64,000 nucleotides of DNA, from positions 37,572,001 through 37,636,000 of the forward strand of contig CM060733.1 in assembly GCA_030704615.1 (NCBI GenBank), given 5' to 3'. Under the pieces are notes generated by a model. It searched no databases. It was not told the DNA's origin and worked only from the letters and a program-made list of their open reading frames with translations. Position numbers and translations under genes: made by a program. This document shows positions 1 through 64,000 of this stretch, piece after piece (within the stretch, counting starts at the first letter, position 1; each line of letters begins with the position of its first letter). This DNA is from Takakia lepidozioides (taxonomy: Eukaryota; Plantae; Bryophyta).

Positions 1-1470
1 TGCTTTCCTGGAAAAATCATCAATGAAGGTCAAGAAATATTTTGCACCTTCATGAGATTTAGACGACATATGACCATATAGATCAGTATGCACCAGCTCA
101 AGAACCTTATTTGTTCGAGAACCTCCATCTTTTGGAAATGAGTTGTGATGGTGTTTACCATACACACATCCGTCACAAATACTCAAGACTCGATCTCCTA
201 TAAGATCCATTCCTTCAACCAGATTATTAGTTTACATGAATGCCAAACTTTGTATTGAGACATGTCCAAGTCTCGGATGTCTAAGGTCACTTTGCTTGAG
301 AGTGTATGACAATCCACATGTAAAGCTTGGACTGCCCCAACCAAGTTGTTGCATCTTGAACTACCTCAACTCAACCAACAATGACTGGTAGAAACGTCAA
401 CCGTAAGACCTTGCTCAGTTAGCTGACTAACTGACAATAGGTTTTTTGGTCAACCTATGAACATAGATAACATGTTCGATATCTTTTGACACTCCAGATG
501 ATTATTGAAACACAACAATACTTTTTCCATGGATATCAAGACTAATACTATTGTCTCCAAGATACACCTTTTGTCCCACAAATAGTTTTTTGAAGGTTGA
601 GAATGCTTCCATTTGGAATGTCATATGTTGAGATGCTCCTGAAGATGGATGTGGGGCGAGCAGCTGCTGCTCCTGGGGAAGGCCAACTAGACATTCTGTT
701 GCTCTGCTCCCAAATTGGACTTACCACAGCTCCACTTTTCACATTGAGTAGTTTTGAGAACTTGAAGCAACTACCCAGTACCATCGTGTTGTGGGTTTTG
801 GGTGCCTCACAATGTTACAATTTGGAAAGAGACGGTACCCAAGTCCATTGGATTGTTGTCAGAACTTGAAACGCTATGTTTGGCCAGCTCTTCTTTGAGG
901 AAGTTAACGGGATTTCATTGGATAGTTGTCAAAGCTTAAGACCCTCACACTGGACAATTGTTTGTCTTGGGGAAGTACCGGACTCGAGAGGTAGGGAACT
1001 GCTCAAAACAAAAAAAAATCTTATTTAGGAAACGAATCTTCTCGGGAACCACAAAGAGTTAAGCTGCAGAGATGCCTGGTATCCTGGAGCAAAGGGATTT
1101 GCACATGGTCATAAATTGTAATTGATGTTATTCGGTGTCGACATCAAAGAAGTTGATATATGTTGAATGCCTTGTTTGTATCTACATGTACATGTCCACA
1201 ACTGGAGCCAGTTTCAGGCAAAGTCATATTTTTAGATTGAGTTCTGAAGCAAGAAACTGTGCAGGGAGACGAGGCATTGAATGGAAATCTCATAGCAAGT
1301 TTGATCAGTGATAACAATGAGAGTGTGGGTTCTAAGTAGAAGGGATGACTGTGGGGAGCTCATGTACGACAAAGACAGCAGGGTCACCCAAGGTACTGTG
1401 TGTACTGTGTGCTGTCTTTGTCTGTAAATGACACATTGATAACCAGAAGAGGCTAGATACCCTTGCATTA
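1..1470 (-). mobile_element. Degenerate Ty1/copia LTR-retrotransposon remnant (gag? - protease - integrase), running off the window start
   Basis: Minus-strand 1-180 translates ICDGCVYGKHHHNSFPKDGGSRTNKVLELVHTDLYGHMSSKSHEGAKYFLTFIDDFSRKA (copia integrase Zn-finger end plus first catalytic D). ~420-490 gives DIEHVIYVHRLTKNLLSVSQL across a probable frameshift (post-protease motif). The gag assignment (550-1470) is weak and no LTR was found. Confidence 0.8.
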
Positions 1471-2999
1471 TTTAAGCTGGCCAAGAGCCCACGTGGACTT
1501 CTTTGTCTTCAGCCTTCTTCAGCGGATGCTGAGTAGTTCATTTGTCGAGTGAGTTGATTGCACAAGGCTAGTTCACTGGAGCCTCACCTCTACGGTAAAT
1601 GTCTGCCCAATTACAAGTACATGTCTAGGTTCACTTTTGTCTTAACAAGTCCTCCCTTGAAACTTGAAACGGAGGAAGGCAGCTGCTCAGCTCATGCCCG
1701 ACTAATTTTGTCATTGAGTTTCCTTTTATTTTGAAATGAGTCAAGATTGAGGAGGGGTCTGGCTTGTGTACATTTATCTCCAAAGCACGAGACAGGTGCA
1801 AGGCGATGGAAAACTTACAAGTCTGGGACCAGAGATGCCTACAACACCAAGCGTGAGGCTAACCACCCAATGACTTGAGCTCTGACAGCAGCCAAATTTA
1901 ACAGGTCTCAAGAACGCGTACTTGAAGAGCTTGGTGACATGATGATTAACCATGTCAGAGAAAAGATACAAGCTAGAGACAGTGGAAAAATATTAAACAT
2001 CCTATACAGGAATTATAAAATGACTTCGGACCTTGTTTCAAAATCATCAACTAACAAAAAATGAGATAAGTGAAATAGAGCAAAGATATAAAAATAAAGT
2101 GAAGAGATATAAAAAAAACTATCACTCAAAATATATTTATAATGCGTGGGTCTTTAACCGCTCGATAACCAAAAGTTGAGACGGACCGGCGGACGCTGGC
2201 GTTAACCGCAGCGGTCCACGGTTTGGACCGCTATGCGCAGATCTGCGCCCCGCCATGTGGCGGGGGCGCTTTTACCCAGCAAGCAATGCGTCTGCGAATT
2301 CCCTTAAAGGGGGGTATTCTTACCGTTAGCTATTAGATTCAATTTATACCCCTCTAAGGGTTAGGAGCCATTATCTAAGGCGCCAGTAGTAGATAAAATC
2401 TAGGATTTTGGGAGGACGTAGCCTTGGAGGGGAGCGTTCTTAGGACTCCAAGAGGGAGCCAAGCGGGCCTGAGGGCGGTGAGCTAGAGGCGGAGACCTCG
2501 AGAGACAAGGGAGGAGAGAAAGTACTTTGTCCTAAAAACACTAGGACAAATAGGCATAGGCATGATTGTCACTTTTTGCCACAAATCACTTGCATCATCC
2601 TTACGTTAAACTCCTTGTTTATGTGACATGCTTGGACTTTGTCATCTCACACATCAAAGAAAAAACCAGAATATTTCGAAAAAAATCCTAACCTAAAAAT
2701 CCTAACCTAAATTTACTAACAAGTGTTCAAACCAGCCCAATGGTAATATATTTTATTACCATTATCAAATGTTTGTCTACGTGGTGTTTTGGTTTTCTAG
2801 ACAAGTCTGATAGCAGGACTTTAGCCTCTGACCTAAAATGAGTCAAAGTGCAAAAGGTTAAAAAGTCAAAAAGTTCCTAATAAGGTTGCCCATTAGGTTT
2901 AAAAAAGTTAAAAAGTTGTTAATAAGGTTGCCCACTAGGGTAATCGTGAACACAGAGGAGGGCTGGGACTTGGCGTTTTTTTTTTGTTCTCTGCGCCAC

Positions 3000-3085
3000 A
3001 CCATGTAGCCGAGGGATGGAACGCGATGATCGCAGGATATGCAGGGGCGTGGGATGGAGGCGTTGAGCAAATGATGCAGGAAGGA
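3000..3085 (+). pseudogene. Collapsed single PPR P-motif fragment
   Basis: WNAMIAGYA...EQMMQEG; the DNA matches the neighbouring PPR array apart from short internal deletions. Confidence 0.65.
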
Positions 3086-3372
3086 GGAGAGGAGGAGGAG
3101 ATGAGACGAGGAGAAGCTCGCAACATTCTTGCGAGCTTGCCGTTCTTGGGAGAGTTAGCTTGGTCATAGCAGGCCGTGTTTCAATCTCTGCCTACTCAGC
3201 TACACCGTGGTGGTTCGATCTCACAGACCCATCTGACATTACCTGACTACAGACACAAGCAACACACACAAGAGGTCCTTTTGGGTTGATGGTCGGTCAA
3301 GTCATGACACAACCTCGACAATGTGGTGAGGGCATCTTCTTCTTTGACCTATTTCAACCTGTTTTGCCCTCT

Positions 3373-4532
3373 CACATCATGTTTGTGTGCATTGCAATGC
3401 TTGTGCAAGCCTGGCAACCCTTGACAAGGGCAAAGAGGTGCATGGGGATATCATCAAAGCTGGAATTGTACCTAATGTCATTCTAAACAGTGCCCTGGCA
3501 GCTCTGGAAAAGGGGAAGGAGGTCCGTGGTGACATCTTCAGAGCTGGAATCCAAATGTCATTCTGAACAATACCCTAGTGGACATGTATGCAAAATGTGG
3601 GTGCATCAGGGATGCAAAGGGAGTGTTCAACACTATGGCTGAACAAGATGTGGTGTCGTGGAGTGCGATGCTTGCAGGGTATGCACAGCATGGACGTGGG
3701 ATAGAGGCTTTGGAGACCTATGAGCAAATGATGGGGGAAGGGGTCCAGCCCGGCCACATTATGTTTGTATGCATTGCAGGCCTGGCAGCCCTGGAGAAGG
3801 GCAAATAGGTGCATGGGGATATCATCAAAGCTGGAATTGTACCTAATGTCATTCGAAACACTGCCCTGGCAGCTCTGGAAAAGGGGAAGGAGGTCCATGG
3901 TGACACCTTCAGAGCTGGAATTGTACCAAATGTCATTTTGAACAATACCCTAGTGGACATGTAGGCAAAATGTGGGTGCATCGGGGATGCAAAGGGAGTG
4001 TTCAACACTATGGCTGAACGAGATGTGGCGTCGTGGAGTGTGATGCTTGCAGGGTATGCACAGCAGGGACGTGGGATGGAGGCTTTGGAGACCTATGAGG
4101 AAATGATGGGGGAAGGGGTTCAGCCCGGCCACATCATGTTTGTATGCATTGCAGCCCTGGCAGCCCTGGAGAAGGGCACAGAGGTGCATGGGGATATCAT
4201 CAAAGCTGGAATTGTACCTAATGTCATTCGAAACACTGCCCTGGCAGCTCTGGAAAAGGGGAAGGAGGTCCATGGTGACACCTTCGGAGCTGGAATCATT
4301 TTGAACAATACCCTTGTGGACATGTATGCAAAATGTGGGTGCATCGAGGATGCAAAGGGATTGTTCAACACTATGGCTGAACGAGATGTGGTTTCGTGGA
4401 GTGCGATGCTTGCAGGGTATGCACAGCAGGGACGTGGGATGGAGGCTTTGGAGACCTATGAGCAAATGATGGGGGAAGGGGTTCAGCCCGGCCACATCAT
4501 GTTTGTGTGCATTGCAGGCCTGGCAGCCCTGA
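3373..4532 (+). pseudogene. PLS-class PPR pseudogene made of ~3.1 near-identical tandem units (382/375/363 bp)
   Basis: Units start at 3373, 3755, 4130 and 4493 (cacat-atgttt). Motifs LVDMYAKCG..DAKGVFNTMAERD, VVSWSAMLAGYAQQG..EALETYEQM..EGVQPG and LAALEKGKEVHGDI recur. In-frame TAG stops at 3806 and 3962. No E or DYW domain. Confidence 0.9.
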
Positions 4533-4619
4533 TTTAAATCAGGCACCTCAACCATACCACAGCTTCTAAAAGAGGATCAAGAGAGGGAGTCCATAATGCC
4601 TCTTCTTGCTCTTCTGGGC

Positions 4620-5205
4620 ATGTGAAGATGCTTTGTGAGGCAGGCAGACTGAAAGAGGCTCTACAACCTTTAAACCAAGGAGCATTTCAGTCACATTATC
4701 CAAAGTGGATTCACACCAAGTGTTTTTCTCCTCAACCCCCTTGTGAACATGTATGTTAAGTGCAGGAGCATCATGAATGCACACCGAGTGTTCAACGGAA
4801 TGCCTCAACAAACTTTGATCACGTTGAATATAATGTTGGCAGGATTTAACATGGGTGTGGTAGGAATGCTTTGGAGACCTATGAGCAACTGCTGCGCGAA
4901 GGGGTGAAGCCCAACCACATCACATTTGTTTGTAATGCATGTGCAAGCCTGGGAGCTCTGGAAAAGTGCAAAGAGGCCCATGGTGACATCGTCAAATCTG
5001 GAATTGTACCCAATGTCATTATAAACACTGCCCTGGTGGATTGCATGTATGCCAAATGTGGGTGCATCGAGAATGCAAAGGAAGTGTTTGACAGTATGGC
5101 TGAACGAGATGTGGTGTCGTGGAGTGCGATGATTGCAGGATATGCACAGCAAGGGCGCGGATGGAGGCTTTGGAGACCTATGAGCAATGATGTGGGAAGG
5201 GGTGA
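4620..5205 (+). pseudogene. 5' part of a second PLS-PPR gene, frameshifted
   Basis: LCEAGRLKEAL (typical first PPR motif), then LVNMYVKC..NAHRVFNGMP, NALETYEQLLREGVKPNHITFV, MYAKCGCIENAKEVFDSMAERDVVSWSAMIAGYAQQG; several frameshifts. Confidence 0.85.
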
Positions 5206-6010
5206 TTCCCCGTGGAAAAATAGCTCCAAGAAACCTACATGGGTAGATGGTCAACTGGAAGCCGCAGCAGCAACGGCACAATTGATAAAATCAGGCAATG
5301 CTAATCAAGGCACCTTCTTCAACCCATTTCACTTTGTTTTCCCCTCTTATCAGAATCGCCCTAAATTTTCATGTTTTAAGAATTCTACAAGTTAGCTGGT
5401 TGAATGAACCTTTGATAGTTTGGAGTGACTTTGACATGATACTGCCAAAGTGACAATAGGAAAGTATCCAGAAATAGGTAACAGAGAGGAGAAGCTGTGG
5501 AATGAATACTTTTCTGACCCCAGTCAATGTTGGGACAACCGTCTTGGAAGGTAAATGCCTTTGGATTACAGAGTGGTAGATGCAATTGAGAATAGGAACT
5601 GGTGTGATAAGTTGAGTTGGGTGTTTGCTGGAACAAATCTAGGCTGCCATTGTCAGCTGCCAACAACAATGCAAGGATGTATGCATGATCTGTGCAGAGG
5701 CATGGATAGCTGAAGGAGCAAGGATAGAGTGTCATCCAAGAGGGCCAGATTTCAAGCTCCAGATTATTTATGATTCCCTGTGGAGGGTTAGCTACAAGAA
5801 ACCTGCATGGGTAGATAGTACATAGTTTGGAGTGATTTTGACATGATACTGCCAAAGTGACAATAGAAAAGTATCCAGAAACATGTAACAAAGATGAGGA
5901 GAAGCTGTGGAATGAATGCTTTTCTGACCGCAGTCAAGGGTAGGATAACCGAGGGAAAAAGGTGAATGTCTATTAGATTACAGAGAGTAGGAGACGCAAC
6001 TCAGCATAGA
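5203..6010. repeat. Diverged direct duplications
   Basis: ~5416-5597 recurs at ~5823-6010 (tagtttggagtga..gacatgatactgccaaagtgacaatag..gagaagctgtggaatgaat). ~5203-5250 recurs at ~5772-5820 (aagaaacct.catgggtagat). Confidence 0.8.
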
Positions 6011-6145
6011 TACTAAGGCAAACTCTCCTTCCCTGCAAAGGGTGTGTTTTGGTATCTGAGCGAATAAATATAATTTCTAAAAATATAATTTCAATATTCT
6101 GTTATTTAATAATGTTCTCATCTAGGCCACTGTCCATTTTTCCTA

Positions 6146-6172
6146 TAATAATAATAATAATAATAATAATAA
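6146..6172. repeat. (TAA)n microsatellite
   Basis: About 9 TAA units. Confidence 0.9.
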
Positions 6173-6629
6173 ATTAAATCCATTAATATTCAAACTTAAT
6201 ATTGGAAAGCAAATAATTAATTAATTAATGTGTACCACCACACAGGAACGAACACGCGTTGCATAGTGACTTGTCGAAGGTGTGAAATATGACACGTGTC
6301 GCATAGTGGCTTGTTCAAGGTGTGAAATCTGCCGTGAAACATGCCACACTGGCCTTTTTCACACTCTGCCATGTCAGCTATGCCATCGGCCATGTCAGCG
6401 GCCATGTCACCATGCACCCCGTGAAAAAAGCCCACCCATAGAAAAAGCCTCCCATGGAAAAAGCCACCCGTGGACTTTTCCACAGGGCCACCCGAGAGCC
6501 AGGCCATCCACGGGGTGTCCGAAAGCACTAGTCGTTCCTTACACCCATGGCAGGTGTGGACTGCGGCTGATTCCACAGCAAAAAGTGTGGAAAAAGCCGT
6601 GGAAAAAACCGGTTTCTCTTCTAGTGTCA

Positions 6630-7210
6630 GGATGGATTCCATCTCTGTGATGATTCTTAGACCAATTTGTTTTCGGCCAGAATCCCTCAAGAATGTGGAA
6701 GAAAATGATGAAATCCTAGAACCTTACTGTGGCCCGAGGTGTGAGCGACCAAGAATATCCTTGAATCCGTTCAAGGATATTGAGAAAGGGTTCTTTGTGC
6801 TCGTTCGCCCTCATGACCCAAGTACGTGCCCAGTCTAGATGGAGGTGGCAATATCTGACGTGATCCGCGAAAGGGAGGATCCTAATTTTAAGAAGGTGAA
6901 GGTGGAGTGGTGGAGACCGAGAAAAGGTGGTAACCTAACAGACTTGGAAAGGTACAGGGACTGCTGGTCAAAACTTTGGGAGTATAACTCGACAGATCCT
7001 CCTCAATGGATCCACGTGAATAATGTTGTGTGGACAATGCCTCCATGGAAAAATACGACAAGGAATAGCACTAAGAGAATTACTGCCGCCGAAGCAGTGA
7101 AGGCGCGCGCTAATTTGGAGGAGGCTAATCGTCAGTCAGAAAGCGAGTCGTGCGAGCGAGTTCCAGACCAAGGACATATTGTTGAGGTCAACTCCAGTAC
7201 TTCGATTTAA
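6630..7210 (+). pseudogene. Trp-rich C-terminal fragment of an unclassified, probably transposon-encoded protein
   Basis: ORFs 6470-6838 and 6839-7210 are one frame broken by a single TAG (likely TGG>TAG): YCGPR..FVLVRP..PV*M..KVKVEWWRP..YRDCW..W..N..DPPQW. It is preceded by TE-like short repeats (ccatgtcagc, ccgtggaaaa) at 6340-6610. Confidence 0.5.
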
Positions 7211-7564
7211 GAAATAAATTTTTTCTTCTCTATATGGCCCTTCTTATTTGCGTTGGGGGATCATTTTTGCAATATTCTTATGTCGCACTGAACCTCGAAT
7301 GTCCAGTGGACGTTCTCGTCCTTTGTTTCTGGTTTGCTGGATTTTGGCCTGCTGTACGTCCTAGTCAACAAAAAATACCCTGTGGGAGAGTTTCGCCTAC
7401 ATAACATATAGATCACAAGAACAAAATGGGCGGGCACGACCACTGGAGTCTCTGGCTTCCTGTTTTCTCTCATGTTTTTCTTTCCATTTTGTCCCATAAG
7501 CTCTATGAGCTTTCCGCGGACGTTATAAAGCACCATTTCATTTCATTTCATTTCTCTTGTTCTC

Positions 7565-8425
7565 ATGAGGAAACTCTGTTCTGTAGTCTCTTTTCTTCTG
7601 ATTCACCCAGAAGCTGCTGGAATCTTGTTCAGTATACAATTATCTATCACTGAAAAAATATTTTGGGATAGTATCCTCAACTTTTCTTTTTTGGTCATGG
7701 ACTTTCATGGAGCAGGATCTGCCGTTTTTGGTCCACTCAACCCTGCAACTACCCTTTCACAAAAATGGCTTTCGGGCTGCAGCGTCCCCTCGGAGCTGGG
7801 ATCACCCGCAAGACGGCCCTACCTGCTGGCAACTTATGACGCGAGATTGAAATTGGTGGAGGCGTTCCGTTCCTCTCATAAGTACTCCCGCACCATAGAC
7901 AAGCCTCTGCAATCTGACAACCTGGTGCCAATTCCGGATGCAGATAGTTTTTCCTTCTGCTTAGGTCCTCTGGATCTGGCCATTCCCAGCCCACCAGCGG
8001 TGAGCTCTGGTAGCCTCATGATCCCACTCTTTATCTTCTATGAAGGTTGTTCTCCCTCCCATGGATGGGTTCTGTCTGCAGTGAATGCTTACCCTTCTTT
8101 GGTTATGCCTGCATTGAGCCACTCCCGCTCGTGCCCGGTGTCTAGAGTTCTTCATTTCATCTCTTGTTTTTTGGGAGTCCCCCTGCAGTCACTTAGGGAT
8201 TGCAACAAAATCAGGGATATTCAAAACGAGACGAGTAGAGTCGGGGGTGTTCAATCTGATTGTGTTACAATATGGTTTGTTGGTTCTCTGAAAGCTCCAG
8301 CTCCTGCGGGATTCAATTGGATGCCTTTGAGGCTACCTGCTCATCTCGGACTGATGTTCAAAGTCACCAATCTCCAGCCATCAGATCGTGACAACCTCAC
8401 GGGCTTTCAAGCTCTTCCTCCATGA
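7565..8425 (+). CDS. Open ORF directly upstream of the L1 endonuclease (ORF1 position), no recognisable domain
   Basis: 286 codons with no stop (second ATG at 7697). Its TGA overlaps an ATG (ATGA 8422-8425) immediately before the SWNIRG endonuclease start. Confidence 0.5.
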   Translation: MRKLCSVVSFLLIHPEAAGILFSIQLSITEKIFWDSILNFSFLVMDFHGAGSAVFGPLNPATTLSQKWLSGCSVPSELGSPARRPYLLATYDARLKLVEAFRSSHKYSRTIDKPLQSDNLVPIPDADSFSFCLGPLDLAIPSPPAVSSGSLMIPLFIFYEGCSPSHGWVLSAVNAYPSLVMPALSHSRSCPVSRVLHFISCFLGVPLQSLRDCNKIRDIQNETSRVGGVQSDCVTIWFVGSLKAPAPAGFNWMPLRLPAHLGLMFKVTNLQPSDRDNLTGFQALPP

Positions 8426-9789
8426 CCTGGATTCTTGGAATATTAGGGGAATAGGATCAAATGCTTCGGTTCCTAAGAGAGGCAGAATTAGGAATTGGGC
8501 CTCTCAGTTGCTTTCCTTCAATTCTATAGTCTTTTTGCAGGAGCATAAATTAGATGCTAGGAAAATTATCTCGCTAGGGCATTCCATTTGGCCAAGCCCC
8601 ACCTCTTGGTGGAACCCTACTGTTCAGGAAACCAAAGGTGGAACGACAATCCTCATCGCGCCATCTCTGGCCTCCAGCTTTGATAGAGTTGAGATTTGGC
8701 TGCAAGGTCGTGCTCAGTGTGCCTTCTCTTCTTCGTCGTCTCTTTTTCCTTCCACGGCCTTCATCTATATCTACGCTCCTAATTTACCCACGGATCGTAT
8801 TTTATTCTGGAATATGCTGCAAATATTTTGAAGTACCCCCAGGTTACCAAGTGGGTCCTTGCTGGTGACTTTAACATGGTGGATAGTTCTGCTGATAGGC
8901 TAGGCAACTCTGCTCAGAGCCTTTCCCCTTAAGAGCAATCGGCCTGGGACTCTCTCTGCTTTTCGGTTGGTCTATCTGATTCCTTCCTTCCTGATCTTCG
9001 TTCCCTCATATTCACTTGGTCAAATAATAGAGCTCCTTCTGACTTAGCCATGGCCAGACTTGACAAGATATATTATTCCCCTCTCTCGGCAACTTGGGCT
9101 TGCCCTGTCCCTTTGCCCCCTATCCTGCCGGACTTTGATCATGCTATCGATTCAATTGTGTTCAAGCCTCCTGGGATTCATCGGAGAGGTAGGGGCTTCT
9201 TTAAACTGAATCCCGGTGCTTCTCTGATCTCCCACGCTAGTTCAAAATCTTGCTTTAGAATGGAGGACCTCTGGTAATTCCTTTTCTTCCCCCACCATTA
9301 GATTCCTGCACAAATTGGAGGCCACTAGAAAACTTTCCCAATCCCTGTCTAGAGCTCTGCCTTTGGAAAGGGCCAGGAAAGAGAAAGCTCTCCTCAAATG
9401 CATCTCCCATTGCCAATGGCTCATAGAGACGGACAAAGTTGGTCCTATGACCCTTCATTCATATCATTTAGCCAAACACAACTTGTTGGAGCTCCGTTCT
9501 CTCAAGGAAGAGAATATGAGAAGGACGGTGGGGGTTAACTGGTCCTTGCATGGTGAAAAGATGTCAACTTACTTTTTCCAGAAATCAAGGCAACGCCAGG
9601 CTTCTTCACATTTGCTCTCTAAGAAACAAGATGAATGTTCCTCTGTCTAGCCCTAAGTCCATGGCAACTGCGGCACATGAGTATTTCGGTACTGTCTTTG
9701 ATCGGCCTCCTGTCACCGATGGCATTCTAGCGAATAGGCAGTTGGTCCTCCAATCTATCCCCAAGGTTCTTGAGCCACAGCACAATCTA
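8388..9789 (+). pseudogene. L1 ORF2 5' part: AP endonuclease and linker
   Basis: SWNIRG, FLQEHKL, GGTTIL, IYAPN, LAGDFNMV, FTWSN, ARLDKIY, DFDH; frameshifts and stops. Confidence 0.92.
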
Positions 9790-10517
9790 CACTAGAAGAA
9801 AAACGTGGAATAATCACTGGCCCTTTAACCACTACTGTCTTTTTCCACTCTATAACCCACTAGTAACCACTTGCCAGTGGTTAATCCCAATGAAATGCCA
9901 CGGTGGCATCACAGACAGTGGTTGGAAGTGGTTTCAACCACTCAGTAGTCCACGTGTAATAAATTGTTTTTATTTATTATTATTATTTATTATTTATTTG
10001 GTAATACATTTTAATTAATTAATATAATATTCCATGTGGGCGAGTGTAGTGGTACATTGTGAGTGGTTATAGACACCTCAGTGATGGGAAGTGGTTGAAA
10101 CCACTTGCTACTCCACGTGTAATAATTCAAATTTTATTTGTGATTTATGATTTGGAAATATATTTTAATTCATAAATATAATATTCCACATGGACGGGGA
10201 CAGTGCACGTTGATCTTGAGTGGTTAAAGACACTTCATTGATTTGTACCACTTTGACAGTGGTGGAGAGTGGGTGGTGAAAGATACTGCAGTAATTGGAA
10301 CCACTATTCTAGTGGTTTCTCATGAGTGGTTGCCTGCAGACAAGTGATTGGTACCACTTTTTGGGTGATACATGGAAAATATTAAGTGGTTTGTGCAGCT
10401 GTGACAGACTTTGAAAAACAGACAAGTGGCCAGACCATTGTGGCATGATGCTATTGAACAAATGGTTCCAACAATAAACTTTATTCTGAATCTGAAACAT
10501 ATTTGTCACCCTCTGAA

Positions 10518-13500
10518 TCACTTTTGCTCAACTGAAATAGCGGTTGGTTGCACAAACGCCGCTTGAATGGTAGCCAACATATCCAGGTCTTCTTTATTTA
10601 GAGCCGTGGCACCATCTAATGACCTAGGTATTGGCTGATCTGATAAGGTGGACGGTGCCTGAAGGCCATCAAAATCTGCATTTTCTCCAATGTCACATTG
10701 ATCGATGTCCGCCACAATCCTTTTTGCTCTTGGATCCTTCCGAAGGACTACCTTACACTCCGAACTTGGGGACTCATCCGAAAAGAACACCTGTTCAACT
10801 TGAGATGGAAAGATGAACGGCTGATCATTGGTGGGTAGCATCCTCCCAAAATTTGCAAGTAGAAAACCATACGAATCCCGCTTCATTGTAGCATTTTGTC
10901 CAACGAGGTTGGCCCTCACCCAAGCACAACGAAATACAATGGGGTGCACTCGTCCATAATCCAATTTGAAGATCTCTTTGATGACCCCAACGTACTCCAA
11001 TGGTGACATGATTGGATTTCTATCACGCACACTATTTCTGCTCTGTTGCTGGAAGACGGATGCAACTCCGGAATCAAAAGAGACAAGAAGACGACTCTCC
11101 GTGTCATCCACTCGATAATGATTTCCATACGCCTTCATGCCACGAAATGAAGCTGATCTCAATGAGGGGGGAGTAGATACATGAATTACATCCGTATCCT
11201 CAACACCCTGCTCAGAGACATGGGCGTAGACTGCACAGCGTATCCATATCGGTAGGGGTGGAAACTCCAACAAATGAGGAGGGTATGGCGCCGGAAGGCG
11301 GCAGTGACGTCGACGATTGGCACGCCACTCACGAGCACATGCCTCTTTGTCTGCAGTGAACTCTACCTTCTTTGTTGCATACTTTTTGTCACAAAATGGC
11401 AACAAGAATGACACATGTTAGCAATGAAGTGTTGCATTACTTTGCAAAAAATACCTAGCATGAATGATACTTTGAAAACCACTGGATGAGTGAGCAGAAT
11501 GACTTGTAAATGAACATGCTCTTCTAAAAAGTCACTCACTTAGACATTCAGTTACTACAGAAGTGGTTATCATCACGATGAACCACTGACATTTGTGACT
11601 TTGTGGGTGGTTCTATTACACTGGTGACAGTCACAATTGCATTTGAACTTGATATGAATAAGGTGCAATGAAAAGAAGAACTCGCTGCACCCAATGAACC
11701 ATCACATTGGTATTGTTAAGCACATACAAATGTGTTGCATCTCTCTCAACTCCACTCATGTCCCGCTTTTTGCCGACACCTTCCAAGACCTCGTTCTCAA
11801 CCCCTTCCTCCGCATTTGCATCCCAAATCCGCCGTTGAGTTGCATCAAATGATTGCATATACTCACTCATGAACCCCATGGCCTCATCAAGAACATACCC
11901 TGCCGCCATACTCCCTTCTGGCTTTGCATAATTCCTAACGTATCCCTTGAGATCTTTCATGTAACATTCCATGGGATACATCCACCGTGAAGACACCGGA
12001 CCACATGTGTCTAGTTCATCTACGAGATGAACTAGCAAATGGGTCATGACATCAAAGAAAGAAGGGGGGAACTCTTTCTCTAACAGACACAAGGTTATAG
12101 CAACATCCTCACGCAATGAATCTATTTCATTAGGTCCCATACTTTGGCACAAATCCGGCGGAAAATGCGACTCACACGCATAATGACCCCACGTGGGCCT
12201 GGAGCCATGCAATGACGAATACACACAGGTAAAATCTATTGCATTAAAATGTGATAATCATGGGACTTCATACTCGTCAAATGTTTCCTAGACGGGTGTA
12301 TGTGTTTTTGAAATGCACTTGCAAATCCCGAAGGAGTTTTGATAGCCCCCAAAGTATCAAGAAATATCGTGATTTCAGCGGGAGTGAGAACATACGGTGC
12401 TGTTGGTTTCATGATACGTGAAGGGTTCTGTGGATCAGGCCGAAGCCATAGGTGACGTCTGATACCGATTACCTCCATGTCGTTCCTCACCTTCACCGTG
12501 TCCTTCCGTCCGAAAATTGTCTTCAACAAATTTTCACAAAAATTCTTTTCGCAATGTATGGGATCCAGTAAGCAGCGTTGCAACAGATCCTGCAATTGGT
12601 GACACCATTTCAGGAACATTTCGACAGATTGCAGTCCTATACAAATCAGATTCCTTTATGAGCACTGTATACTTCCATGTCTAAAGTGGTTGTGATGCAT
12701 GACAGTCCCTCCTCAGTGGTTCAAACAACTCATTTAGTGCATTATTAGCCTCTCAAGTGATGTCAACAACTTCCTGAGCATCATGGATACTATCTTTTAC
12801 CACTCAACGAGTTATTAATGTGAAGTCCAAATTACATGCAGTACTGCTACTTTACCACTCGGAAAGTAAGAAGTAACCACTACAGGGGCACTACCTTTTC
12901 CATTTACAAAGAACATTGAACTCAAACAAGTACAAGTGTAGGGGATACCTTCCAGTATGGTAAATCCCATAGGCAGCTGCGCCTTTTGATACCATGAACC
13001 TTGGCTGGATGAACTTCAGCATCAGGAAAATCACGGGGGTCAAGGTCATAACCTTTAGCCTCAACACTAGCGGCCTCTTGTTCAACCGGTGTGAACAGAT
13101 GTGGCTTCGCACGCATCTCCACCTGTCCATTGAAGTGTATGCGGTTCCTGTGGTATGGATGGGCCTGAGGGAGGAACCTGCGGTGACCTTGGTAGACAGT
13201 TTGGCCTAGAACTTTTGAGTGTCTTGCATCTACATGAGGACCGCATACTGGACACCTTTTGTAGCCTTTTGTGACACATCCTGCAAGTAGGCCATAAGCA
13301 GGAAAATCGTGGATGCTCCACAGTAGTATAGCGCGTAGTATGAAGGTTCTCTCACCAACAAGTTTGCATATGTCATATGCCCGAACCCCCCTCCACAAAA
13401 CAAGTAACTCCTCCATCAGTGGTGCTAAGTACACATCTATGTGCTCACTTGTAACTGATTGCTTTCCTGGAATCAAGAGAGTAAGCATGACAAAGAACTT

Positions 13501-14639
13501 CTTTGTAGTGAGTCAGGGAGGTAGGTTGTATATCAGCGTCAACACTGGCCATGTTGACCAGCAATTGTTCTTATCACCAAACGGGTTGACTCCATCAAAG
13601 GAAAAACCAAGCCTTACATTGCGAGGCTCTGCTGCAAAGTCGAGCCAAGTAGCATCAATGTGTTTCCAAGCCTTTGAATCAGCTGCATGGTGCACAAGGC
13701 CATTGTTGCTTGCATTTCGATTGTGCCAAGTCATTAATTTTGCAATAGAGAGCATCTATACATACGCAAAAGGCGTGGTATCAATGGAAAATGGCAAAAC
13801 ACCTTAACAGGTACCTTGGATCTCCCCACATTTTTGAATCGGGCGCTTTGACACTTGGGGCAACTCTCTGAAGCTTTCAAGTCCCCCCTAAACAACACAC
13901 ACCCCTATGGGCAAGCATCGATCTTCTCATAAGCAAGCCCAAGCTTGCTCACCATGGTCTTTGCATGGTAGAAAGATGTGGGTAGTACGTTTGGTTGTGG
14001 CAACAAGGTTTTCTGCAGCAAAGAGAACATTTCATCCGCAAAGCCATTCGTAACCCCATGTGTTGCGCATAGATTCATTATAAGCATGGTGGATGCAAGC
14101 TTAGAGGATTTACAGCCTTCATATAAAGGTAGACATGCCTCTTCCAATGAGATGGGATCATTAGTGTGAGAGTCCCCACCCGCAACCGGGTCATGGGCTT
14201 CTGGTGGGATGTTTGTGTCACCGGGAACATCTAGGTCATCTAATTCCACTTCTGCCCCATTTCCAGTTTCAGTTGTGTCTATGATCTGAAAGGTCTCTTG
14301 GATCATACGCTGTACCTCAACATTTTTGTCCAATTCTCCCTATGTCTGATGATTTGCTAAAGCTACGTCGTCACCAACCACCACGGCCGTGTCTTCCCAT
14401 TCATCGTCAGAAGCATGCCTCCTTGCTCCTCTCCAGGATCTGAACGCAAGGGATCTATGATTGGCCATTAGATATTTTCTCACTGTCTCTATAGAGACCG
14501 GTCGTCCACCCTTACAGTGATTGCAAGGGCATCTTAACTTGTTGAGACCATACTCTCGACACCGCGCAACCTCACGCAGAAAAAGAGCATCGTCGCGTTG
14601 TTGTAATCTCAGCACGGCAGCTACTCTGTCAAGCTCCAT
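10518..14639 (-). pseudogene. CACTA TnpD-like transposase (transposase-associated CPC motif, Transposase_21, DUF4218, DUF4216)
   Basis: LRCPCNHC; RNVRLGFSFDGVNPF; YNLPP; IDVYLAPLMEEL; DFPAYGLLAG; SCLWDLPYWK; HLLVHLVDE..GPVSSRWMYPME; DQPFIFPSQVEQVFF. Introns at ~12630-12945 and ~11345-11680. Premature stops at 14340, 13905, 13513 and 12236. Confidence 0.95.
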
Positions 14640-16162
14640 GATGCTAAGGAATTCCTTTCCTGGTATGAGGGGAGAATCAAGATTAATATACCAAGTCCCT
14701 AAAAAGCAAGAATTTCAACAATCTACTGTACGTCTCTACTCATAGAGTTGAAAGGTACCACTTTCTAAGTGGTTGTTTCACACCTCATATTTCTACTTTA
14801 GAACTACAAAAAGAGCGAGTTGCCTCTTGTCATCTACAAACCACCTTCTTAGCAATATTCAGAGTGGATTGAATCACTACGTGGTGACCTAGGAGACCCT
14901 ACTTCTAGGTACAAGTTATAGTGCTTTAATATAGGAGGTCTTGAAGTTTGTGAGCAGTAGCCCAGCCCATCATATGCATTTGTAGTTAGCACAAAGCCGT
15001 TAGCCCATTTGTTGTCATGTGCTTATATCTACAGCCTCCTCCATCGCTCAATCTGAATGTGCACTTGTAGGGTTTAGTTAGGCTCAGTCTCTTTTCAATT
15101 TTGCTGAAGGAGAGTGCAGGTTCTATGGCAGCGAGTGAACGCAGCCCAAAACATTTGAATGACGATGGCACCGGAGGCGATTTGGCAAGAGCACCTGGTT
15201 CAGCAGAGAGTGAAAGTGGAGGAGAAGAGGATTCACTTCCCCAAGAGAATGCGATGGTGGAATATGAACGGTGTCGTGCTATCAGGGTAGCTGAAAACAA
15301 AGCTTGTTTGTTGGATTAGAGCTCCAAGGGCACTGCACTGTAAGTCGAAGCTGTCTCCCTGCTCGAATACTGTTCATGCGATAATTCATTCCCTCCTTCA
15401 TTGCATCGTTCCCTCCTTCCCTGCACTTGCAATGCGATCGCAGCACCTGAGCCGAAAGATGGCCTCCCCTGCGTTGCTTCCACGCCAGACTTACGTCTGT
15501 TTCATGAAAGGTAGTTGAGGTCCCAAGAGCCCCTAGAAGACTGCCATATCAGCAGGATGTAGTGGTTATGGACACTAGTGTAGTGGTTAATATGTACCCT
15601 AATGATTTTTTTTTAAAAAAACGACGTGTCCACATCCCATCTCTGCCATTGGATGGACGTGGACCGTCAGATGCAACCCGGCACTTGGACAACCTCATGT
15701 CTCTCACGCGAGCGTACTAAGTGTGCGTGCTTCGCTTTTTGAGCTTCCTGGGCTTGTGAGGGCGTTTTGTTGTGAGTGACCCGGGCGATTGTGGGAGAGT
15801 AGAGAGAAAGAAAGACCCCGCGTACTGCCCGCTATGTGTGGAACGGCCTAGTGCGAAGGAGTACTCGTTTGAGGGAGAGGAGTCATGTTCACATGGGGGT
15901 GGTGGAGAATGAGTCCAACACCTTGGAGACCAACCCGGGGGAGGATAGTGGAGCGACTCCTAGTGCTGACTACTCAGCAAAGAGCGAGAGCACGGACGAG
16001 GAGGAAGACCAGAGTGCTGAGAAAATTGTCGTTCGCATGACTCCTTCCAAGTGGCCCTTAAGGACATCCACCCCAACCAAGGAGGGTAACAAGCCCGCGG
16101 TGGGATCCCTAAGACCCCTTTTGTCTCTGTCTCTATCTCTCTCCCTCTCTCACCCTTAGTTC

Positions 16163-18190
16163 ACATAGCTATGTCACTGTTAATGGACAGAAGTCCAACT
16201 TCTTTGACATAGACCAAGGTGTAGCTCAAGGATGTACTCTCTCCCCTCTGCTCTTCAATGTTTTCATCAATCAACTCCTCGAGGATGTGGAAAGTGAGGG
16301 ATTTGGGTTAAGGGTGGGTGATACCACCATACCAGCCCTTATGTTCGCGGATGACTTCGCAGGCATAGGAGATACTCCAACCAATCTCCAGGAGTTGATT
16401 GATTGCGCAAAGAGATACTTTGATCTTTGGGGGCTAGAGGCTAATGTCAGCAAATGTGTAGTGGTAGCATTCAACGACAGAGGAGAGGGAGGAAGTGATC
16501 TTAAGTGGCAGTGGGGTAGCCAAGAGATCCCGGTCCTCCCTTCCTACACTTACCTGGGTGTTCATTTTTCCTCCAATTGTAATTGGGATGCACATATCCG
16601 GAAAGTTGCTCAAACTGGCAAGGGCAAAGCTCTGGGGCTCACTAAATTTTTCCACTACAGAGGGGTCAACTCTAAGGTTAAGAAAACAATGGTTTGTCGC
16701 GTTATTAGACCTGCCTTGGAGTACGGATCTGCTAAATCCATTGCAAGCACAAACAAAGGTAACCTGGTCTGGCTTCATCCCTTCCCACAGCATTTGCTCA
16801 TAGGTCTCCAAAGCCTCCAGACCACACCCATGCTGGGCATATCCAGCAATCATGGCATTCCATGAAAATACATTTCGCTCAGCCATTTTGCCAAACACTC
16901 CCTTTGCATCCTTCATACTCCCGCATTTGGCATACATGTCCACAAGGGTATTGTTCAGACTCATATCTGGTACTTTCATGATGTCAGCATGTACCTCTTT
17001 GCCCTTTTCCAAGGCTGCCAGGCTAGCACAAGCATTACAAACACAAATAAACGTCACCTGGTCGGGCTTCACCCCTTCCTGAATCATTTGGTCATATGTC
17101 TCCAAAGCCTCCATCCCACAACCAAGCTGGGCATATCCTGTGATCATTGCATTCCATGCCACAACATCTCGTTCACCCATATTGTTGAACACTCCCTTTG
17201 CATCCTTGATGCTACCGCATTTGGCATACATGTCCATGATAACTCCAACCAGGCTAAGTGGGGGTGCTTAAGGAGTGTATGTGCTCCAAAACAGCCAATG
17301 TGGCTATTCGGGGTGAGTTTGGCATTCCGTCCTTAAGCTCCCGACGAGATGAATTCAAGGTCAGATGGTGGGGTCAGCTGCAACATATGCCCAAGACCAG
17401 ATATCCTAAGTTAATTGACTCTACATCTTGGAAACAAGACCGCCCTGTCAAACATGCTAAGTCCTGGTAGAAGAGATTGCTAGAGATTCTCAAGGACCTG
17501 GACCTGGATCCGCAAGTCTTGACCCTGCTGGATAAATCTGACTTAGAGGCTGTAGTGTCCAAAGCCATGTCTGTTGCCATGAGATTGTCTGATGAAAATG
17601 AAGTTAGGCAAAAAACTTCCTGAACTTGTTTCCAGTCAATGACATGGGGGAGGACATCTTGGATGACCTCAAGGGTCTACCCACTCTCGGCACTAGACTG
17701 AAATTTAAACTCAGGGCAGGAAGCCTACCTTTGAACAGCGAACAGAAGCAGAGAGGAAAGGGAGAGTGCAATTGCCCGTTGTGTGGGCAATCTGAAGACA
17801 ATATTCATTTTCTGATACACTGTCCGGGGTTCTCTCACCGAAGAGACGCTCTCTTCAATTCTATCAAGGGAATTGTGCCTGTACCCCTGTTTACCAACTT
17901 TTGAAAGTCTCGAGGCTGAGCCAAAAGCCCAGGCCCTCCCGAGGCCTAGATTTTGGGCAAATCACACACAACAGATTGATGCTTGTGTGAAGGGATTTCT
18001 AGAGAATATCTGGAAAACCCGGATTAATTCTTTATATGAAGGTAAGTCTTACTACCAACGTCAGCCCCTGACAGAGGTAGGTTCTATTCCTTTTGTGAAC
18101 TAAGAAACTGGGCGCGGAATTGAATCGCTAGTTGGCAATTCAATTGTCAATGGCCACAAGGCTACGGCAAACAACATCTTATGAGTACAA
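16163..18190 (+). mobile_element. 5'-truncated RTE/RTEX-like LINE (family A, longest copy) with an internal inverted PPR insert
   Basis: QGVAQGCTLSPLLFN, MFADDF, YTYLG, PALEYGS, AIRGEFG, CPLC..HFLIHCP; ends TTATGAGTACAA. TSD TCTCACCCTTAGTTC (16148-16162) / TGTCACCCTTAGTTC (18191-18205), at the end of a TC-rich tract. Confidence 0.92.
16731..17237 (-). pseudogene. Captured PLS-PPR segment (S-P-L-S-P-partial L), frame open
   Basis: DMYAKCGSIKDAKGVFNNMGERD / VVAWNAMITGYAQLG..EGVKPD / QVTFICVCNACASLAALEKGKEVH / ..LVDMYAKCG..MAERN / VFSWNAMIAGYAQHG..MKPD. LINE sequence flanks both sides. Confidence 0.92.
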
Positions 18191-21100
18191 TGTCACCCTT
18201 AGTTCCTCTCAGATTGTGGAAGCAATTGAGCATTTTCATGATGTGTAGGGTTTAGGGTAGGGTTTTGTGTAAAGCAGAGGTAGAGGCAGAACCGAGCAAG
18301 GTTTAGGGTAAATCTAAGTGAGTAAGAGGCTGGGGTGTATGGCGGAGGAATGATCTTTGGAGTGATGAACTGATGGAGAAGGGAGTGTGTGGGGCTGGAC
18401 TGAGAGTGAGGGCGAGGCTGGAGAATGGCTCATGAAATATATATGCTTACAGTAACTGAGATGGTGATTGGTTTATATAACCAAGCCTATTACTACTATG
18501 ATTGGCTTGTGAACTTAAGGCATGATTGGTTGATTGTTTCATTTCAATCCTGATATGCTTTGAGCCTGGTTCCGGAGATTTATCTCCAGACCTGCAATCT
18601 GCTTTTGTGATGAGTTTACAATCTGCATATATGGTGGTAAATGTTATATATCAAACCAAGGTTCTTTCCTAAATGTGAATGACCTGGAAACCTTGTTAGA
18701 AAGATGAATGGCTCACGAGTTGGACTATGTATGGCTTGACCCATGGATTAAATTTCAAAGGGTTAGAACATGTGTTAGGGTTTTAATACTGAATGGATGT
18801 GGGACATTGCTAGGGCACCAGAGCATGACATTTCATGCATTCACGCCATTGGATGCCAAACTTTTTTTGGCACGTTGGGCCAAGGTTTGTATGTGTTCAC
18901 GAACTGCCAACCTTGTTCGTTGCCCGGTTGACCTTATTTTCCATAATTGCTAACTTTGTGGGGTGGAGGGGCTTGTGTTAGGCTGCATCAAAGTGAGCAA
19001 AGGAAGGGGGGACTGAGGCTGTGGCGAATGCTACTGATCCACCTACGACATGGGTGCAACAAGGCTCGAATGGCCCATGGGTGCAATCCAGAGGTGGGCA
19101 AACATGGTTGCAGCAAGGACCACCTACCTCGCAGCAGCCCATGGCCCCTCCACAAACGACAAACATGTGGTCATGGATTCCAAGTGGGTCCAATAGAGGA
19201 CCCCAAGGAGCTTGGGTACAAGGAGGTGCCCAAACTTGGGGCCCTCCATGCAACACTGCTGGTGGGCAGTGGGCAGGCCCCCTTTTAATGGTGCTGCTCC
19301 TCCATTCACCCCCCCTGCTGGTGATGATCGAGATTCCACACAGCAAGGGGATGTGGCGTCGCAGGCTGCAAACAAAAAAAGACAAAAAAGGCTGGCTGCA
19401 AAGGAACATAAAACTGATGCGAAAGCCCGCAAATCTGTTGGGCTGAAGCCGCACAAGGTACGACTAAGCTCTAAGGGGGAAGTAGACCAGGGGTGTGAGG
19501 GAAAGGATTACTGGTAGAGCTCCTTGCGGGGATTCTGCATCAGATATCTTGATCCTAGCATTTTGCTAGCAGACAAGCAGGAACCCAGTGACATGGCCAA
19601 GGTTAAGGAATCCATGGAGGCGGAGTTTGAGTACTACCCTAAACTTGTGAGCATTGACAAGTTCCAAAAAACATGTGGGAGGATTATAAAAGTACACCGC
19701 CAAAAGTTAAAGCTGGTGTGGTTGGCTGGAGGTCCATGCCCTCCGAGTGTAGAGTCCTGCCATTGGGATGCATTGGTGAAGTACTGGGATTCCCCCAAGG
19801 GCAAGAAAGAGAGTGAGAACATGAAGAGAGCACGATCCAATGTTACCAACCCATCGAGGGTTGGAAGAGCAGGGTTGGCTGGACAGGCCCGACGCTTGGT
19901 ATTATGAATATCTGTACCACATTTTAGTATATGTATGTACATATATACACATATATGTGATGGAGTAGGATACCATCTCTGCCCTGTGAGGTGGTTGCAA
20001 ACTGTCACTACAGTCATGTCTTTGTAAACGCCCCACTTGTTTGGATGAATAGGGGCTATTTTTTTTTATTTGTTGTGGCCCTGGTAGAAGAAAGAGAGAG
20101 CACGAAGTCCAAGCATCACTGAGCTGGCACACGCATCAAAGGCGGACAAGGGTTTTCGCTCCCAGTCAATTGGAGGTGCACAGGTAAATGGCGCATGGGT
20201 ATTTTTTTTTTGGTTGCATTCATTTTGTTGGAGCAGTAGTCAGGCCATGCGGGCTGATTATGTCTCTTTCTTTGGCTGTATAGGGAAGGGGCAGTGCGAT
20301 GCAGTCTCGACTGTCATCCCTTGAGGGCAGTGTGCTTGCCTTGGCAGACGTTCAGATCCCGACGATTGAGGGCGAATTGGCCACTATAAAAGCAGAAGTT
20401 GCTAAGGCTTCTGCGGACAATAGCAAAAAACTGGATGCATTGATGGCAATGATGTTGGGAATGTCAGCAACTGCCCCTCCTCCAACTACTATCCCAATAT
20501 GTACTATTATTGAACCTTGCGATTCCGACGCAGGCTTGGGAGGCAAGACTGCTACGGAGAAGGTGGTTTGTGCACCTTCACCGTGCAGGGAGAACCTCTT
20601 GAGGTTGGGGAAAAGCCAAAGTCATCTGCCATTGAGGACCTTGTGGTGACCCAAGTAAAATTGGGGCGCAAGGGAATTTCTGATAAATTGCCACGTAGGA
20701 AGGGAGGTGGAGCTGGCGGGACAACAATATTGGCTGCTGGTGAGGACATCTGCTCCACCGAGAGTGCTGGTAAGGGTGACAGTAGGGGGTTGGCAGATCA
20801 GCATGTGAAGCCAACTTCCCCACAGAAAGAGGTACGCCCTCAAAGACTTTATCTTGGTTCCTATCCTTGGGCTTTCTATTTTTGACTCTGAAAACATTTC
20901 ATGAATGATCTATTTATTGGTGTGTACCATGAATTCTATGCATCAGGTATGGTAAGACGTACTCATGTACTATACCTTGTTGTTTTGTTGGCATATAGAA
21001 GGGGACTAAAGCAGAGGACCCTGCCCCAGCCATCGTGAAGGGAACTGAGAAGAAGTACATGAAAAAATGAGAGCGTGTAACCAGAGCCACTGCTGCCAAA

Positions 21101-22903
21101 GGCACAAAGTCCTTGACTGATGCAAATGGTGACATAACACCAAGTTCTAGCGGGAGTAAGAGTCAGGTGGGCCTTTAGGAGGCACCTCTCTACACATCAG
21201 TTTCCGTACTAGAGGTGAGCATGCATGCACCTGTTGGCTATCAGTTCTGCACAATGTGGCCATTTACATGTTGGGTACTTCAAACTATTAGTAGATGCAT
21301 TGCTAAATGTAACTGCTAAGGGGTGTTGGGCATGATGTTTGTAGGCTGAGAAAGCCGCTCTTGATACTGCCACCGACAGTGCACCAAGTGCAGCGCCTGC
21401 AAAAACAACCCCCAATTATCAACCCCCTGCCACAGTGGCAGATATTCTTATGTTACCAAAAGTACTCTACACTTTCAGTGATTATTTATAATGGGCGGTC
21501 CTCATTATCTAGTTTTCGTGGTACATGTATGTCTTCATGGGTTGATTAATGTGGGTTTTATGGTGGGTGCTGGGTGCAATTTAAGTTGAAGGACAAAATC
21601 AGCCTGTATGATCCTCATTTACCGTGACACAGGGCTGCCAGTGGAATTGTCACTGGTGTGCCTGGCAAAGATACATATCACTGTCGTGTTATACCTGAGG
21701 GATTGTGGCGGGTTGAGGTAAATGATATCTCCATTGCCAATTGTGTCTTGCCTCACCCTAACGAGGAAGAGGTCCCACCGCAAACAATGTTGGAGGATGT
21801 CGTTGGTCTGAATTGTCTTGGCCAAAGAAGAACATGAAGAGGGCTTAGATTTCGTTCGCCCGGGCATAGATATTGTTGGCAGTGAGAAGAAAGCAGGAAA
21901 GCAGTTCAATGTTCCTAACATGCATGCGGAGACGCCGTGTAGAAATTAGGCTCTTCATTTTATCATGCCTGGATTTTGTTGACAGTGTTCCAGCACTTAA
22001 CTCTCTGGGATTCTATTCTATTTTGTGGAGCTCGAAGCCCCAATGGTACTTCTTTAAACACTACACTAGTGGTATGTGTTCCTCTAGTCATGTTCATAAT
22101 CACTTGCACATCACTAAAAGTGGTATAATTTAAAACTGTGGGAGTAGCCAAATGCACACAATTGCATACATTATTACTCGTATAGTGGTATAAGTAGTCA
22201 CATATATATTACTGTACTAGTGGTATGAATTCCTCCAGTGGTATTCCTAATCATTTACACACCACTCTGTTAGTAATCACTCCAATCCATAGTTCCCACT
22301 CAGAGAGACACCATGAATGACTCAAATAGCTTACACACCACTCTGTGGGTAATCATTCCAATGACCTGCTGAGAGACGTCATCCACTCGAATAACCACTG
22401 TGTGAGTGATATTGTATATTCTCAGTTTTCATAGACTGACTCTATGAGTCATTTTTTGATCTCTCAACAAGTGGTTTCGGAAGTCATTGAATTTTTCACT
22501 CCATCCATTTCGTAGCACTGACACACGACACGTGTCCATGCTGAGAATGTCGCCATGCGTCGACATAATCTCCAATATCATCCACGGACCACCGGCTTAC
22601 ACGTCTCCACCACAAAACGGAAGTGGTTACTTTACCACTATGACACGTCATAAGTGGTTGCTTTACCTCAGTGACACGTCACAGTGGTTAATTTACCACT
22701 GTGACATGTCAGCGTACAGGTGGACCCGGATGTGAGTGGTTCGAACCACTGTCCTTAACCACGGGTGCCACGTAATGTCTTTTACCACTCACTTGTCCTA
22801 ATCCACTAGTTCTTCATCACTCTGGGGCCAGAGTGGTTTAGTGTTTTTTACCACTCAAAATGAGTGGTTAACAGAGTGGTTATTCTGCGTTTTTCTTCTA
22901 GTG

Positions 22904-25620
22904 CTAGTTCTCAATGAGCCATTTTCAGAAGATGAGCTTCTTAGAGCTATTCAATCTCTAGCTCCTCTCAAGGCCCCTAGTATTGATGGCCTTCTAGTAG
23001 AATTTTCTTAAAGCCCTTTGGGAGAATTAAGCTCTGTCAAGCTCTGACTTCCTGCAAATGGCGAATGATATCTTGGCTAAAGAAATCATGCCATCGCAGA
23101 TTTCGCAAGGTGTTATAGCTCTTATTTTCAAGAAAGGTGAAAGAGACCTCATCCGTAACTACATGCCAATCACCTTGAATTCCACTTATAAAATTATTGC
23201 GAAGGCTCTCGCCTATGCGTCTCCAACCATTCTTGCCAAATCTGGTGCGCCCTAAGCAGACGGGATTTATGAAGAATAAGATGATTTTAGATAATGTTCT
23301 CCTCTCCATCGAGGCTTTGCATCTAGCCAAGATTAATAACTGGCCTCTTGCAATGCTTTTACTGGACTTTGAGAAGGCATTCGATAATGTCGACTGGTCT
23401 CTGTTGCTGGGAGTTTTCCTGGGTCAAAATATTGCTATTCTCTGCATCTAGCAAAGTGCAGATCAACGGTGTCATATCCCCATCCTTCAAGCTGCATAGG
23501 TCGGTGAGGCAAGGTTGCCCACTCGCTCCCTTCCTCTTTCTTTTGGCCGCCGATTCTTTGACCCACCTGCTAGCCAACGATCACTCCATTCAGGGTCTTC
23601 AAATCCCTAGATCTTTGCCAGCCCCTCTCTCTGTCAACACCTCTATGTATGCAGACGATACTGTTCTCCTGCTGGACAACTCTTCGACAGCTAACGTCGA
23701 AGAAACTCTCTTGGCTCTCTCATCTTTCTGCTCGGCCTCTGGCCTTAAAGTTAATTGGAAGAAGTCCGTGGGTATTCTGTCGAAGCTTTCCATTGATGCT
23801 CCTCTATCACACATTGCCCCATGGGGAGATAATTTGGGCTTGCGCTGGTTACAGGATGGTCAATCACATACCTTGTTAGGCCACCTGATTGGACATGGCC
23901 TGTATGATCTTCAGCGTTTTGAGGCGGTTCTGGCCAGGATCAACCAGAGTCTTTCTTACTGGTCTTCCCTTCATCTGTCCATCACAGGAAGAGCTATTGT
24001 GGCAAATCAAGTTATTCTTGCTTCTTATTGGTTCTCGGCTTCAGTCTGGTATCCTGGGGCTCAAATAATTAAGCAAATCCAGACTATGACTAGGAACTTT
24101 GTGTGGGGAGGCACTTTAGCTTCCCCCAACAGAAGAGCCTTGGACAGCTGGTCCCAGATTACGCAAAAGAGGAAATTTGGTGGCTTGGGTATCTGTGACC
24201 CACAAACCCAAATAATCTCCCAGCTTGCCAAATGGGTCCCGAGAGTTCTTACAAATCTCTCTGCCCCTTGGAGCTTAATTGTTAGATGCCACATCCTAGA
24301 CGCCCATCCGTCTCCTGGTGCTTGGCCATAGTCTCTTAGATGGATTCTTCAGGGGGGAAGATCTCTCAAAGCGGGGGCCAATGGCTCAAAGGCTTGGCAA
24401 TCGATTTGGGTAGCATGGATGCATGTGAGACCTCACCTATTCCAGACCATCCCCTCTAGTGGAGGAGGTCTTAAGGCAGCTAGTATTTGGGAACTTTAAC
24501 GCAGATTCAGAAGTCCTTATTAAGTGCTCAGATAAGTGGGCTTCTTGGGAACATGTAGGGGTTTCGAACTTCTGTCACTTCTGGGAGGATGGGGCTTTCC
24601 TCCCGAAACATGTTGCTACTGTAGCACTATCGATGACGAAAAGCGACCGCCTGGGACACCATCGTCTCGAACATTCCCCCTCGCTGGCTCTCTATATGTT
24701 CCCTTCCACTCAATCAAAGGGCACTCCCATCTTGGCTGGGTAGGGGAGCTTCTGGACTGTTTGTGGCCTTCTATGCAACCTCCAGGGACTCTCAATCGCT
24801 CTTCGGGTTGGAATTCTCTTTGCATACTGACAGAGCCTTGGTCTCTCCCCACCCTGCATCTCATCAGGAAGCCGATTTATTTCCCATTAGGGTGTTTTCG
24901 GTTACCTCCGGGGCTTGTGATCCATAACCCCCCCCCTCAACCTTGCGCATTACGATGATTCTTTCATATGCTTTCTCTCTGCTCCTCTTAGGTTGCTTCT
25001 GTTTGACCCCGCTGAATGGCGTTGGATGGATAAGAAGCATACCCCCTTTTTTGGGTTCAAGGTGAAGCTGACTTATTCTCTCTTGCGGCCTCTAATGGCG
25101 CTCTTCGCTAGCAAATGGAACTCTAAGTGGAGGCATCTGCCTACCCTCCCTGCAGATTGGAAGTCCATTTGGGGAGATATCTGGAGAAACTCCAGTTCAT
25201 TCCTGGTTCCTCTGGCTTATGCTCGATATGCCAGGCAGGCCAAGATGAATCGATAGAGCACTGTCTGGTGTCCTATCCCCTAGCTGCATTCATTTGGTCT
25301 CGGGTTTGCAGATTCTATCAGTTTTGGAACCCACAGGCTTCCACGAATGCATCTGTCTTGCTTTTGAATTTACATATGTTGTGGAGCACTTGCCCCGTGT
25401 GGGTAGTTCTAAGGGCCCATACACTCTAGAGCATATGGAAGAGCAGATGCTCGCTGGTTTATGGGGGGACTCAACCTTGTATGAAATTATTGCTGCATAG
25501 GATACACTCCGACCTCATGACTGAGGCACGGAAAGCATGGCGGGTTTTGGGTGCAGCTCTTGCTAGATGAGCGCAAAGAAGGAGGCTGCAACTTCTCTCT
25601 TGCTTTGATAACACCTGGGG
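22904..25620 (+). pseudogene. L1 ORF2 3' part: reverse transcriptase and C-terminal zinc finger
   Basis: LIFKKG, YKIIAK, QTGF, LLDFEKAFDNVDW, SVRQGCPLAPFLF, MYADD, GLKVNWKKS, GGLGI, CSIC..ESIEHCL; frameshifts. Confidence 0.93.
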
Positions 25621-25969
25621 GAAAGGCGGACAACACTGCTCAAGAACATCAGAATCAGAGGTTATCTGGAACAACAAACTCCCGCCATGTTGGCAGCTCT
25701 ACTAGTGCGCAACAATCCTTGCAGCAGGAGGACTTGGATGTGAATTGGCGTCACAAGCACCTGAGGAAGGGCAAATCTAAAGCGCACCTTTCTTTCGACA
25801 TCTCTTCTAGATAGTCTCATTACTCCCTTCTCCTCTTCGCAGATCCATCTCGAACTCTGCCTGGTAGTTCTGGGGCCTAGGGGCACTGTCCCACTTTTCC
25901 TCCTCATGGTTGTTTCTCCGACGTTGTTTTTTCCTTGCTATTTATTAATAAAATTTCAGGGCGCCGTCC

Positions 25970-26681
25970 GGAAGATAATAGGAATAATGTAAGAACTTAA
26001 TGTACACGTGCAACCTCTGACAGGATGGTACGCCGGTTTCCGGCATGTCAAATCTTTCCCACCCTCTCTTGAGGGTGACATGGAACTGAAGGAGTGTCAA
26101 CTCCAGTCGGGGTTACACTGGGTTACACGACGAGGTGTGTAACTCCACTTGGGGTTACATCGGGTTACACGACAAGGTGTGTAACTCCACTCGGGGTTAC
26201 ACAGAATGGAGTGTAACTCCAGCCGGTGTAACCCACACTTGGTCTCAAAATTTGACTAAGTCCAAATGTGGCTAAGTATAAAATGGACCAACCAGAGTTA
26301 CATGAGAAATCGAGGTTACTGAGGGTTACATCGAGTGGAGGGTTACAACAATCGGGGTTACACCAAGTGGAGGGTTACAACAATCAGGGCTACACCAAGT
26401 GTAGGGTTACATCAACCGGGGTTACATTGCCACAACCTCCCATCAGGAACTGAACCTAGAACCTCACCACCTCCATATGCTGTCACCTTACCATCACGCT
26501 ACCCACCACAACTTGCAACCCACACGGATTCATAAGTATTTAATAGTGAAACCGAGATAATATGGGGTGGGGAGGATTTGACAGGAGCCCTGCCGGAGGA
26601 GCCCAGGTTGCCGGAATCCGGCGAAAGTAATGTCAGATCACACGCGTCCATTAAGTTCTTACGTTATTCCTATTATCTTCC
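25970..26681. mobile_element. Non-autonomous Mutator-like element (MULE-MITE), 712 bp
   Basis: TIRs GGAAGATAATAGGAATAA(T/C)GTAAGAACTTAATG, continuing imperfectly for ~100 bp. Perfect 9-bp TSD GCGCCGTCC (25961-25969, 26682-26690). Internal GGTTACA/TGTAAC repeats. Confidence 0.92.
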
Positions 26682-28049
26682 GCGCCGTCCCCTGTTAAAA
26701 AAAAAAGAAAAAAAAAGTGTAGGATCATATGGCAAACGTGTTGTGCCCAGCGTTTAAGTGCCACCGTGGCGAGGACGGCTTGTTGCGCCCGCTTGGCGCC
26801 AGCGTGGCGTGGAGGACGTGGCACCCCGCCCGCCCCGGCAGTAAGTATCCCCGCAGTCCCTGCCGAGGGCTGCGGACTGCGTTGGGCGAGGCTGCCAAAG
26901 CGAGCGATGGTGGAGAGCGCGTGCAGGCGAGCATCCATCTGAGTTGTGCGGAACTAGGTGCTTTGCAGCAGCCAGGTGAGCGGTGAGGTGCGGAAATGGA
27001 TTTGAAGCATGTCTTTGGAGACAAGGTGCGAGATTTCAAGGCAGATGCCAACTTCTCCAATCTGGGACTTTTCGGGAAGTCCGGATCTGGCAAGGTACTC
27101 CCTCTTCCGCTCTCCAATAAATCTCCTGTGTTTGTCTTGTAGTCGTATTCGCTCGAGACGTGTGTAATCCGTTTTGAATCCAGTGAGGATTTGTCCATGT
27201 AGACATTGCGGACAGAACTGTACGCAGAAGTCTAGCTTCCCCGCTTCCATTTTTCGCATACAATTGTGGGTCACTAGGGAGCGAGCGAGGTAGGAATATG
27301 TTGCGCACTCGCTTCACATTTGCAACCGAAATCCGGATAGCCGCCTCTTCTGCAATTTGTTCCTAGTACCTTCCGGTCGTTTGGCGTTGGTACTTGCGGG
27401 AAGTCCAAGCTGAGACCGGATGGGGTGATTCGTTTAATGTACAGTTGAATTAACACACGTAGGCAAGGTGTAAGGGCGACGGGAATTTCTGTGTCAACTA
27501 AAAAGGTTAGAGAATTTCGAAAAGGTTGACCTCAAGTATGATAAGTGCGAATGCTGGCAACCCATGTAGATCAATGACGGCCAGTGGTGCAATTGTCCGG
27601 AAAATCATGAGCTCGGATGGAGTAGCAACAGCTATGGGGGATAGAGCTTCAATTACTTTTCAGCTGCGTGATACTGGTGTGTCTCGGAGCTCTTGATTAT
27701 TTACCTGGGACTCTCTTTGTAATTGGCATGTGACTGGGGATGTCGGTTCAAGAAACTAAACATCAATGCCATTACAGAGGATCAAGCTGCAGCTGACGCC
27801 TGTCATCCAAGAATGTAGGCAGGTTCTATGCAGTCCTAATTGGCTGTAGACATCTGGAGGTCACAAAATTCTCATCTTGGTGAGCACAGGGGAACGGGTG
27901 TGAGGAAGGTTGTGAGTAGGGTTGAGGGGAGGAGTAAGGCTCCATGTGAAGTATCCAGCATACACGCAGTTAGTTGCAGGACGGATGTTGGGTTGCTGGT
28001 GCCTGGTTCAGACAGTTGACGCTTGTCTGGATGCACATGGGTTGGACAG

Positions 28050-31000
28050 GAAGACATGTTGAGCAATACGAGCACACCATCTCCGGATGTAAAGTTGTCA
28101 GTGGATAATGGGGTTTCTCGATCCAGTGTTGAAAAGAGGTTTGATGATGCTGGTGTACATCGAAACTGGACAGTTGTTCATCTTCGTGGACCAAAACCTG
28201 AACCTCGTTATTATGTGAGTTCCATACCAACTATTCCAGAAGGTTGTCTAAGGGCATATATTTTGGACGGTCCCTACCTTTTTTATGAGCTTGCACAGGG
28301 GTATTTGTGATTGTTTCATGTGTCGCCTCTGGTTGGTTTGTCGCAGTTGGTAGAACTTCGGCAAGCTCATAAGGTGGTGGGGCCCTGAATGTAGTCAATT
28401 TTGTGTAATGAGGGATGAAGAGGGCTGGTGCAGCATGCTGCGACAGTGGTGGGGCGAAGAATGCTTATTGCTGGCGGTGACACTGCTTCTGGACCTATCA
28501 GTGACGTGCAGGTTCTTTTTCTCTCTTTTGCTGATGGTGGGATCTGTTGTGCCATCCAACCTCTTTGTAGCCATGATGATCTGAGAAGGAATCCATATTA
28601 TGTAAGTATGTGAGAGAAGGTCGATAGTGATATTAAGGTACTCATCTTGCGGTAGCTTGTAAGGACCCTAGGAGCAGAAATGGAGGAGAGAACCATCCGG
28701 GGGCCCAGGCTTTGGTGGTAGGGGTTGGGCACAACTTAGGCTTACTGGGGTAAGGGGACCCGTCTTTGTTAAGGTTGGTTTGTCTTTACTGAGTTCGTCA
28801 AGGAACGATCTTGGCATCAAGTTTATTGCAGTTAGCAGGCTATACTGCAGACTTGGCTCTTCCGACAGCCTACTCTCAAGTCCCCACATTGAGTGCGAAA
28901 ATCCCATGCCTAACGTGATTCACACTGCAGTACAATATTGAATGCAATCTGATATACTCTACCTTGAGATTAGAAGATTAAAGAGCAAGGAAGGTTATAA
29001 ATGCTGCCCTTTCTCCATGAGGAGGCTGCCACTCAGTACTGCCACTATTTCTATCATCACTAGTAGGTGCCACAGACTGGTTTGTCAACACAACCTTAAA
29101 AAATAAAGGCGTCACCCTGAAATGCATCAAAGGCATAGGTACCTGGCGGCCAACTGTGCTGGTGTCAAACCAAGACATGGGGTCAACAGAACAGCTTTTT
29201 GTCAAAAAGGCCTTCATCTGTGCCATAGGTGGGCCTGCTCATCATAGACTAACCCAGGAAAGAACAGACGGCAAGGGCTGCAAGGCAGTGATTAAAAAAC
29301 CCTAAGGCATGGAGGAGAGAACTGAGGTGGTGGAAGGGTGGTGTGGGGCCTTGGGGGTGGGTTTGGCAGATGCTCCACCTTGGCAAGCTGATTTGGTTGG
29401 AGGCTGGTGTGGGACCCTCAGCACCCAGCCAAGGAGGGTTGCCAAAGACAGCAACTGCAGAGCATCTGCCTGCATGCAGAGGCCATAGTCTGGTGAGACC
29501 ACATCTGGCTGCTGTGTTACTTGCTGAGGTCTCCGGTTTGTTACATTGATAACTCTTGTTATGATGTCTGCAGATATCATGGGGAAAAACCGTGCTTCTG
29601 GTTGCTGGACAGATGGACCCTGTGGTTGATAGGGTTCAAGGTGGGCCCAGGACTTTGCTGAAGCTGATTTTAAGGAAATAGGGGTTGAGTGCCATGTTGT
29701 AGTTGCATCACTCCACTTTGTTTGTGTGCACACGGTTCAGCAAAAGTCATGTTTCAAGTTTCAACATTGCAGTATTTGCTACACATAATCATGTCTGGTG
29801 ACCATGTCTTAAATTACTAATGATAGCTTGGGGACTGGCAGTCTGGTCCTTTGATGTGGAGATGGAGTGTTGGAGAAAAGTTGCAGCTAAAGGGGAGATT
29901 CCGGTATGTCTCCTTCTCTGGATGACACTTTGGTAGCAGGTCTGTTACTGTGGTTTTCTCTTTGTTCTATACTGCTCCTGCTTCATGCCCTGGTGTGGTC
30001 CTTGCTGTGTCTTCTTGTGTTCTATGTCGGGGAGTTCATGGTCCAGGTCCAGGTGGAGTGGGTATCCATAGAAGGAGAGAAGTGTACTCATGCACTGTTT
30101 TTCCGTGTTCTAACTCTGCAGTGGGAAAATGAATTGACACCCAAAGCTTTGCATTTAGCTGTTTGAACCGCTTTTTGTATATGTGCATCCCAGTTGCAAG
30201 TGGAGGAAAACTCAACAACAAGATATGCGTAGGAGGAAGCACAGGGATCTCTTCGCTGCCCCATGTCCATTTGAGATCCCTCCTCCCTCCCCACAATCAT
30301 TAAGGCCACCACCGCGCATTTACTAACATTATCTTCCAGTCTCCACAGGTCAAAGTATCGCTTTGCACAATCAATCAACTCCTGAATATTGGATTGGGTA
30401 TCGCCTAGGCCCGCGAAGTCATCCAAAAACATTCAAGCTGCCATGGTGGCATTTACAGACCTTTAACTCAAATCCCTGGCTTTCCACATCTTCAAGTAGC
30501 TGATTGATGAAAACATTGAAGAGCACCGGGGAGAGGGCACAACCTTGAGCTACACCTTGGTCAATGGCTTGAGGGTCAGCCTCGAGATTATGGAAGTTGG
30601 TGAACAGAGGTGCAGGGACTATGTTCTTAATGGTCCTGAAGAGGGTCGCTCTCTTTTGAGAACACCTCGGACATTGTATCAGAGAATGGATATTGTTTTC
30701 AGGCTGCCCGCACATTGGGCATTCACAATCTCCCTTTCCTCTCTGCAGCAGACTCCTGCCCTGAGTTTAAATTTCTGTCTAGTGTGCTGAGGGTAGGTAG
30801 GCCCTTCAGAGGAGAGAGAGAGAAGAAAGAGTCTAGGTGGGCCTGCAGTTTTTGTGTGAGTAAAGGATGTCTATGGGACTGGGTGCAGGCAGCAAGGAGT
30901 GGGCAAAGCGTGACAAGAGCAGGGAGCATTTTGATTATGTTTGGGGGGGAAGATGCCAAGGGGCATAAACTAAGTGACTTGCACATCCTGGACCTGAAGT

Positions 31001-34000
31001 CACTCATGTGGCTGCCTCTACATACGACGTGAATTGGCCTAGCCTTTCTGCTACCCATTGCTCTCAGTTTCATGTGCCAAGGGGGGATGGAATGATCATA
31101 GCTGCTCATTAGGTTGTCTTCAGTTGAAGCTTGTGCTGTCATGGAGATTCTTTCCCTCACATGTGGTTGTGGCTGACTTCAGTTGGGTGGACTATGATGT
31201 AGAGGCCCTGGACCTTCACCACGAGCAAAGCATGCAGCTGCCATGTATGATGATCGTTTTTTACTGATATTTGGGGGAGCCTCCAAGTCCAAGCCTTTAA
31301 GTGATGTCTATGCACTTGATTTTGAAACAGTACGTTTTCCCCTGTGAATGTTGCTCTTTTCTGTGTTGGCAAGATTTTCAACGAAAAGCAAGGAGCATTT
31401 CATCTTCTGCTCAGAACATGGAAGTTTTAGGGGCAGGATGTGATCCCTTTGTGTTGTTGGTTGCAAAATAGGAGGGGTATTAGCTGTGCACTTTTGCATG
31501 AAGTGAGATAAACCTAGGGGACAACATTGACTAACAGGGGGTAGGTGCACAATCTACAGATGGAGTGGTCAAGGTTTGAAAACAAAGGCGTCTCTCCTTC
31601 ACCCAGGGCAGGGCATGCCAGTGTATTGGTTGGTGAAAAGTGGTATATCGCAGGTGGAGAAAATCGTGGTTTCGGTACATCCTTCTCCCTCATGCAAGCA
31701 GTTTGTTTCTTGGATCTTAGTGACTTTGTATTTGATGTAAATTGGCTTTCCATGTTTCATGAGTGATAGATGTTTAAGGACCACATTGGCATTTTGCAGG
31801 AGTGCTTGAAACCTTGGTGCTGGATATTACGAGGTCGACTTGGTCCGTGGTTGTTTTGACACCTCCTAATTCGCTTCTTGCCAACGAGGTCTGCTTAGAC
31901 ATTTGGTGATGCTTATTGCTTTGCATTTAGTAGGGTTTTTGATCTTGACCCCTATCCGTCAAGGACATTGTCGTTTAGTTCGTTGTTGTATCATCCATGC
32001 AAAATAAGGGCGTTGCTGGGACTTATGGAGTATGTACTTTGTGAAGAGTGCAATTGAGGTCATCCCATGTGCATACTGACTATGAAAAATAGAGTGCAGC
32101 AAGTCAAACAAATCCTTGTGTTTCCCTTCATCTTAAGAAAGGGCCACTCATGTCGTGAGGTATATGAAGAGCTTAATTGTGTGGATTGTAGAATAGTCAA
32201 TGCTTGTCTCATGAAGGTAGATGTCTTGAGGTGTCCTTAATATCTGGATCAATTTCAATACTTCTCTCATGTAAGTAGAAAATGAGCAAGATAGGTAGAA
32301 AGACAAAAAGCCTACCTCTTATCTTCTTGTATACATGGCAGGGTTTGAGCATGGTGCTGGTTCAGCGCAAGGAGAGAGCATTCTTAGTGGCATTCGGGGG
32401 ACGTGGCCGTGAACTTTCCAATGAGGTGCTTGCCTGTACTACCTTGCTTTCTCTGCAGTTGTTGCCAAAACATTTTCTCTTCGCATTGATTTGATCAAAC
32501 AGCTTGGGTGAGGTGATTTATTCTTGAATATCCAATTGTGAATGCTAGTACTGGTGCAAGCCTTTTGTCACTCATCCCTCTCTCTCTCTCTCTCTCTTGG
32601 ATGCTAGAGGATATCTGGAAAACCCGGATTAATTCTTTTTATGAAGGTAAGTCTTACTACCAACGTCAGCCCCTGACAGAGTAGGTTCTGTTCCTTTTTT
32701 CCCGCTCAAACTGGGCGCGGGGTCAATGGCCACAAGGCTACGGCCAACAACGTCTTATGAGTACAATCTCTTGGATGCTCTGGCTTCAGTGAGCATGGAC
32801 ACTAGTGTTTGAAGCATGTAGGATATCCTTCTTCCTCCCGCTCCCCTGGCCACTGTTACTCTGCCTCTCTCTCTCTTGCCGACATTGCATTGACTGGGTA
32901 AATAACTTTGTGGATGACATCGTGCAGTAAAATGCTGCATAGCTTGATCCTTCATCTGTATCCGTGATACACATCATGTCCTTGATTCCACCAAGTGAAG
33001 GAGGATGAGAAGAAGGCAAGCTAAATAAACTAAAATGTAGGCCATTTACAATGTGTATCCTCGTCGCTGTTGACTGTGTAGGTGCAAGTTTTGTACATAA
33101 CGCCGTCAGAGCGTTCGTCACCCACTTGTCAATTGGGGGGCAGTCTTGGAGATGCAGAGGCAAGTGATCTGCGGCAAAGTGCAGAAGCAGCATACTCAAC
33201 ACTCGTTGGAGCGGGGATACCTTGTGCATGTGTCAATGTGGCTAAAACCCATTTGATGCCGGTGGTAGAGCACCGCTCTATGCCACGCACTTCACCTTCT
33301 CACTCCCCCGGAAATGAGCATCTGGTGGACGCATCAGCATCCGGCCTAGTTCCTTTACGGAAGCCGTTCGCGGTTCCGCAAGACGTGGCCAAAGAGCAAA
33401 AGATTCATAAACAAGAACCTGAAGGGACTACCTTACAAGGTTTGGCAGAAAGCCCTTGGCAAGATGATACACCTCCGCAGCTCTGTAAGTTGGGGTCGCT
33501 CTCGGAGACGTAAGTATCATCTGTGCACGTGAAAGGTGAATGACTCTTGAAACCCCTGTCCAGGGGGGTGACTACAAGTGCTGGAGGTTTCCCAGTAGGG
33601 GGCCACTGCTCCAGACTCCCGTCATAACAATCTCTCTACACTCTCATGAACCTTGAATTCAAACCCAATTGGTGTAGTCCTAAGACAGTCAAAGAAAGCA
33701 AAGCAAGGTGAGGAAGGGCTTGCTAATACAGGAGGCATCTTCTTACTGCGCAGGTTTTACCAGGCCACTCTAAGTTGAACTTCAGGCTAGTGTCTAACAT
33801 GGGAATGGCCTTTCAGGTACTCCTGGAGAACCACTTCACATCCCTCCACTAAACTGTGCCATTTAAAGTACAATGGTAATTGTATCCACATTGGCTTCCA
33901 GTATCACAGTGTCTTCTAGCACCATGAATCAACATTTGTTTTTGCAAGGGCAACTTGAGAAGCAATCTAGGTTATCCTTGCCAGTGACTACAGTCGTTTC

Positions 34001-36918
34001 TTGGTTTGATCAGCAAATTACCCTCCACGTTTTCCTGCTGGTTTTGGACATCCACAGCCTAAGCCTGAAGTCCGTCATCCACACTATCATTGATTTTTTT
34101 TTATGACAAAGGAAGAAGGCACAAGTAGTTTATCACTTTCTTTCCCTTGGGCAATTCATCCTAGGGTACCGTAGTATGTTGTCCAAACATACTTGTCAAG
34201 CCTAAAGCCTTCTTGACCCTCATGTATTTCTCTACTTCGTACCCCCACCCAGTGCCTCTTAACCTCCCCGCTCTCCTGAGCTGTTCTTCAGCCTGAGTAG
34301 AGTGAGATGATGCTCTCTTGTGGGAGAGCCGCTTCACTAACTAGAGAATAAAGGAGTATTTGAAGAGCAACATTTTAGTGGAGCAAATCCTCGTAGAAAT
34401 GCCGAAGGAGTTCACACCTTGAAGTTCATCTGCGACTTACTTTTGAGCCTTGATCTCTCAAATTTGTTGCATGTCCTCATGAACATCTCAGTCCCTTCAT
34501 TAGTATCGAGAGCGTTGCCACCCAGTGTATTGACAAACATCAGTACAAATGAGTGACCCTTCAGAAGCAATGAGGTAATTGTAGGTATATTACCAACTAA
34601 TGGATGATGTTGTTACAGCCCATGAGATAGAGAAAGGTCTTGGATGCTTCTTGTGGTTTCCTGTGTTTGAGCACTAAGATAAGCATTGGGGTTTTTTTGA
34701 AATGCATAGAAATTCAGAACCTACAGATATTTGACATTGCTAGCAGTCCTCACACAATGTAGAAGGGAGTGGATGGGTGCATGGATGCTGTGTCAAGGAT
34801 GCCTTTGGGAATGGCAGCTTGAACAGAGCATGAAAATGAGGGTTGGTGGCCACATGTGATCAGGCCAATGGAAGTCATTCTCAAGATGTGGAGAACACGT
34901 CGGTCAATTTGGAATCAGCATCAGGGCCAGCCTCCCCAGTGGTGACTATGACGAGGCAGATAACACAGCATGGAGGGTCTTCCAGGAGAAAAGACTCCTC
35001 TGACTCTAACCTCTCATCAGTGTTGGAGAGCCCAGGATGGTTAGAGTATACAAACCTACAAACAGCTGGTGATGATGTGAGCACCCAAACTTGGAGATCT
35101 GTGGCCAGGGACAGTTATGACATGCAGTCCACAGTTGCAGGAATCAGTGGAAGCAATGCAGACAACTCTGAAGTCGAGCTTATGACACAGCTGCATGATG
35201 CCGATACAGTGGACAAGCGCATGCAGGTGGTTGCAAAGCTGAGGAAAAATTTCGAAAGAAAATTAGCAGCTGCAGTTCACAAGAATGAAATTACAGAAGG
35301 ACAGCTAGCAGCTGTCCTAAGAAGTAAAGAAGAGGCAGAAAAGAATCTGTCATCAGTTCTGAAGAGCCAGCAAAAGGCAGAGGCTAGACTTGAAGCTGCA
35401 CTGAAGGATCAGAAGGATGTCAAGGATAGGGTGCTGGCTGCAGAGCAGGCACAAGAGGACTCTAATAATCTTTGCAATGTGGTGCACTCTGAGAACCTGC
35501 GTTTGGAACATGACCTTGCCTTCCTTAAGGCTGTCCTGGAAGATACTCAGAGGGTGAGGCTCAAGAGTCTGGCTATGTGGGTGCTGCAGTAAACATATAT
35601 ATGTCCCAAATATGTTGAGGAATACCTCAGTTTTTTTATACATGTAACCTACAGGACATGAGGGAGCCCAAAGAAAAGCCTATCATGAAGGGCCTGATCT
35701 ACCTTAGATCCAGTCTTTTATAGAAGTCTATTGATTTCAGCTTCTGGGATTGTTCATGCAGGAATTGCATTCTACCCGAGAGGTTCTTGCAGGAGAGCGT
35801 TCACGAGCCTTTCAACTTCAGGTAAGAGGGTTTTGACGTTTTAGGCTGTACATTGTCTGGAAAGGGAATTGGGATCTCTCTCTCTCTCTCTCTCTCTCGT
35901 CAAAGCGCAAACAACGTCTTATGAGTACAATCTCTCGTCAAAGCTATGGCAAACAACGTCTTATGAGTACATTCTGGCATATAAGTTCCCTGAACTTGTT
36001 CCAGTCCAAGGACGACCTGAAGGGCCTCCTTTTGGCACTAGAATGAAAGTTAAACTAGTCTGCCTTTGAACAATAAGCAGATGCACAGAGGAAAGGGAGA
36101 TTGACAATACCTGATGTGCAGGTGGCCTGAAGACAATATCGTTTTTCTGATACATTGTCCAGGGTATTCTCATCAGAGAGTGACCCTTTTCAGGATCATC
36201 AAGAACATAGTCCCTGTGCCTCTGTTCACCAACTTTCAAAATTTCAAGGCTGAGCCTAAACCCTAGCCCTGTTGGGGTCTAACTGCCAGGCAGATCAGAC
36301 ATAGCAGATTGATGCTTGTGTGAAGGTCTATCTTGAGGAAAGTAAGTCCTAATGTATGTCAAGGTTAGTTTATATCAAGTGAAGTCCCACTAGCACCTCA
36401 TCAGGTAGTGTCTGTTCCCTCTTGTTTCACCCAAACTGGGTGTGGGTCTATGGCCACGTTTACAGCAAACGGCTATAGCAGACAACGTTTTATGAGTACA
36501 GTCTCTCAGTCTGTCTGCCAAGTTCCGCCCAAACTGGGTACGGGGTCTATGGCTACAAGGGTACAGCAAACAACCTCTCATTAGTACATTGTGTGTGTGT
36601 CAACTCTTTCTCCCTGGGTCGGTAGAGTTACTAGTTCCCTTAGGGTTGGTACTCTGCTGGGCCATGGCTGGCAAGGTACAGCAGCTAATATTGGCAGGGG
36701 GATCTCTATTTGTGTTGTTTATATTTCTCAGTTAACGGAAATTGATGCTAAGACCTTGGGCACTTGATCTCTACTGACTTCTAAGTGTATGTTACATGTG
36801 GCCGGGGAGGCAGGTGGAGGTGTTTGAACTGAAGCAGAAAATTCCTCCTCTGGAGTCCTCTCACATGGTATCTCCTACATTTTCTTCTCATGCAGGACAG
36901 CAAGCTGCAACTACTTGA
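28050..36918 (+). CDS. Kelch-repeat protein with C-terminal coiled coil (ACBP4/5-related, At5g18590-like; no ACB domain seen); start codon uncertain
   Basis: Approximate exons: ..28214, 28434-28511 (HAATVVGRRMLIAGGD), 29370-29492, 29574-29640, 29842-29903, 30889-31028 (RSGQSVTRAGSILIMFGGED), 31203-31329, 31560-31674, 31800-31888, 32342-32425, 33082-, 34864-35552 (NLRLEHDLAFLKAVLEDTQ), 35762-35821 (ELHSTREVLAGERSRAFQLQ), 36814-36918 (VEVFELKQK..stop). Confidence 0.88.
30083..30808 (-). mobile_element. Family A LINE copy with scrambled internal order, in a kelch-gene intron
   Basis: On the minus strand the Zn-finger region (30808-30566) comes first, then the RT region IDQGVAQGCALSP..DDFAG (30565-30095), then the ATGAGTACA end. 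(GA)n-rich flanks on both sides. Confidence 0.85.
32606..32766 (+). mobile_element. Family A LINE 3' end, 161 bp, young
   Basis: Near-identical to the 3' end of the 57-kb copy. Perfect TSD TCTCTTGGATGCT (32593-32605, 32767-32779) at the end of a (TC)n tract. Confidence 0.95.
35893..36590 (+). mobile_element. Stack of at least four family A LINE 3' ends behind a (TC)n tract, in the last kelch-gene intron
   Basis: Termini end at 35930, 35971, ~36500 and ~36589. A diverged Zn-finger-region copy spans ~35985-36500. Confidence 0.88.
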
Positions 36919-37859
36919 CAGTGTGACTAAAGGCCAATACAGTCAGATGCTTTGTTAGCAACCACAGATAGATGGGAGGATGGACTTCGTATTTTATCAA
37001 AAAATGTTGATATTATTATTGGAACACTAAGTACCCACCATTTGGGTTGACATTTGCTGTGTGTGAGCCCAGTACAGGCTCAGACATTCATACTCTCTCC
37101 TTCATAAGTTCACTCTTGGATGATCATATATTCTTGGGCCTATGGTTGAATAACCTAAATTGCACAGGAGGGGTGAAACGTTTTTCTGAGTGAAGCCTTT
37201 TTGCTTCATAGAATGATGAACATGATTGCCACAACATCACTTATAATTAGTTATGGTTTGAGTCCGTTGGCAGGCAGTAACTGCTAGCGGCCCTGCCGCT
37301 GATAGTCGACCTCAGTGCATATAGCAGAACATAAGTCTAACTTCCGTCAGCTAAGCTCTTAGAACATGAGTGGGCATTGACCAGTCCGAATTCCTAGTTA
37401 TCTCCCACTCTGGGCCTTTTTCACCCTCAAAACACAATTCCTTGGGTTGCCTTTTACAAGCCTGATCCGTGCCAGGTGTGCACAGTCCCACAGTTGGAGT
37501 CTGGACCAGTGTTGTGCAGACTGACCACAGGAAAGTCAGGCTCCCGCTTGGTGACAAGCGACTCTCTGGAAATTCTGGAGCTAATTACCAAAATATTGAC
37601 GCTTTCAAATTGTAATCCCCCCACTTGGATCCACACCAGTTCTATTGGAGATTGTGAGAAGTGGATGTCAGCCTGCAGGAAGGGAGGGCTTTGTGAGCTG
37701 TGAAGGTGACAAACTGCTATTCTTTGAAACTTTGATGTTCACCCCACCGAGATGGCGGAGAGCGCTGGCAGACAGCGGACGGCCAGAGGCAGAGGTGCCA
37801 GCCACTCCAACTTTACCCATGGCGGGTCAAAACCAGTGTTGGGCGGTTATTTATATTTT

Positions 37860-38350
37860 TTGCTTTTGAAACAGTTCTGCAAAGACTATGGGATGCAAGT
37901 CAATCTTAGCAAGACCAAGATCATGGTCTTCAATGGCCAGGCTGATCGTAGATTCATCTTCAACCAGCAGGAAATTGAGATTGTCAAATCATACCGGTAC
38001 CTAGGTCTGGTTATCCACTCCCCCAAGTTTCACTTTGCAGCCACTGCCTTGGACAGATTGACTAAAGGTAAGGCGGCCTCCGTCCGCCTTCACGCCAAAT
38101 GCAAGCAAATACATGTGCGGCATCCCCCGACCAAAAAGTGTCTGTTTGACACCGTCGTCAGCCCTGCTACCATCTATGGTTGTGAGTTCTGGGCACCTGG
38201 TGTCCCTGTCTCCTGGTGGGAAAAGATTTTGGAACCATTACAGTCATCTTTTCTCCAAGCAATGCTTGGCGCCAGGAGCACAACTCCCTCTCAGATCCTA
38301 GGTGCAGAGTTCGCATGTGTACCATTGCAATCCGAGGCACAGTTCAGGCT
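37860..38350 (+). mobile_element. Fragment of a second RTE/RTEX-like LINE family (RT thumb region)
   Basis: FCKDYGMQVNLSKTKIMVF..VKSYRYLG..LFDTVVSPATIYGCEFW..STTPSQILGAEF; distinct from family A. Confidence 0.85.
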
Positions 38351-38662
38351 TACAATCTGTGATGCTTGCTATTCATGCAATTACATGGGGGTTGAAATCT
38401 CAAAATTGACAAGAGAAAATGTGCCTCCAAATGAAGTACTTTTTTTTTCTACAATTTTTTTAAAAGCCAATGGTGGATGTGTGTATGTAATGCTCACACA
38501 CCAGAAGGTGAAGTGTTTTTTCCAAAATTGCTAATTTTCTGCCAAAAATGGCCTTTGGAGTGCAATCTGTTTTGGGCTTGTTTACCTGCCACGTCAGCGG
38601 TCAACAGCCCTTTTCAGGCCCCAAAACGTAAATGAAAGATCTAAGATATTTTTTGTAAGTAG

Positions 38663-38664
<2 letters not shown>

Positions 38665-38703
<39 letters not shown>
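38665..38703. repeat. Poly(T) tract of ~39 nt
   Basis: Seen directly in the sequence. Confidence 0.9.
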
Positions 38704-38704
<1 letters not shown>

Positions 38705-40038
38705 TTTTTTGCATCATACTCGAGACAAATCCCTTGTCATTAAAGCTTCAGGAGTGGGCCCCATCAGATTAGATCTGCAAAAATTAGGTCGAACTCCAAA
38801 TTCAAAGTGACCCGATTTAGGTCGCTTGGGAACTTAAGGGTTAAGAGTGAAATGTTTTTTTGGCCGGGTACCCATAAATCCGGTTATCATTTTCGCTATA
38901 ATTGAGGGTTATACAACCGGTTATCTATATTTATTTATTTATTAAAAAAGATATGAAATTATAGCTGAAACTTCTATCAATCATAAATACCTGCATTAGT
39001 ACAATAGAGCTGGTCTGCAGATATATTTTAGATATATGACACATGCATCTGGAATTACTAAATGAATTGGGCTCATCAATGGGGATTTAAAAAAATACAG
39101 TGTCCTATCATAATGTTTCAATGTGCTTCAATATATGAAGCCCTGGCAAGCTCATTAGCCAAGGACTTACACCACAGAACCGCCACTCATAACCTCATAA
39201 CCTTAGGTTATTAGGCCCAATATATATATTCGTAACCGTCCACTTAAAAAACACTCAACCGGTTGTCTACATCAATTTTAAAATTTCGACCTCTGCCAGT
39301 TACTATTGGGACCGGTTACTTGTATGCCTACACTCTGCCGGTTCCTAATGGGACCGGTTATTTCAATTTTCATTTCTTGTGGTTATATACATATAAGCGG
39401 ATAGATAACCAATTGTTATTAGAGACAAGAATAAATAACTGCCCAACATTGGTCAAGACGGGATGCTGGTGGGCCTCCTCTGCCAAAGCCCTAGGCGCCA
39501 AGGTGGTGCCCTCTTCCTCCATACCAAGGGACATATTTCTCTCACCCTGGCTATATTTCTCTTTTTTCACTATCAGTGCACACAAACACAACACTACATA
39601 AGGTAGTGCTACCATGATCGTGGTTACCAGCACTTGCAAATACCTTTTAGTCTAAGGTTGTCTTTTGGTGTGCCTTAGCTGAATGAGGCCAAATCCATGA
39701 TAGTTGATGATCGAGGCAAATGGACGTATATAAGGCCAAAGAAAAACTTAGGTCAACAATATTTGCAAATGCTCGGAACCACGATAGTTGACATTCAGGC
39801 ATAACCTCATCAAAGGGAGTCTGATTCAATAGCCGCACAGGGAAAGGAGCATGACTATCAGGAACGTCACCCCACAACACATTCCTCCCTTTGGCAGTCG
39901 AGATCTTCGGTTGTTTGCATCATCAATTCTATCTTGCGTCAGGCATAGGTTGCCGGCACTTTCTGACCCATCCTCTTTCCTATTGTCTTGTCTGACCTTC
40001 TTTAGGCACTAGGTGATACTAGCACAGTTTGATTTCTT

Positions 40039-40140
40039 CCGGTCCCAATATTGATGTCAGGGGGTCATCGGCTGTACCTCGCGGGCCCTACCTGTAAGCT
40101 CAAGTGTATTAAAATCAAGCCACATCAATATTGGGACCGG
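40039..40140. mobile_element. 102-bp MITE
   Basis: Perfect 19-bp TIR CCGGTCCCAATATTGATGT / ACATCAATATTGGGACCGG; flanking direct repeat ATTTCTT (40032-40038, 40141-40147). Confidence 0.85.
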
Positions 40141-41419
40141 ATTTCTTTTTGTCAATATATCTAGCTCTATGAGATTTTGTTTCTCCTCTTGGGGACAGTT
40201 TTACCCATTTGTACAGTCACCCCACTTGGGTCTTTTATAAAGCTATGCGGGATTTTTGGATGTTAAGATTTTTCTTCCCAGTATATCTGCATGTTGTAAG
40301 AATCTATTTGCCAGAAAACCAAATGGTATAGTGTTGTACTGTCACTTTCCAATTGTTAAGTTCAAACAATGCCTTGCTTGCCATTTCTATTCTCTAACAG
40401 GTCATCAAATAAGCATGGTGTAATGACACATGGAGTCCTCATTGAACATGCATTGTGACAATGCATAGTTGAATATTTCATGAACCAATCTTTGAGCTTG
40501 TCGCTACCCACAGGTGGATCATAGCAGACAAGAATATCTGCCTTAGACTGTTCACATGAAATGTTACTAGAAACTGAGAGGAAGAGACAGGTTCACATTG
40601 GAGCTACATTCACTTATTCTTTCCAAACCCGATCATCTTGAATTGTCAGAGATGTATATCTGAGATCACCTTTTGGTGTACAGTGCCTTAGAGTAAGGCA
40701 ACAATCCGCAATTGACCGAGTAATTGCCATGCTGAGTAAAGGTTGTAGTGTCACATGAAGCTATCTCTCCTATGCATGCTCTTTGCTCACCAATGGAGCA
40801 GCACGTTCCTTCCCTTTTTCAGCTTTTAACGTCATCACATTCTCATGCTATGACAGGATAACAGCAACAGCCCTGGAGCCATACAATTTCACGACAATGT
40901 AGAGATCATGACAAGATTATTCGTCCCCCAAAATCAGAGAGTATGGGGGGCTTGCGTAATGATGATACACTGACAGGATATCCTCACCCTAATTGTCAAA
41001 CATAGTAGGATTCCCACCAATTTCTAGCCAATTTGAGCTCTAATAACAACATGAACCCTAGTCTGCTTAATATCGAGGAGAAGGGTTCATATATGACAAT
41101 ATCAGTGAACTGTGATAGTGCCTCACCGTGGCAGAGGGTGATAGCTTACATGCTAACTGCTAACCTTATTGTACTGGGTCTTTGGACTTTCAGCAGTGGA
41201 GTCCTCTATGGCAGTCAGGCATATATATATGGACAGAGGAAGCGAACTTAAAATAACAATTCACTCCATTCCCACCCAAGTTTTAACCGGGAGTCTACCC
41301 AGCTGCCGCAGCAGCCTAGCTGCTGGTTAGCTAGGCAACTTCAAATGTGCACCCAGCTGACGCAGTCATTGGAGCTATCACGAGAAAAAGGTGCTCAGAA
41401 TTTTCCACTTCAAGTGGAA

Positions 41420-44400
41420 TCAGCCCTTGGAAACCCGAATCCCTTGGGAATGCGGAAACAGAAAGGAAGCAAGGGCGACAACAACCACAAGCCCAAGCAA
41501 ACCCAGCAAGACTAGTGTGTCTGTGTCTGCCACTTCCAAGTCACTCTTCCCCAAATTTCGTCTCATCTCATCTAGCCATATCTCCTCTGCAAAGTCTTGG
41601 TCCTGGTATCCACAACAAGCAAGATGGTGTTAATAGATTGACAGTCAATGAAGTAACAAGCCCTGGGTCCATCCACAATCAACGCCACTGACGCGATAGA
41701 CAATAATATGAGAGAGTAGACGAAATTGCGAGTGCAACAGTAGTGATAGATGACAAACGAGGAAAGAACTATCAAACAGCCTTGCTTGCTATCAACCTTC
41801 TTTCCACAGATCCCGTCCCCAGTTTGGCCTGAAAAGAGTGTGTGAGAGAAAATTTATTGCCTCCTCCCTGCAAAGCTGGCTATGATATAGCATCATGGGC
41901 AATGGTCCCCCTGGAAACTACCCGTCCAAAGCCTTGTGGCATTTCAGCCCACCCCCTCATTTTGATGCAAAAGTGATCACATGAGCCAACTGATATTTGT
42001 CTGATTTTTGAGAAGGTATATACATCGTGATGGGAAACGGCAAAGCTGATTCCAGCACTGCTGTTATAGAACCCAATTTGGAAACAGTTCTCACACTGCC
42101 AGTTGCGGTGTCTAGAAAATAGCAGAGGAAGGGAGAGGGCAGAGAAGAGAGGGAAACCTCCTGCTTTTTGGCACTTTTTGCAGAGCATCCCTTGTTTACA
42201 GCTTGCCTCAGAGAGACAGGTGAAGAGCTGGAACTCTCGTTTGATTGGCCAGAAAATCCCAAATATGCAGCATTGGTGTGTTTGATCCCCATCACTGATC
42301 CAAAAAATTCAGTCACAGGCACCTGCAACTCAAATTGGCAGGCAAATGAGTCAATACAGACTATACCACCACTTGGGACGACATGTAAAGAGGAGAACCA
42401 AGCCATTGAGCAAGCACAATAATTGGCAAATCGAGATCAAACCCAAATGTGAAACTTGAACAGACAAATTAAACATACAAAGCCACCTACAACTGGCCCG
42501 AGTCATAGTTTCACCTCACCTTATCTAAAGGTTGAGGAAATAAGTCGGTGCGATAGTCCATATGTGACATAAGCAGACTTGGGTCATATGACTGCAACAG
42601 ACTGCATCCCATTATACATTTGGCATGAGAAAAGAAAACTCTCCACCACATTCCTTGCAAGCATTCATAAGCACATAATATCCAGAAGACTACTCAAGGA
42701 ATTGCCAACCAATTGCAAGCAATTGCAATTGCCATTCCATGGGGAATCTATCGTAGTCTTCTGGATATTATGTGCTTATGACAATTGGCAATTCCTTGCC
42801 AATTGGAATTGGCAAATCCTTGGCACTTGCAATTCCTTGCAGAGAAATTGCAGAGAAAAACTTTTCACCCAGTTGATGTTTATTAAGTAATTGCAACTAA
42901 CAATCTACCAGTTTGGAACTTGTGGGAGGCTTCCAGACCTGGGAAAAGCAGAGAAAAACCAACCTTTGTATGGTGGAATTGCTATGTATATCAAGGTTTT
43001 CAAAAAACTGCAGTGTGTAATATGTAAAGCGATCCACAACTGACACCCCCACCTGCCATTGGTTAGCATTGCTGTCAGTTGCTTAGCAGACATAGCATAG
43101 GAAGGTAAAATAGTACGTGCAGTACTCTGGAAACTGCTAGCAACCAGACAAATTCCTTTCACATTAGTCTTTAGCCTTTATCAATACCTCTATTGGAGCT
43201 CTATGTACACACAAATTCTCATGGACACAAACCCAGTGGAGGAAGACTAAACTCGAAGTGCAAATCAGAGGTGAATCTTGTTGAGAGATTACAATCAACA
43301 CATACATCCGCATCAAGATGATGAGAATATGAATTCTCCCCCTTCAAACTGCTGCCAACAGCTAGCACGCCTGGGGAATAGAGCTGCATGGGAGTAGACC
43401 ACCAAAATTTGAAGTTATCAATTGACCTGCCATCCCTTGCAGTTGCACAGTGCCTCCTCAAGAAAACTCAACTTTTGGGCCTTTGGCCACTGTAGTCCTG
43501 AAAAGGATACAGTTGCATGGTGGGCGCTGCTGGTGAGGTACACCATGTATATGTGCATAAGAAGTTACACTTACGAGGCTCAGCACCAATAGGCTTGACA
43601 TGCACAATCCATGGACTGATGCACTCAAGTGCATGTTGACATCTTTGAGGAGACACTCCAAAGGGAACACATGTGTGTCCCTGGTAACCGTTCACAAACT
43701 CAAACAGAACTTTTGAGTTCCGAACTCCAACATACATTAGAATTCTTCAACTTTGACGTAAGAAGCCCTGTCTTCTGTTCACCTACTCATACATCTTGAA
43801 GATAGCAATATCCGCATGCTCAAGGCATATGACATATTTCTTCTAAGGATGTGGCAAGTTGTAAATTCAACAGATGTTTGTTGCACGTAAGTAGTTGATT
43901 TTAAACAAGAGTGCAAGGGCTTGTGAGGCACCTGAGAGTGAAGGGTCGCTGCCTGACAGGTATCCACCATCAATAACAGCTCCTTGTATCTACAAAGTAC
44001 AGATTACCATGGCAGGTGGTATATGCAGCAAGAGAGTGATTATCAGAACTGAAACCCACAAATATCATGTGAACTATGTTAGACTATCTGCAGAAGTGTT
44101 TGTAATAACAGTTCTTCCTAGCTAGGCTCCAACTCAACACAATTCCATGTAGTAGCCAGCTCCTGTTTCAGTACATTCCTATCATCTGAGCTCTTTGCAA
44201 CAGATGTTCCCTAGTGGAGTATATGTAAAGCCTACATACAGGTGAATGGTGTCAAAAGAAATCCTTGCAAGTGCATGACATAATATAAGTGCCAAGGGTT
44301 ATGGATGGTTACACACAAAGGGTAAGAACCTACATTGGACAACCTTTGACAAGCATATACATCTGCATACAGGGATTAGTACATGAATAATTTAGTCTGA

Positions 44401-46146
44401 ATAATGGAAGAACCTTTTCTTCTCATGCATTTGAGCGAATGTGTCTGCAAGGTCGTGGCTTTGAATCTCCTCAGAATCCTGGAACTTCAGAAATTCATCG
44501 CCACCATGGCCAGTCATATAAAGAAGCACGCGGCTCCCTTCATCACTCAGCAGCCGCTTTGACCGTGGCACAGCCGCATCATGCCGCCCTGTCAAAACTC
44601 GTAGAAAATTTTCCACTGTAACTTCATAGCCTCTGTAGTCTACCTGCAAACCAAGTTGTGCACTGATATATGTAAACTCAAATTGTGCACCTTCCAAGCA
44701 GCATCAATGTGACAAACGCTTGGTTAGTATACCCAACAAACACCATTAAATAACAACTCTTCCTTTACCCATCATGATTAGCATTGAAGATGACACCTGC
44801 TAAATGTAGGCAAAAGTGTAGCCAATTTGTGCAGTGTATTATTCTAATTGCAGACAAAATTAACAATGCCAAACAATCCAGACAAACAGGCATAGACAAA
44901 CAAAAGACATGAGAGAAAGCAGACAGCTACCACAGAGGACAGGAGAGAGGTGAACTCACAGATGCTGAGACACAAAAGACAAACAAATAGACACATGCTA
45001 AACCCTTAAACCCTATATCAAGACAGAATTTGACTGGAACTTCACAATGCAGGCACTTGCCTCAATATTATCGCCATACAGATTGAGTTGATGGTTTTCA
45101 TTGTTAAAGACTTGAGCCGGGTAGGCATTCCGAGCATTGCACGCTACGTCATCTGCCAGCATCAATATGATATGGTCATCTGATATTCCCAGCCGCTTCA
45201 CTGTCCTATACACATGTAAGACAGCCTGTACTCAGCACTGTGAGACTGCCAAAAGAGTCTTGTTAATCATCTCACTTCTTTCAGCCACTAAATCACTTCT
45301 GTTGAGTAAGACTTCGACAGTGCATGCTTTTATATCCTTGGAGGCCGGCTCAACCTTAAACAATCTGTTGATGGTCAGTAGTTAATCCTGTTTCCATAAG
45401 TTCATGTGCACACTATCTTGGTTTAATAACCCTAGATTTCTTTTTCTTAGCCTCTCAACCGCCCCCTTGCACATCGGCAGGGGGTGGCATCAACGAAATT
45501 ACTGGAAAATAGCATGTTAACTCAACTTAAGAGGCACGTCAAAACTCCATAGCAGGTAGCTAAGTGGGTATGGGCATTATGTGCTCGGGAAGAGTTGCTT
45601 GCAAAGTTGTCAACCTGTTCTCTTTAAAGGCTTTGAAATGCGTCAGGAGAAGAAACCTTAAACAGCGCAGCTGAGAACTTGCCTGTACAGAGAGAGTGTA
45701 TTGGCCATGTGGCGATAATTAAACCTGCAATACAAGAGAAGGAAGTACTCATATCCAGTAACTGTGCAAGAATTGAACACCTTGGCTACCGACAGAGCAC
45801 AAAAGTGTAAAAAATCCACTATTTCATCACAACACAGCACTCTAGAATTTTACCAGGCGTCGGAGAGAGAGAGAGAACCGATGTTACAACAGCGTCTCTT
45901 AGTTCTTGAGCTACACACTCATCCACAATCCAAACTCTTAACAAAAAATTCAAGGTTGCTCATTGACATGATAGCATCAAGAGTTCGAGAGATGAGAGAG
46001 AACCAGTAGCGAGATGTGCAAACAAGGACCGCCCAATTGTTGGTATTGGAAGCTCCCAACGATGCCCATGCCTCCACGCCACGAAACATCTGGATTAGGA
46101 GCAAAACCCCCATCACCCGCAAACATTTCGTACCCAGCTTTGCCAT
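41420..46146 (-). CDS. GPI8: GPI-anchor transamidase catalytic subunit (peptidase C13, PIG-K)
   Basis: Signal peptide, then [14 protein letters not shown]|[14 protein letters not shown]|TVKRLG..; [17 protein letters not shown] (catalytic His); MVDTCQA (catalytic Cys); [14 protein letters not shown]; [10 protein letters not shown]. Last exon 41602-41420 encodes the TM helix [21 protein letters not shown]. About 10 exons. Confidence 0.95.
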
Positions 46147-46573
46147 GCTCAATCGATCTCTCTCTCTCCATCCCCTCCCTCCCTCCCTTGTACTTAATGT
46201 TTTTTTCTACTGCCCAAATTGTATTTGGAGAAGTAATTTACGGGTGGGCAGCAGCCGAGATTCGGTGGGGAACATGGGGCAACGGCCTGCCCGCTGCTGG
46301 CGCACCTTGAGTATCGCTCCAGTCTCAGTATTCTGGCCATTTGATGCGTCTGTCTGTGGAGAGGATCGAAGATGGCAGGTGGGTTGTGAAGAGGATCCAA
46401 GCACGCGGGGGGGGTGTGGGAGAAAGGAGAGGGATTGGGGGAGATCCCTTTCGATTCTGAGGTGTTTGGCAGCATGATTTCCACTCTTCTCAAAATCAAG
46501 CTTATTGGGTAGAAGGAGACGGGGGGGATAGAGGAGGAGGATTGTCCATTGAGAAGCGGAGGGGATTGGCAGC
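46147..46573. promoter_or_regulatory. Shared divergent promoter/5'-UTR interval between GPI8 and RAB21
   Basis: 427 bp between opposing ATGs (46146 and 46574); CpG-rich with GA/CT tracts. Confidence 0.6.
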
Positions 46574-49500
46574 ATGAGGTCCACTCCTATCACGGTCAAG
46601 ATTGTCCTTCTTGGAGACGGTACGTGCGACTCCATTTCATTCTTTACCTCCCCAGGTCAACCGTGGATCGTTCGCTGCTGTTTATGGATGTGTAGGCGCG
46701 TTTTACGTGGCTGAGGAAGCATTTCAAGTGCCTATTGTTGTTGGCTGATTTTACCGTGAGATCTGCAAGCTGTCGAGTAGAATAATCCTGGAACCCTAAT
46801 AGCTGCTAGAATCTCTCATCTGGCGGTATAATTGTCAGGGAATTCATACGATCTTAATTAATTTTTAACGTGATCTTGGCCCAAACACCTTCGGGCCAGT
46901 CTGGTACATTTCATCAAGTTTCGACTTGGTTGAAGTCGAAATAAGCCAAATGTATTGGAAATTTAGACAATTTCGCACACTCCAACCCTGCAGCGGAACA
47001 AACCTGTATATCTAGCAAGGAAGCGTCGGGGTACTGGACCTCTGGAGGTAGGCGGAGGGGCAAAGACCAACTATTGTAGAGCAAGAGCAAAGGTACTGGC
47101 AGTAATCTTTCAAGTGGGTCCTTACTTTTTCGTTGCCCACACTGTATATAGTTTCCTGTCCATAATTGGCAGCTCAATGAGCCTGGATTTTCTCAAAACA
47201 GTAATTCACCACCAATCTTGGAGAGTCACAGGAAGAAAACCTTGAGGACTCAGTTACGTCCTTGTGGGTTAAAATTAAGTTGTAAATGTTCTCTTAGATT
47301 TACTGTGAAAGCACATGCTGCTTTGCTTCCCTTCTCTAACCTGTTTGTGCATTACATTATGCATATGCTGAGGATTAAAATCTGGTGGAAGAAACCTGCA
47401 TTAGGCTCTGGAATTCTGCCGCCAATAAATGAGAAATTAATGAAAAGCCTTCCAAAAAGTTACTCTAAATAGGCCATCTAGTTGTGTTGATTATGTCTAT
47501 GCTTGTATGTATGTCTACTGCCTGCAACCTTTGACGGTCAAAGTTACATTGACATTGACACAGGTGACAAGGGTGTTATTGAGGGTTAAGTGGTTTGGAT
47601 TGCCGCTCTCAGAAAACATTGGATTTTACTGACATACCTGCCATCTGCTATCTGCTTTGACCACAGGCCATGTAGAGCGAGAGAGGAGATAGAGATAGAG
47701 ATAGACGGTTCAGAGAGCGAGAGTTTTTTATTCTATGCTGACCCTGTCCAGAGGAGCTACATTATCACCTGCCATATCGTATCTTTTGGAGCGACATCAC
47801 ATTCCTGTGCATTTCAGGAATCCCTGAGCCCTAAAATTTGTGGAAGTAACAGGTGAGCAACACTGTTTGCAGGGCGGGTTGGCAAGACTTCACTTGTACT
47901 GCGTTACGTGAACAACATATTCTCAGATGTGCAGACGGCCACCATCCAGGCCTCATACCTTACTAAGCGTCTCACTTTCGACGGCCAGAGTGTGACTCTA
48001 GCTATTTGGGTTAGATACCTTGAGCTCTCTTTCCGTTGCATTTGTGCTGTCCTGAGAGAGGATAAAGATTTATTCCCCAGATAATTCTGTTGGGAGCCTT
48101 GTGGCCATAGGCATGTGCAAGTAGGTGGGTCGGAGGAGAGAGAAAGAGAGAATATCTGTTTTTGTTGGCACGATATAGCCCTGTGATGAGTTTTACGAAT
48201 TCGAGTACGTGAGGAGAGGGTGGCCCAACCATTATCACCACAGGCTCGTTCCAGTTGGGGGAAAATTAAGTGGTTTCTGGCCTTGAAATTTCTCAAGAAA
48301 GCTCTTTACCATGGCATGAAGTTGATGCAAGTGTTCACCCACAATTCTGATCGAAGTTGCCACAGCTTTGGGTGTTGTTAGCTTCGCAAACTGAAGCAAC
48401 TTTGATACTTTCAAAGAAGGCCTCATGTTCAGTAGAGTATCCAAAGTCTCCCTCACTACCTGGCCTTTGGAGAGCCTCTGAGCTGCAATCCTATGAGAAT
48501 CGAAGTCCCAGGTATGTGTTAGAATGGAGTACGGGGCTCTCTTCCTCTTCCCAGAAAAACTCGTGATCACCTGTTAACTTTGTAGTCAAAAAGCATGACT
48601 GCATTCCTGATCACCCTGGTTTGAGGTTCAGATCTTCGAGATTGGGGTGAGAGTGCAGCCTTGAGCCAATCCCCGTGCACTGCAAGACTTTTACTGTAGA
48701 CTGCCACGCGTTGCCCATACCATTACGTAGCTTGCAGACTCCTCACCTGATTTTTCTTCACATGTGCTAGACCCAAATATTCTAACTCCAAAGCCTGACC
48801 TACAGGCATGGGTTTTGGGGGATTCAGATGGAAGTCCCTCCAGTTTCCTTCCTTGAGCAGTCTGGCTGGAGGTTAAAATGTCGTCCCACGTCTCTGATCA
48901 TGCCTAAAGCTGACTTGACTTCTTGCAGTGCTCAGTTCTCTGGAGAGCTCTTCACCCTGAAAAATCTATATTACAACGTCAAAGGAGCACATTTTGGAGG
49001 TCTTTGGGCACCAAAGTAGGGCTATCAAGCTGAGTTCAAACCAGAAGTAGTCACACATTAGGTGCAAATTTTATCCACCGTATTGCAGTCTACAGTGGAT
49101 TGTGCCGCACTCTGCTATTTACAAGGTGTCCATTGTGAGGAATTCTACCACCCACTATTTAAGGCCTTGACTAGAATTAATTATAGGGGTGGATGAACTG
49201 TTCCAGTTTGGTGTCCTCCAACAGCATTCCCATTCAGACCCTTTGGTGCTAGAAGCCGTGCCCACATCTGCATTGACATCTGCGTTAGGCTTACTTGCCC
49301 TCCTGGGAGAAGATTTAGTGCAATCTTGCTTCCACATATCACATGCTTTGTTGGCCATGGAGCTATATAGCTAAAGGAGAAATTGCAAGCAGAAAACTTC
49401 ATCCGCAAGTGGCCGGCTTTGCACATGTGCTCTTTCCCTAATCAAGAGAGATCTGCCTGTATCTTACCGGAGTGGGCAGAGACTGGCGAGATGCCTCACC

Positions 49501-51636
49501 CTTGATCTAGAGCCGAAAGGAGAAAAAGGAGAGGGACATAGAGAGGCTGCACAGTCTCAAGTGATTCTATGGTTCCTGAACCTTTTGCTTGCAGAGTTTG
49601 TGGTCAAAATTTCTGGTTCAGATTCTGTATTTCTATGTCCTTCACAAGAAAAAGGTAAACAACGAAGAGAGAACAAGGAAGAAATAGAGACAGTGAGCCT
49701 CATCCTGCAGAGTTGTTAAAAGGTGAGAAAAATCTTTTGGTCATGTCCAGTACAAAAGGTTGTACATAGTCAATTTTCTCTGTTCAGATGCTTCCTGTCT
49801 CTAAGATTGGGTTGTTCTGTATACCTTGCAGGACACAGCAGGCCAGGAACGGTTTCATGCACTCGGCCCCATTTATTATCGTGATGCTGATGGTTGGTTA
49901 TCTCATCTTTTGGCTTTCTCTTTCCTCACGTGAATAACATCTGTTACTTGCTAAAGGGGATTCTTGTACACTCTGAAAGCCCCCAGTTGGCTGCAAGAGG
50001 GTTTTTATTCTATGAGGATTATGCTCTTAGGGTAGGTCATAGCTCATAGCCTACATCCCAAGGTAATAGTCAACCCTAAGTAAGGGAAGAAGCCCCAGAA
50101 GGACGGGGTCTGAGCAGAAAAGCCAAGACAGGCCCGAGTGTTCAGAGGAGTAGAACAGATATAATCATGCCAGTAAGGGACAAATCTCCCTCTCACTCTC
50201 TCTCACAGCAAGCTTTCAGTGATAGCAGCGGCTTCCATTTCACTCTCATCTCTACCTGCCATACTTCTCCCCCATACCCCCCCCGCATTTCTGCTGCGTC
50301 CAATATTCGTCCCCACAGATATGTGTGAGTGTATATGAGCTTCCACTTCTAGTCCTTCTTTGGAACACGTATATTTATGATTTCCTTGCTCTGCTACCTT
50401 GGTTAGTTTCTGATTTGATCCCTGCTGTCTGTCCTATCAGCATATCCCTGTCCTATGGGGATCCTGTGCAAACTCATGCCTGTTGCGATTTTTCCTTTTG
50501 CCTTGTGGAAATGTTACAGCGGCACTGTTGGTGTACGATTTACTGGACAAAGATAGCTTCAACCGAGTAAAAAGTTGGGTGAAAGAGCTGCGAAAGATGG
50601 CACCCAAAAATATAGTCTTGGCTATTGCAGGGAATAAGAGTGATATGGATAAGTTGCAACAGGCCAACCTTGTGGAGACTGAAAGGTTTGTCTGTGGCTT
50701 TTCTTTTGTTCTTTGGATTGCGTTTCTTTGGTTGCTGAATGGATTCTACAGTTTTACCTTGCCACACAGCAGATTGATGCTTGTGTGGAGGGCTTTCTAG
50801 AGGACATCTGGAAACCCGAACAAATTCTCTATATCCCACTATTGCAGTAAGCCCCTCACAAAGCTAGTGTCTGTTCCCTTTTGCTCCACCCAATACGGGT
50901 GTAGGGTCTATGGCCACAAAGGCTACAGCAACCAATGCTCTAAACTAGACTCGTGAGTGACAATCATCAAGGCTAGGGAAAGCCTTCTGATCGGGACACC
51001 TCTCCCTATGACAGTCTCACAATTCCATCAGGTCAGGGAGCATATGATTGTAATGGAGGAATTACCTGTGGATTGTGCTTTTATTTGTCTTTCCATCGGC
51101 TGCAAGTTGAGGGGTGGCAGGTAGTGTTCTGCAGATATGCAGACTCCATAGGAGCAAATCATTTTGTGACATCAGCAAAGCTCAATATTGGGATAGAGGA
51201 CGCCTTCCTTAATATTGCTCAGCGTAAGTTTCTTATTATTGTTGTATATCCAGTTCAGGATGGATGCAAACTATTCTTCCCAACAGCTTCTTTTCTGCAT
51301 AGAATGTTTTCTCCTCTTCTTTACAGTCGTCTTTCGAATGTAAGCCTGGAGTTTCTTCAACACTTCACAAATATGTAGAAAGATTCGTAATTGCCCTCTT
51401 CTTTGAGTGATATGGGTAGTAGATTGTGTTCAATTCCTGGTCTTGCCTTCTCCATGCTCTAAAGAAAGGAATGAATGAGCAACACAGGCATCTCTGTTGT
51501 TTGGACAGGTGTGCTAGAGCAAAGAAAGACTGGTGGGTCCAACACTGTCACACCCAGTTTTCAAAGAAAAGGCATGGTCATATCAGACGTACAACCATCT
51601 TCAGGGTCTGCTGCGCAGTCAAAGTGCTGCTCTTGA
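46574..51636 (+). CDS. RAB21: Rab21 small GTPase
   Basis: Exons 46574-46619, 47873-48009, 49832-49892, 50520-50685, 51135-51223, 51509-51636. KIVLLGDGRVGKTSLVLRYV..TIQASYL..LAIWDTAGQERFHALGPIYYRD (Rab21 signature), GNKSD, TSAK, C-terminal KCCS prenylation motif. Confidence 0.92.
50761..50940 (+). mobile_element. Diverged family A LINE 3' fragment in RAB21 intron 4
   Basis: cacacagcagattgatgcttgtgtg..ctagaggacatctggaa..ggtctatggccacaaaggctacagcaa matches the family A 3' end. Confidence 0.85.
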
Positions 51637-52973
51637 CAGGCACCCTCAAATTACATCTGTCATTGATTTGCTGGAACTGTTCTCTACTCCTGTTGAGAGA
51701 CTTCAACATTGTGAACACAAGTCTTCAGACAACTTCCAGCAGCATAAAGATTGTCAACCAACATAATGTCCTGCACTAGCTGAACAAAACCACCATATAG
51801 TCTTCAGGTTTTGGTCTGAAGATAGCAACTCAATAATATTATCCATCTCTGCGGTGTACATAATAGTAACATTTGTGTTGCATGTACTTTACATCAATTG
51901 AAGTACAACTCTTGCAGTGTGATGGAGGTCCACCACCACTGGTGGTCACTAACATGTACTTTGGCTGTGAGCAATAAGCAGTAGTTTTGGGTTAGATGTA
52001 TTCTTGAGTTGGCTCAGAATGGCGACATTGCCTCATTTCTGAGCACAACAGGTTTCTCGCACAGACATAACCCAAAGCCAACTCCAAACCTAGTCCCCAA
52101 CCAACTACATCAAATGAAACAGTAACTTGTACAGTCACCACTACTGGTATATTCCACACATACAATTGACACTAGAAGAAGCAATTCCCCACAAGGTGTC
52201 CAGACCTTTAGCCATTGCAAAATCTCCAGGGAGACGGCCCATAATGCCTCATGACCCATCCCTCACATACCCCTACACACATCTTCATGTACTGAGCACC
52301 CAATAGACCATTGCAAGTTGAGCCGTGTTCAAGGTCTCTTCAATTAACCGTGCCAGGCACCTCAAATTTAGCAGCAATTGCCAAAGTAACTCGGATCTCA
52401 AAAAATAAAGCAACTTGTTATGTGAATCCATTTAACCGCTTGAGACATACAATTTGTTTCAAGTCAACTATATGCCGTGTTCATAATGTTAGATGGTGAC
52501 AGTCTAAAATGTGTTTTCCAATAACCAAAATTGATTGAAAAGGAAAAACTGATCTAGCATATTGTAACATATCCTCCATTGAAAAAGCTTCTTAAATCGG
52601 GACCACCCTAATATGATAGGTCCTGCAAATGTTGACCAGGGGCAATCATGCCGTATCCCATTGTTTCCCAATGGCCATTGATACGGATAAGACTGAAATG
52701 CTTGGTGTCCACAAGCGATCCCATTTCTTAGACCACTTCGGTGCATGACATACAACCCACTAGTCTCTACAAAGGGTGGCAAAGATCAGCATACAGGAAA
52801 GCCATGTATAACTAAGCATAATTGCTAGGAACTGAAACTTAACAGCCAGGCAACTGCTGTCGGCTACTTCAAATTGCAAGAAGAAAGACATACGCATTTT
52901 GAGCTGTGTTACAGCCAATGTATGTAGGATCTTCATGTAATTCCTGCAACTCCACCAACCAAACCACCATGTC

Positions 52974-55900
52974 TCACTTCCCCGGGGTGTGACCCAATCC
53001 ATTGCCAGCTTCCACAATTTCTGACTTTTCACCATTCCATCCAGAATTCCAGCTCTTGTGTTCATGCGGCTTCGAGTCCACTGACGTTGTTGAGTTGCGT
53101 GAGCCTTTTGTAGTTTCCTGTGCTGCCCTCTTTGCCGCCTGTTGAATTTGTCGTTCATGATCCTCCAGAAAGTCTTCAAAATCTACTGCCCCACCATACC
53201 CGGGATGGAGCAGGGGGCCGGAATGATACATTCGATCTGCTTGGCTTTGATATCCCTGCACATCACAAGTTCAATGTGCTTGATTGGCTGGAAAAATGAA
53301 ACGGTCTACGAAGAACAACCTCCAATACAGGAAGCATCCTGGCCCACTTGATAGCACGAACTCTAGTATCCTCATAGCTTGGCCACCGAGGATATACCCC
53401 TGCCCCTCCATCAAGCATTCAACAACAATCCAGGGGAACGATGAATTTGAGCAAGGTAGTAACATTCAGGTCGGAGAACTGAATACAATAAAGAAAATCA
53501 AGCCAGAGACTTTAGCATTACAAGCCTCACCAATCGGCATTCTCAGACACCAAAGGAGGGATTTCTGGCACTAAATTTGAAGTCATTTCAGGTGGCTTAC
53601 TTGAGGCTGGTGTGTAAGAACAAGTCAGGGATTTGTAACTCATAGCAATTTTGCATAAATTATAGAAAACATTCCAAACAGTTAATAATTACCTTGGGTG
53701 GCTCCTTCACCTGGAAGGCGCTGTCCCGACCCTCCCTTCGATGCGAGTCAACCTTAGAAAGGTCACGATGGGAGGAGCTATCAGAGGATGCGTGATCTAA
53801 TTTATAAGATGGCTCTCGCTTTGAAGATAATTCGTGCTTACTGGTGACCTCGTGTTTTTCACCTCGCCTGCTAAGTTCCCCGTCATTGTGTCCTGCATCA
53901 CTGTCTCGCACTCTACCACCACCCCTCTCCCTGTGATGATTGCCACCAGCCCCATTTCTGGCGGCCACCAAACTTGAAAAGCTTGACAAATCAGCAGATG
54001 GTTGGGATCCATAGCTTGCTTGCAGCGAAAAATCTGAAACAGTCATTGACTTGGTCGGCCGTGACAGCGGCCGTGACGGAGCCATTCGAAGATCCTCATC
54101 TTTGTGCTTTTTGTTCCATGAGCTGCCTCCAATGCTGCCACCAATACTGGCATTCAGTGATGGCTGCGGCCCTGATCGGGAGGAAACAGATGATGCGGCA
54201 AACGCACGATTTGGTGGCACTGGCGATGTGCCTTGCACCTCCATGAATGGCTGTCTTGGTTGTGGAGGGTGCATATGGAATGCGACAGCGGAGTCCTCAT
54301 GCACTGGAGGAAATTTCTCGCTCTTGCTTTTAGTAGCCGCTTGTGGGTTCATCCGTCGCTTCTGCAAAAGCGATAGCAACAAAACCATTCAATAAAGTTC
54401 ACTACGTGCTTGTATAGCTTGTAAAGTGTAGAATCACCTGATCAAAACAGCTGTTCCTCAATAATCTGGTACCTTCCCATACCCACAGGAAACAGCTCTT
54501 ACAACTTTCTCCAAAGATATGCTAGCTTTACAACAAAAACTAGGTTAAAGAAAGCAGTCCACACCTGCACGGAGATGGCGAGTTCAGCATTGGCGTCTGG
54601 GGCACCAACAGCCCTGCCAGTACGATCTCGAGCACCTGGCCGCTTGCTTGCATCAGATGTTCGCATTCGTCCCCCAGCAGCTCTTTGTCTGCAAAACCGA
54701 AAGTGAGTTACACAGTGATAACTCTCCCTCACAACCAACAAAATCAAATACACCTGATGCATATAAGGTGTGAAAAAAAAAGCACTTGTGCATGCAGACA
54801 CCACCCACACAGCTATTTATAACTTTTGTCAGCCAGCAACTGCCATGGTGCGCTAATTGGAAGCCAAGATTTCCATAATAATTCTATTGAGTCAATGAAT
54901 GTGGACAACACCTGCGAGCCTCGTCATCACGAATCTTGGCGTCAAACTCCTTACTAGGAGGATACTGAGGAAGGCTTGACGGATCACATGCCAATGGCTT
55001 GGTCGTAAAAAACTGCAGTGTCATGCATCGCATTGCACACATCAAGTCCAGCCACATTAATCCACATGAATTCCTTACACTTTCAAATCCCACCCTCACC
55101 CTACTTTTACCAAAAGACTGGATCACCTTTCCACAGCTAAAACCCTTTAAAGGCACCATTACCATGAGATGGTTTTACTTGACCATCTCATGGTCAAGTA
55201 CAGGATGTATCCTTAACTCTAGTTGCAGACAATGGAGTGAGGAACTCAAGATACAAGGTAAACCTAGACAAGATAGGATCTACTCTCTGAGTAACCCAGA
55301 CCCCAACGACCCAATATATCGAGCATTAATGTTGTAGTCAAACTGTTTCTCACAGTTTGAAATGATTCAACTCTTTATATATATCAGCCATTTCAATACC
55401 ACCTGATCAACTCCACAACCAAAACTCACCGATGACTGTTTGCAGAGTTTAAGTGCTTCTGGAGCCACAAAAGATTGGCCAGAGTGTTGAATAACTAGAC
55501 AAGAAGGAGTACTCACATCACTTTTTAGGGCTTCAGCTGCACTCCCACGATCAGCTGGTTCAATTGCTAGGAGAGTATCAAGCAAAGCCAAGGATGAACT
55601 AGGAAACTCCTTGAAGGTCTCCATAATACCACGCTTGTACGGTTGTTGAGGCTTGAAGATGGTGGCATGAGGCAACTTTGATTTCCTCCAATACTCTTCT
55701 GACGGAGAACCACATAGTTTGAATATCTTGTGTAGCTGTTCCACCTGCCAACATTCAAACAAACTATTTGAACAGGAGTTCTACAAAGTGGTGGATGGGC
55801 ATATAGTCCAATTTTCACAGACATTACAACATGCAGGCATGGCTGAAGGGTTATCAAACTACTGGAAGTGTCTGTTATGCCTAATCCTGCAGCTGCAGCA

Positions 55901-58900
55901 TCTGAGAGACAGAGGCTAATATCGAATGCCCTTCCACATATAAAGCTTGGAGAAATTGTATATATGAGGAATGAGAATCGTTATCACATGTATCCAGTTT
56001 AGTTAGCAACTCCAAAGCTGTGGAACAAGTATGTCATCTCCTTCCTTTTCTTTACCTTCCTAGATGCTTTCTGCAAAAGCAAAGACATCGTCATCCCTGT
56101 AACATTCAACCTTCCTTGCTCCACAAAGGGACAGGGTGTTGGTATAGAAGCCTGGGAAGGACAGGTTGGAAGCACTTATCTCACAGCACCTCATGATTGC
56201 AAGAAGATTGCAAGGAAAATACTTGGACAGGATGGTCGGCGGAAAGAGTTTAGTTTTATTTGTTCCCTGCGTTTAAGATGTCAACTTGCTCTAGAGGATA
56301 CCGCGCCAAACCCAAGATCACCCACCAGGGTAAAAATATCATATGCAAATTTTGCAGGCGATTGCCTGACAGCCAACAAAAGATTTTGGCAGCAGGTCAG
56401 ACTTAAATTAAGGCATGCTCTAACAGTTACCACCATATATACTATTCCTACAGCCTGCTACGAATTGGCATATACGGCAGGGAGTCTACAAAAGGAAGAC
56501 GCACAATCAGAGACATAACACATATATAGAATCTGTGTGTGCTCAATCACCATGGGTAGTTAGGAATGCTAGCGGGAGGGGGTAACAAAAGGTTGGTTGA
56601 GAAGGGGAGAAGCATGATCCTTCAGTTTCCACTTGTAGAAATGAACTGCATTCTACAATGCAAACCACCCAAACTGGGAACAGCATCCTCAGCAGAGAAG
56701 GTGGCAGTCCATAAATCCTCTCCTCGTTGGCTCGCAGATGAACCAATACCTATGACAAATCAGCTTGTTGCAGGCCAGGAGTAAAGCAATATTGTCTCTG
56801 CTGGAGATGGTCTACCAATTAGGGTGGAGCTTATGCAAGAGGCACAAGAGACACACATCTCCAAGTTGTCAATGTCCGAGACATATGTACAACCTCAAAT
56901 TCTGGAATTGCGCTTTGATAAACCAACCAATGGAAGACAAATAGCTCACTGTAATGGAAGGCAAATAGCTCACTGTAATGTTGTCTCAGGCTAACCATGG
57001 TGTGAAGTGATCTTAAGTGTGCCATACACTTAATATGTGGAGAGGTATACTCTCCAGATTGCAGGAACGAAACCTTGTTAAATGCAGTGCACCCTCTCTT
57101 ACTATTGTGAAGCTGACAAGCCTGGGAAGCCAAGCCAATAGAACCTAGTACACTAAGTGCCCTACTAGCCCACTAAGGAAGTGCACCTGGAAGTGAATCT
57201 ATTACAACATATGAGAAAAGAATAGAATGCATGATGCAGAATTCTTCATGATGACACTTCCACTCCTGCAAATAAATATGTATTATGGGTAGTGTTCCAA
57301 GATAGATTGTACTCATAAGACGTTGTTTGCCGTAGCCTTGTGGCCATTGACCCCGCGCCCAGTTTGAGCGGGAACAAAAGGGGCAGAACCTACCTCTGTC
57401 AGGGGCTGACGTTGGTAGTAAGACTTACCTTGATATATAGAATTAATCCGAGTTTTCCAGATATCCTCTAGAAATCCCTTCACACAAGCATCAATCTGCT
57501 GTGTGTGATTTGCCCAAAAACTAGGCCTCAGGAGGGCCTGGGCTTTCGGCTCAGCCTCGAGACTTTCAAAGTTGGTAAACAGGGGTACAGGCACAATTCC
57601 CTTGATAGATTTGAAGAGAGCGTCTCTTTGGTGAGAGAACCCTGGACAGTGTATCAGAAAATGAATACTGTCTTCAGATTGCCCACACAACGGGCAATTG
57701 CACTCTCCCTTTCCTCTCTGCTTCTGTTTGCTGTTCAAAGGTAGGCTTCCTGCCCTGAGTTTAAATTTCAGTCTAGTGCCGAGAGTGGGTAGACCCTTGA
57801 GGTCATCCAAGATGTCCTCCCCCATGTCACTGACTGGAAACAAGTTCAGGGAAGTTTTCTGCCTAACTTCATTTTCATCAGACAATCTCATGGCAACAGA
57901 CATGGCTTCGGACACTACAGCCTCTAAGTCAGATTTATCCAGCAGGGTCAAGACTTGCGGATCCAGGTCCAGGTCCTTGAGAATCTCTTCTACTCTCTTC
58001 TGCCAGGACTTAGCCTGTTTGACAGGGCGGTCCTGTTTCCAAGATATAGAGTCGATTAACTTAGGATATCTGGTGTTGGGCATATGTTGCAGCTGACCCC
58101 ACCATCTGACCTTGAATTCATCTCGTCGGGAGCTTAAGGAGTGTTCCAAGATAGAGATTAACGCATTCCTAACAAACCTCAGTGCGGCCGGGCATGATTG
58201 GTTTCCCAGCCAGTAACTCCGCCAGAATGCAGCCTGTACTCCAAAGGTCAACAGCCACACCATACTCCGTGGCGCCCAGTAGCAACTCTGGAGGCCGGTA
58301 CCACAGTGTGACCACGCGACTCGTAAGTGGTTGTTTCTGGTCTGGATTGAAAAAGGTAGCCAACCCAAAATCTGCAATCTTCAGAATGCCTCCATTATCC
58401 AACAGCAGGTTGGAGCCTTTGATATCCCGATGGAGTACACCCTGTCGATGACAATGATCTAAACCTCGTAGCAACTGCTGCAAATAGCACTTCACCTGTC
58501 CATCCCAAATACTTCCCAACTTGAATGATGCTCTCTGCCCGCTGATTAAATTGGTCACACGGCAACCTAACCCCTATCATAGAAACCGAAAACACCTGGC
58601 CTACCAGATGATCGTCAAAAGAAATATTTACATGGCAATCAACCTGACCCTTAAGTCAGTTTGGCATTGTGCAAATGCAGAACAATGCCCATGGCACAAT
58701 GACACCTGAAACAGAATAAATGGTGATGATGGTGGCAGTACCAAACAGACCATGAACATAATGCACAGCCACACAGCAAAACCATCCCAGCAACTGAAAC
58801 AACATTGCACAGTAACACGTCAGGTGCAGGACTGGAACTACAATCTGAGTCCTTGTCTGTGAATGGGATGCCAAGTACGCCACTCAAATACGGAACACCC

Positions 58901-61596
58901 TGATCACAGTGCTACTCTTTTGATCTTCCAGGGGACAAAGGAGAAGCTACAATAACCCCTCTTCTTTCCATAATACCTATATCTTGGGTTACTACTCAAG
59001 GTAAAATTAATGTGAACAGATCATGGGTAATGACAATGAAGACACCATGTAGAAGGCATTCACTTTTGTACTCGACACATGCACCAGACATGTTGCACAC
59101 ATAAGCAAGAGTGCCACACTCTAGTTTTTGTAGGGCGCTCAGGCTTGAAATCCATTTCTAAGGGCATCTTCCAAATAGGACCACACACAACCGGTAGCTG
59201 TTGGCCACAACCTCAATTTCACAGATGGGTTGTGGACACCAATGTTGGGGGACTGTTACCAAACACTGAAAGGCTTTCCACTGACCAGCTCCAAAGCAAC
59301 GGTCAACCTCTCTTATCAGCAGCTAGCTACACCAGCAACTGAGCAAACATTGATCACAGCAGCAGCTGACAAAGCACTGCAGATAAAAATATGTATCAGA
59401 TTCTACATGCTACCGAAAAGCCATCGAGCATCGCTCCTTCTGCAAGAAGGTTGAATAATGCTGCCTTATGCAGAGGAGGGTAGCCTTGCTCTGCTACGGC
59501 CAGAAAAAATCTAATTCATGAGCCTCCACCCATGAGCCTGTGAGCGACTGAGCACAACACTGTGAGTCTATGAGCCTGTGCTCACAATTTTGGGTGAATC
59601 AGGGTGAATCATGAGCCTGAGCTCACGGATTTCACGCTCACTTGCTCATGGGAATCCTGCTCATGGATTAATTTCTCTCCTACAGCTAGTGGTCATATAA
59701 CCACATACAAACTGACCCTTACCTGCACCAGAGCTGTCAAAGGGGAAACGGACATGGCTTTATGACAGTCAAGTCAATAAAGGCACTGTCGGTGCCATTG
59801 TTTCTGATCTCCCCTTCAACAGGGTTACATGTCAGAGAAACAATACCAAATCTGTCAGAAGTGAGTATGACCTTTACATGGAGCATACGCTCTTACAACT
59901 CCCACTTCTTGTGGGACTGAACCTCTTTTAAGTTGAGGATCTCTGCCACTGATCTCTCCACCACAGGTTATGAAGGCTTCAGAAGGGCTCCGGGATTGGA
60001 TCTCTTCACTAGCATAAGGTTCAACATTGTTTCTGTGGAAAAATCTGCATATCTCCTGAAAGGAGAAGATCAAAAGGCTTATTAGTTCAAGTCCTTCTTC
60101 CCAAGGAGCTTCAACTTGTTACCTCTGTAATTATCCCCATCAATTCTGGTCAGTAAACAAACTACTGGGTCTCTGACCATGGCTCCAGTCAGCAAAGTGC
60201 AATACTCTTTGCAAGCAAACACTACCACACAGCAGTTAAACTAAGGTATGAGAACCTAGGATGAATAGATGGCAATTCTAGTCCTACCCCAAAAACGACA
60301 CAATCTTTACACGAAGTTTCAACTTTCCTGCTCATACAATGGCTGTTAATCCCAATAGCGAAGACAATATCACGGAAAGATGCCAAAAGACACTCCCCAT
60401 ACTGTCAACCGTCTACGATGAGACCATTAAAAGGATCTGTCACTTAAAGCGGCATCCCTTTTTTTTCTAAGAAGGGAGGGAGGACATGGGCAGGAGGTGA
60501 CTAACCTGAGCTTCAGTGAACATAATACCCGGACAGGCAGCAAGCCCAGCAAGGTCATGTTCCATGTATTCAAATACGAGGTAGAGACTGCAAGACATTC
60601 GTGATGTCACCAACCCCTCCAATTTCACCACATTTGGATGATCAAGGCGGCGAAGCACTTGAATCTCCCGAGCCATAAACCGCACACTTTCAGGTTCCAA
60701 ATTATCAAACCGCACCTTCTTCAGTGCAACAATTTTCCCTGTCTCAAGATCTCGAGCCTTGTACACATTGCTGTATGTCCCCTGTCCAATCTACAAACAT
60801 CCACTCTATTATTGTAAAGTCACAGCAGCATTCTTTCACCATTCCAAAAATGCTGCCCTTCCTGTTCTCTCTCTCTCCCTCCCTCTTGCTACAGCAAAGA
60901 AAGTCTTATGGGTACATTCTCTCTCCCTCTTATTCCGCCCAGACTGGGCTTGGGGTCTATGGCCACAAGGCTGCAGCAAACACTGTCTTATATGAGTATC
61001 TCTCTTCTTTGCTCAAGAACAAGACTTGCCATAAAGTTTGCCATCAAGTCACCACACAAATCTTTAGACCCCTAACATGCATTGGACCTCACACTTCAGT
61101 GCTCTCTCACATTGGACAGTTCAGGATTTTTCCTTAACAGCTGCAAACCACGAAGTTTCATTTCCAAGCACCAACAGAGCTAGCTTGAACTTACCTTATC
61201 GAGCTTCTCAAATGAGGCAGCATGTCGAGGAATCCAACCCTTGATAGCCTCCCCAGCAACGGCTGACAGCCACCCAGGCCATCCAGCAGCAACTTGTTCT
61301 CCCTCCAAGTGCTTTGAGGGATTACTCAATCTAGGATTCGGCTCTGCTTGACTCAAAATCTTCTCTCTTCTCCTTTCCACTCCTTCATCCAATATTGCTG
61401 TTGAGCTAATTGTGCCATTATGTTTGCTTCTGACTTTGATTCGTTCTTTGTCTTTTTCTGGAACAGTAACAATTGCTTCGGCAGTTTCAACTTTAGCACT
61501 TGCGCTGGAGCGCCTACCTGCTGACCGGGTTACGCTCTTCTCTTTAGGGCTTTCAGAGTCATCCTGTAACCTCTGCTTGACGCACGCACAGCCCAT
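52974..61596 (-). CDS. CDKC-related (CDK-like, At1g54610/IBS1-type) Ser/Thr protein kinase
   Basis: MGC N-terminus; EQVAAGWPGWLSAVAGEAIKGW; IGQGTYSNVYKA; PESVRFMAREI; HRDIKGSN; DFGLA; TLWYRPPE; YPPSKEFDAK; HSGPL..HERQIQQA. Exons include 61596-61195, 60790-60506, 58495-58178, 55744-55517, ~55012-54912, ~54688-54564, ~54362-53711, ~53255-52974. Confidence 0.94.
57307..58139 (-). mobile_element. Young 5'-truncated family A LINE, 833 bp, in kinase intron 3
   Basis: Uninterrupted frame to ..KATANNVL* (TGA 57315-57313). Perfect 16-bp TSD AGTGTTCCAAGATAGA (57291-57306, 58140-58155). Highly similar to 17330-18190. Confidence 0.96.
59501..59679. mobile_element. Degenerate MITE-like element
   Basis: Imperfect TIRs (agaaaaaatctaattcatgagc / gctcatggattaatttctct), internal TGAGC/GCTCA repeats, flanks ctacggc / ctacagc. 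Confidence 0.55.
60888..60998 (+). mobile_element. Two stacked, diverged family A 3' ends next to TC tracts in kinase intron 1
   Basis: gctacagcaaa..gtcttatgggtaca, then tctctctccctc, then gcccagactgggc..ggccacaaggct..gtcttatatgagta, then tctctc. Confidence 0.8.
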
Positions 61597-64000
61597 CCCT
61601 ATGCTCTTCAGGGACAAATGACTCTTGGCAGCAAACTCGCCCTATTAATATTGCCGCAGGCTTCTTCTGTGCAGACGAGGCATTGAAAGAAGGCGTCAGA
61701 ACAAGTCTGTCATCGTCACATCATCCCCCTCATCGGCACTGAAACAATTCCTCGCTTTCAGTAATTCAGCGTCCAGTCTCACCCCAGCGAAGGCAAGCGT
61801 AAATGAGCCAGTGCCAACAGCAGACACCTACTTCCCATGTGCCATGTCTCGCACACCACTGGACAAATCCAAACCTTTGGTTGAAAGTAGCTTGTACACC
61901 AACTGTATACTACTGCCTTCCTCTCGGCCATCCCCTGCTCTGCCTCACCTCCCACATACAGACACCCCGTGCTAGTTCGATGCAGATATCGTCGCACAAC
62001 ACCACCACCCCTTCCTCTGCCACGCTTCTGCCGCAACAACAGACGATCATGTAGCAGAAAGGCAACAAGACCTCGGGCAGCCAGCAGCCCCAACAAACCA
62101 ACCACCTTTCTCCACAATCATCAGGGGAAACCCCTGCAGCACACCCCCAGCTGCCGTTCCTCTGCCACCTACCTAGTCGACTCTCTGCCCTATTCCTCCA
62201 TCGCCCGCCTGCTTTGAGAGCTCAATCAGGTATGTTCAAATGGCACCAGCGATATTGGTGGCAACAAGCAGGCGCCATGCCTGCTGCTCCATGGCTGCAC
62301 GATCAAACGCGATCCCAGCGCGTCAGCCAAGATGGAGCAGAGCAGGGCTCCCCCGCGCAGGCTCGGCAGCGCACGTCTGTTCTGCACCTCCACCCAACGC
62401 TCTCTTAGGGTCCGTCCGCTCCCTCGCCGCCGTACGCCGTCCACCCCGCCAAAGGATGTGACACGTGCCTCCACGACAATCCCGCGCGTCAGATTCGACG
62501 CAAATTACAGGACGTAATCGTCGCCGTCTTTCCCCCGCGACGTTTCCAGCTGTGTATTCCGTGGAACAGTTTGGCCGGCCGTCTTTCTAGTCGCCGGACG
62601 GAGTTCTCAGCTCTGGAATCGGGCCCCACGCCCGCCTGGTTCCGTTGACGTTTCAGTATTTCGTCGTACGGAGTGTGTACAGTGTCCGCGTAGAATACGA
62701 TCACGCGTGTGCAATACCTGAATGTCCATCTATGTCCATATCCATCCTTCACTTACTGGATCACAATTCCACCAAAAATAAATAAATAAAAATAAAAAAA
62801 ATTCCACAACCATGTGTGTTCTCACCCAGGCTCATTCTGCTCGCTGGTTAACTTGCTGTGATTGGGTTTCATCTACTCTTAAGTTTGTTTTTTTTTTTCG
62901 GAAAACTCTATTTTATTTTTTTGAGGAACGAGACATATCCCGGCCCAATTGCTGCCAAAAGAGGCATAGGCAAAAATAACCAGGAATGTCATCAAGCTTA
63001 CAAGGAGACAACCTACCTTTGCTTTTCGTTCGGGTTGTTATAGTGTCTCAAATCTAAAACAGATGCACTGAGGACATCTTTATTGTTCTAGGTCCGCCAT
63101 CTTTTATATATTTCTCTTGCAAGTGGAAATCTGTCTTGTTTTTCCGTCCTCTCCTTCTTTTAAAGTGTTTGCAAGTCGTTCACTTCTTCAAAGGTTGCAC
63201 TCATGTGTATCTATATCAGAAATTTACTTCTTCTTTCCTTCAGTATTTAAAAAAAAAAAAAAAAAAACCAACAGGGAGAGGAGGCCCTCGTATCTTTGAA
63301 AGGAGTAGTCGATGCATTTGTACTGTATTTATGAATTTTAGGCATAGGAGGTCATCCTTGGGAAGATAATTAAAGGTCTATTCAAGCAACTCCGTGTCCA
63401 AGTCCTCAATGTTTGCATTATTCAATGCATCTTTCTCATCCTTCTGTGAACATGCTAGGAGTTGAAGCTTATGATGCCCCCCAACCTGAAAAAACCTCCA
63501 CTTCAATTTAGGATGGAACCACTCTTGATCACGCAAAAAAATCCCAAGATGATATATTCATGATATCATAGGTTGTGTGCTTTGTTTCGCAACCTACACA
63601 CCAAACCATGAATGGCATCTTACTATCAACAAACAATTGTCAACCCTACCCAATATTGCAAAGGACAGTCAATCCAAGGGTTTCAAAATCTAAAAATTCA
63701 ATGAAGTGGATCATGTAGAGAAAACTTTACTATCAGAGATCAGAGTCTGTATGCCAAATTCCTAAAGACTCACTATGTCTAAGGTTCTCAGCTGCTATGA
63801 CAGGAAGTCCAACTCCTTTGGATGATTAAGCCTATAGAGAGTGGGTTGAGTGGGGTGGCTACTCAGCGTAGTGGTCATCTGCAGGGAATGCAAACACTAA
63901 TGGCTCACCAATGACTTTTCCTACGTAACTGCTAAGATACTTTTAGTCCTAACAAATTTTAGACCTAGAGAGTGACTTCTGAGATTAATCATATTTGATC

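What the first reader, a model, noticed from the sequence alone, without database searches (positions are those of the whole stretch)
16163..18190. PPR modules captured inside a LINE, inside a mobilisable CACTA: a possible vehicle for PPR spread
Seen: an open ~507-bp PLS-PPR segment (about 5.5 motifs) sits antisense inside the LINE. LINE coding stops at EYGSA and apparently resumes only a few codons later, with no obvious duplication at the junctions. The LINE keeps its TSD and the enclosing CACTA keeps perfect termini. The PPR is the same subfamily (EALETY.QM, M.ERD, LAALEKGKEVH) as the array 12 kb away but is clearly not identical. Known: PLS-PPRs are organellar RNA-editing specificity factors with large, mostly intronless expansions in some early land plants. 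Inference: capture occurred by template switch onto an antisense RNA or by break-repair filler. The cassette could be moved in trans by CACTA transposase. Plus-strand transcription would yield antisense PPR RNA or siRNA able to hit a whole PPR subfamily.
Basis: partly seen in the sequence, partly recalled or inferred. Interest (0 to 1): 0.78.

Follow-up and report, generated by a model that had tools for sequence, protein, structure and literature searches.

The report
One-off PPR scrap in dead LINE
A 502-base piece of a PPR gene sits backwards inside a broken retrotransposon, which itself sits inside a broken DNA transposon; read depth suggests one or two copies, so it is likely a one-off DNA-repair patch and not a vehicle that spreads PPR genes.

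Summary
The nesting is real. A 502-bp antisense PPR fragment (16735-17236) replaces 7 bp of a 5'-truncated LINE (16163-18192, 13-bp TSD). The LINE lies in a CACTA element (9790-22903, 16-bp perfect TIR, 3-bp TSD), which lies in an L1-type LINE. Read-derived contigs show the uninterrupted LINE form in 5 of 5 runs laid. Both junctions occur letter-perfect in one run at depth 87.5 and 90.7, against 55-89 for divergent contigs taken as single-locus. So this is not an assembly chimera, and it is not amplified (one copy, two at most). The fragment starts and ends mid-motif, has a 9-bp deletion, and cannot be a gene. The LINE and the CACTA transposase both carry stops and frameshifts. No donor was found, and transcription was not testable. 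Best reading (0.6): ectopic filler copied into a double-strand break after the LINE inserted. Main rival (0.27): a double template jump during reverse transcription; a scrambled family copy at 30085-30809 keeps this open. PPR sequence inside plant transposons is already in print.

The parts
16735..17236 (-). 502-bp PLS-type PPR fragment (partial S-P-L-S-P-partial L). No start, no C-terminal domain, 9-bp in-frame deletion at 16973. Replaces 7 bp of the LINE.
   Evidence: motif classes assigned by eye
16163..16734 (+). 5' piece of the 5'-truncated LINE: C-terminal half of the RT domain, ending EYGSA. It starts near residue 860 of a 1368-aa relative.
   Evidence: Pfam RVT_1; tblastn of P0002
17237..18192 (+). 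3' piece of the same LINE, with C-terminal CxxC-HxxxxC region and 3' end. Carries stops, small indels, a deletion after 17259 and a 28-bp palindromic insertion at 18118-18145.
16150..16162 (+). Left copy of the 13-bp LINE target-site duplication, at the end of a CT-rich run
18193..18205 (+). Right copy of the 13-bp LINE target-site duplication
9790..22903 (.). CACTA element: 16-bp perfect TIR, TSD CTA, sub-terminal ACCACT repeats
10518..14714 (-). Decayed Tnp2 transposase gene (Transposase_21, DUF4218, weak DUF4216). At least three in-frame stops and one frame change by eye; introns not modelled.
15803..21900 (+). Likely second CACTA gene (weak Transposase_24 match at 19518-19904, below the Pfam cut-off), with stops. 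The LINE may lie in one of its introns (inferred; bounds approximate).
7529..25960 (+). Older L1-type LINE interrupted by the CACTA; its frame reads through the empty site (bounds approximate; L1 label recalled)
2950..5205 (+). Degenerate PPR array with stops, frameshifts and internal duplications; 72.5-82.6% identical to the insert, so not the donor
57306..58140 (-). Shorter copy of the same LINE family with its own TSD and an open C-terminal frame; about 95% identical over 789 bp; too short to cover the PPR site
30085..30809 (-). Scrambled, older copy of the LINE family: C-terminal part placed before the RT part, then about 25 nt resembling the 3' end

Best explanation
A 502-bp PPR fragment replaces 7 bp in the middle of a dead, truncated LINE copy and shows roughly single-locus read depth; it is likely filler copied from another PPR locus during repair of a double-strand break after the LINE had inserted. 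Shown: the nesting order L1 > CACTA > LINE > PPR; the 7-bp loss; no duplication or poly(A) at the insert; antisense orientation; ends in mid-motif; both junctions present in read-derived contigs; decay of all three layers. Inferred: a break at about 16734-16741 of the integrated LINE; slight end trimming; extension of one end on an ectopic PPR template (genomic DNA or a cDNA, not resolved) by polymerase-theta-type end joining or SDSA; rejoining. PPR repeats are very abundant in this genome, so they are a likely accidental template. The cassette is probably inert; a CACTA transposase acting in trans could in principle move it, but moving it would carry only a fragment.
For: The uninterrupted form 16734>17237 appears in 5 of 5 runs laid (X1, X5, X6, X8; X7), with 7 letters between. 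The LINE resumes 7 bp from where it stops, with no TSD. Orientation is opposite to the LINE, whereas published LINE-RT chimeras join parts in the same orientation (PMC2104539). Junction contigs in X1 have depth 87.5 and 90.7, and interior contigs 65, 90.2 and 97.1. The 8 divergent X1 contigs listed have depth 55.3-88.8 (mean 67 by hand). Deletions with templated insertions, often from a different donor molecule, are the described footprint of plant TMEJ (PMC10923293 passages); gene-containing filler by SDSA is described in PMC3445842 (passages). The first 7 insert bases match the reverse complement of the lost LINE bases at 6 of 7, like a local templated filler; this is only suggestive (chance 0.05, post hoc).
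Against: No donor locus was found (best protein identity 64% and 58%; no genome held), so junction microhomology and insert age could not be measured. The family itself appears to jump templates: a scrambled copy at 30085-30809, and 8 of the 15 joints shown are LINE-to-LINE skips or back-jumps. Junction depth is 1.3 times my single-locus yardstick, so two copies are not excluded; two X1 contigs starting at 16761 differ by one base (depth 65 and 53.4). The junction contigs have 29 and 27 bases on their short side, just under the tool's 31-base rule for a bridge, and no record spans both junctions. The passages read do not give filler lengths, so a 500-bp filler rests on recalled plant literature.
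Confidence: 0.6

Rival explanations
1. Co-insertional double template jump. During target-primed reverse transcription the LINE RT left its RNA at 17237, copied 502 nt of an antisense PPR RNA or a DNA strand, and returned to the still-bound LINE RNA 7 nt further on. This gave one LINE-PPR-LINE insertion within a single TSD. Still a one-off.
For: One 13-bp TSD encloses the whole unit. Double jumps are described for LINEs in a fungus and in mouse (PMC2104539). A scrambled family copy lies at 30085-30809, and LINE-LINE joints occur in X1, X5 and X8. A second deletion lies 23 bp from the right junction. Most of the insert is covered by contigs of single-locus depth in X1, so no identical donor remains; this fits an insert about as old as the LINE copy (1.6-3.8% from family contigs).
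Against: It needs an antisense PPR template. Published chimeras join parts in the same orientation, with a full-length RNA copy at the 5' side and three different RNAs. A TSD around the whole unit is equally expected for a later insertion. The scrambled copy could also come from tandem insertion plus deletions.
Confidence: 0.27
2. The chimera is an amplified or active unit: CACTA transposase in trans has copied it, spreading PPR motifs or making antisense RNA or siRNA that regulates a PPR subfamily.
For: CACTA termini and TSD are intact, and the CACTA family is multi-copy in X1 (summed depth 844-8367 on the flanks). 22 of 480 distinct 21-mers are identical to the neighbouring array, and short stretches of the insert match high-depth contigs in the two RNA-guess runs. 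siRNA from captured fragments acting on donor genes is described in maize (review PMC13317346, passages).
Against: Junction depth fits 1-2 copies. None of the 15 joints shown (of 268) links a LINE position to a PPR position. The fragment cannot encode a PPR protein. Tnp2 is broken, and the LINE is 5'-truncated.
Confidence: 0.06
3. Sense PPR mRNA was reverse-transcribed into a break in the LINE, primed by the LINE's plus-strand end at 16734 (endonuclease-independent, RT-mediated patch). This gives the antisense orientation without needing antisense RNA.
For: The orientation fits priming from the left end. The LINE end GCTA also occurs 7 nt beyond the homology boundary in the insert's internal paralogous motif. 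The RT family is abundant and present in RNA-guess runs.
Against: The 4-base match is offset and of chance size. There is no poly(A), and no lost intron can be shown. It cannot be told apart from DNA-templated filler without the donor.
Confidence: 0.05
4. Assembly chimera between two high-copy repeats.
For: Both components are high-copy. No single record spans both junctions, and no long reads were available.
Against: X1 contigs cross each junction with 0 differences (16706-16790 and 17210-17290). The TSDs of the LINE and the CACTA both match.
Confidence: 0.02

Closest known systems
Filler DNA / templated insertions at repaired double-strand breaks in plants (TMEJ; SDSA gap patching). PMC10923293 and PMC3445842, passages read.
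   Same: Small deletion at the site, foreign gene-derived DNA inserted with no TSD, possible short flank-derived filler.
   Different: Donor and microhomology were not established here; the host site is a dead LINE nested in a CACTA.
LINE template-switch chimeras, including tripartite ones (Magnaporthe MINE/WEIRD-MgSINE-MGL; mouse B2-U6-L1). PMC2104539, abstract, background and passages read.
   Same: Foreign sequence fused to a 5'-truncated LINE within one TSD.
   Different: Here the foreign part is antisense, an internal fragment, and sandwiched between two contiguous parts of the same LINE.
Pack-CACTA and other gene-capturing transposons (review PMC13317346, passages read)
   Same: A host gene fragment lies between intact CACTA termini and could be carried in trans; captured fragments can be siRNA sources.
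   Different: The capture is inside a nested LINE, not made by joining neighbouring CACTA ends. The element keeps a decayed transposase gene, and no amplification is seen.
PPR domains among LTR-retrotransposon-captured genes in rice and sorghum (PMC3726574, passages read)
   Same: PPR sequence found inside a plant transposable element.
   Different: LTR elements in grasses, where PF01535 was frequent but under-represented; here a non-LTR element.
PLS-class PPR expansions in hornworts, lycophytes and ferns; retrotransposition proposed for seed plants (review PMC11897456, passages read)
   Same: P-L-S motif order, and a genome very rich in related PPR sequence.
   Different: This piece is a non-coding scrap, so it does not explain how whole PPR genes multiply.

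Membership tests
DSB-repair filler (TMEJ/SDSA templated insertion) | Insertion accompanied by a deletion at the site and no target-site duplication | tested here: met
   7 bp lost, none duplicated
DSB-repair filler (TMEJ/SDSA templated insertion) | Microhomology with the donor, or short flank-templated filler, at the junctions | tested here: inconclusive
   Donor unknown; inverted 6/7 match to the lost bases has chance 0.05
DSB-repair filler (TMEJ/SDSA templated insertion) | Donor locus remains elsewhere in the genome | not testable with these tools
   No genome held; protein searches found no close donor
LINE template-switch chimera | Whole chimera flanked by one TSD, with a 5'-truncated LINE 3' part | tested here: met
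   13-bp TSD; truncation
LINE template-switch chimera | Parts joined in the same transcriptional orientation | tested here: not met
   PPR coding strand is opposite to the LINE; an antisense RNA template is untested
LINE template-switch chimera | Foreign part is a full-length RNA copy at the 5' side | tested here: not met
   Internal, mid-motif fragment with LINE on both sides
Processed retrocopy inserted by TPRT | Poly(A) tail and its own TSD | tested here: not met
   Neither at the insert ends
CACTA/EnSpm element | CACTA...TAGTG termini with TIR, 3-bp TSD, Tnp2 domains | tested here: met
Autonomous CACTA | Intact transposase | tested here: not met
   Stops and a frame change inside conserved domains, read by eye, introns not modelled
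Pack-CACTA | Captured host DNA mobilised with the element (several loci carry the same capture) | tested here: inconclusive
   Junction depth fits 1-2 copies, not amplification; cut-and-paste movement without copy gain cannot be seen
PLS-class PPR gene | P-L-S motif triplets | tested here: met
   Pfam PPR hits; motif classes by eye, no PLS-specific profiles available
PLS-class PPR gene | Start codon/targeting peptide and a C-terminal E/DYW region in one ORF | tested here: not met
   Fragment ends mid-motif on both sides, within LINE sequence
RTE-X clade LINE | RT phylogeny with named RTE-X elements | not tested
   Label recalled from motif resemblance. Relatives have endonuclease + RT domains but carry no clade names. 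RTE-X occurs in Marchantia (bioRxiv 10.1101/827881, passages).

The most novel reading that the evidence does not exclude
This very abundant LINE family has a jump-prone reverse transcriptase that routinely hops onto other templates and back. In a genome full of PPR repeats it splices PPR motif blocks into new places and so helps shuffle PLS arrays; this locus and the scrambled copy at 30085-30809 are two footprints of that process.
Probability: 0.08. Interest if true: 0.62.

Novelty: new member of a known kind. Interest (0 to 1): 0.17.

Why it matters
As found, it matters little: it is one more gene scrap inside nested, decayed plant transposons. It would matter if a genome-wide count showed many LINE-PPR chimeras, because how PLS-PPR editing factors multiplied and shuffled motifs in non-seed plants is open, and a jump-prone LINE RT would be a testable cause. 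The present data point to a single accident.

Tried and rejected
Genome-wide junction search: impossible, no genome held. Donor search: two protein searches gave at best 64% identity (Diphasiastrum complanatum, among the 120 listed of 7838) and 58% (105 listed); no donor. Transcription: no RNA holder on record was listed. X5 and X8 are only guessed to be RNA, are contigs, and have no strand. They and X7 had no cover at 16748-16768 at 98% likeness, and X5 and X8 had none on the CACTA flanks; these blanks are no evidence either way. Neighbouring array as donor: rejected, 72.5-82.6% identity and no shared 31-mer (0 of 472). Retrocopy by normal TPRT: rejected, no poly(A) or TSD. GCTA and GGGT micro-matches between the LINE site and the insert's internal paralogous motif: offset from the junctions, not used. 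Earlier findings of the scan: five look-ups returned nothing. Literature searches for this arrangement listed no paper whose title or abstract start describes a PPR fragment inside a LINE; the library lacks most subscription papers, and no supplements were read.

Full report
Observation. The region holds four nested layers. An L1-type LINE (about 7529-25960; label recalled, RVT_1 hit) is interrupted by a CACTA element at 9790-22903. The CACTA has a 16-bp perfect TIR, 26 of 30 matching bases and TSD CTA, and the host frame reads through the empty site. Inside the CACTA is a 5'-truncated LINE at 16163-18192 with a 13-bp TSD. Its protein match starts near residue 860 of a 1368-aa relative that has endonuclease and RT domains. 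Inside that LINE, on the opposite strand, is an open PPR fragment (PPR_2 E 2.6e-32). The window comes from a plant rich in PPR sequence. A non-seed plant is my inference; the best protein identities were 64% or less, to lycophyte proteins, which only shows that no close relative is in the database.

Junctions. No genome was held, so I used read-derived contigs from coded runs (5 of 11 runs laid). The uninterrupted family form joins 16734 to 17237 in X1, X5, X6 and X8 and in X7, with 7 letters between, mostly TATGGGT. The insert is therefore 16735-17236, 502 bp, replacing 7 bp, with no duplication and no poly(A). By eye it reads partial S, P, L, S, P, partial L. The L motif lacks 9 bp relative to family contigs (loose ends at 16973). 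PPR homology reaches about 16739. The first 7 insert bases match the reverse complement of the lost LINE bases at 6 of 7, with a post hoc chance of 0.05 near the break: a hint of local templated filler, no more.

Is it real, and is it amplified? At 98% likeness, X1 has a contig over 16706-16790 (0 differences, depth 87.5) and one over 17210-17290 (0 differences, depth 90.7). Interior contigs have depth 65, 90.2 and 97.1, and one 64-bp piece has 135.9, likely shared with a paralogue (32 of 1397 pieces shown). The short sides are 29 and 27 bases, just under the tool's 31-base rule, and no record spans both junctions. X1 may be the window's own sample, so it is not independent. Even so, exact contigs across the junctions mean the reads hold them, so misassembly is unlikely. 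As a single-locus yardstick I used the 8 longest divergent X1 contigs: depth 55.3-88.8, mean 67 by hand. The junctions are 1.3 times that, which fits one copy, perhaps two, and not an amplified family. Against a clean single-copy reading, two contigs starting at 16761 differ by one base (depth 65 and 53.4). The X1 contig over 16836-16942 also lacks a base at 16912, while an X6 contig over 16782-16947 equals the window. Summed depth over the LINE and PPR parts is 1e5-1e6 at 85% likeness. That is no copy number, but it shows both families are very abundant. None of the 15 joints shown (of 268) links LINE to PPR positions.

State of the carriers. The LINE copy differs by 1.6-3.8% from four family contigs (3/182, 5/193, 4/201, 10/264). 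It has stops and frameshifts, a further deletion after 17259, and a 28-bp palindromic insertion in its 3' end. The CACTA Tnp2 gene has Pfam matches but at least three in-frame stops and a frame change by eye, introns not modelled. The element could move only in trans. The LINE may lie in an intron of the CACTA's plus-strand gene (inferred), so read-through antisense RNA is conceivable but untested. The PPR array at about 2950-5205 is 72.5-82.6% identical to the insert and is itself degenerate; it is not the donor. No donor was found.

Mechanism. The best fit (0.6) is filler copied into a double-strand break after the LINE inserted: small deletion, no TSD, antisense orientation, mid-motif ends, and resumption at almost the same base. 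Passages of PMC10923293 describe deletions with templated insertions, often from other molecules, as the footprint of plant TMEJ. Passages of PMC3445842 describe gene-containing filler by SDSA. The main rival (0.27) is a double template jump by the LINE RT. PMC2104539 (abstract, background and passages) shows such jumps, but with parts in the same orientation and a full-length RNA at the 5' side; neither is met here. In its favour, a family copy at 30085-30809 has its C-terminal part placed before its RT part, and 8 of 15 shown joints are LINE-to-LINE skips or back-jumps. RT-mediated patching from sense mRNA (0.05), an amplified or regulatory cassette (0.06) and misassembly (0.02) take the rest. 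On sequence alone, siRNA from the insert could pair with relatives (22 of 480 21-mers identical, 137 of 482 within two mismatches of the neighbouring array), but no RNA data bear on it.

Comparison and novelty. Gene capture by CACTA and other elements, and siRNA from captured fragments, are reviewed in PMC13317346 (passages). PPR domains occur among LTR-captured genes in rice and sorghum (PMC3726574, passages). PLS-PPR expansion in hornworts, lycophytes and ferns, and retrotransposition in seed plants, are summarised in PMC11897456 (passages). RTE-X is my recalled label for the LINE and was not tested; RTE-X LINEs are reported in Marchantia (bioRxiv 10.1101/827881, passages). Searches listed no paper on this exact arrangement, within a library that lacks most subscription journals.

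Verdict. This is a new instance of a known kind, a gene scrap in nested dead transposons; interest 0.17. The boldest reading still open is a jump-prone LINE RT that shuffles PPR motifs genome-wide (probability 0.08, interest 0.62 if true), and it is testable by a count in the full assembly.

Noticed in passing
window 30085-30809 (-): Older copy (72-78% identical) of the same LINE family in scrambled order: C-terminal zinc-finger part, then RT part, then about 25 nt like the 3' end, with CT-rich flanks. It suggests template jumping, or tandem insertion plus deletions.
   Followed up: partly
window 18118-18145: 28-bp imperfect palindrome (22 of 28 self-complementary) inserted in the 3' end of the focal LINE. 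It is absent from the copy at 57306-58140 and from family contigs, and has no second copy in the window.
   Followed up: partly
window 32574-32775, 35874-36593, 50763-50935, 60860-61003: Several short 3' fragments of the same LINE family, mostly beside (CT)n runs and some with tandem 3' ends; suggests a preference for CT microsatellites and repeat insertion at the same site.
   Followed up: partly
window 2950-5205: Degenerate PPR array of about 375-bp units that carry an extra internal duplicated block of about 84 bp, with stops and frameshifts.
   Followed up: partly
window 16912: The X1 contig lacks one base here (a frameshift in the PPR fragment), while an X6 contig equals the window: a polymorphism or a polishing effect.
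   Followed up: no
window 17281: The window lacks 6 bp that all laid X5 and X8 contigs carry; X1 shows high depth for the shorter form, hinting at a LINE subfamily amplified in that sample.
   Followed up: no
window 57306-58140 (-): LINE copy with a TSD of at least 15 bp, inserted just after a kinase-like exon (about 58180-58500, identified by eye), apparently in an intron.
   Followed up: no
window 25969-26682: Element with 77-bp terminal inverted arms (82% alike) and internal 32-42-bp tandem repeats, next to the end of the L1-type LINE; possibly a non-autonomous DNA transposon.
   Followed up: no

Follow-up and report, generated by a model that had tools for sequence, protein, structure and literature searches.

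The window analysed here, a 64,000-nt stretch of the Takakia lepidozioides genome, contains on its minus strand a protein kinase exon at 58169-58558 (Pkinase profile positions 94-200), which ends in ...PGRTE and has a GT splice donor at 58177/58176, and a second CDK-like kinase exon at 60467-60766 that also matches Pkinase. Within the CDK-like kinase intron, in sense orientation and 22 nt past the splice donor, lies a 5'-truncated LINE (copy A, 57307-58139, minus strand) that comprises the last 833 nt of the pol ORF. The window also carries PLS-type PPR genes and a CACTA transposase, whose ORFs at 10.5-13.5 kb are about 2.7 kb from a longer copy of the same family (copy B). The surroundings of two further copies (C and D) gave no Pfam matches. 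The sequence-only reading of this DNA had placed insertions in three of four host genes; this was verified for one gene, the CDK-like kinase, but copy B may sit in a transposon rather than in a host gene.

The 275 C-terminal codons of copy A are uninterrupted and end in ...ANNVL, followed by a TGA stop codon at 57313-57315, by GTACAA alone (6 nt) and then by the target-site duplication; the 3' end has neither poly(A) nor a tandem-repeat tail. The earlier claim that the ORF stops 6 nt before an invariant, tail-less end therefore holds, TGA and GTACAA leading directly into a 16-bp duplication. The 3' copy of this duplication occupies 57291-57306 (minus strand; AGTGTTCCAAGATAGA, or TCTATCTTGGAACACT on the element strand) and the 5' copy, preceded by ...AATC on the element strand, occupies 58140-58155 (minus strand), the two matching at 16/16 positions. 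The nick site reads AATC|TCTATC, i.e., TC|TCT, where the bar marks the nick. Being 5'-truncated, copy A was dead on arrival; it belongs to an abundant LINE family of a land plant.

The terminal 25-mer of the element recurs, differing at no more than one position, at 18166-18190, 32742-32766, 35906-35930 and 35948-35972 (0 occurrences expected by chance), and the element ends read ...TTATGAGTACAA without a repeat; a poly(A) or tandem tail was found at none of the five young ends. Copies with this common 3' end are 24, 28, 161, 833 and 2028 nt long and are flanked by duplications of 13-16 bp. Variable 5' truncation and variable-length target-site duplications, together with the absence of terminal repeats, are traits that the family shares with LINEs in general. 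The longest and decayed copy, copy B (16163-18190, plus strand), starts within the reverse transcriptase domain (RVT_1), is interrupted at about 16743-17250 by an opposite-strand PPR gene fragment of about 510 bp and is bounded by duplications at 16148-16162 and 18191-18205 (T(C/G)TCACCCTTAGTTC, 14/15 match). Copy C (32606-32766, plus strand) retains ~160 nt of the element's 3' end and abuts (CT)10 on the tract's 3' side; its duplications (32593-32605 and 32767-32779; TCTCTTGGATGCT, 13/13) follow immediately behind the tract. Copy D (35907-35930, plus strand) is reduced to the final 24 nt and likewise abuts the 3' side of a tract, (TC)12, which its duplications (35893-35906 and 35931-35944; TCTCTCGTCAAAGC, 14/14) again follow immediately. 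The TCT-like starts that had been noted for the duplications of copies A, B, C and D were thus recovered at all four, with matches of 16/16, 14/15, 13/13 and 14/14, respectively. The fifth young end belongs to a mini-copy, D2 (35945-35972, plus strand), which consists of the last 28 nt, ends in ACAT followed by TCTGG and lacks a duplication of its own. Tandem Repeats Finder reports D with its duplication and D2 as a 42-bp near-tandem repeat. D2 may therefore have arisen by local copying of D together with the adjoining target-site duplication, and was not counted as an independent insertion.

Self-BLAST and tblastn with two protein pieces identified six additional older fragments of related subfamilies in the window, which, with the five young ends, agrees with the earlier estimate of about ten copies. 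An older copy at 35983-36500 (plus strand, ~70-80% identity to copy A) ends in GAGTACAG followed by TCTCTC (36500), and stacked behind it is a 3'-end fragment (36522-36590, plus strand) that is followed by (TG)n and whose junction, TAGTACAT followed by TGTGTG (36589), is the sole non-TC case with a readable end. A rearranged copy at 30082-30809 (minus strand) lies between a (TC)6 tract and TTCTCTCC, its junction reading GAGTACAC followed by TTCTCTCC (30082, minus strand); it joins a C-terminal piece, a reverse transcriptase piece and the terminal ~12 nt, a composite structure at 30.1-30.8 kb that clearly points to template jumps. Two stacked old 3'-end fragments of 29 nt and ~65 nt (60889-60998, plus strand) lie behind a (TC)6 tract, upstream of the kinase exon at 60467-60766 and on the opposite strand, with junctions of GGGTACAT followed by TCTCTC (60917) and GAGTAT followed by CTCTCT (60998). 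Finally, an old fragment with a decayed 3' end (50763-50945, plus strand) has no TC tract. The claimed proximity of the fragments at 30.1, 36.5 and 60.9 kb to TC tracts was confirmed.

Assignment of the element to the non-LTR retrotransposons is further supported by an RVT_1 match in copy B (E = 3e-15), and the reverse transcriptase piece is 48% identical to the Ectocarpus protein P0171, 46% to P0164 and 42% to P0029 (1480 aa). Full-length relatives of 1330-1490 aa consist of an N-terminal extension, an AP endonuclease, a reverse transcriptase and a knuckle domain, with the endonuclease N-terminal to the reverse transcriptase in P0029, P0153, P0154 and P0164; in the window no copy is full length and none extends into the endonuclease region. 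The 275-aa C-terminal domain contains a Cx2Cx7Hx4C knuckle after the reverse transcriptase that is invariant in the alignment, and its sole Pfam match is zf-RVT over this knuckle, sub-threshold here and above the cut-off in the relative P0157. A HMMER search of 1.84 billion representatives with this domain returned 157 matches, many of them in proteins with both APE and reverse transcriptase; since the best reached 50% identity, the protein collections hold neither this genome's copies nor close relatives of them. In distant relatives an R-x-V-N/Y-G block is followed by 4-9 residues and then the stop, indicating that the run of the ORF to the end of the element is a trait of the lineage and not an accident of copy A. 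The nearest relatives are algal-type proteins (one related cluster, P0186, contains a Coccomyxa protein and shows 35% identity to the reverse transcriptase piece) and an Ectocarpus protein, not fish proteins. Two ESM Atlas searches returned just generic reverse transcriptase or zf-RVT clusters, megablast of the element against phage records gave no match, and the 20-nt end had no exact counterpart in the metagenome contigs scanned. Among 41 loci from an alignment-based search for related loci, the 13 examined, including the best-scoring, were other LINE clades with different C-terminal tails and were set aside.

These features indicate a LINE with an AP-type endonuclease, seen in its relatives, a reverse transcriptase and a C-terminal Cys-His knuckle. 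Endonuclease, reverse transcriptase and a C-terminal zf-RVT-type Cys-His motif together form the L1/Tx1 layout, the first known here from the relatives and the other two from the window; the poly(A) tail of L1 is absent from this family. In layout, though not necessarily in clade, the family fits L1/Tx1-like elements. Against the PDB, P0029 scored 99 bits with human L1 ORF2p, hardly more than the 91 bits with R2, and a bird LINE protein scored 58 bits, but the LINE comparison set there consists of L1 and R2 proteins only and the scores do not separate the two. The sequence-only reading had labeled the family RTE/RTEX-like, a label that finds no support here. RTE elements, according to Malik and Eickbush, reportedly encode a compact APE and reverse transcriptase protein of ~1000 aa without a Cys-His motif after the reverse transcriptase, and the invariant Cx2Cx7Hx4C knuckle, the zf-RVT match and the 1330-1490-aa relatives do not fit this description. 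The repeat-free end does not fit the label either: the family has neither the (TTG)n or (TTGATG)n ending of plant RTEs nor a simple-repeat ending such as the (CA)n or (CAA)n of algal RTEX.

The junctions of these copies are strongly biased toward TC sequence. TCT starts at 2.0% (0.020) and TCTCT at 0.22% (0.0022) of strand-specific positions in the window. Against this background, in a sample of 11 ends at 8 loci of one window in which stacked copies are not independent, TCT lies directly behind 6/11 3' junctions (p = 3e-8) or, counted per locus, behind 5/8 loci (p = 2e-7), and at least five of the six bases behind 7/11 ends alternate as TC (p = 4e-11). Four of the seven perfect (TC)6+ tracts in the window carry a copy on their 3' side (p = 6e-10), and the sense strand of every TC-associated copy is the TC strand. 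The exceptions are one old copy followed by (TG)n and one without TC. Insertions concentrated in one simple repeat and in a single orientation characterize microsatellite- or site-specific LINEs, here as a preference rather than a strict requirement. The TC bias is real, and the (TC)n enrichment suggested earlier was borne out within this window both by the 6/11 ends followed by TCT and by the 4/7 occupied tracts. TCTCT spans the nick (TC|TCT) at 4/4 sites with clean duplications, the background for TCTCT being 0.0022. At these same sites (4/4) the 5' copy of the duplication likewise starts with TCT and is preceded by TC, indicating that the target read TC|TCT before insertion in all four cases.

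These 5' duplications also bear on whether the TC bases could be the element's own (TC)n tail in place of poly(A), with roughly random insertion and with the adjacent tracts as old tails. Such a tail would suit the stacked arrays at 35.9-36.6 and 60.9 kb, which have TC between their copies, and within tracts it cannot be told where a tail would stop and the duplication start. Nevertheless, we rejected this explanation, which is very unlikely, because the 5' duplication copies contain TC: copies A, B, C and D have TCT... there too, which places it in the target ahead of the insertion. Copy A, moreover, is flanked on either side by TCTATC with no TC beyond that, and the long tracts are not part of the element but precede the duplication on its 5' side. 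It is hardly credible, moreover, that there is no targeting at the nucleotide level and that copies were simply retained in, or landed in, open or pyrimidine-rich intronic DNA in which TC tracts are common. Plant introns are pyrimidine-rich and copy A is intronic, both of which would suit such a regional effect, but a regional bias is expected to be neither base-precise, as the junctions are (TC|TCT at 4/4 sites, TCT behind 6/11), nor strand-specific.

Since copy A sits at a bare TCTCT, a microsatellite is not required for insertion. A TC tract is instead an array of many overlapping TCTCT sites, and the family shows a site preference rather than strict repeat specificity. The proposal that the family primes at TC microsatellites therefore stands in its preference for TC sites but fails in its need for a microsatellite, copy A having had only TCTCT. 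The broader description of a tail-less LINE family in a plant host, with a 6-nt 3' UTR and a strong TC-site preference, is supported.

The sequences of the copies show insertion by target-primed reverse transcription with 13-16 bp duplications, a fixed last base and no tail, heavy truncation, down to 24 nt, and a bottom-strand nick where the top strand reads TC|TCT, so that the duplications begin with TCT. (TC)n tracts thereby act as dense arrays of sites and accumulate copies, all in the same orientation, on their 3' side, and each insertion re-creates TCT behind itself, making stacking possible, as in the stacks at 35.9-36.6 and 60.9 kb. We infer a preference of the endonuclease for 5'-AGA^GA-3' in the bottom strand and pairing of the freed ...AGA-3' end with the UCU located directly behind ...GUACAA in transcripts that read through. 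Since each copy has its own TCT-starting duplication behind it, read-through RNA with UCU would be the rule. Pairing with UCU would fix the first copied base, which could account for a tail-less invariant end, and the landing site would be re-created behind each new copy, which could account for the stacks. The UC-ending RNA proposed in the sequence-only reading is accordingly plausible, if conjectural. Counting against the pairing step, the element-encoded end, ...ACAA, is unable to pair with ...AGA-3'. Taken as a whole, an abundant land-plant LINE of TC|TCT sites that has these insertion features and combines AGA^GA nicking with UCU pairing is in our judgment reasonably probable.

The pairing step would be dispensable if the endonuclease alone chose TC|TCT, the RNA ended in ...GUACAA and the reverse transcriptase started unpaired on the terminal nucleotide. 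R2-type and other 'stringent' LINEs initiate reverse transcription through binding of their own 3' end, and a choice of this kind by the Takakia element would explain why TC, useless for priming, stands upstream of the nick at 4/4 clean sites, including the non-microsatellite copy A, although three of these four upstream TC dinucleotides lie within TC tracts and only copy A is informative. The precise ends of copies as short as 24-29 nt and the terminal block common to the subfamilies are also in its favor, but neither significant RNA structure nor excess 3' conservation supports stringent recognition. A 3' hairpin seen by eye (CNCCC-AAACU-GGGNG) was 93% paired with one compensatory pair, but 106/500 shuffles were as good and the fold z-score was -0.5; with neither significant, the hairpin was dropped as evidence. 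The last 70 nt are 85% conserved, compared with 75-84% in the coding part, a slight excess. On balance, site choice by the endonuclease alone is possible but rather unlikely.

Whichever way the first base is primed, the family is a LINE, probably of APE type, with a biased choice of site, and its host group is new for such elements; site-biased LINEs have, to our knowledge, hardly been recorded outside animals and protists. Plant introns and 5' UTRs often contain TC/GA tracts, so that the bias places insertions near splice sites, as with copy A, 22 nt from a donor. If a land-plant LINE homes to TCTCT, this would account for the head-to-tail LINE stacks in introns of the Takakia genome, and the element would provide a natural system for studying how insertion sites are set jointly by the 3' end of an RNA and an endonuclease of the AP type. 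Annotation would also be affected, since copies of 24-30 nt beside TC repeats are easily overlooked. A more far-reaching reading, which we offer tentatively and regard as doubtful, is that the family represents a lineage common to land plants and to green and brown algae, outside the early-branched, Tx1 and R1 groups, in which the ORF overlaps the priming site and UCU pairing is combined with AGA^GA nicking for homing to TC motifs. Were this so, plants would have their first described LINE that homes to microsatellites, one that would act as a self-renewing landing pad and shape introns.

Landing at TCTCT or TC repeats is known from a few fish and insect LINEs, and the class of microsatellite- or site-specific LINEs includes Kibi, Koshi, Waldo, Mino and Dong. 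Kojima and Fujiwara are said to have described Kibi in 2004 as lacking poly(A). Kibi (KibiDr1/2, KibiFr1, KibiTn1) comprises (TC)n-specific APE-type LINEs of teleosts within the Tx1 group of the L1 clade (PMC3812793, PMC4640811). Reported target-specific LINEs belong to the early-branched, Tx1 and R1 groups (PMC3812793, PMC4640811), and the reviews consulted list TC-repeat targeting for the fish Kibi only (PMC3812793). In the open-access literature we found no TC-targeting LINE in a land plant, only microsatellite-targeting MULEs. Like Kibi, the Takakia family is a LINE, probably of APE type, in TC repeats whose copies are flanked by TC, and it shares the L1/Tx1 layout of Kibi in having a Cys-His knuckle after the reverse transcriptase. 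Unlike Kibi, it resides in a land plant and a bare TCTCT is enough for it, so that it is site-biased and not strictly repeat-specific.

Among LINEs of the green lineage, Zepp and ZeppL are green-algal members of the L1 clade whose new copies land in older ones, giving arrays of 3' ends (PMC8226300); Zepp targets its own copies, forming one cluster per chromosome (PMC8226300), and carries poly(A) (PMC3472496). Like Zepp, the Takakia family belongs to the green lineage, is heavily truncated at the 5' end and stacks head to tail, mostly as 3' ends, but it lands at a short TC motif that occurs dispersed among genes. Another point in common is the Coccomyxa protein in the related P0186 cluster, a cluster that may or may not be Zepp itself. 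At the 3' end, plant RTEs have (TTG)n or (TTGATG)n and green-algal RTEX elements have simple repeats such as (CA)n or (CAA)n (PMC3472496). Absence of poly(A), a very short 3' UTR and an ORF that runs close to the end are shared with plant RTE (RTE-1_STu) and algal RTEX, but the Takakia family differs from both in having no repeat tail, a C-terminal knuckle and relatives of ~1330-1490 aa with an N-terminal extension.

Poly(A) tails are present in 224/233 flowering-plant L1 families, and 5/15 algal L1 families end without any repeat, while some algal L1s carry repeats other than poly(A) (PMC3472496). LINE1-1_ZM and L1-1_CR are 'stringent' L1s with a conserved 3' end (PMC3472496), and the Takakia family is similar in that its subfamilies share a constant 3' terminus, which implies that a specific end, and not poly(A), is recognized; the LINE1-1_ZM hairpin is supported by compensatory changes, whereas that of the Takakia family is without statistical support. 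Finally, SaTar MULEs (PMC5907723) and MuTAnT (PMC4486113) are Mutator-like plant DNA transposons that target microsatellites. Like these, the Takakia copies are plant elements that pile up at microsatellites in un-nested linear arrays, but they arrive as a retrotransposon, through target-primed reverse transcription and not by cut-and-paste.

The target-site duplications of copy A (57291-57306), a 5'-truncated LINE lying in an intron of a CDK-like kinase gene, and of copy C (32767-32779) have the sequence TCTTGGA in common, and TCTGG stands directly after the 28-nt mini-copy D2 (35973-35978). This likeness suggests that the preferred site of the LINE family may be longer than TCT, although chance could also account for it. 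An older, internally rearranged copy of the same LINE superfamily as copy A occupies 30082-30809 (-), where a piece of the C-terminal domain (residues 141-200) is joined to an RT piece (residues 16-166), which in turn is followed by approximately 12 nt from the element's extreme 3' end. TC tracts flank the composite copy as a whole. Its arrangement looks like the product of template jumps within a single insertion event.

Copy B, the longest copy, lacks a short stretch of its own sequence and carries in its place a fragment of a PLS-type PPR gene (approximately 510 bp, 16743-17250; PPR_2, E = 4e-31). The fragment is on the strand opposite to the LINE, and this antisense orientation makes it less likely that the reverse transcriptase simply switched template to an mRNA. 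Elsewhere in the window, the unit of a tandem array at 3404-4531 (period 375 bp, 3.1 copies, 93% match) resembles PPR repeats.

Other transposable-element sequences include pieces of a CACTA-type transposase (Transposase_21, DUF4218 and DUF4216; 10518-13488, -) and a second LINE-like ORF (37752-38534, +), which was found by tblastn at 30% identity to the RT piece of copy B and had no Pfam match. A (T)45 run (38666-38710) lies on the same strand approximately 130 nt 3' of this ORF and may be unconnected with it; a plant LINE with a poly(U) tail has been predicted, not reported (PMC3472496).

A gene caller could misread as a fusion a spurious 354-aa ORF (57313-58377, -) that runs from the LINE frame of copy A through the duplication and the start of the intron into the kinase exon. 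The exon is entered in another frame, and the LINE frame is open that far by chance.

Finally, the C-terminal block encoded at 57316-57400 (-) was compared with that of six protein relatives (P0171, P0180, P0164, P0151, P0013 and P0012). This block, R-x-V-N/Y-G followed by 4-9 residues and a stop, may be constrained at the level of either protein or RNA; it is absent from the GC-rich alga-like relatives (P0029 group) and common to the plant family, the Ectocarpus protein (P0171) and metagenome proteins.
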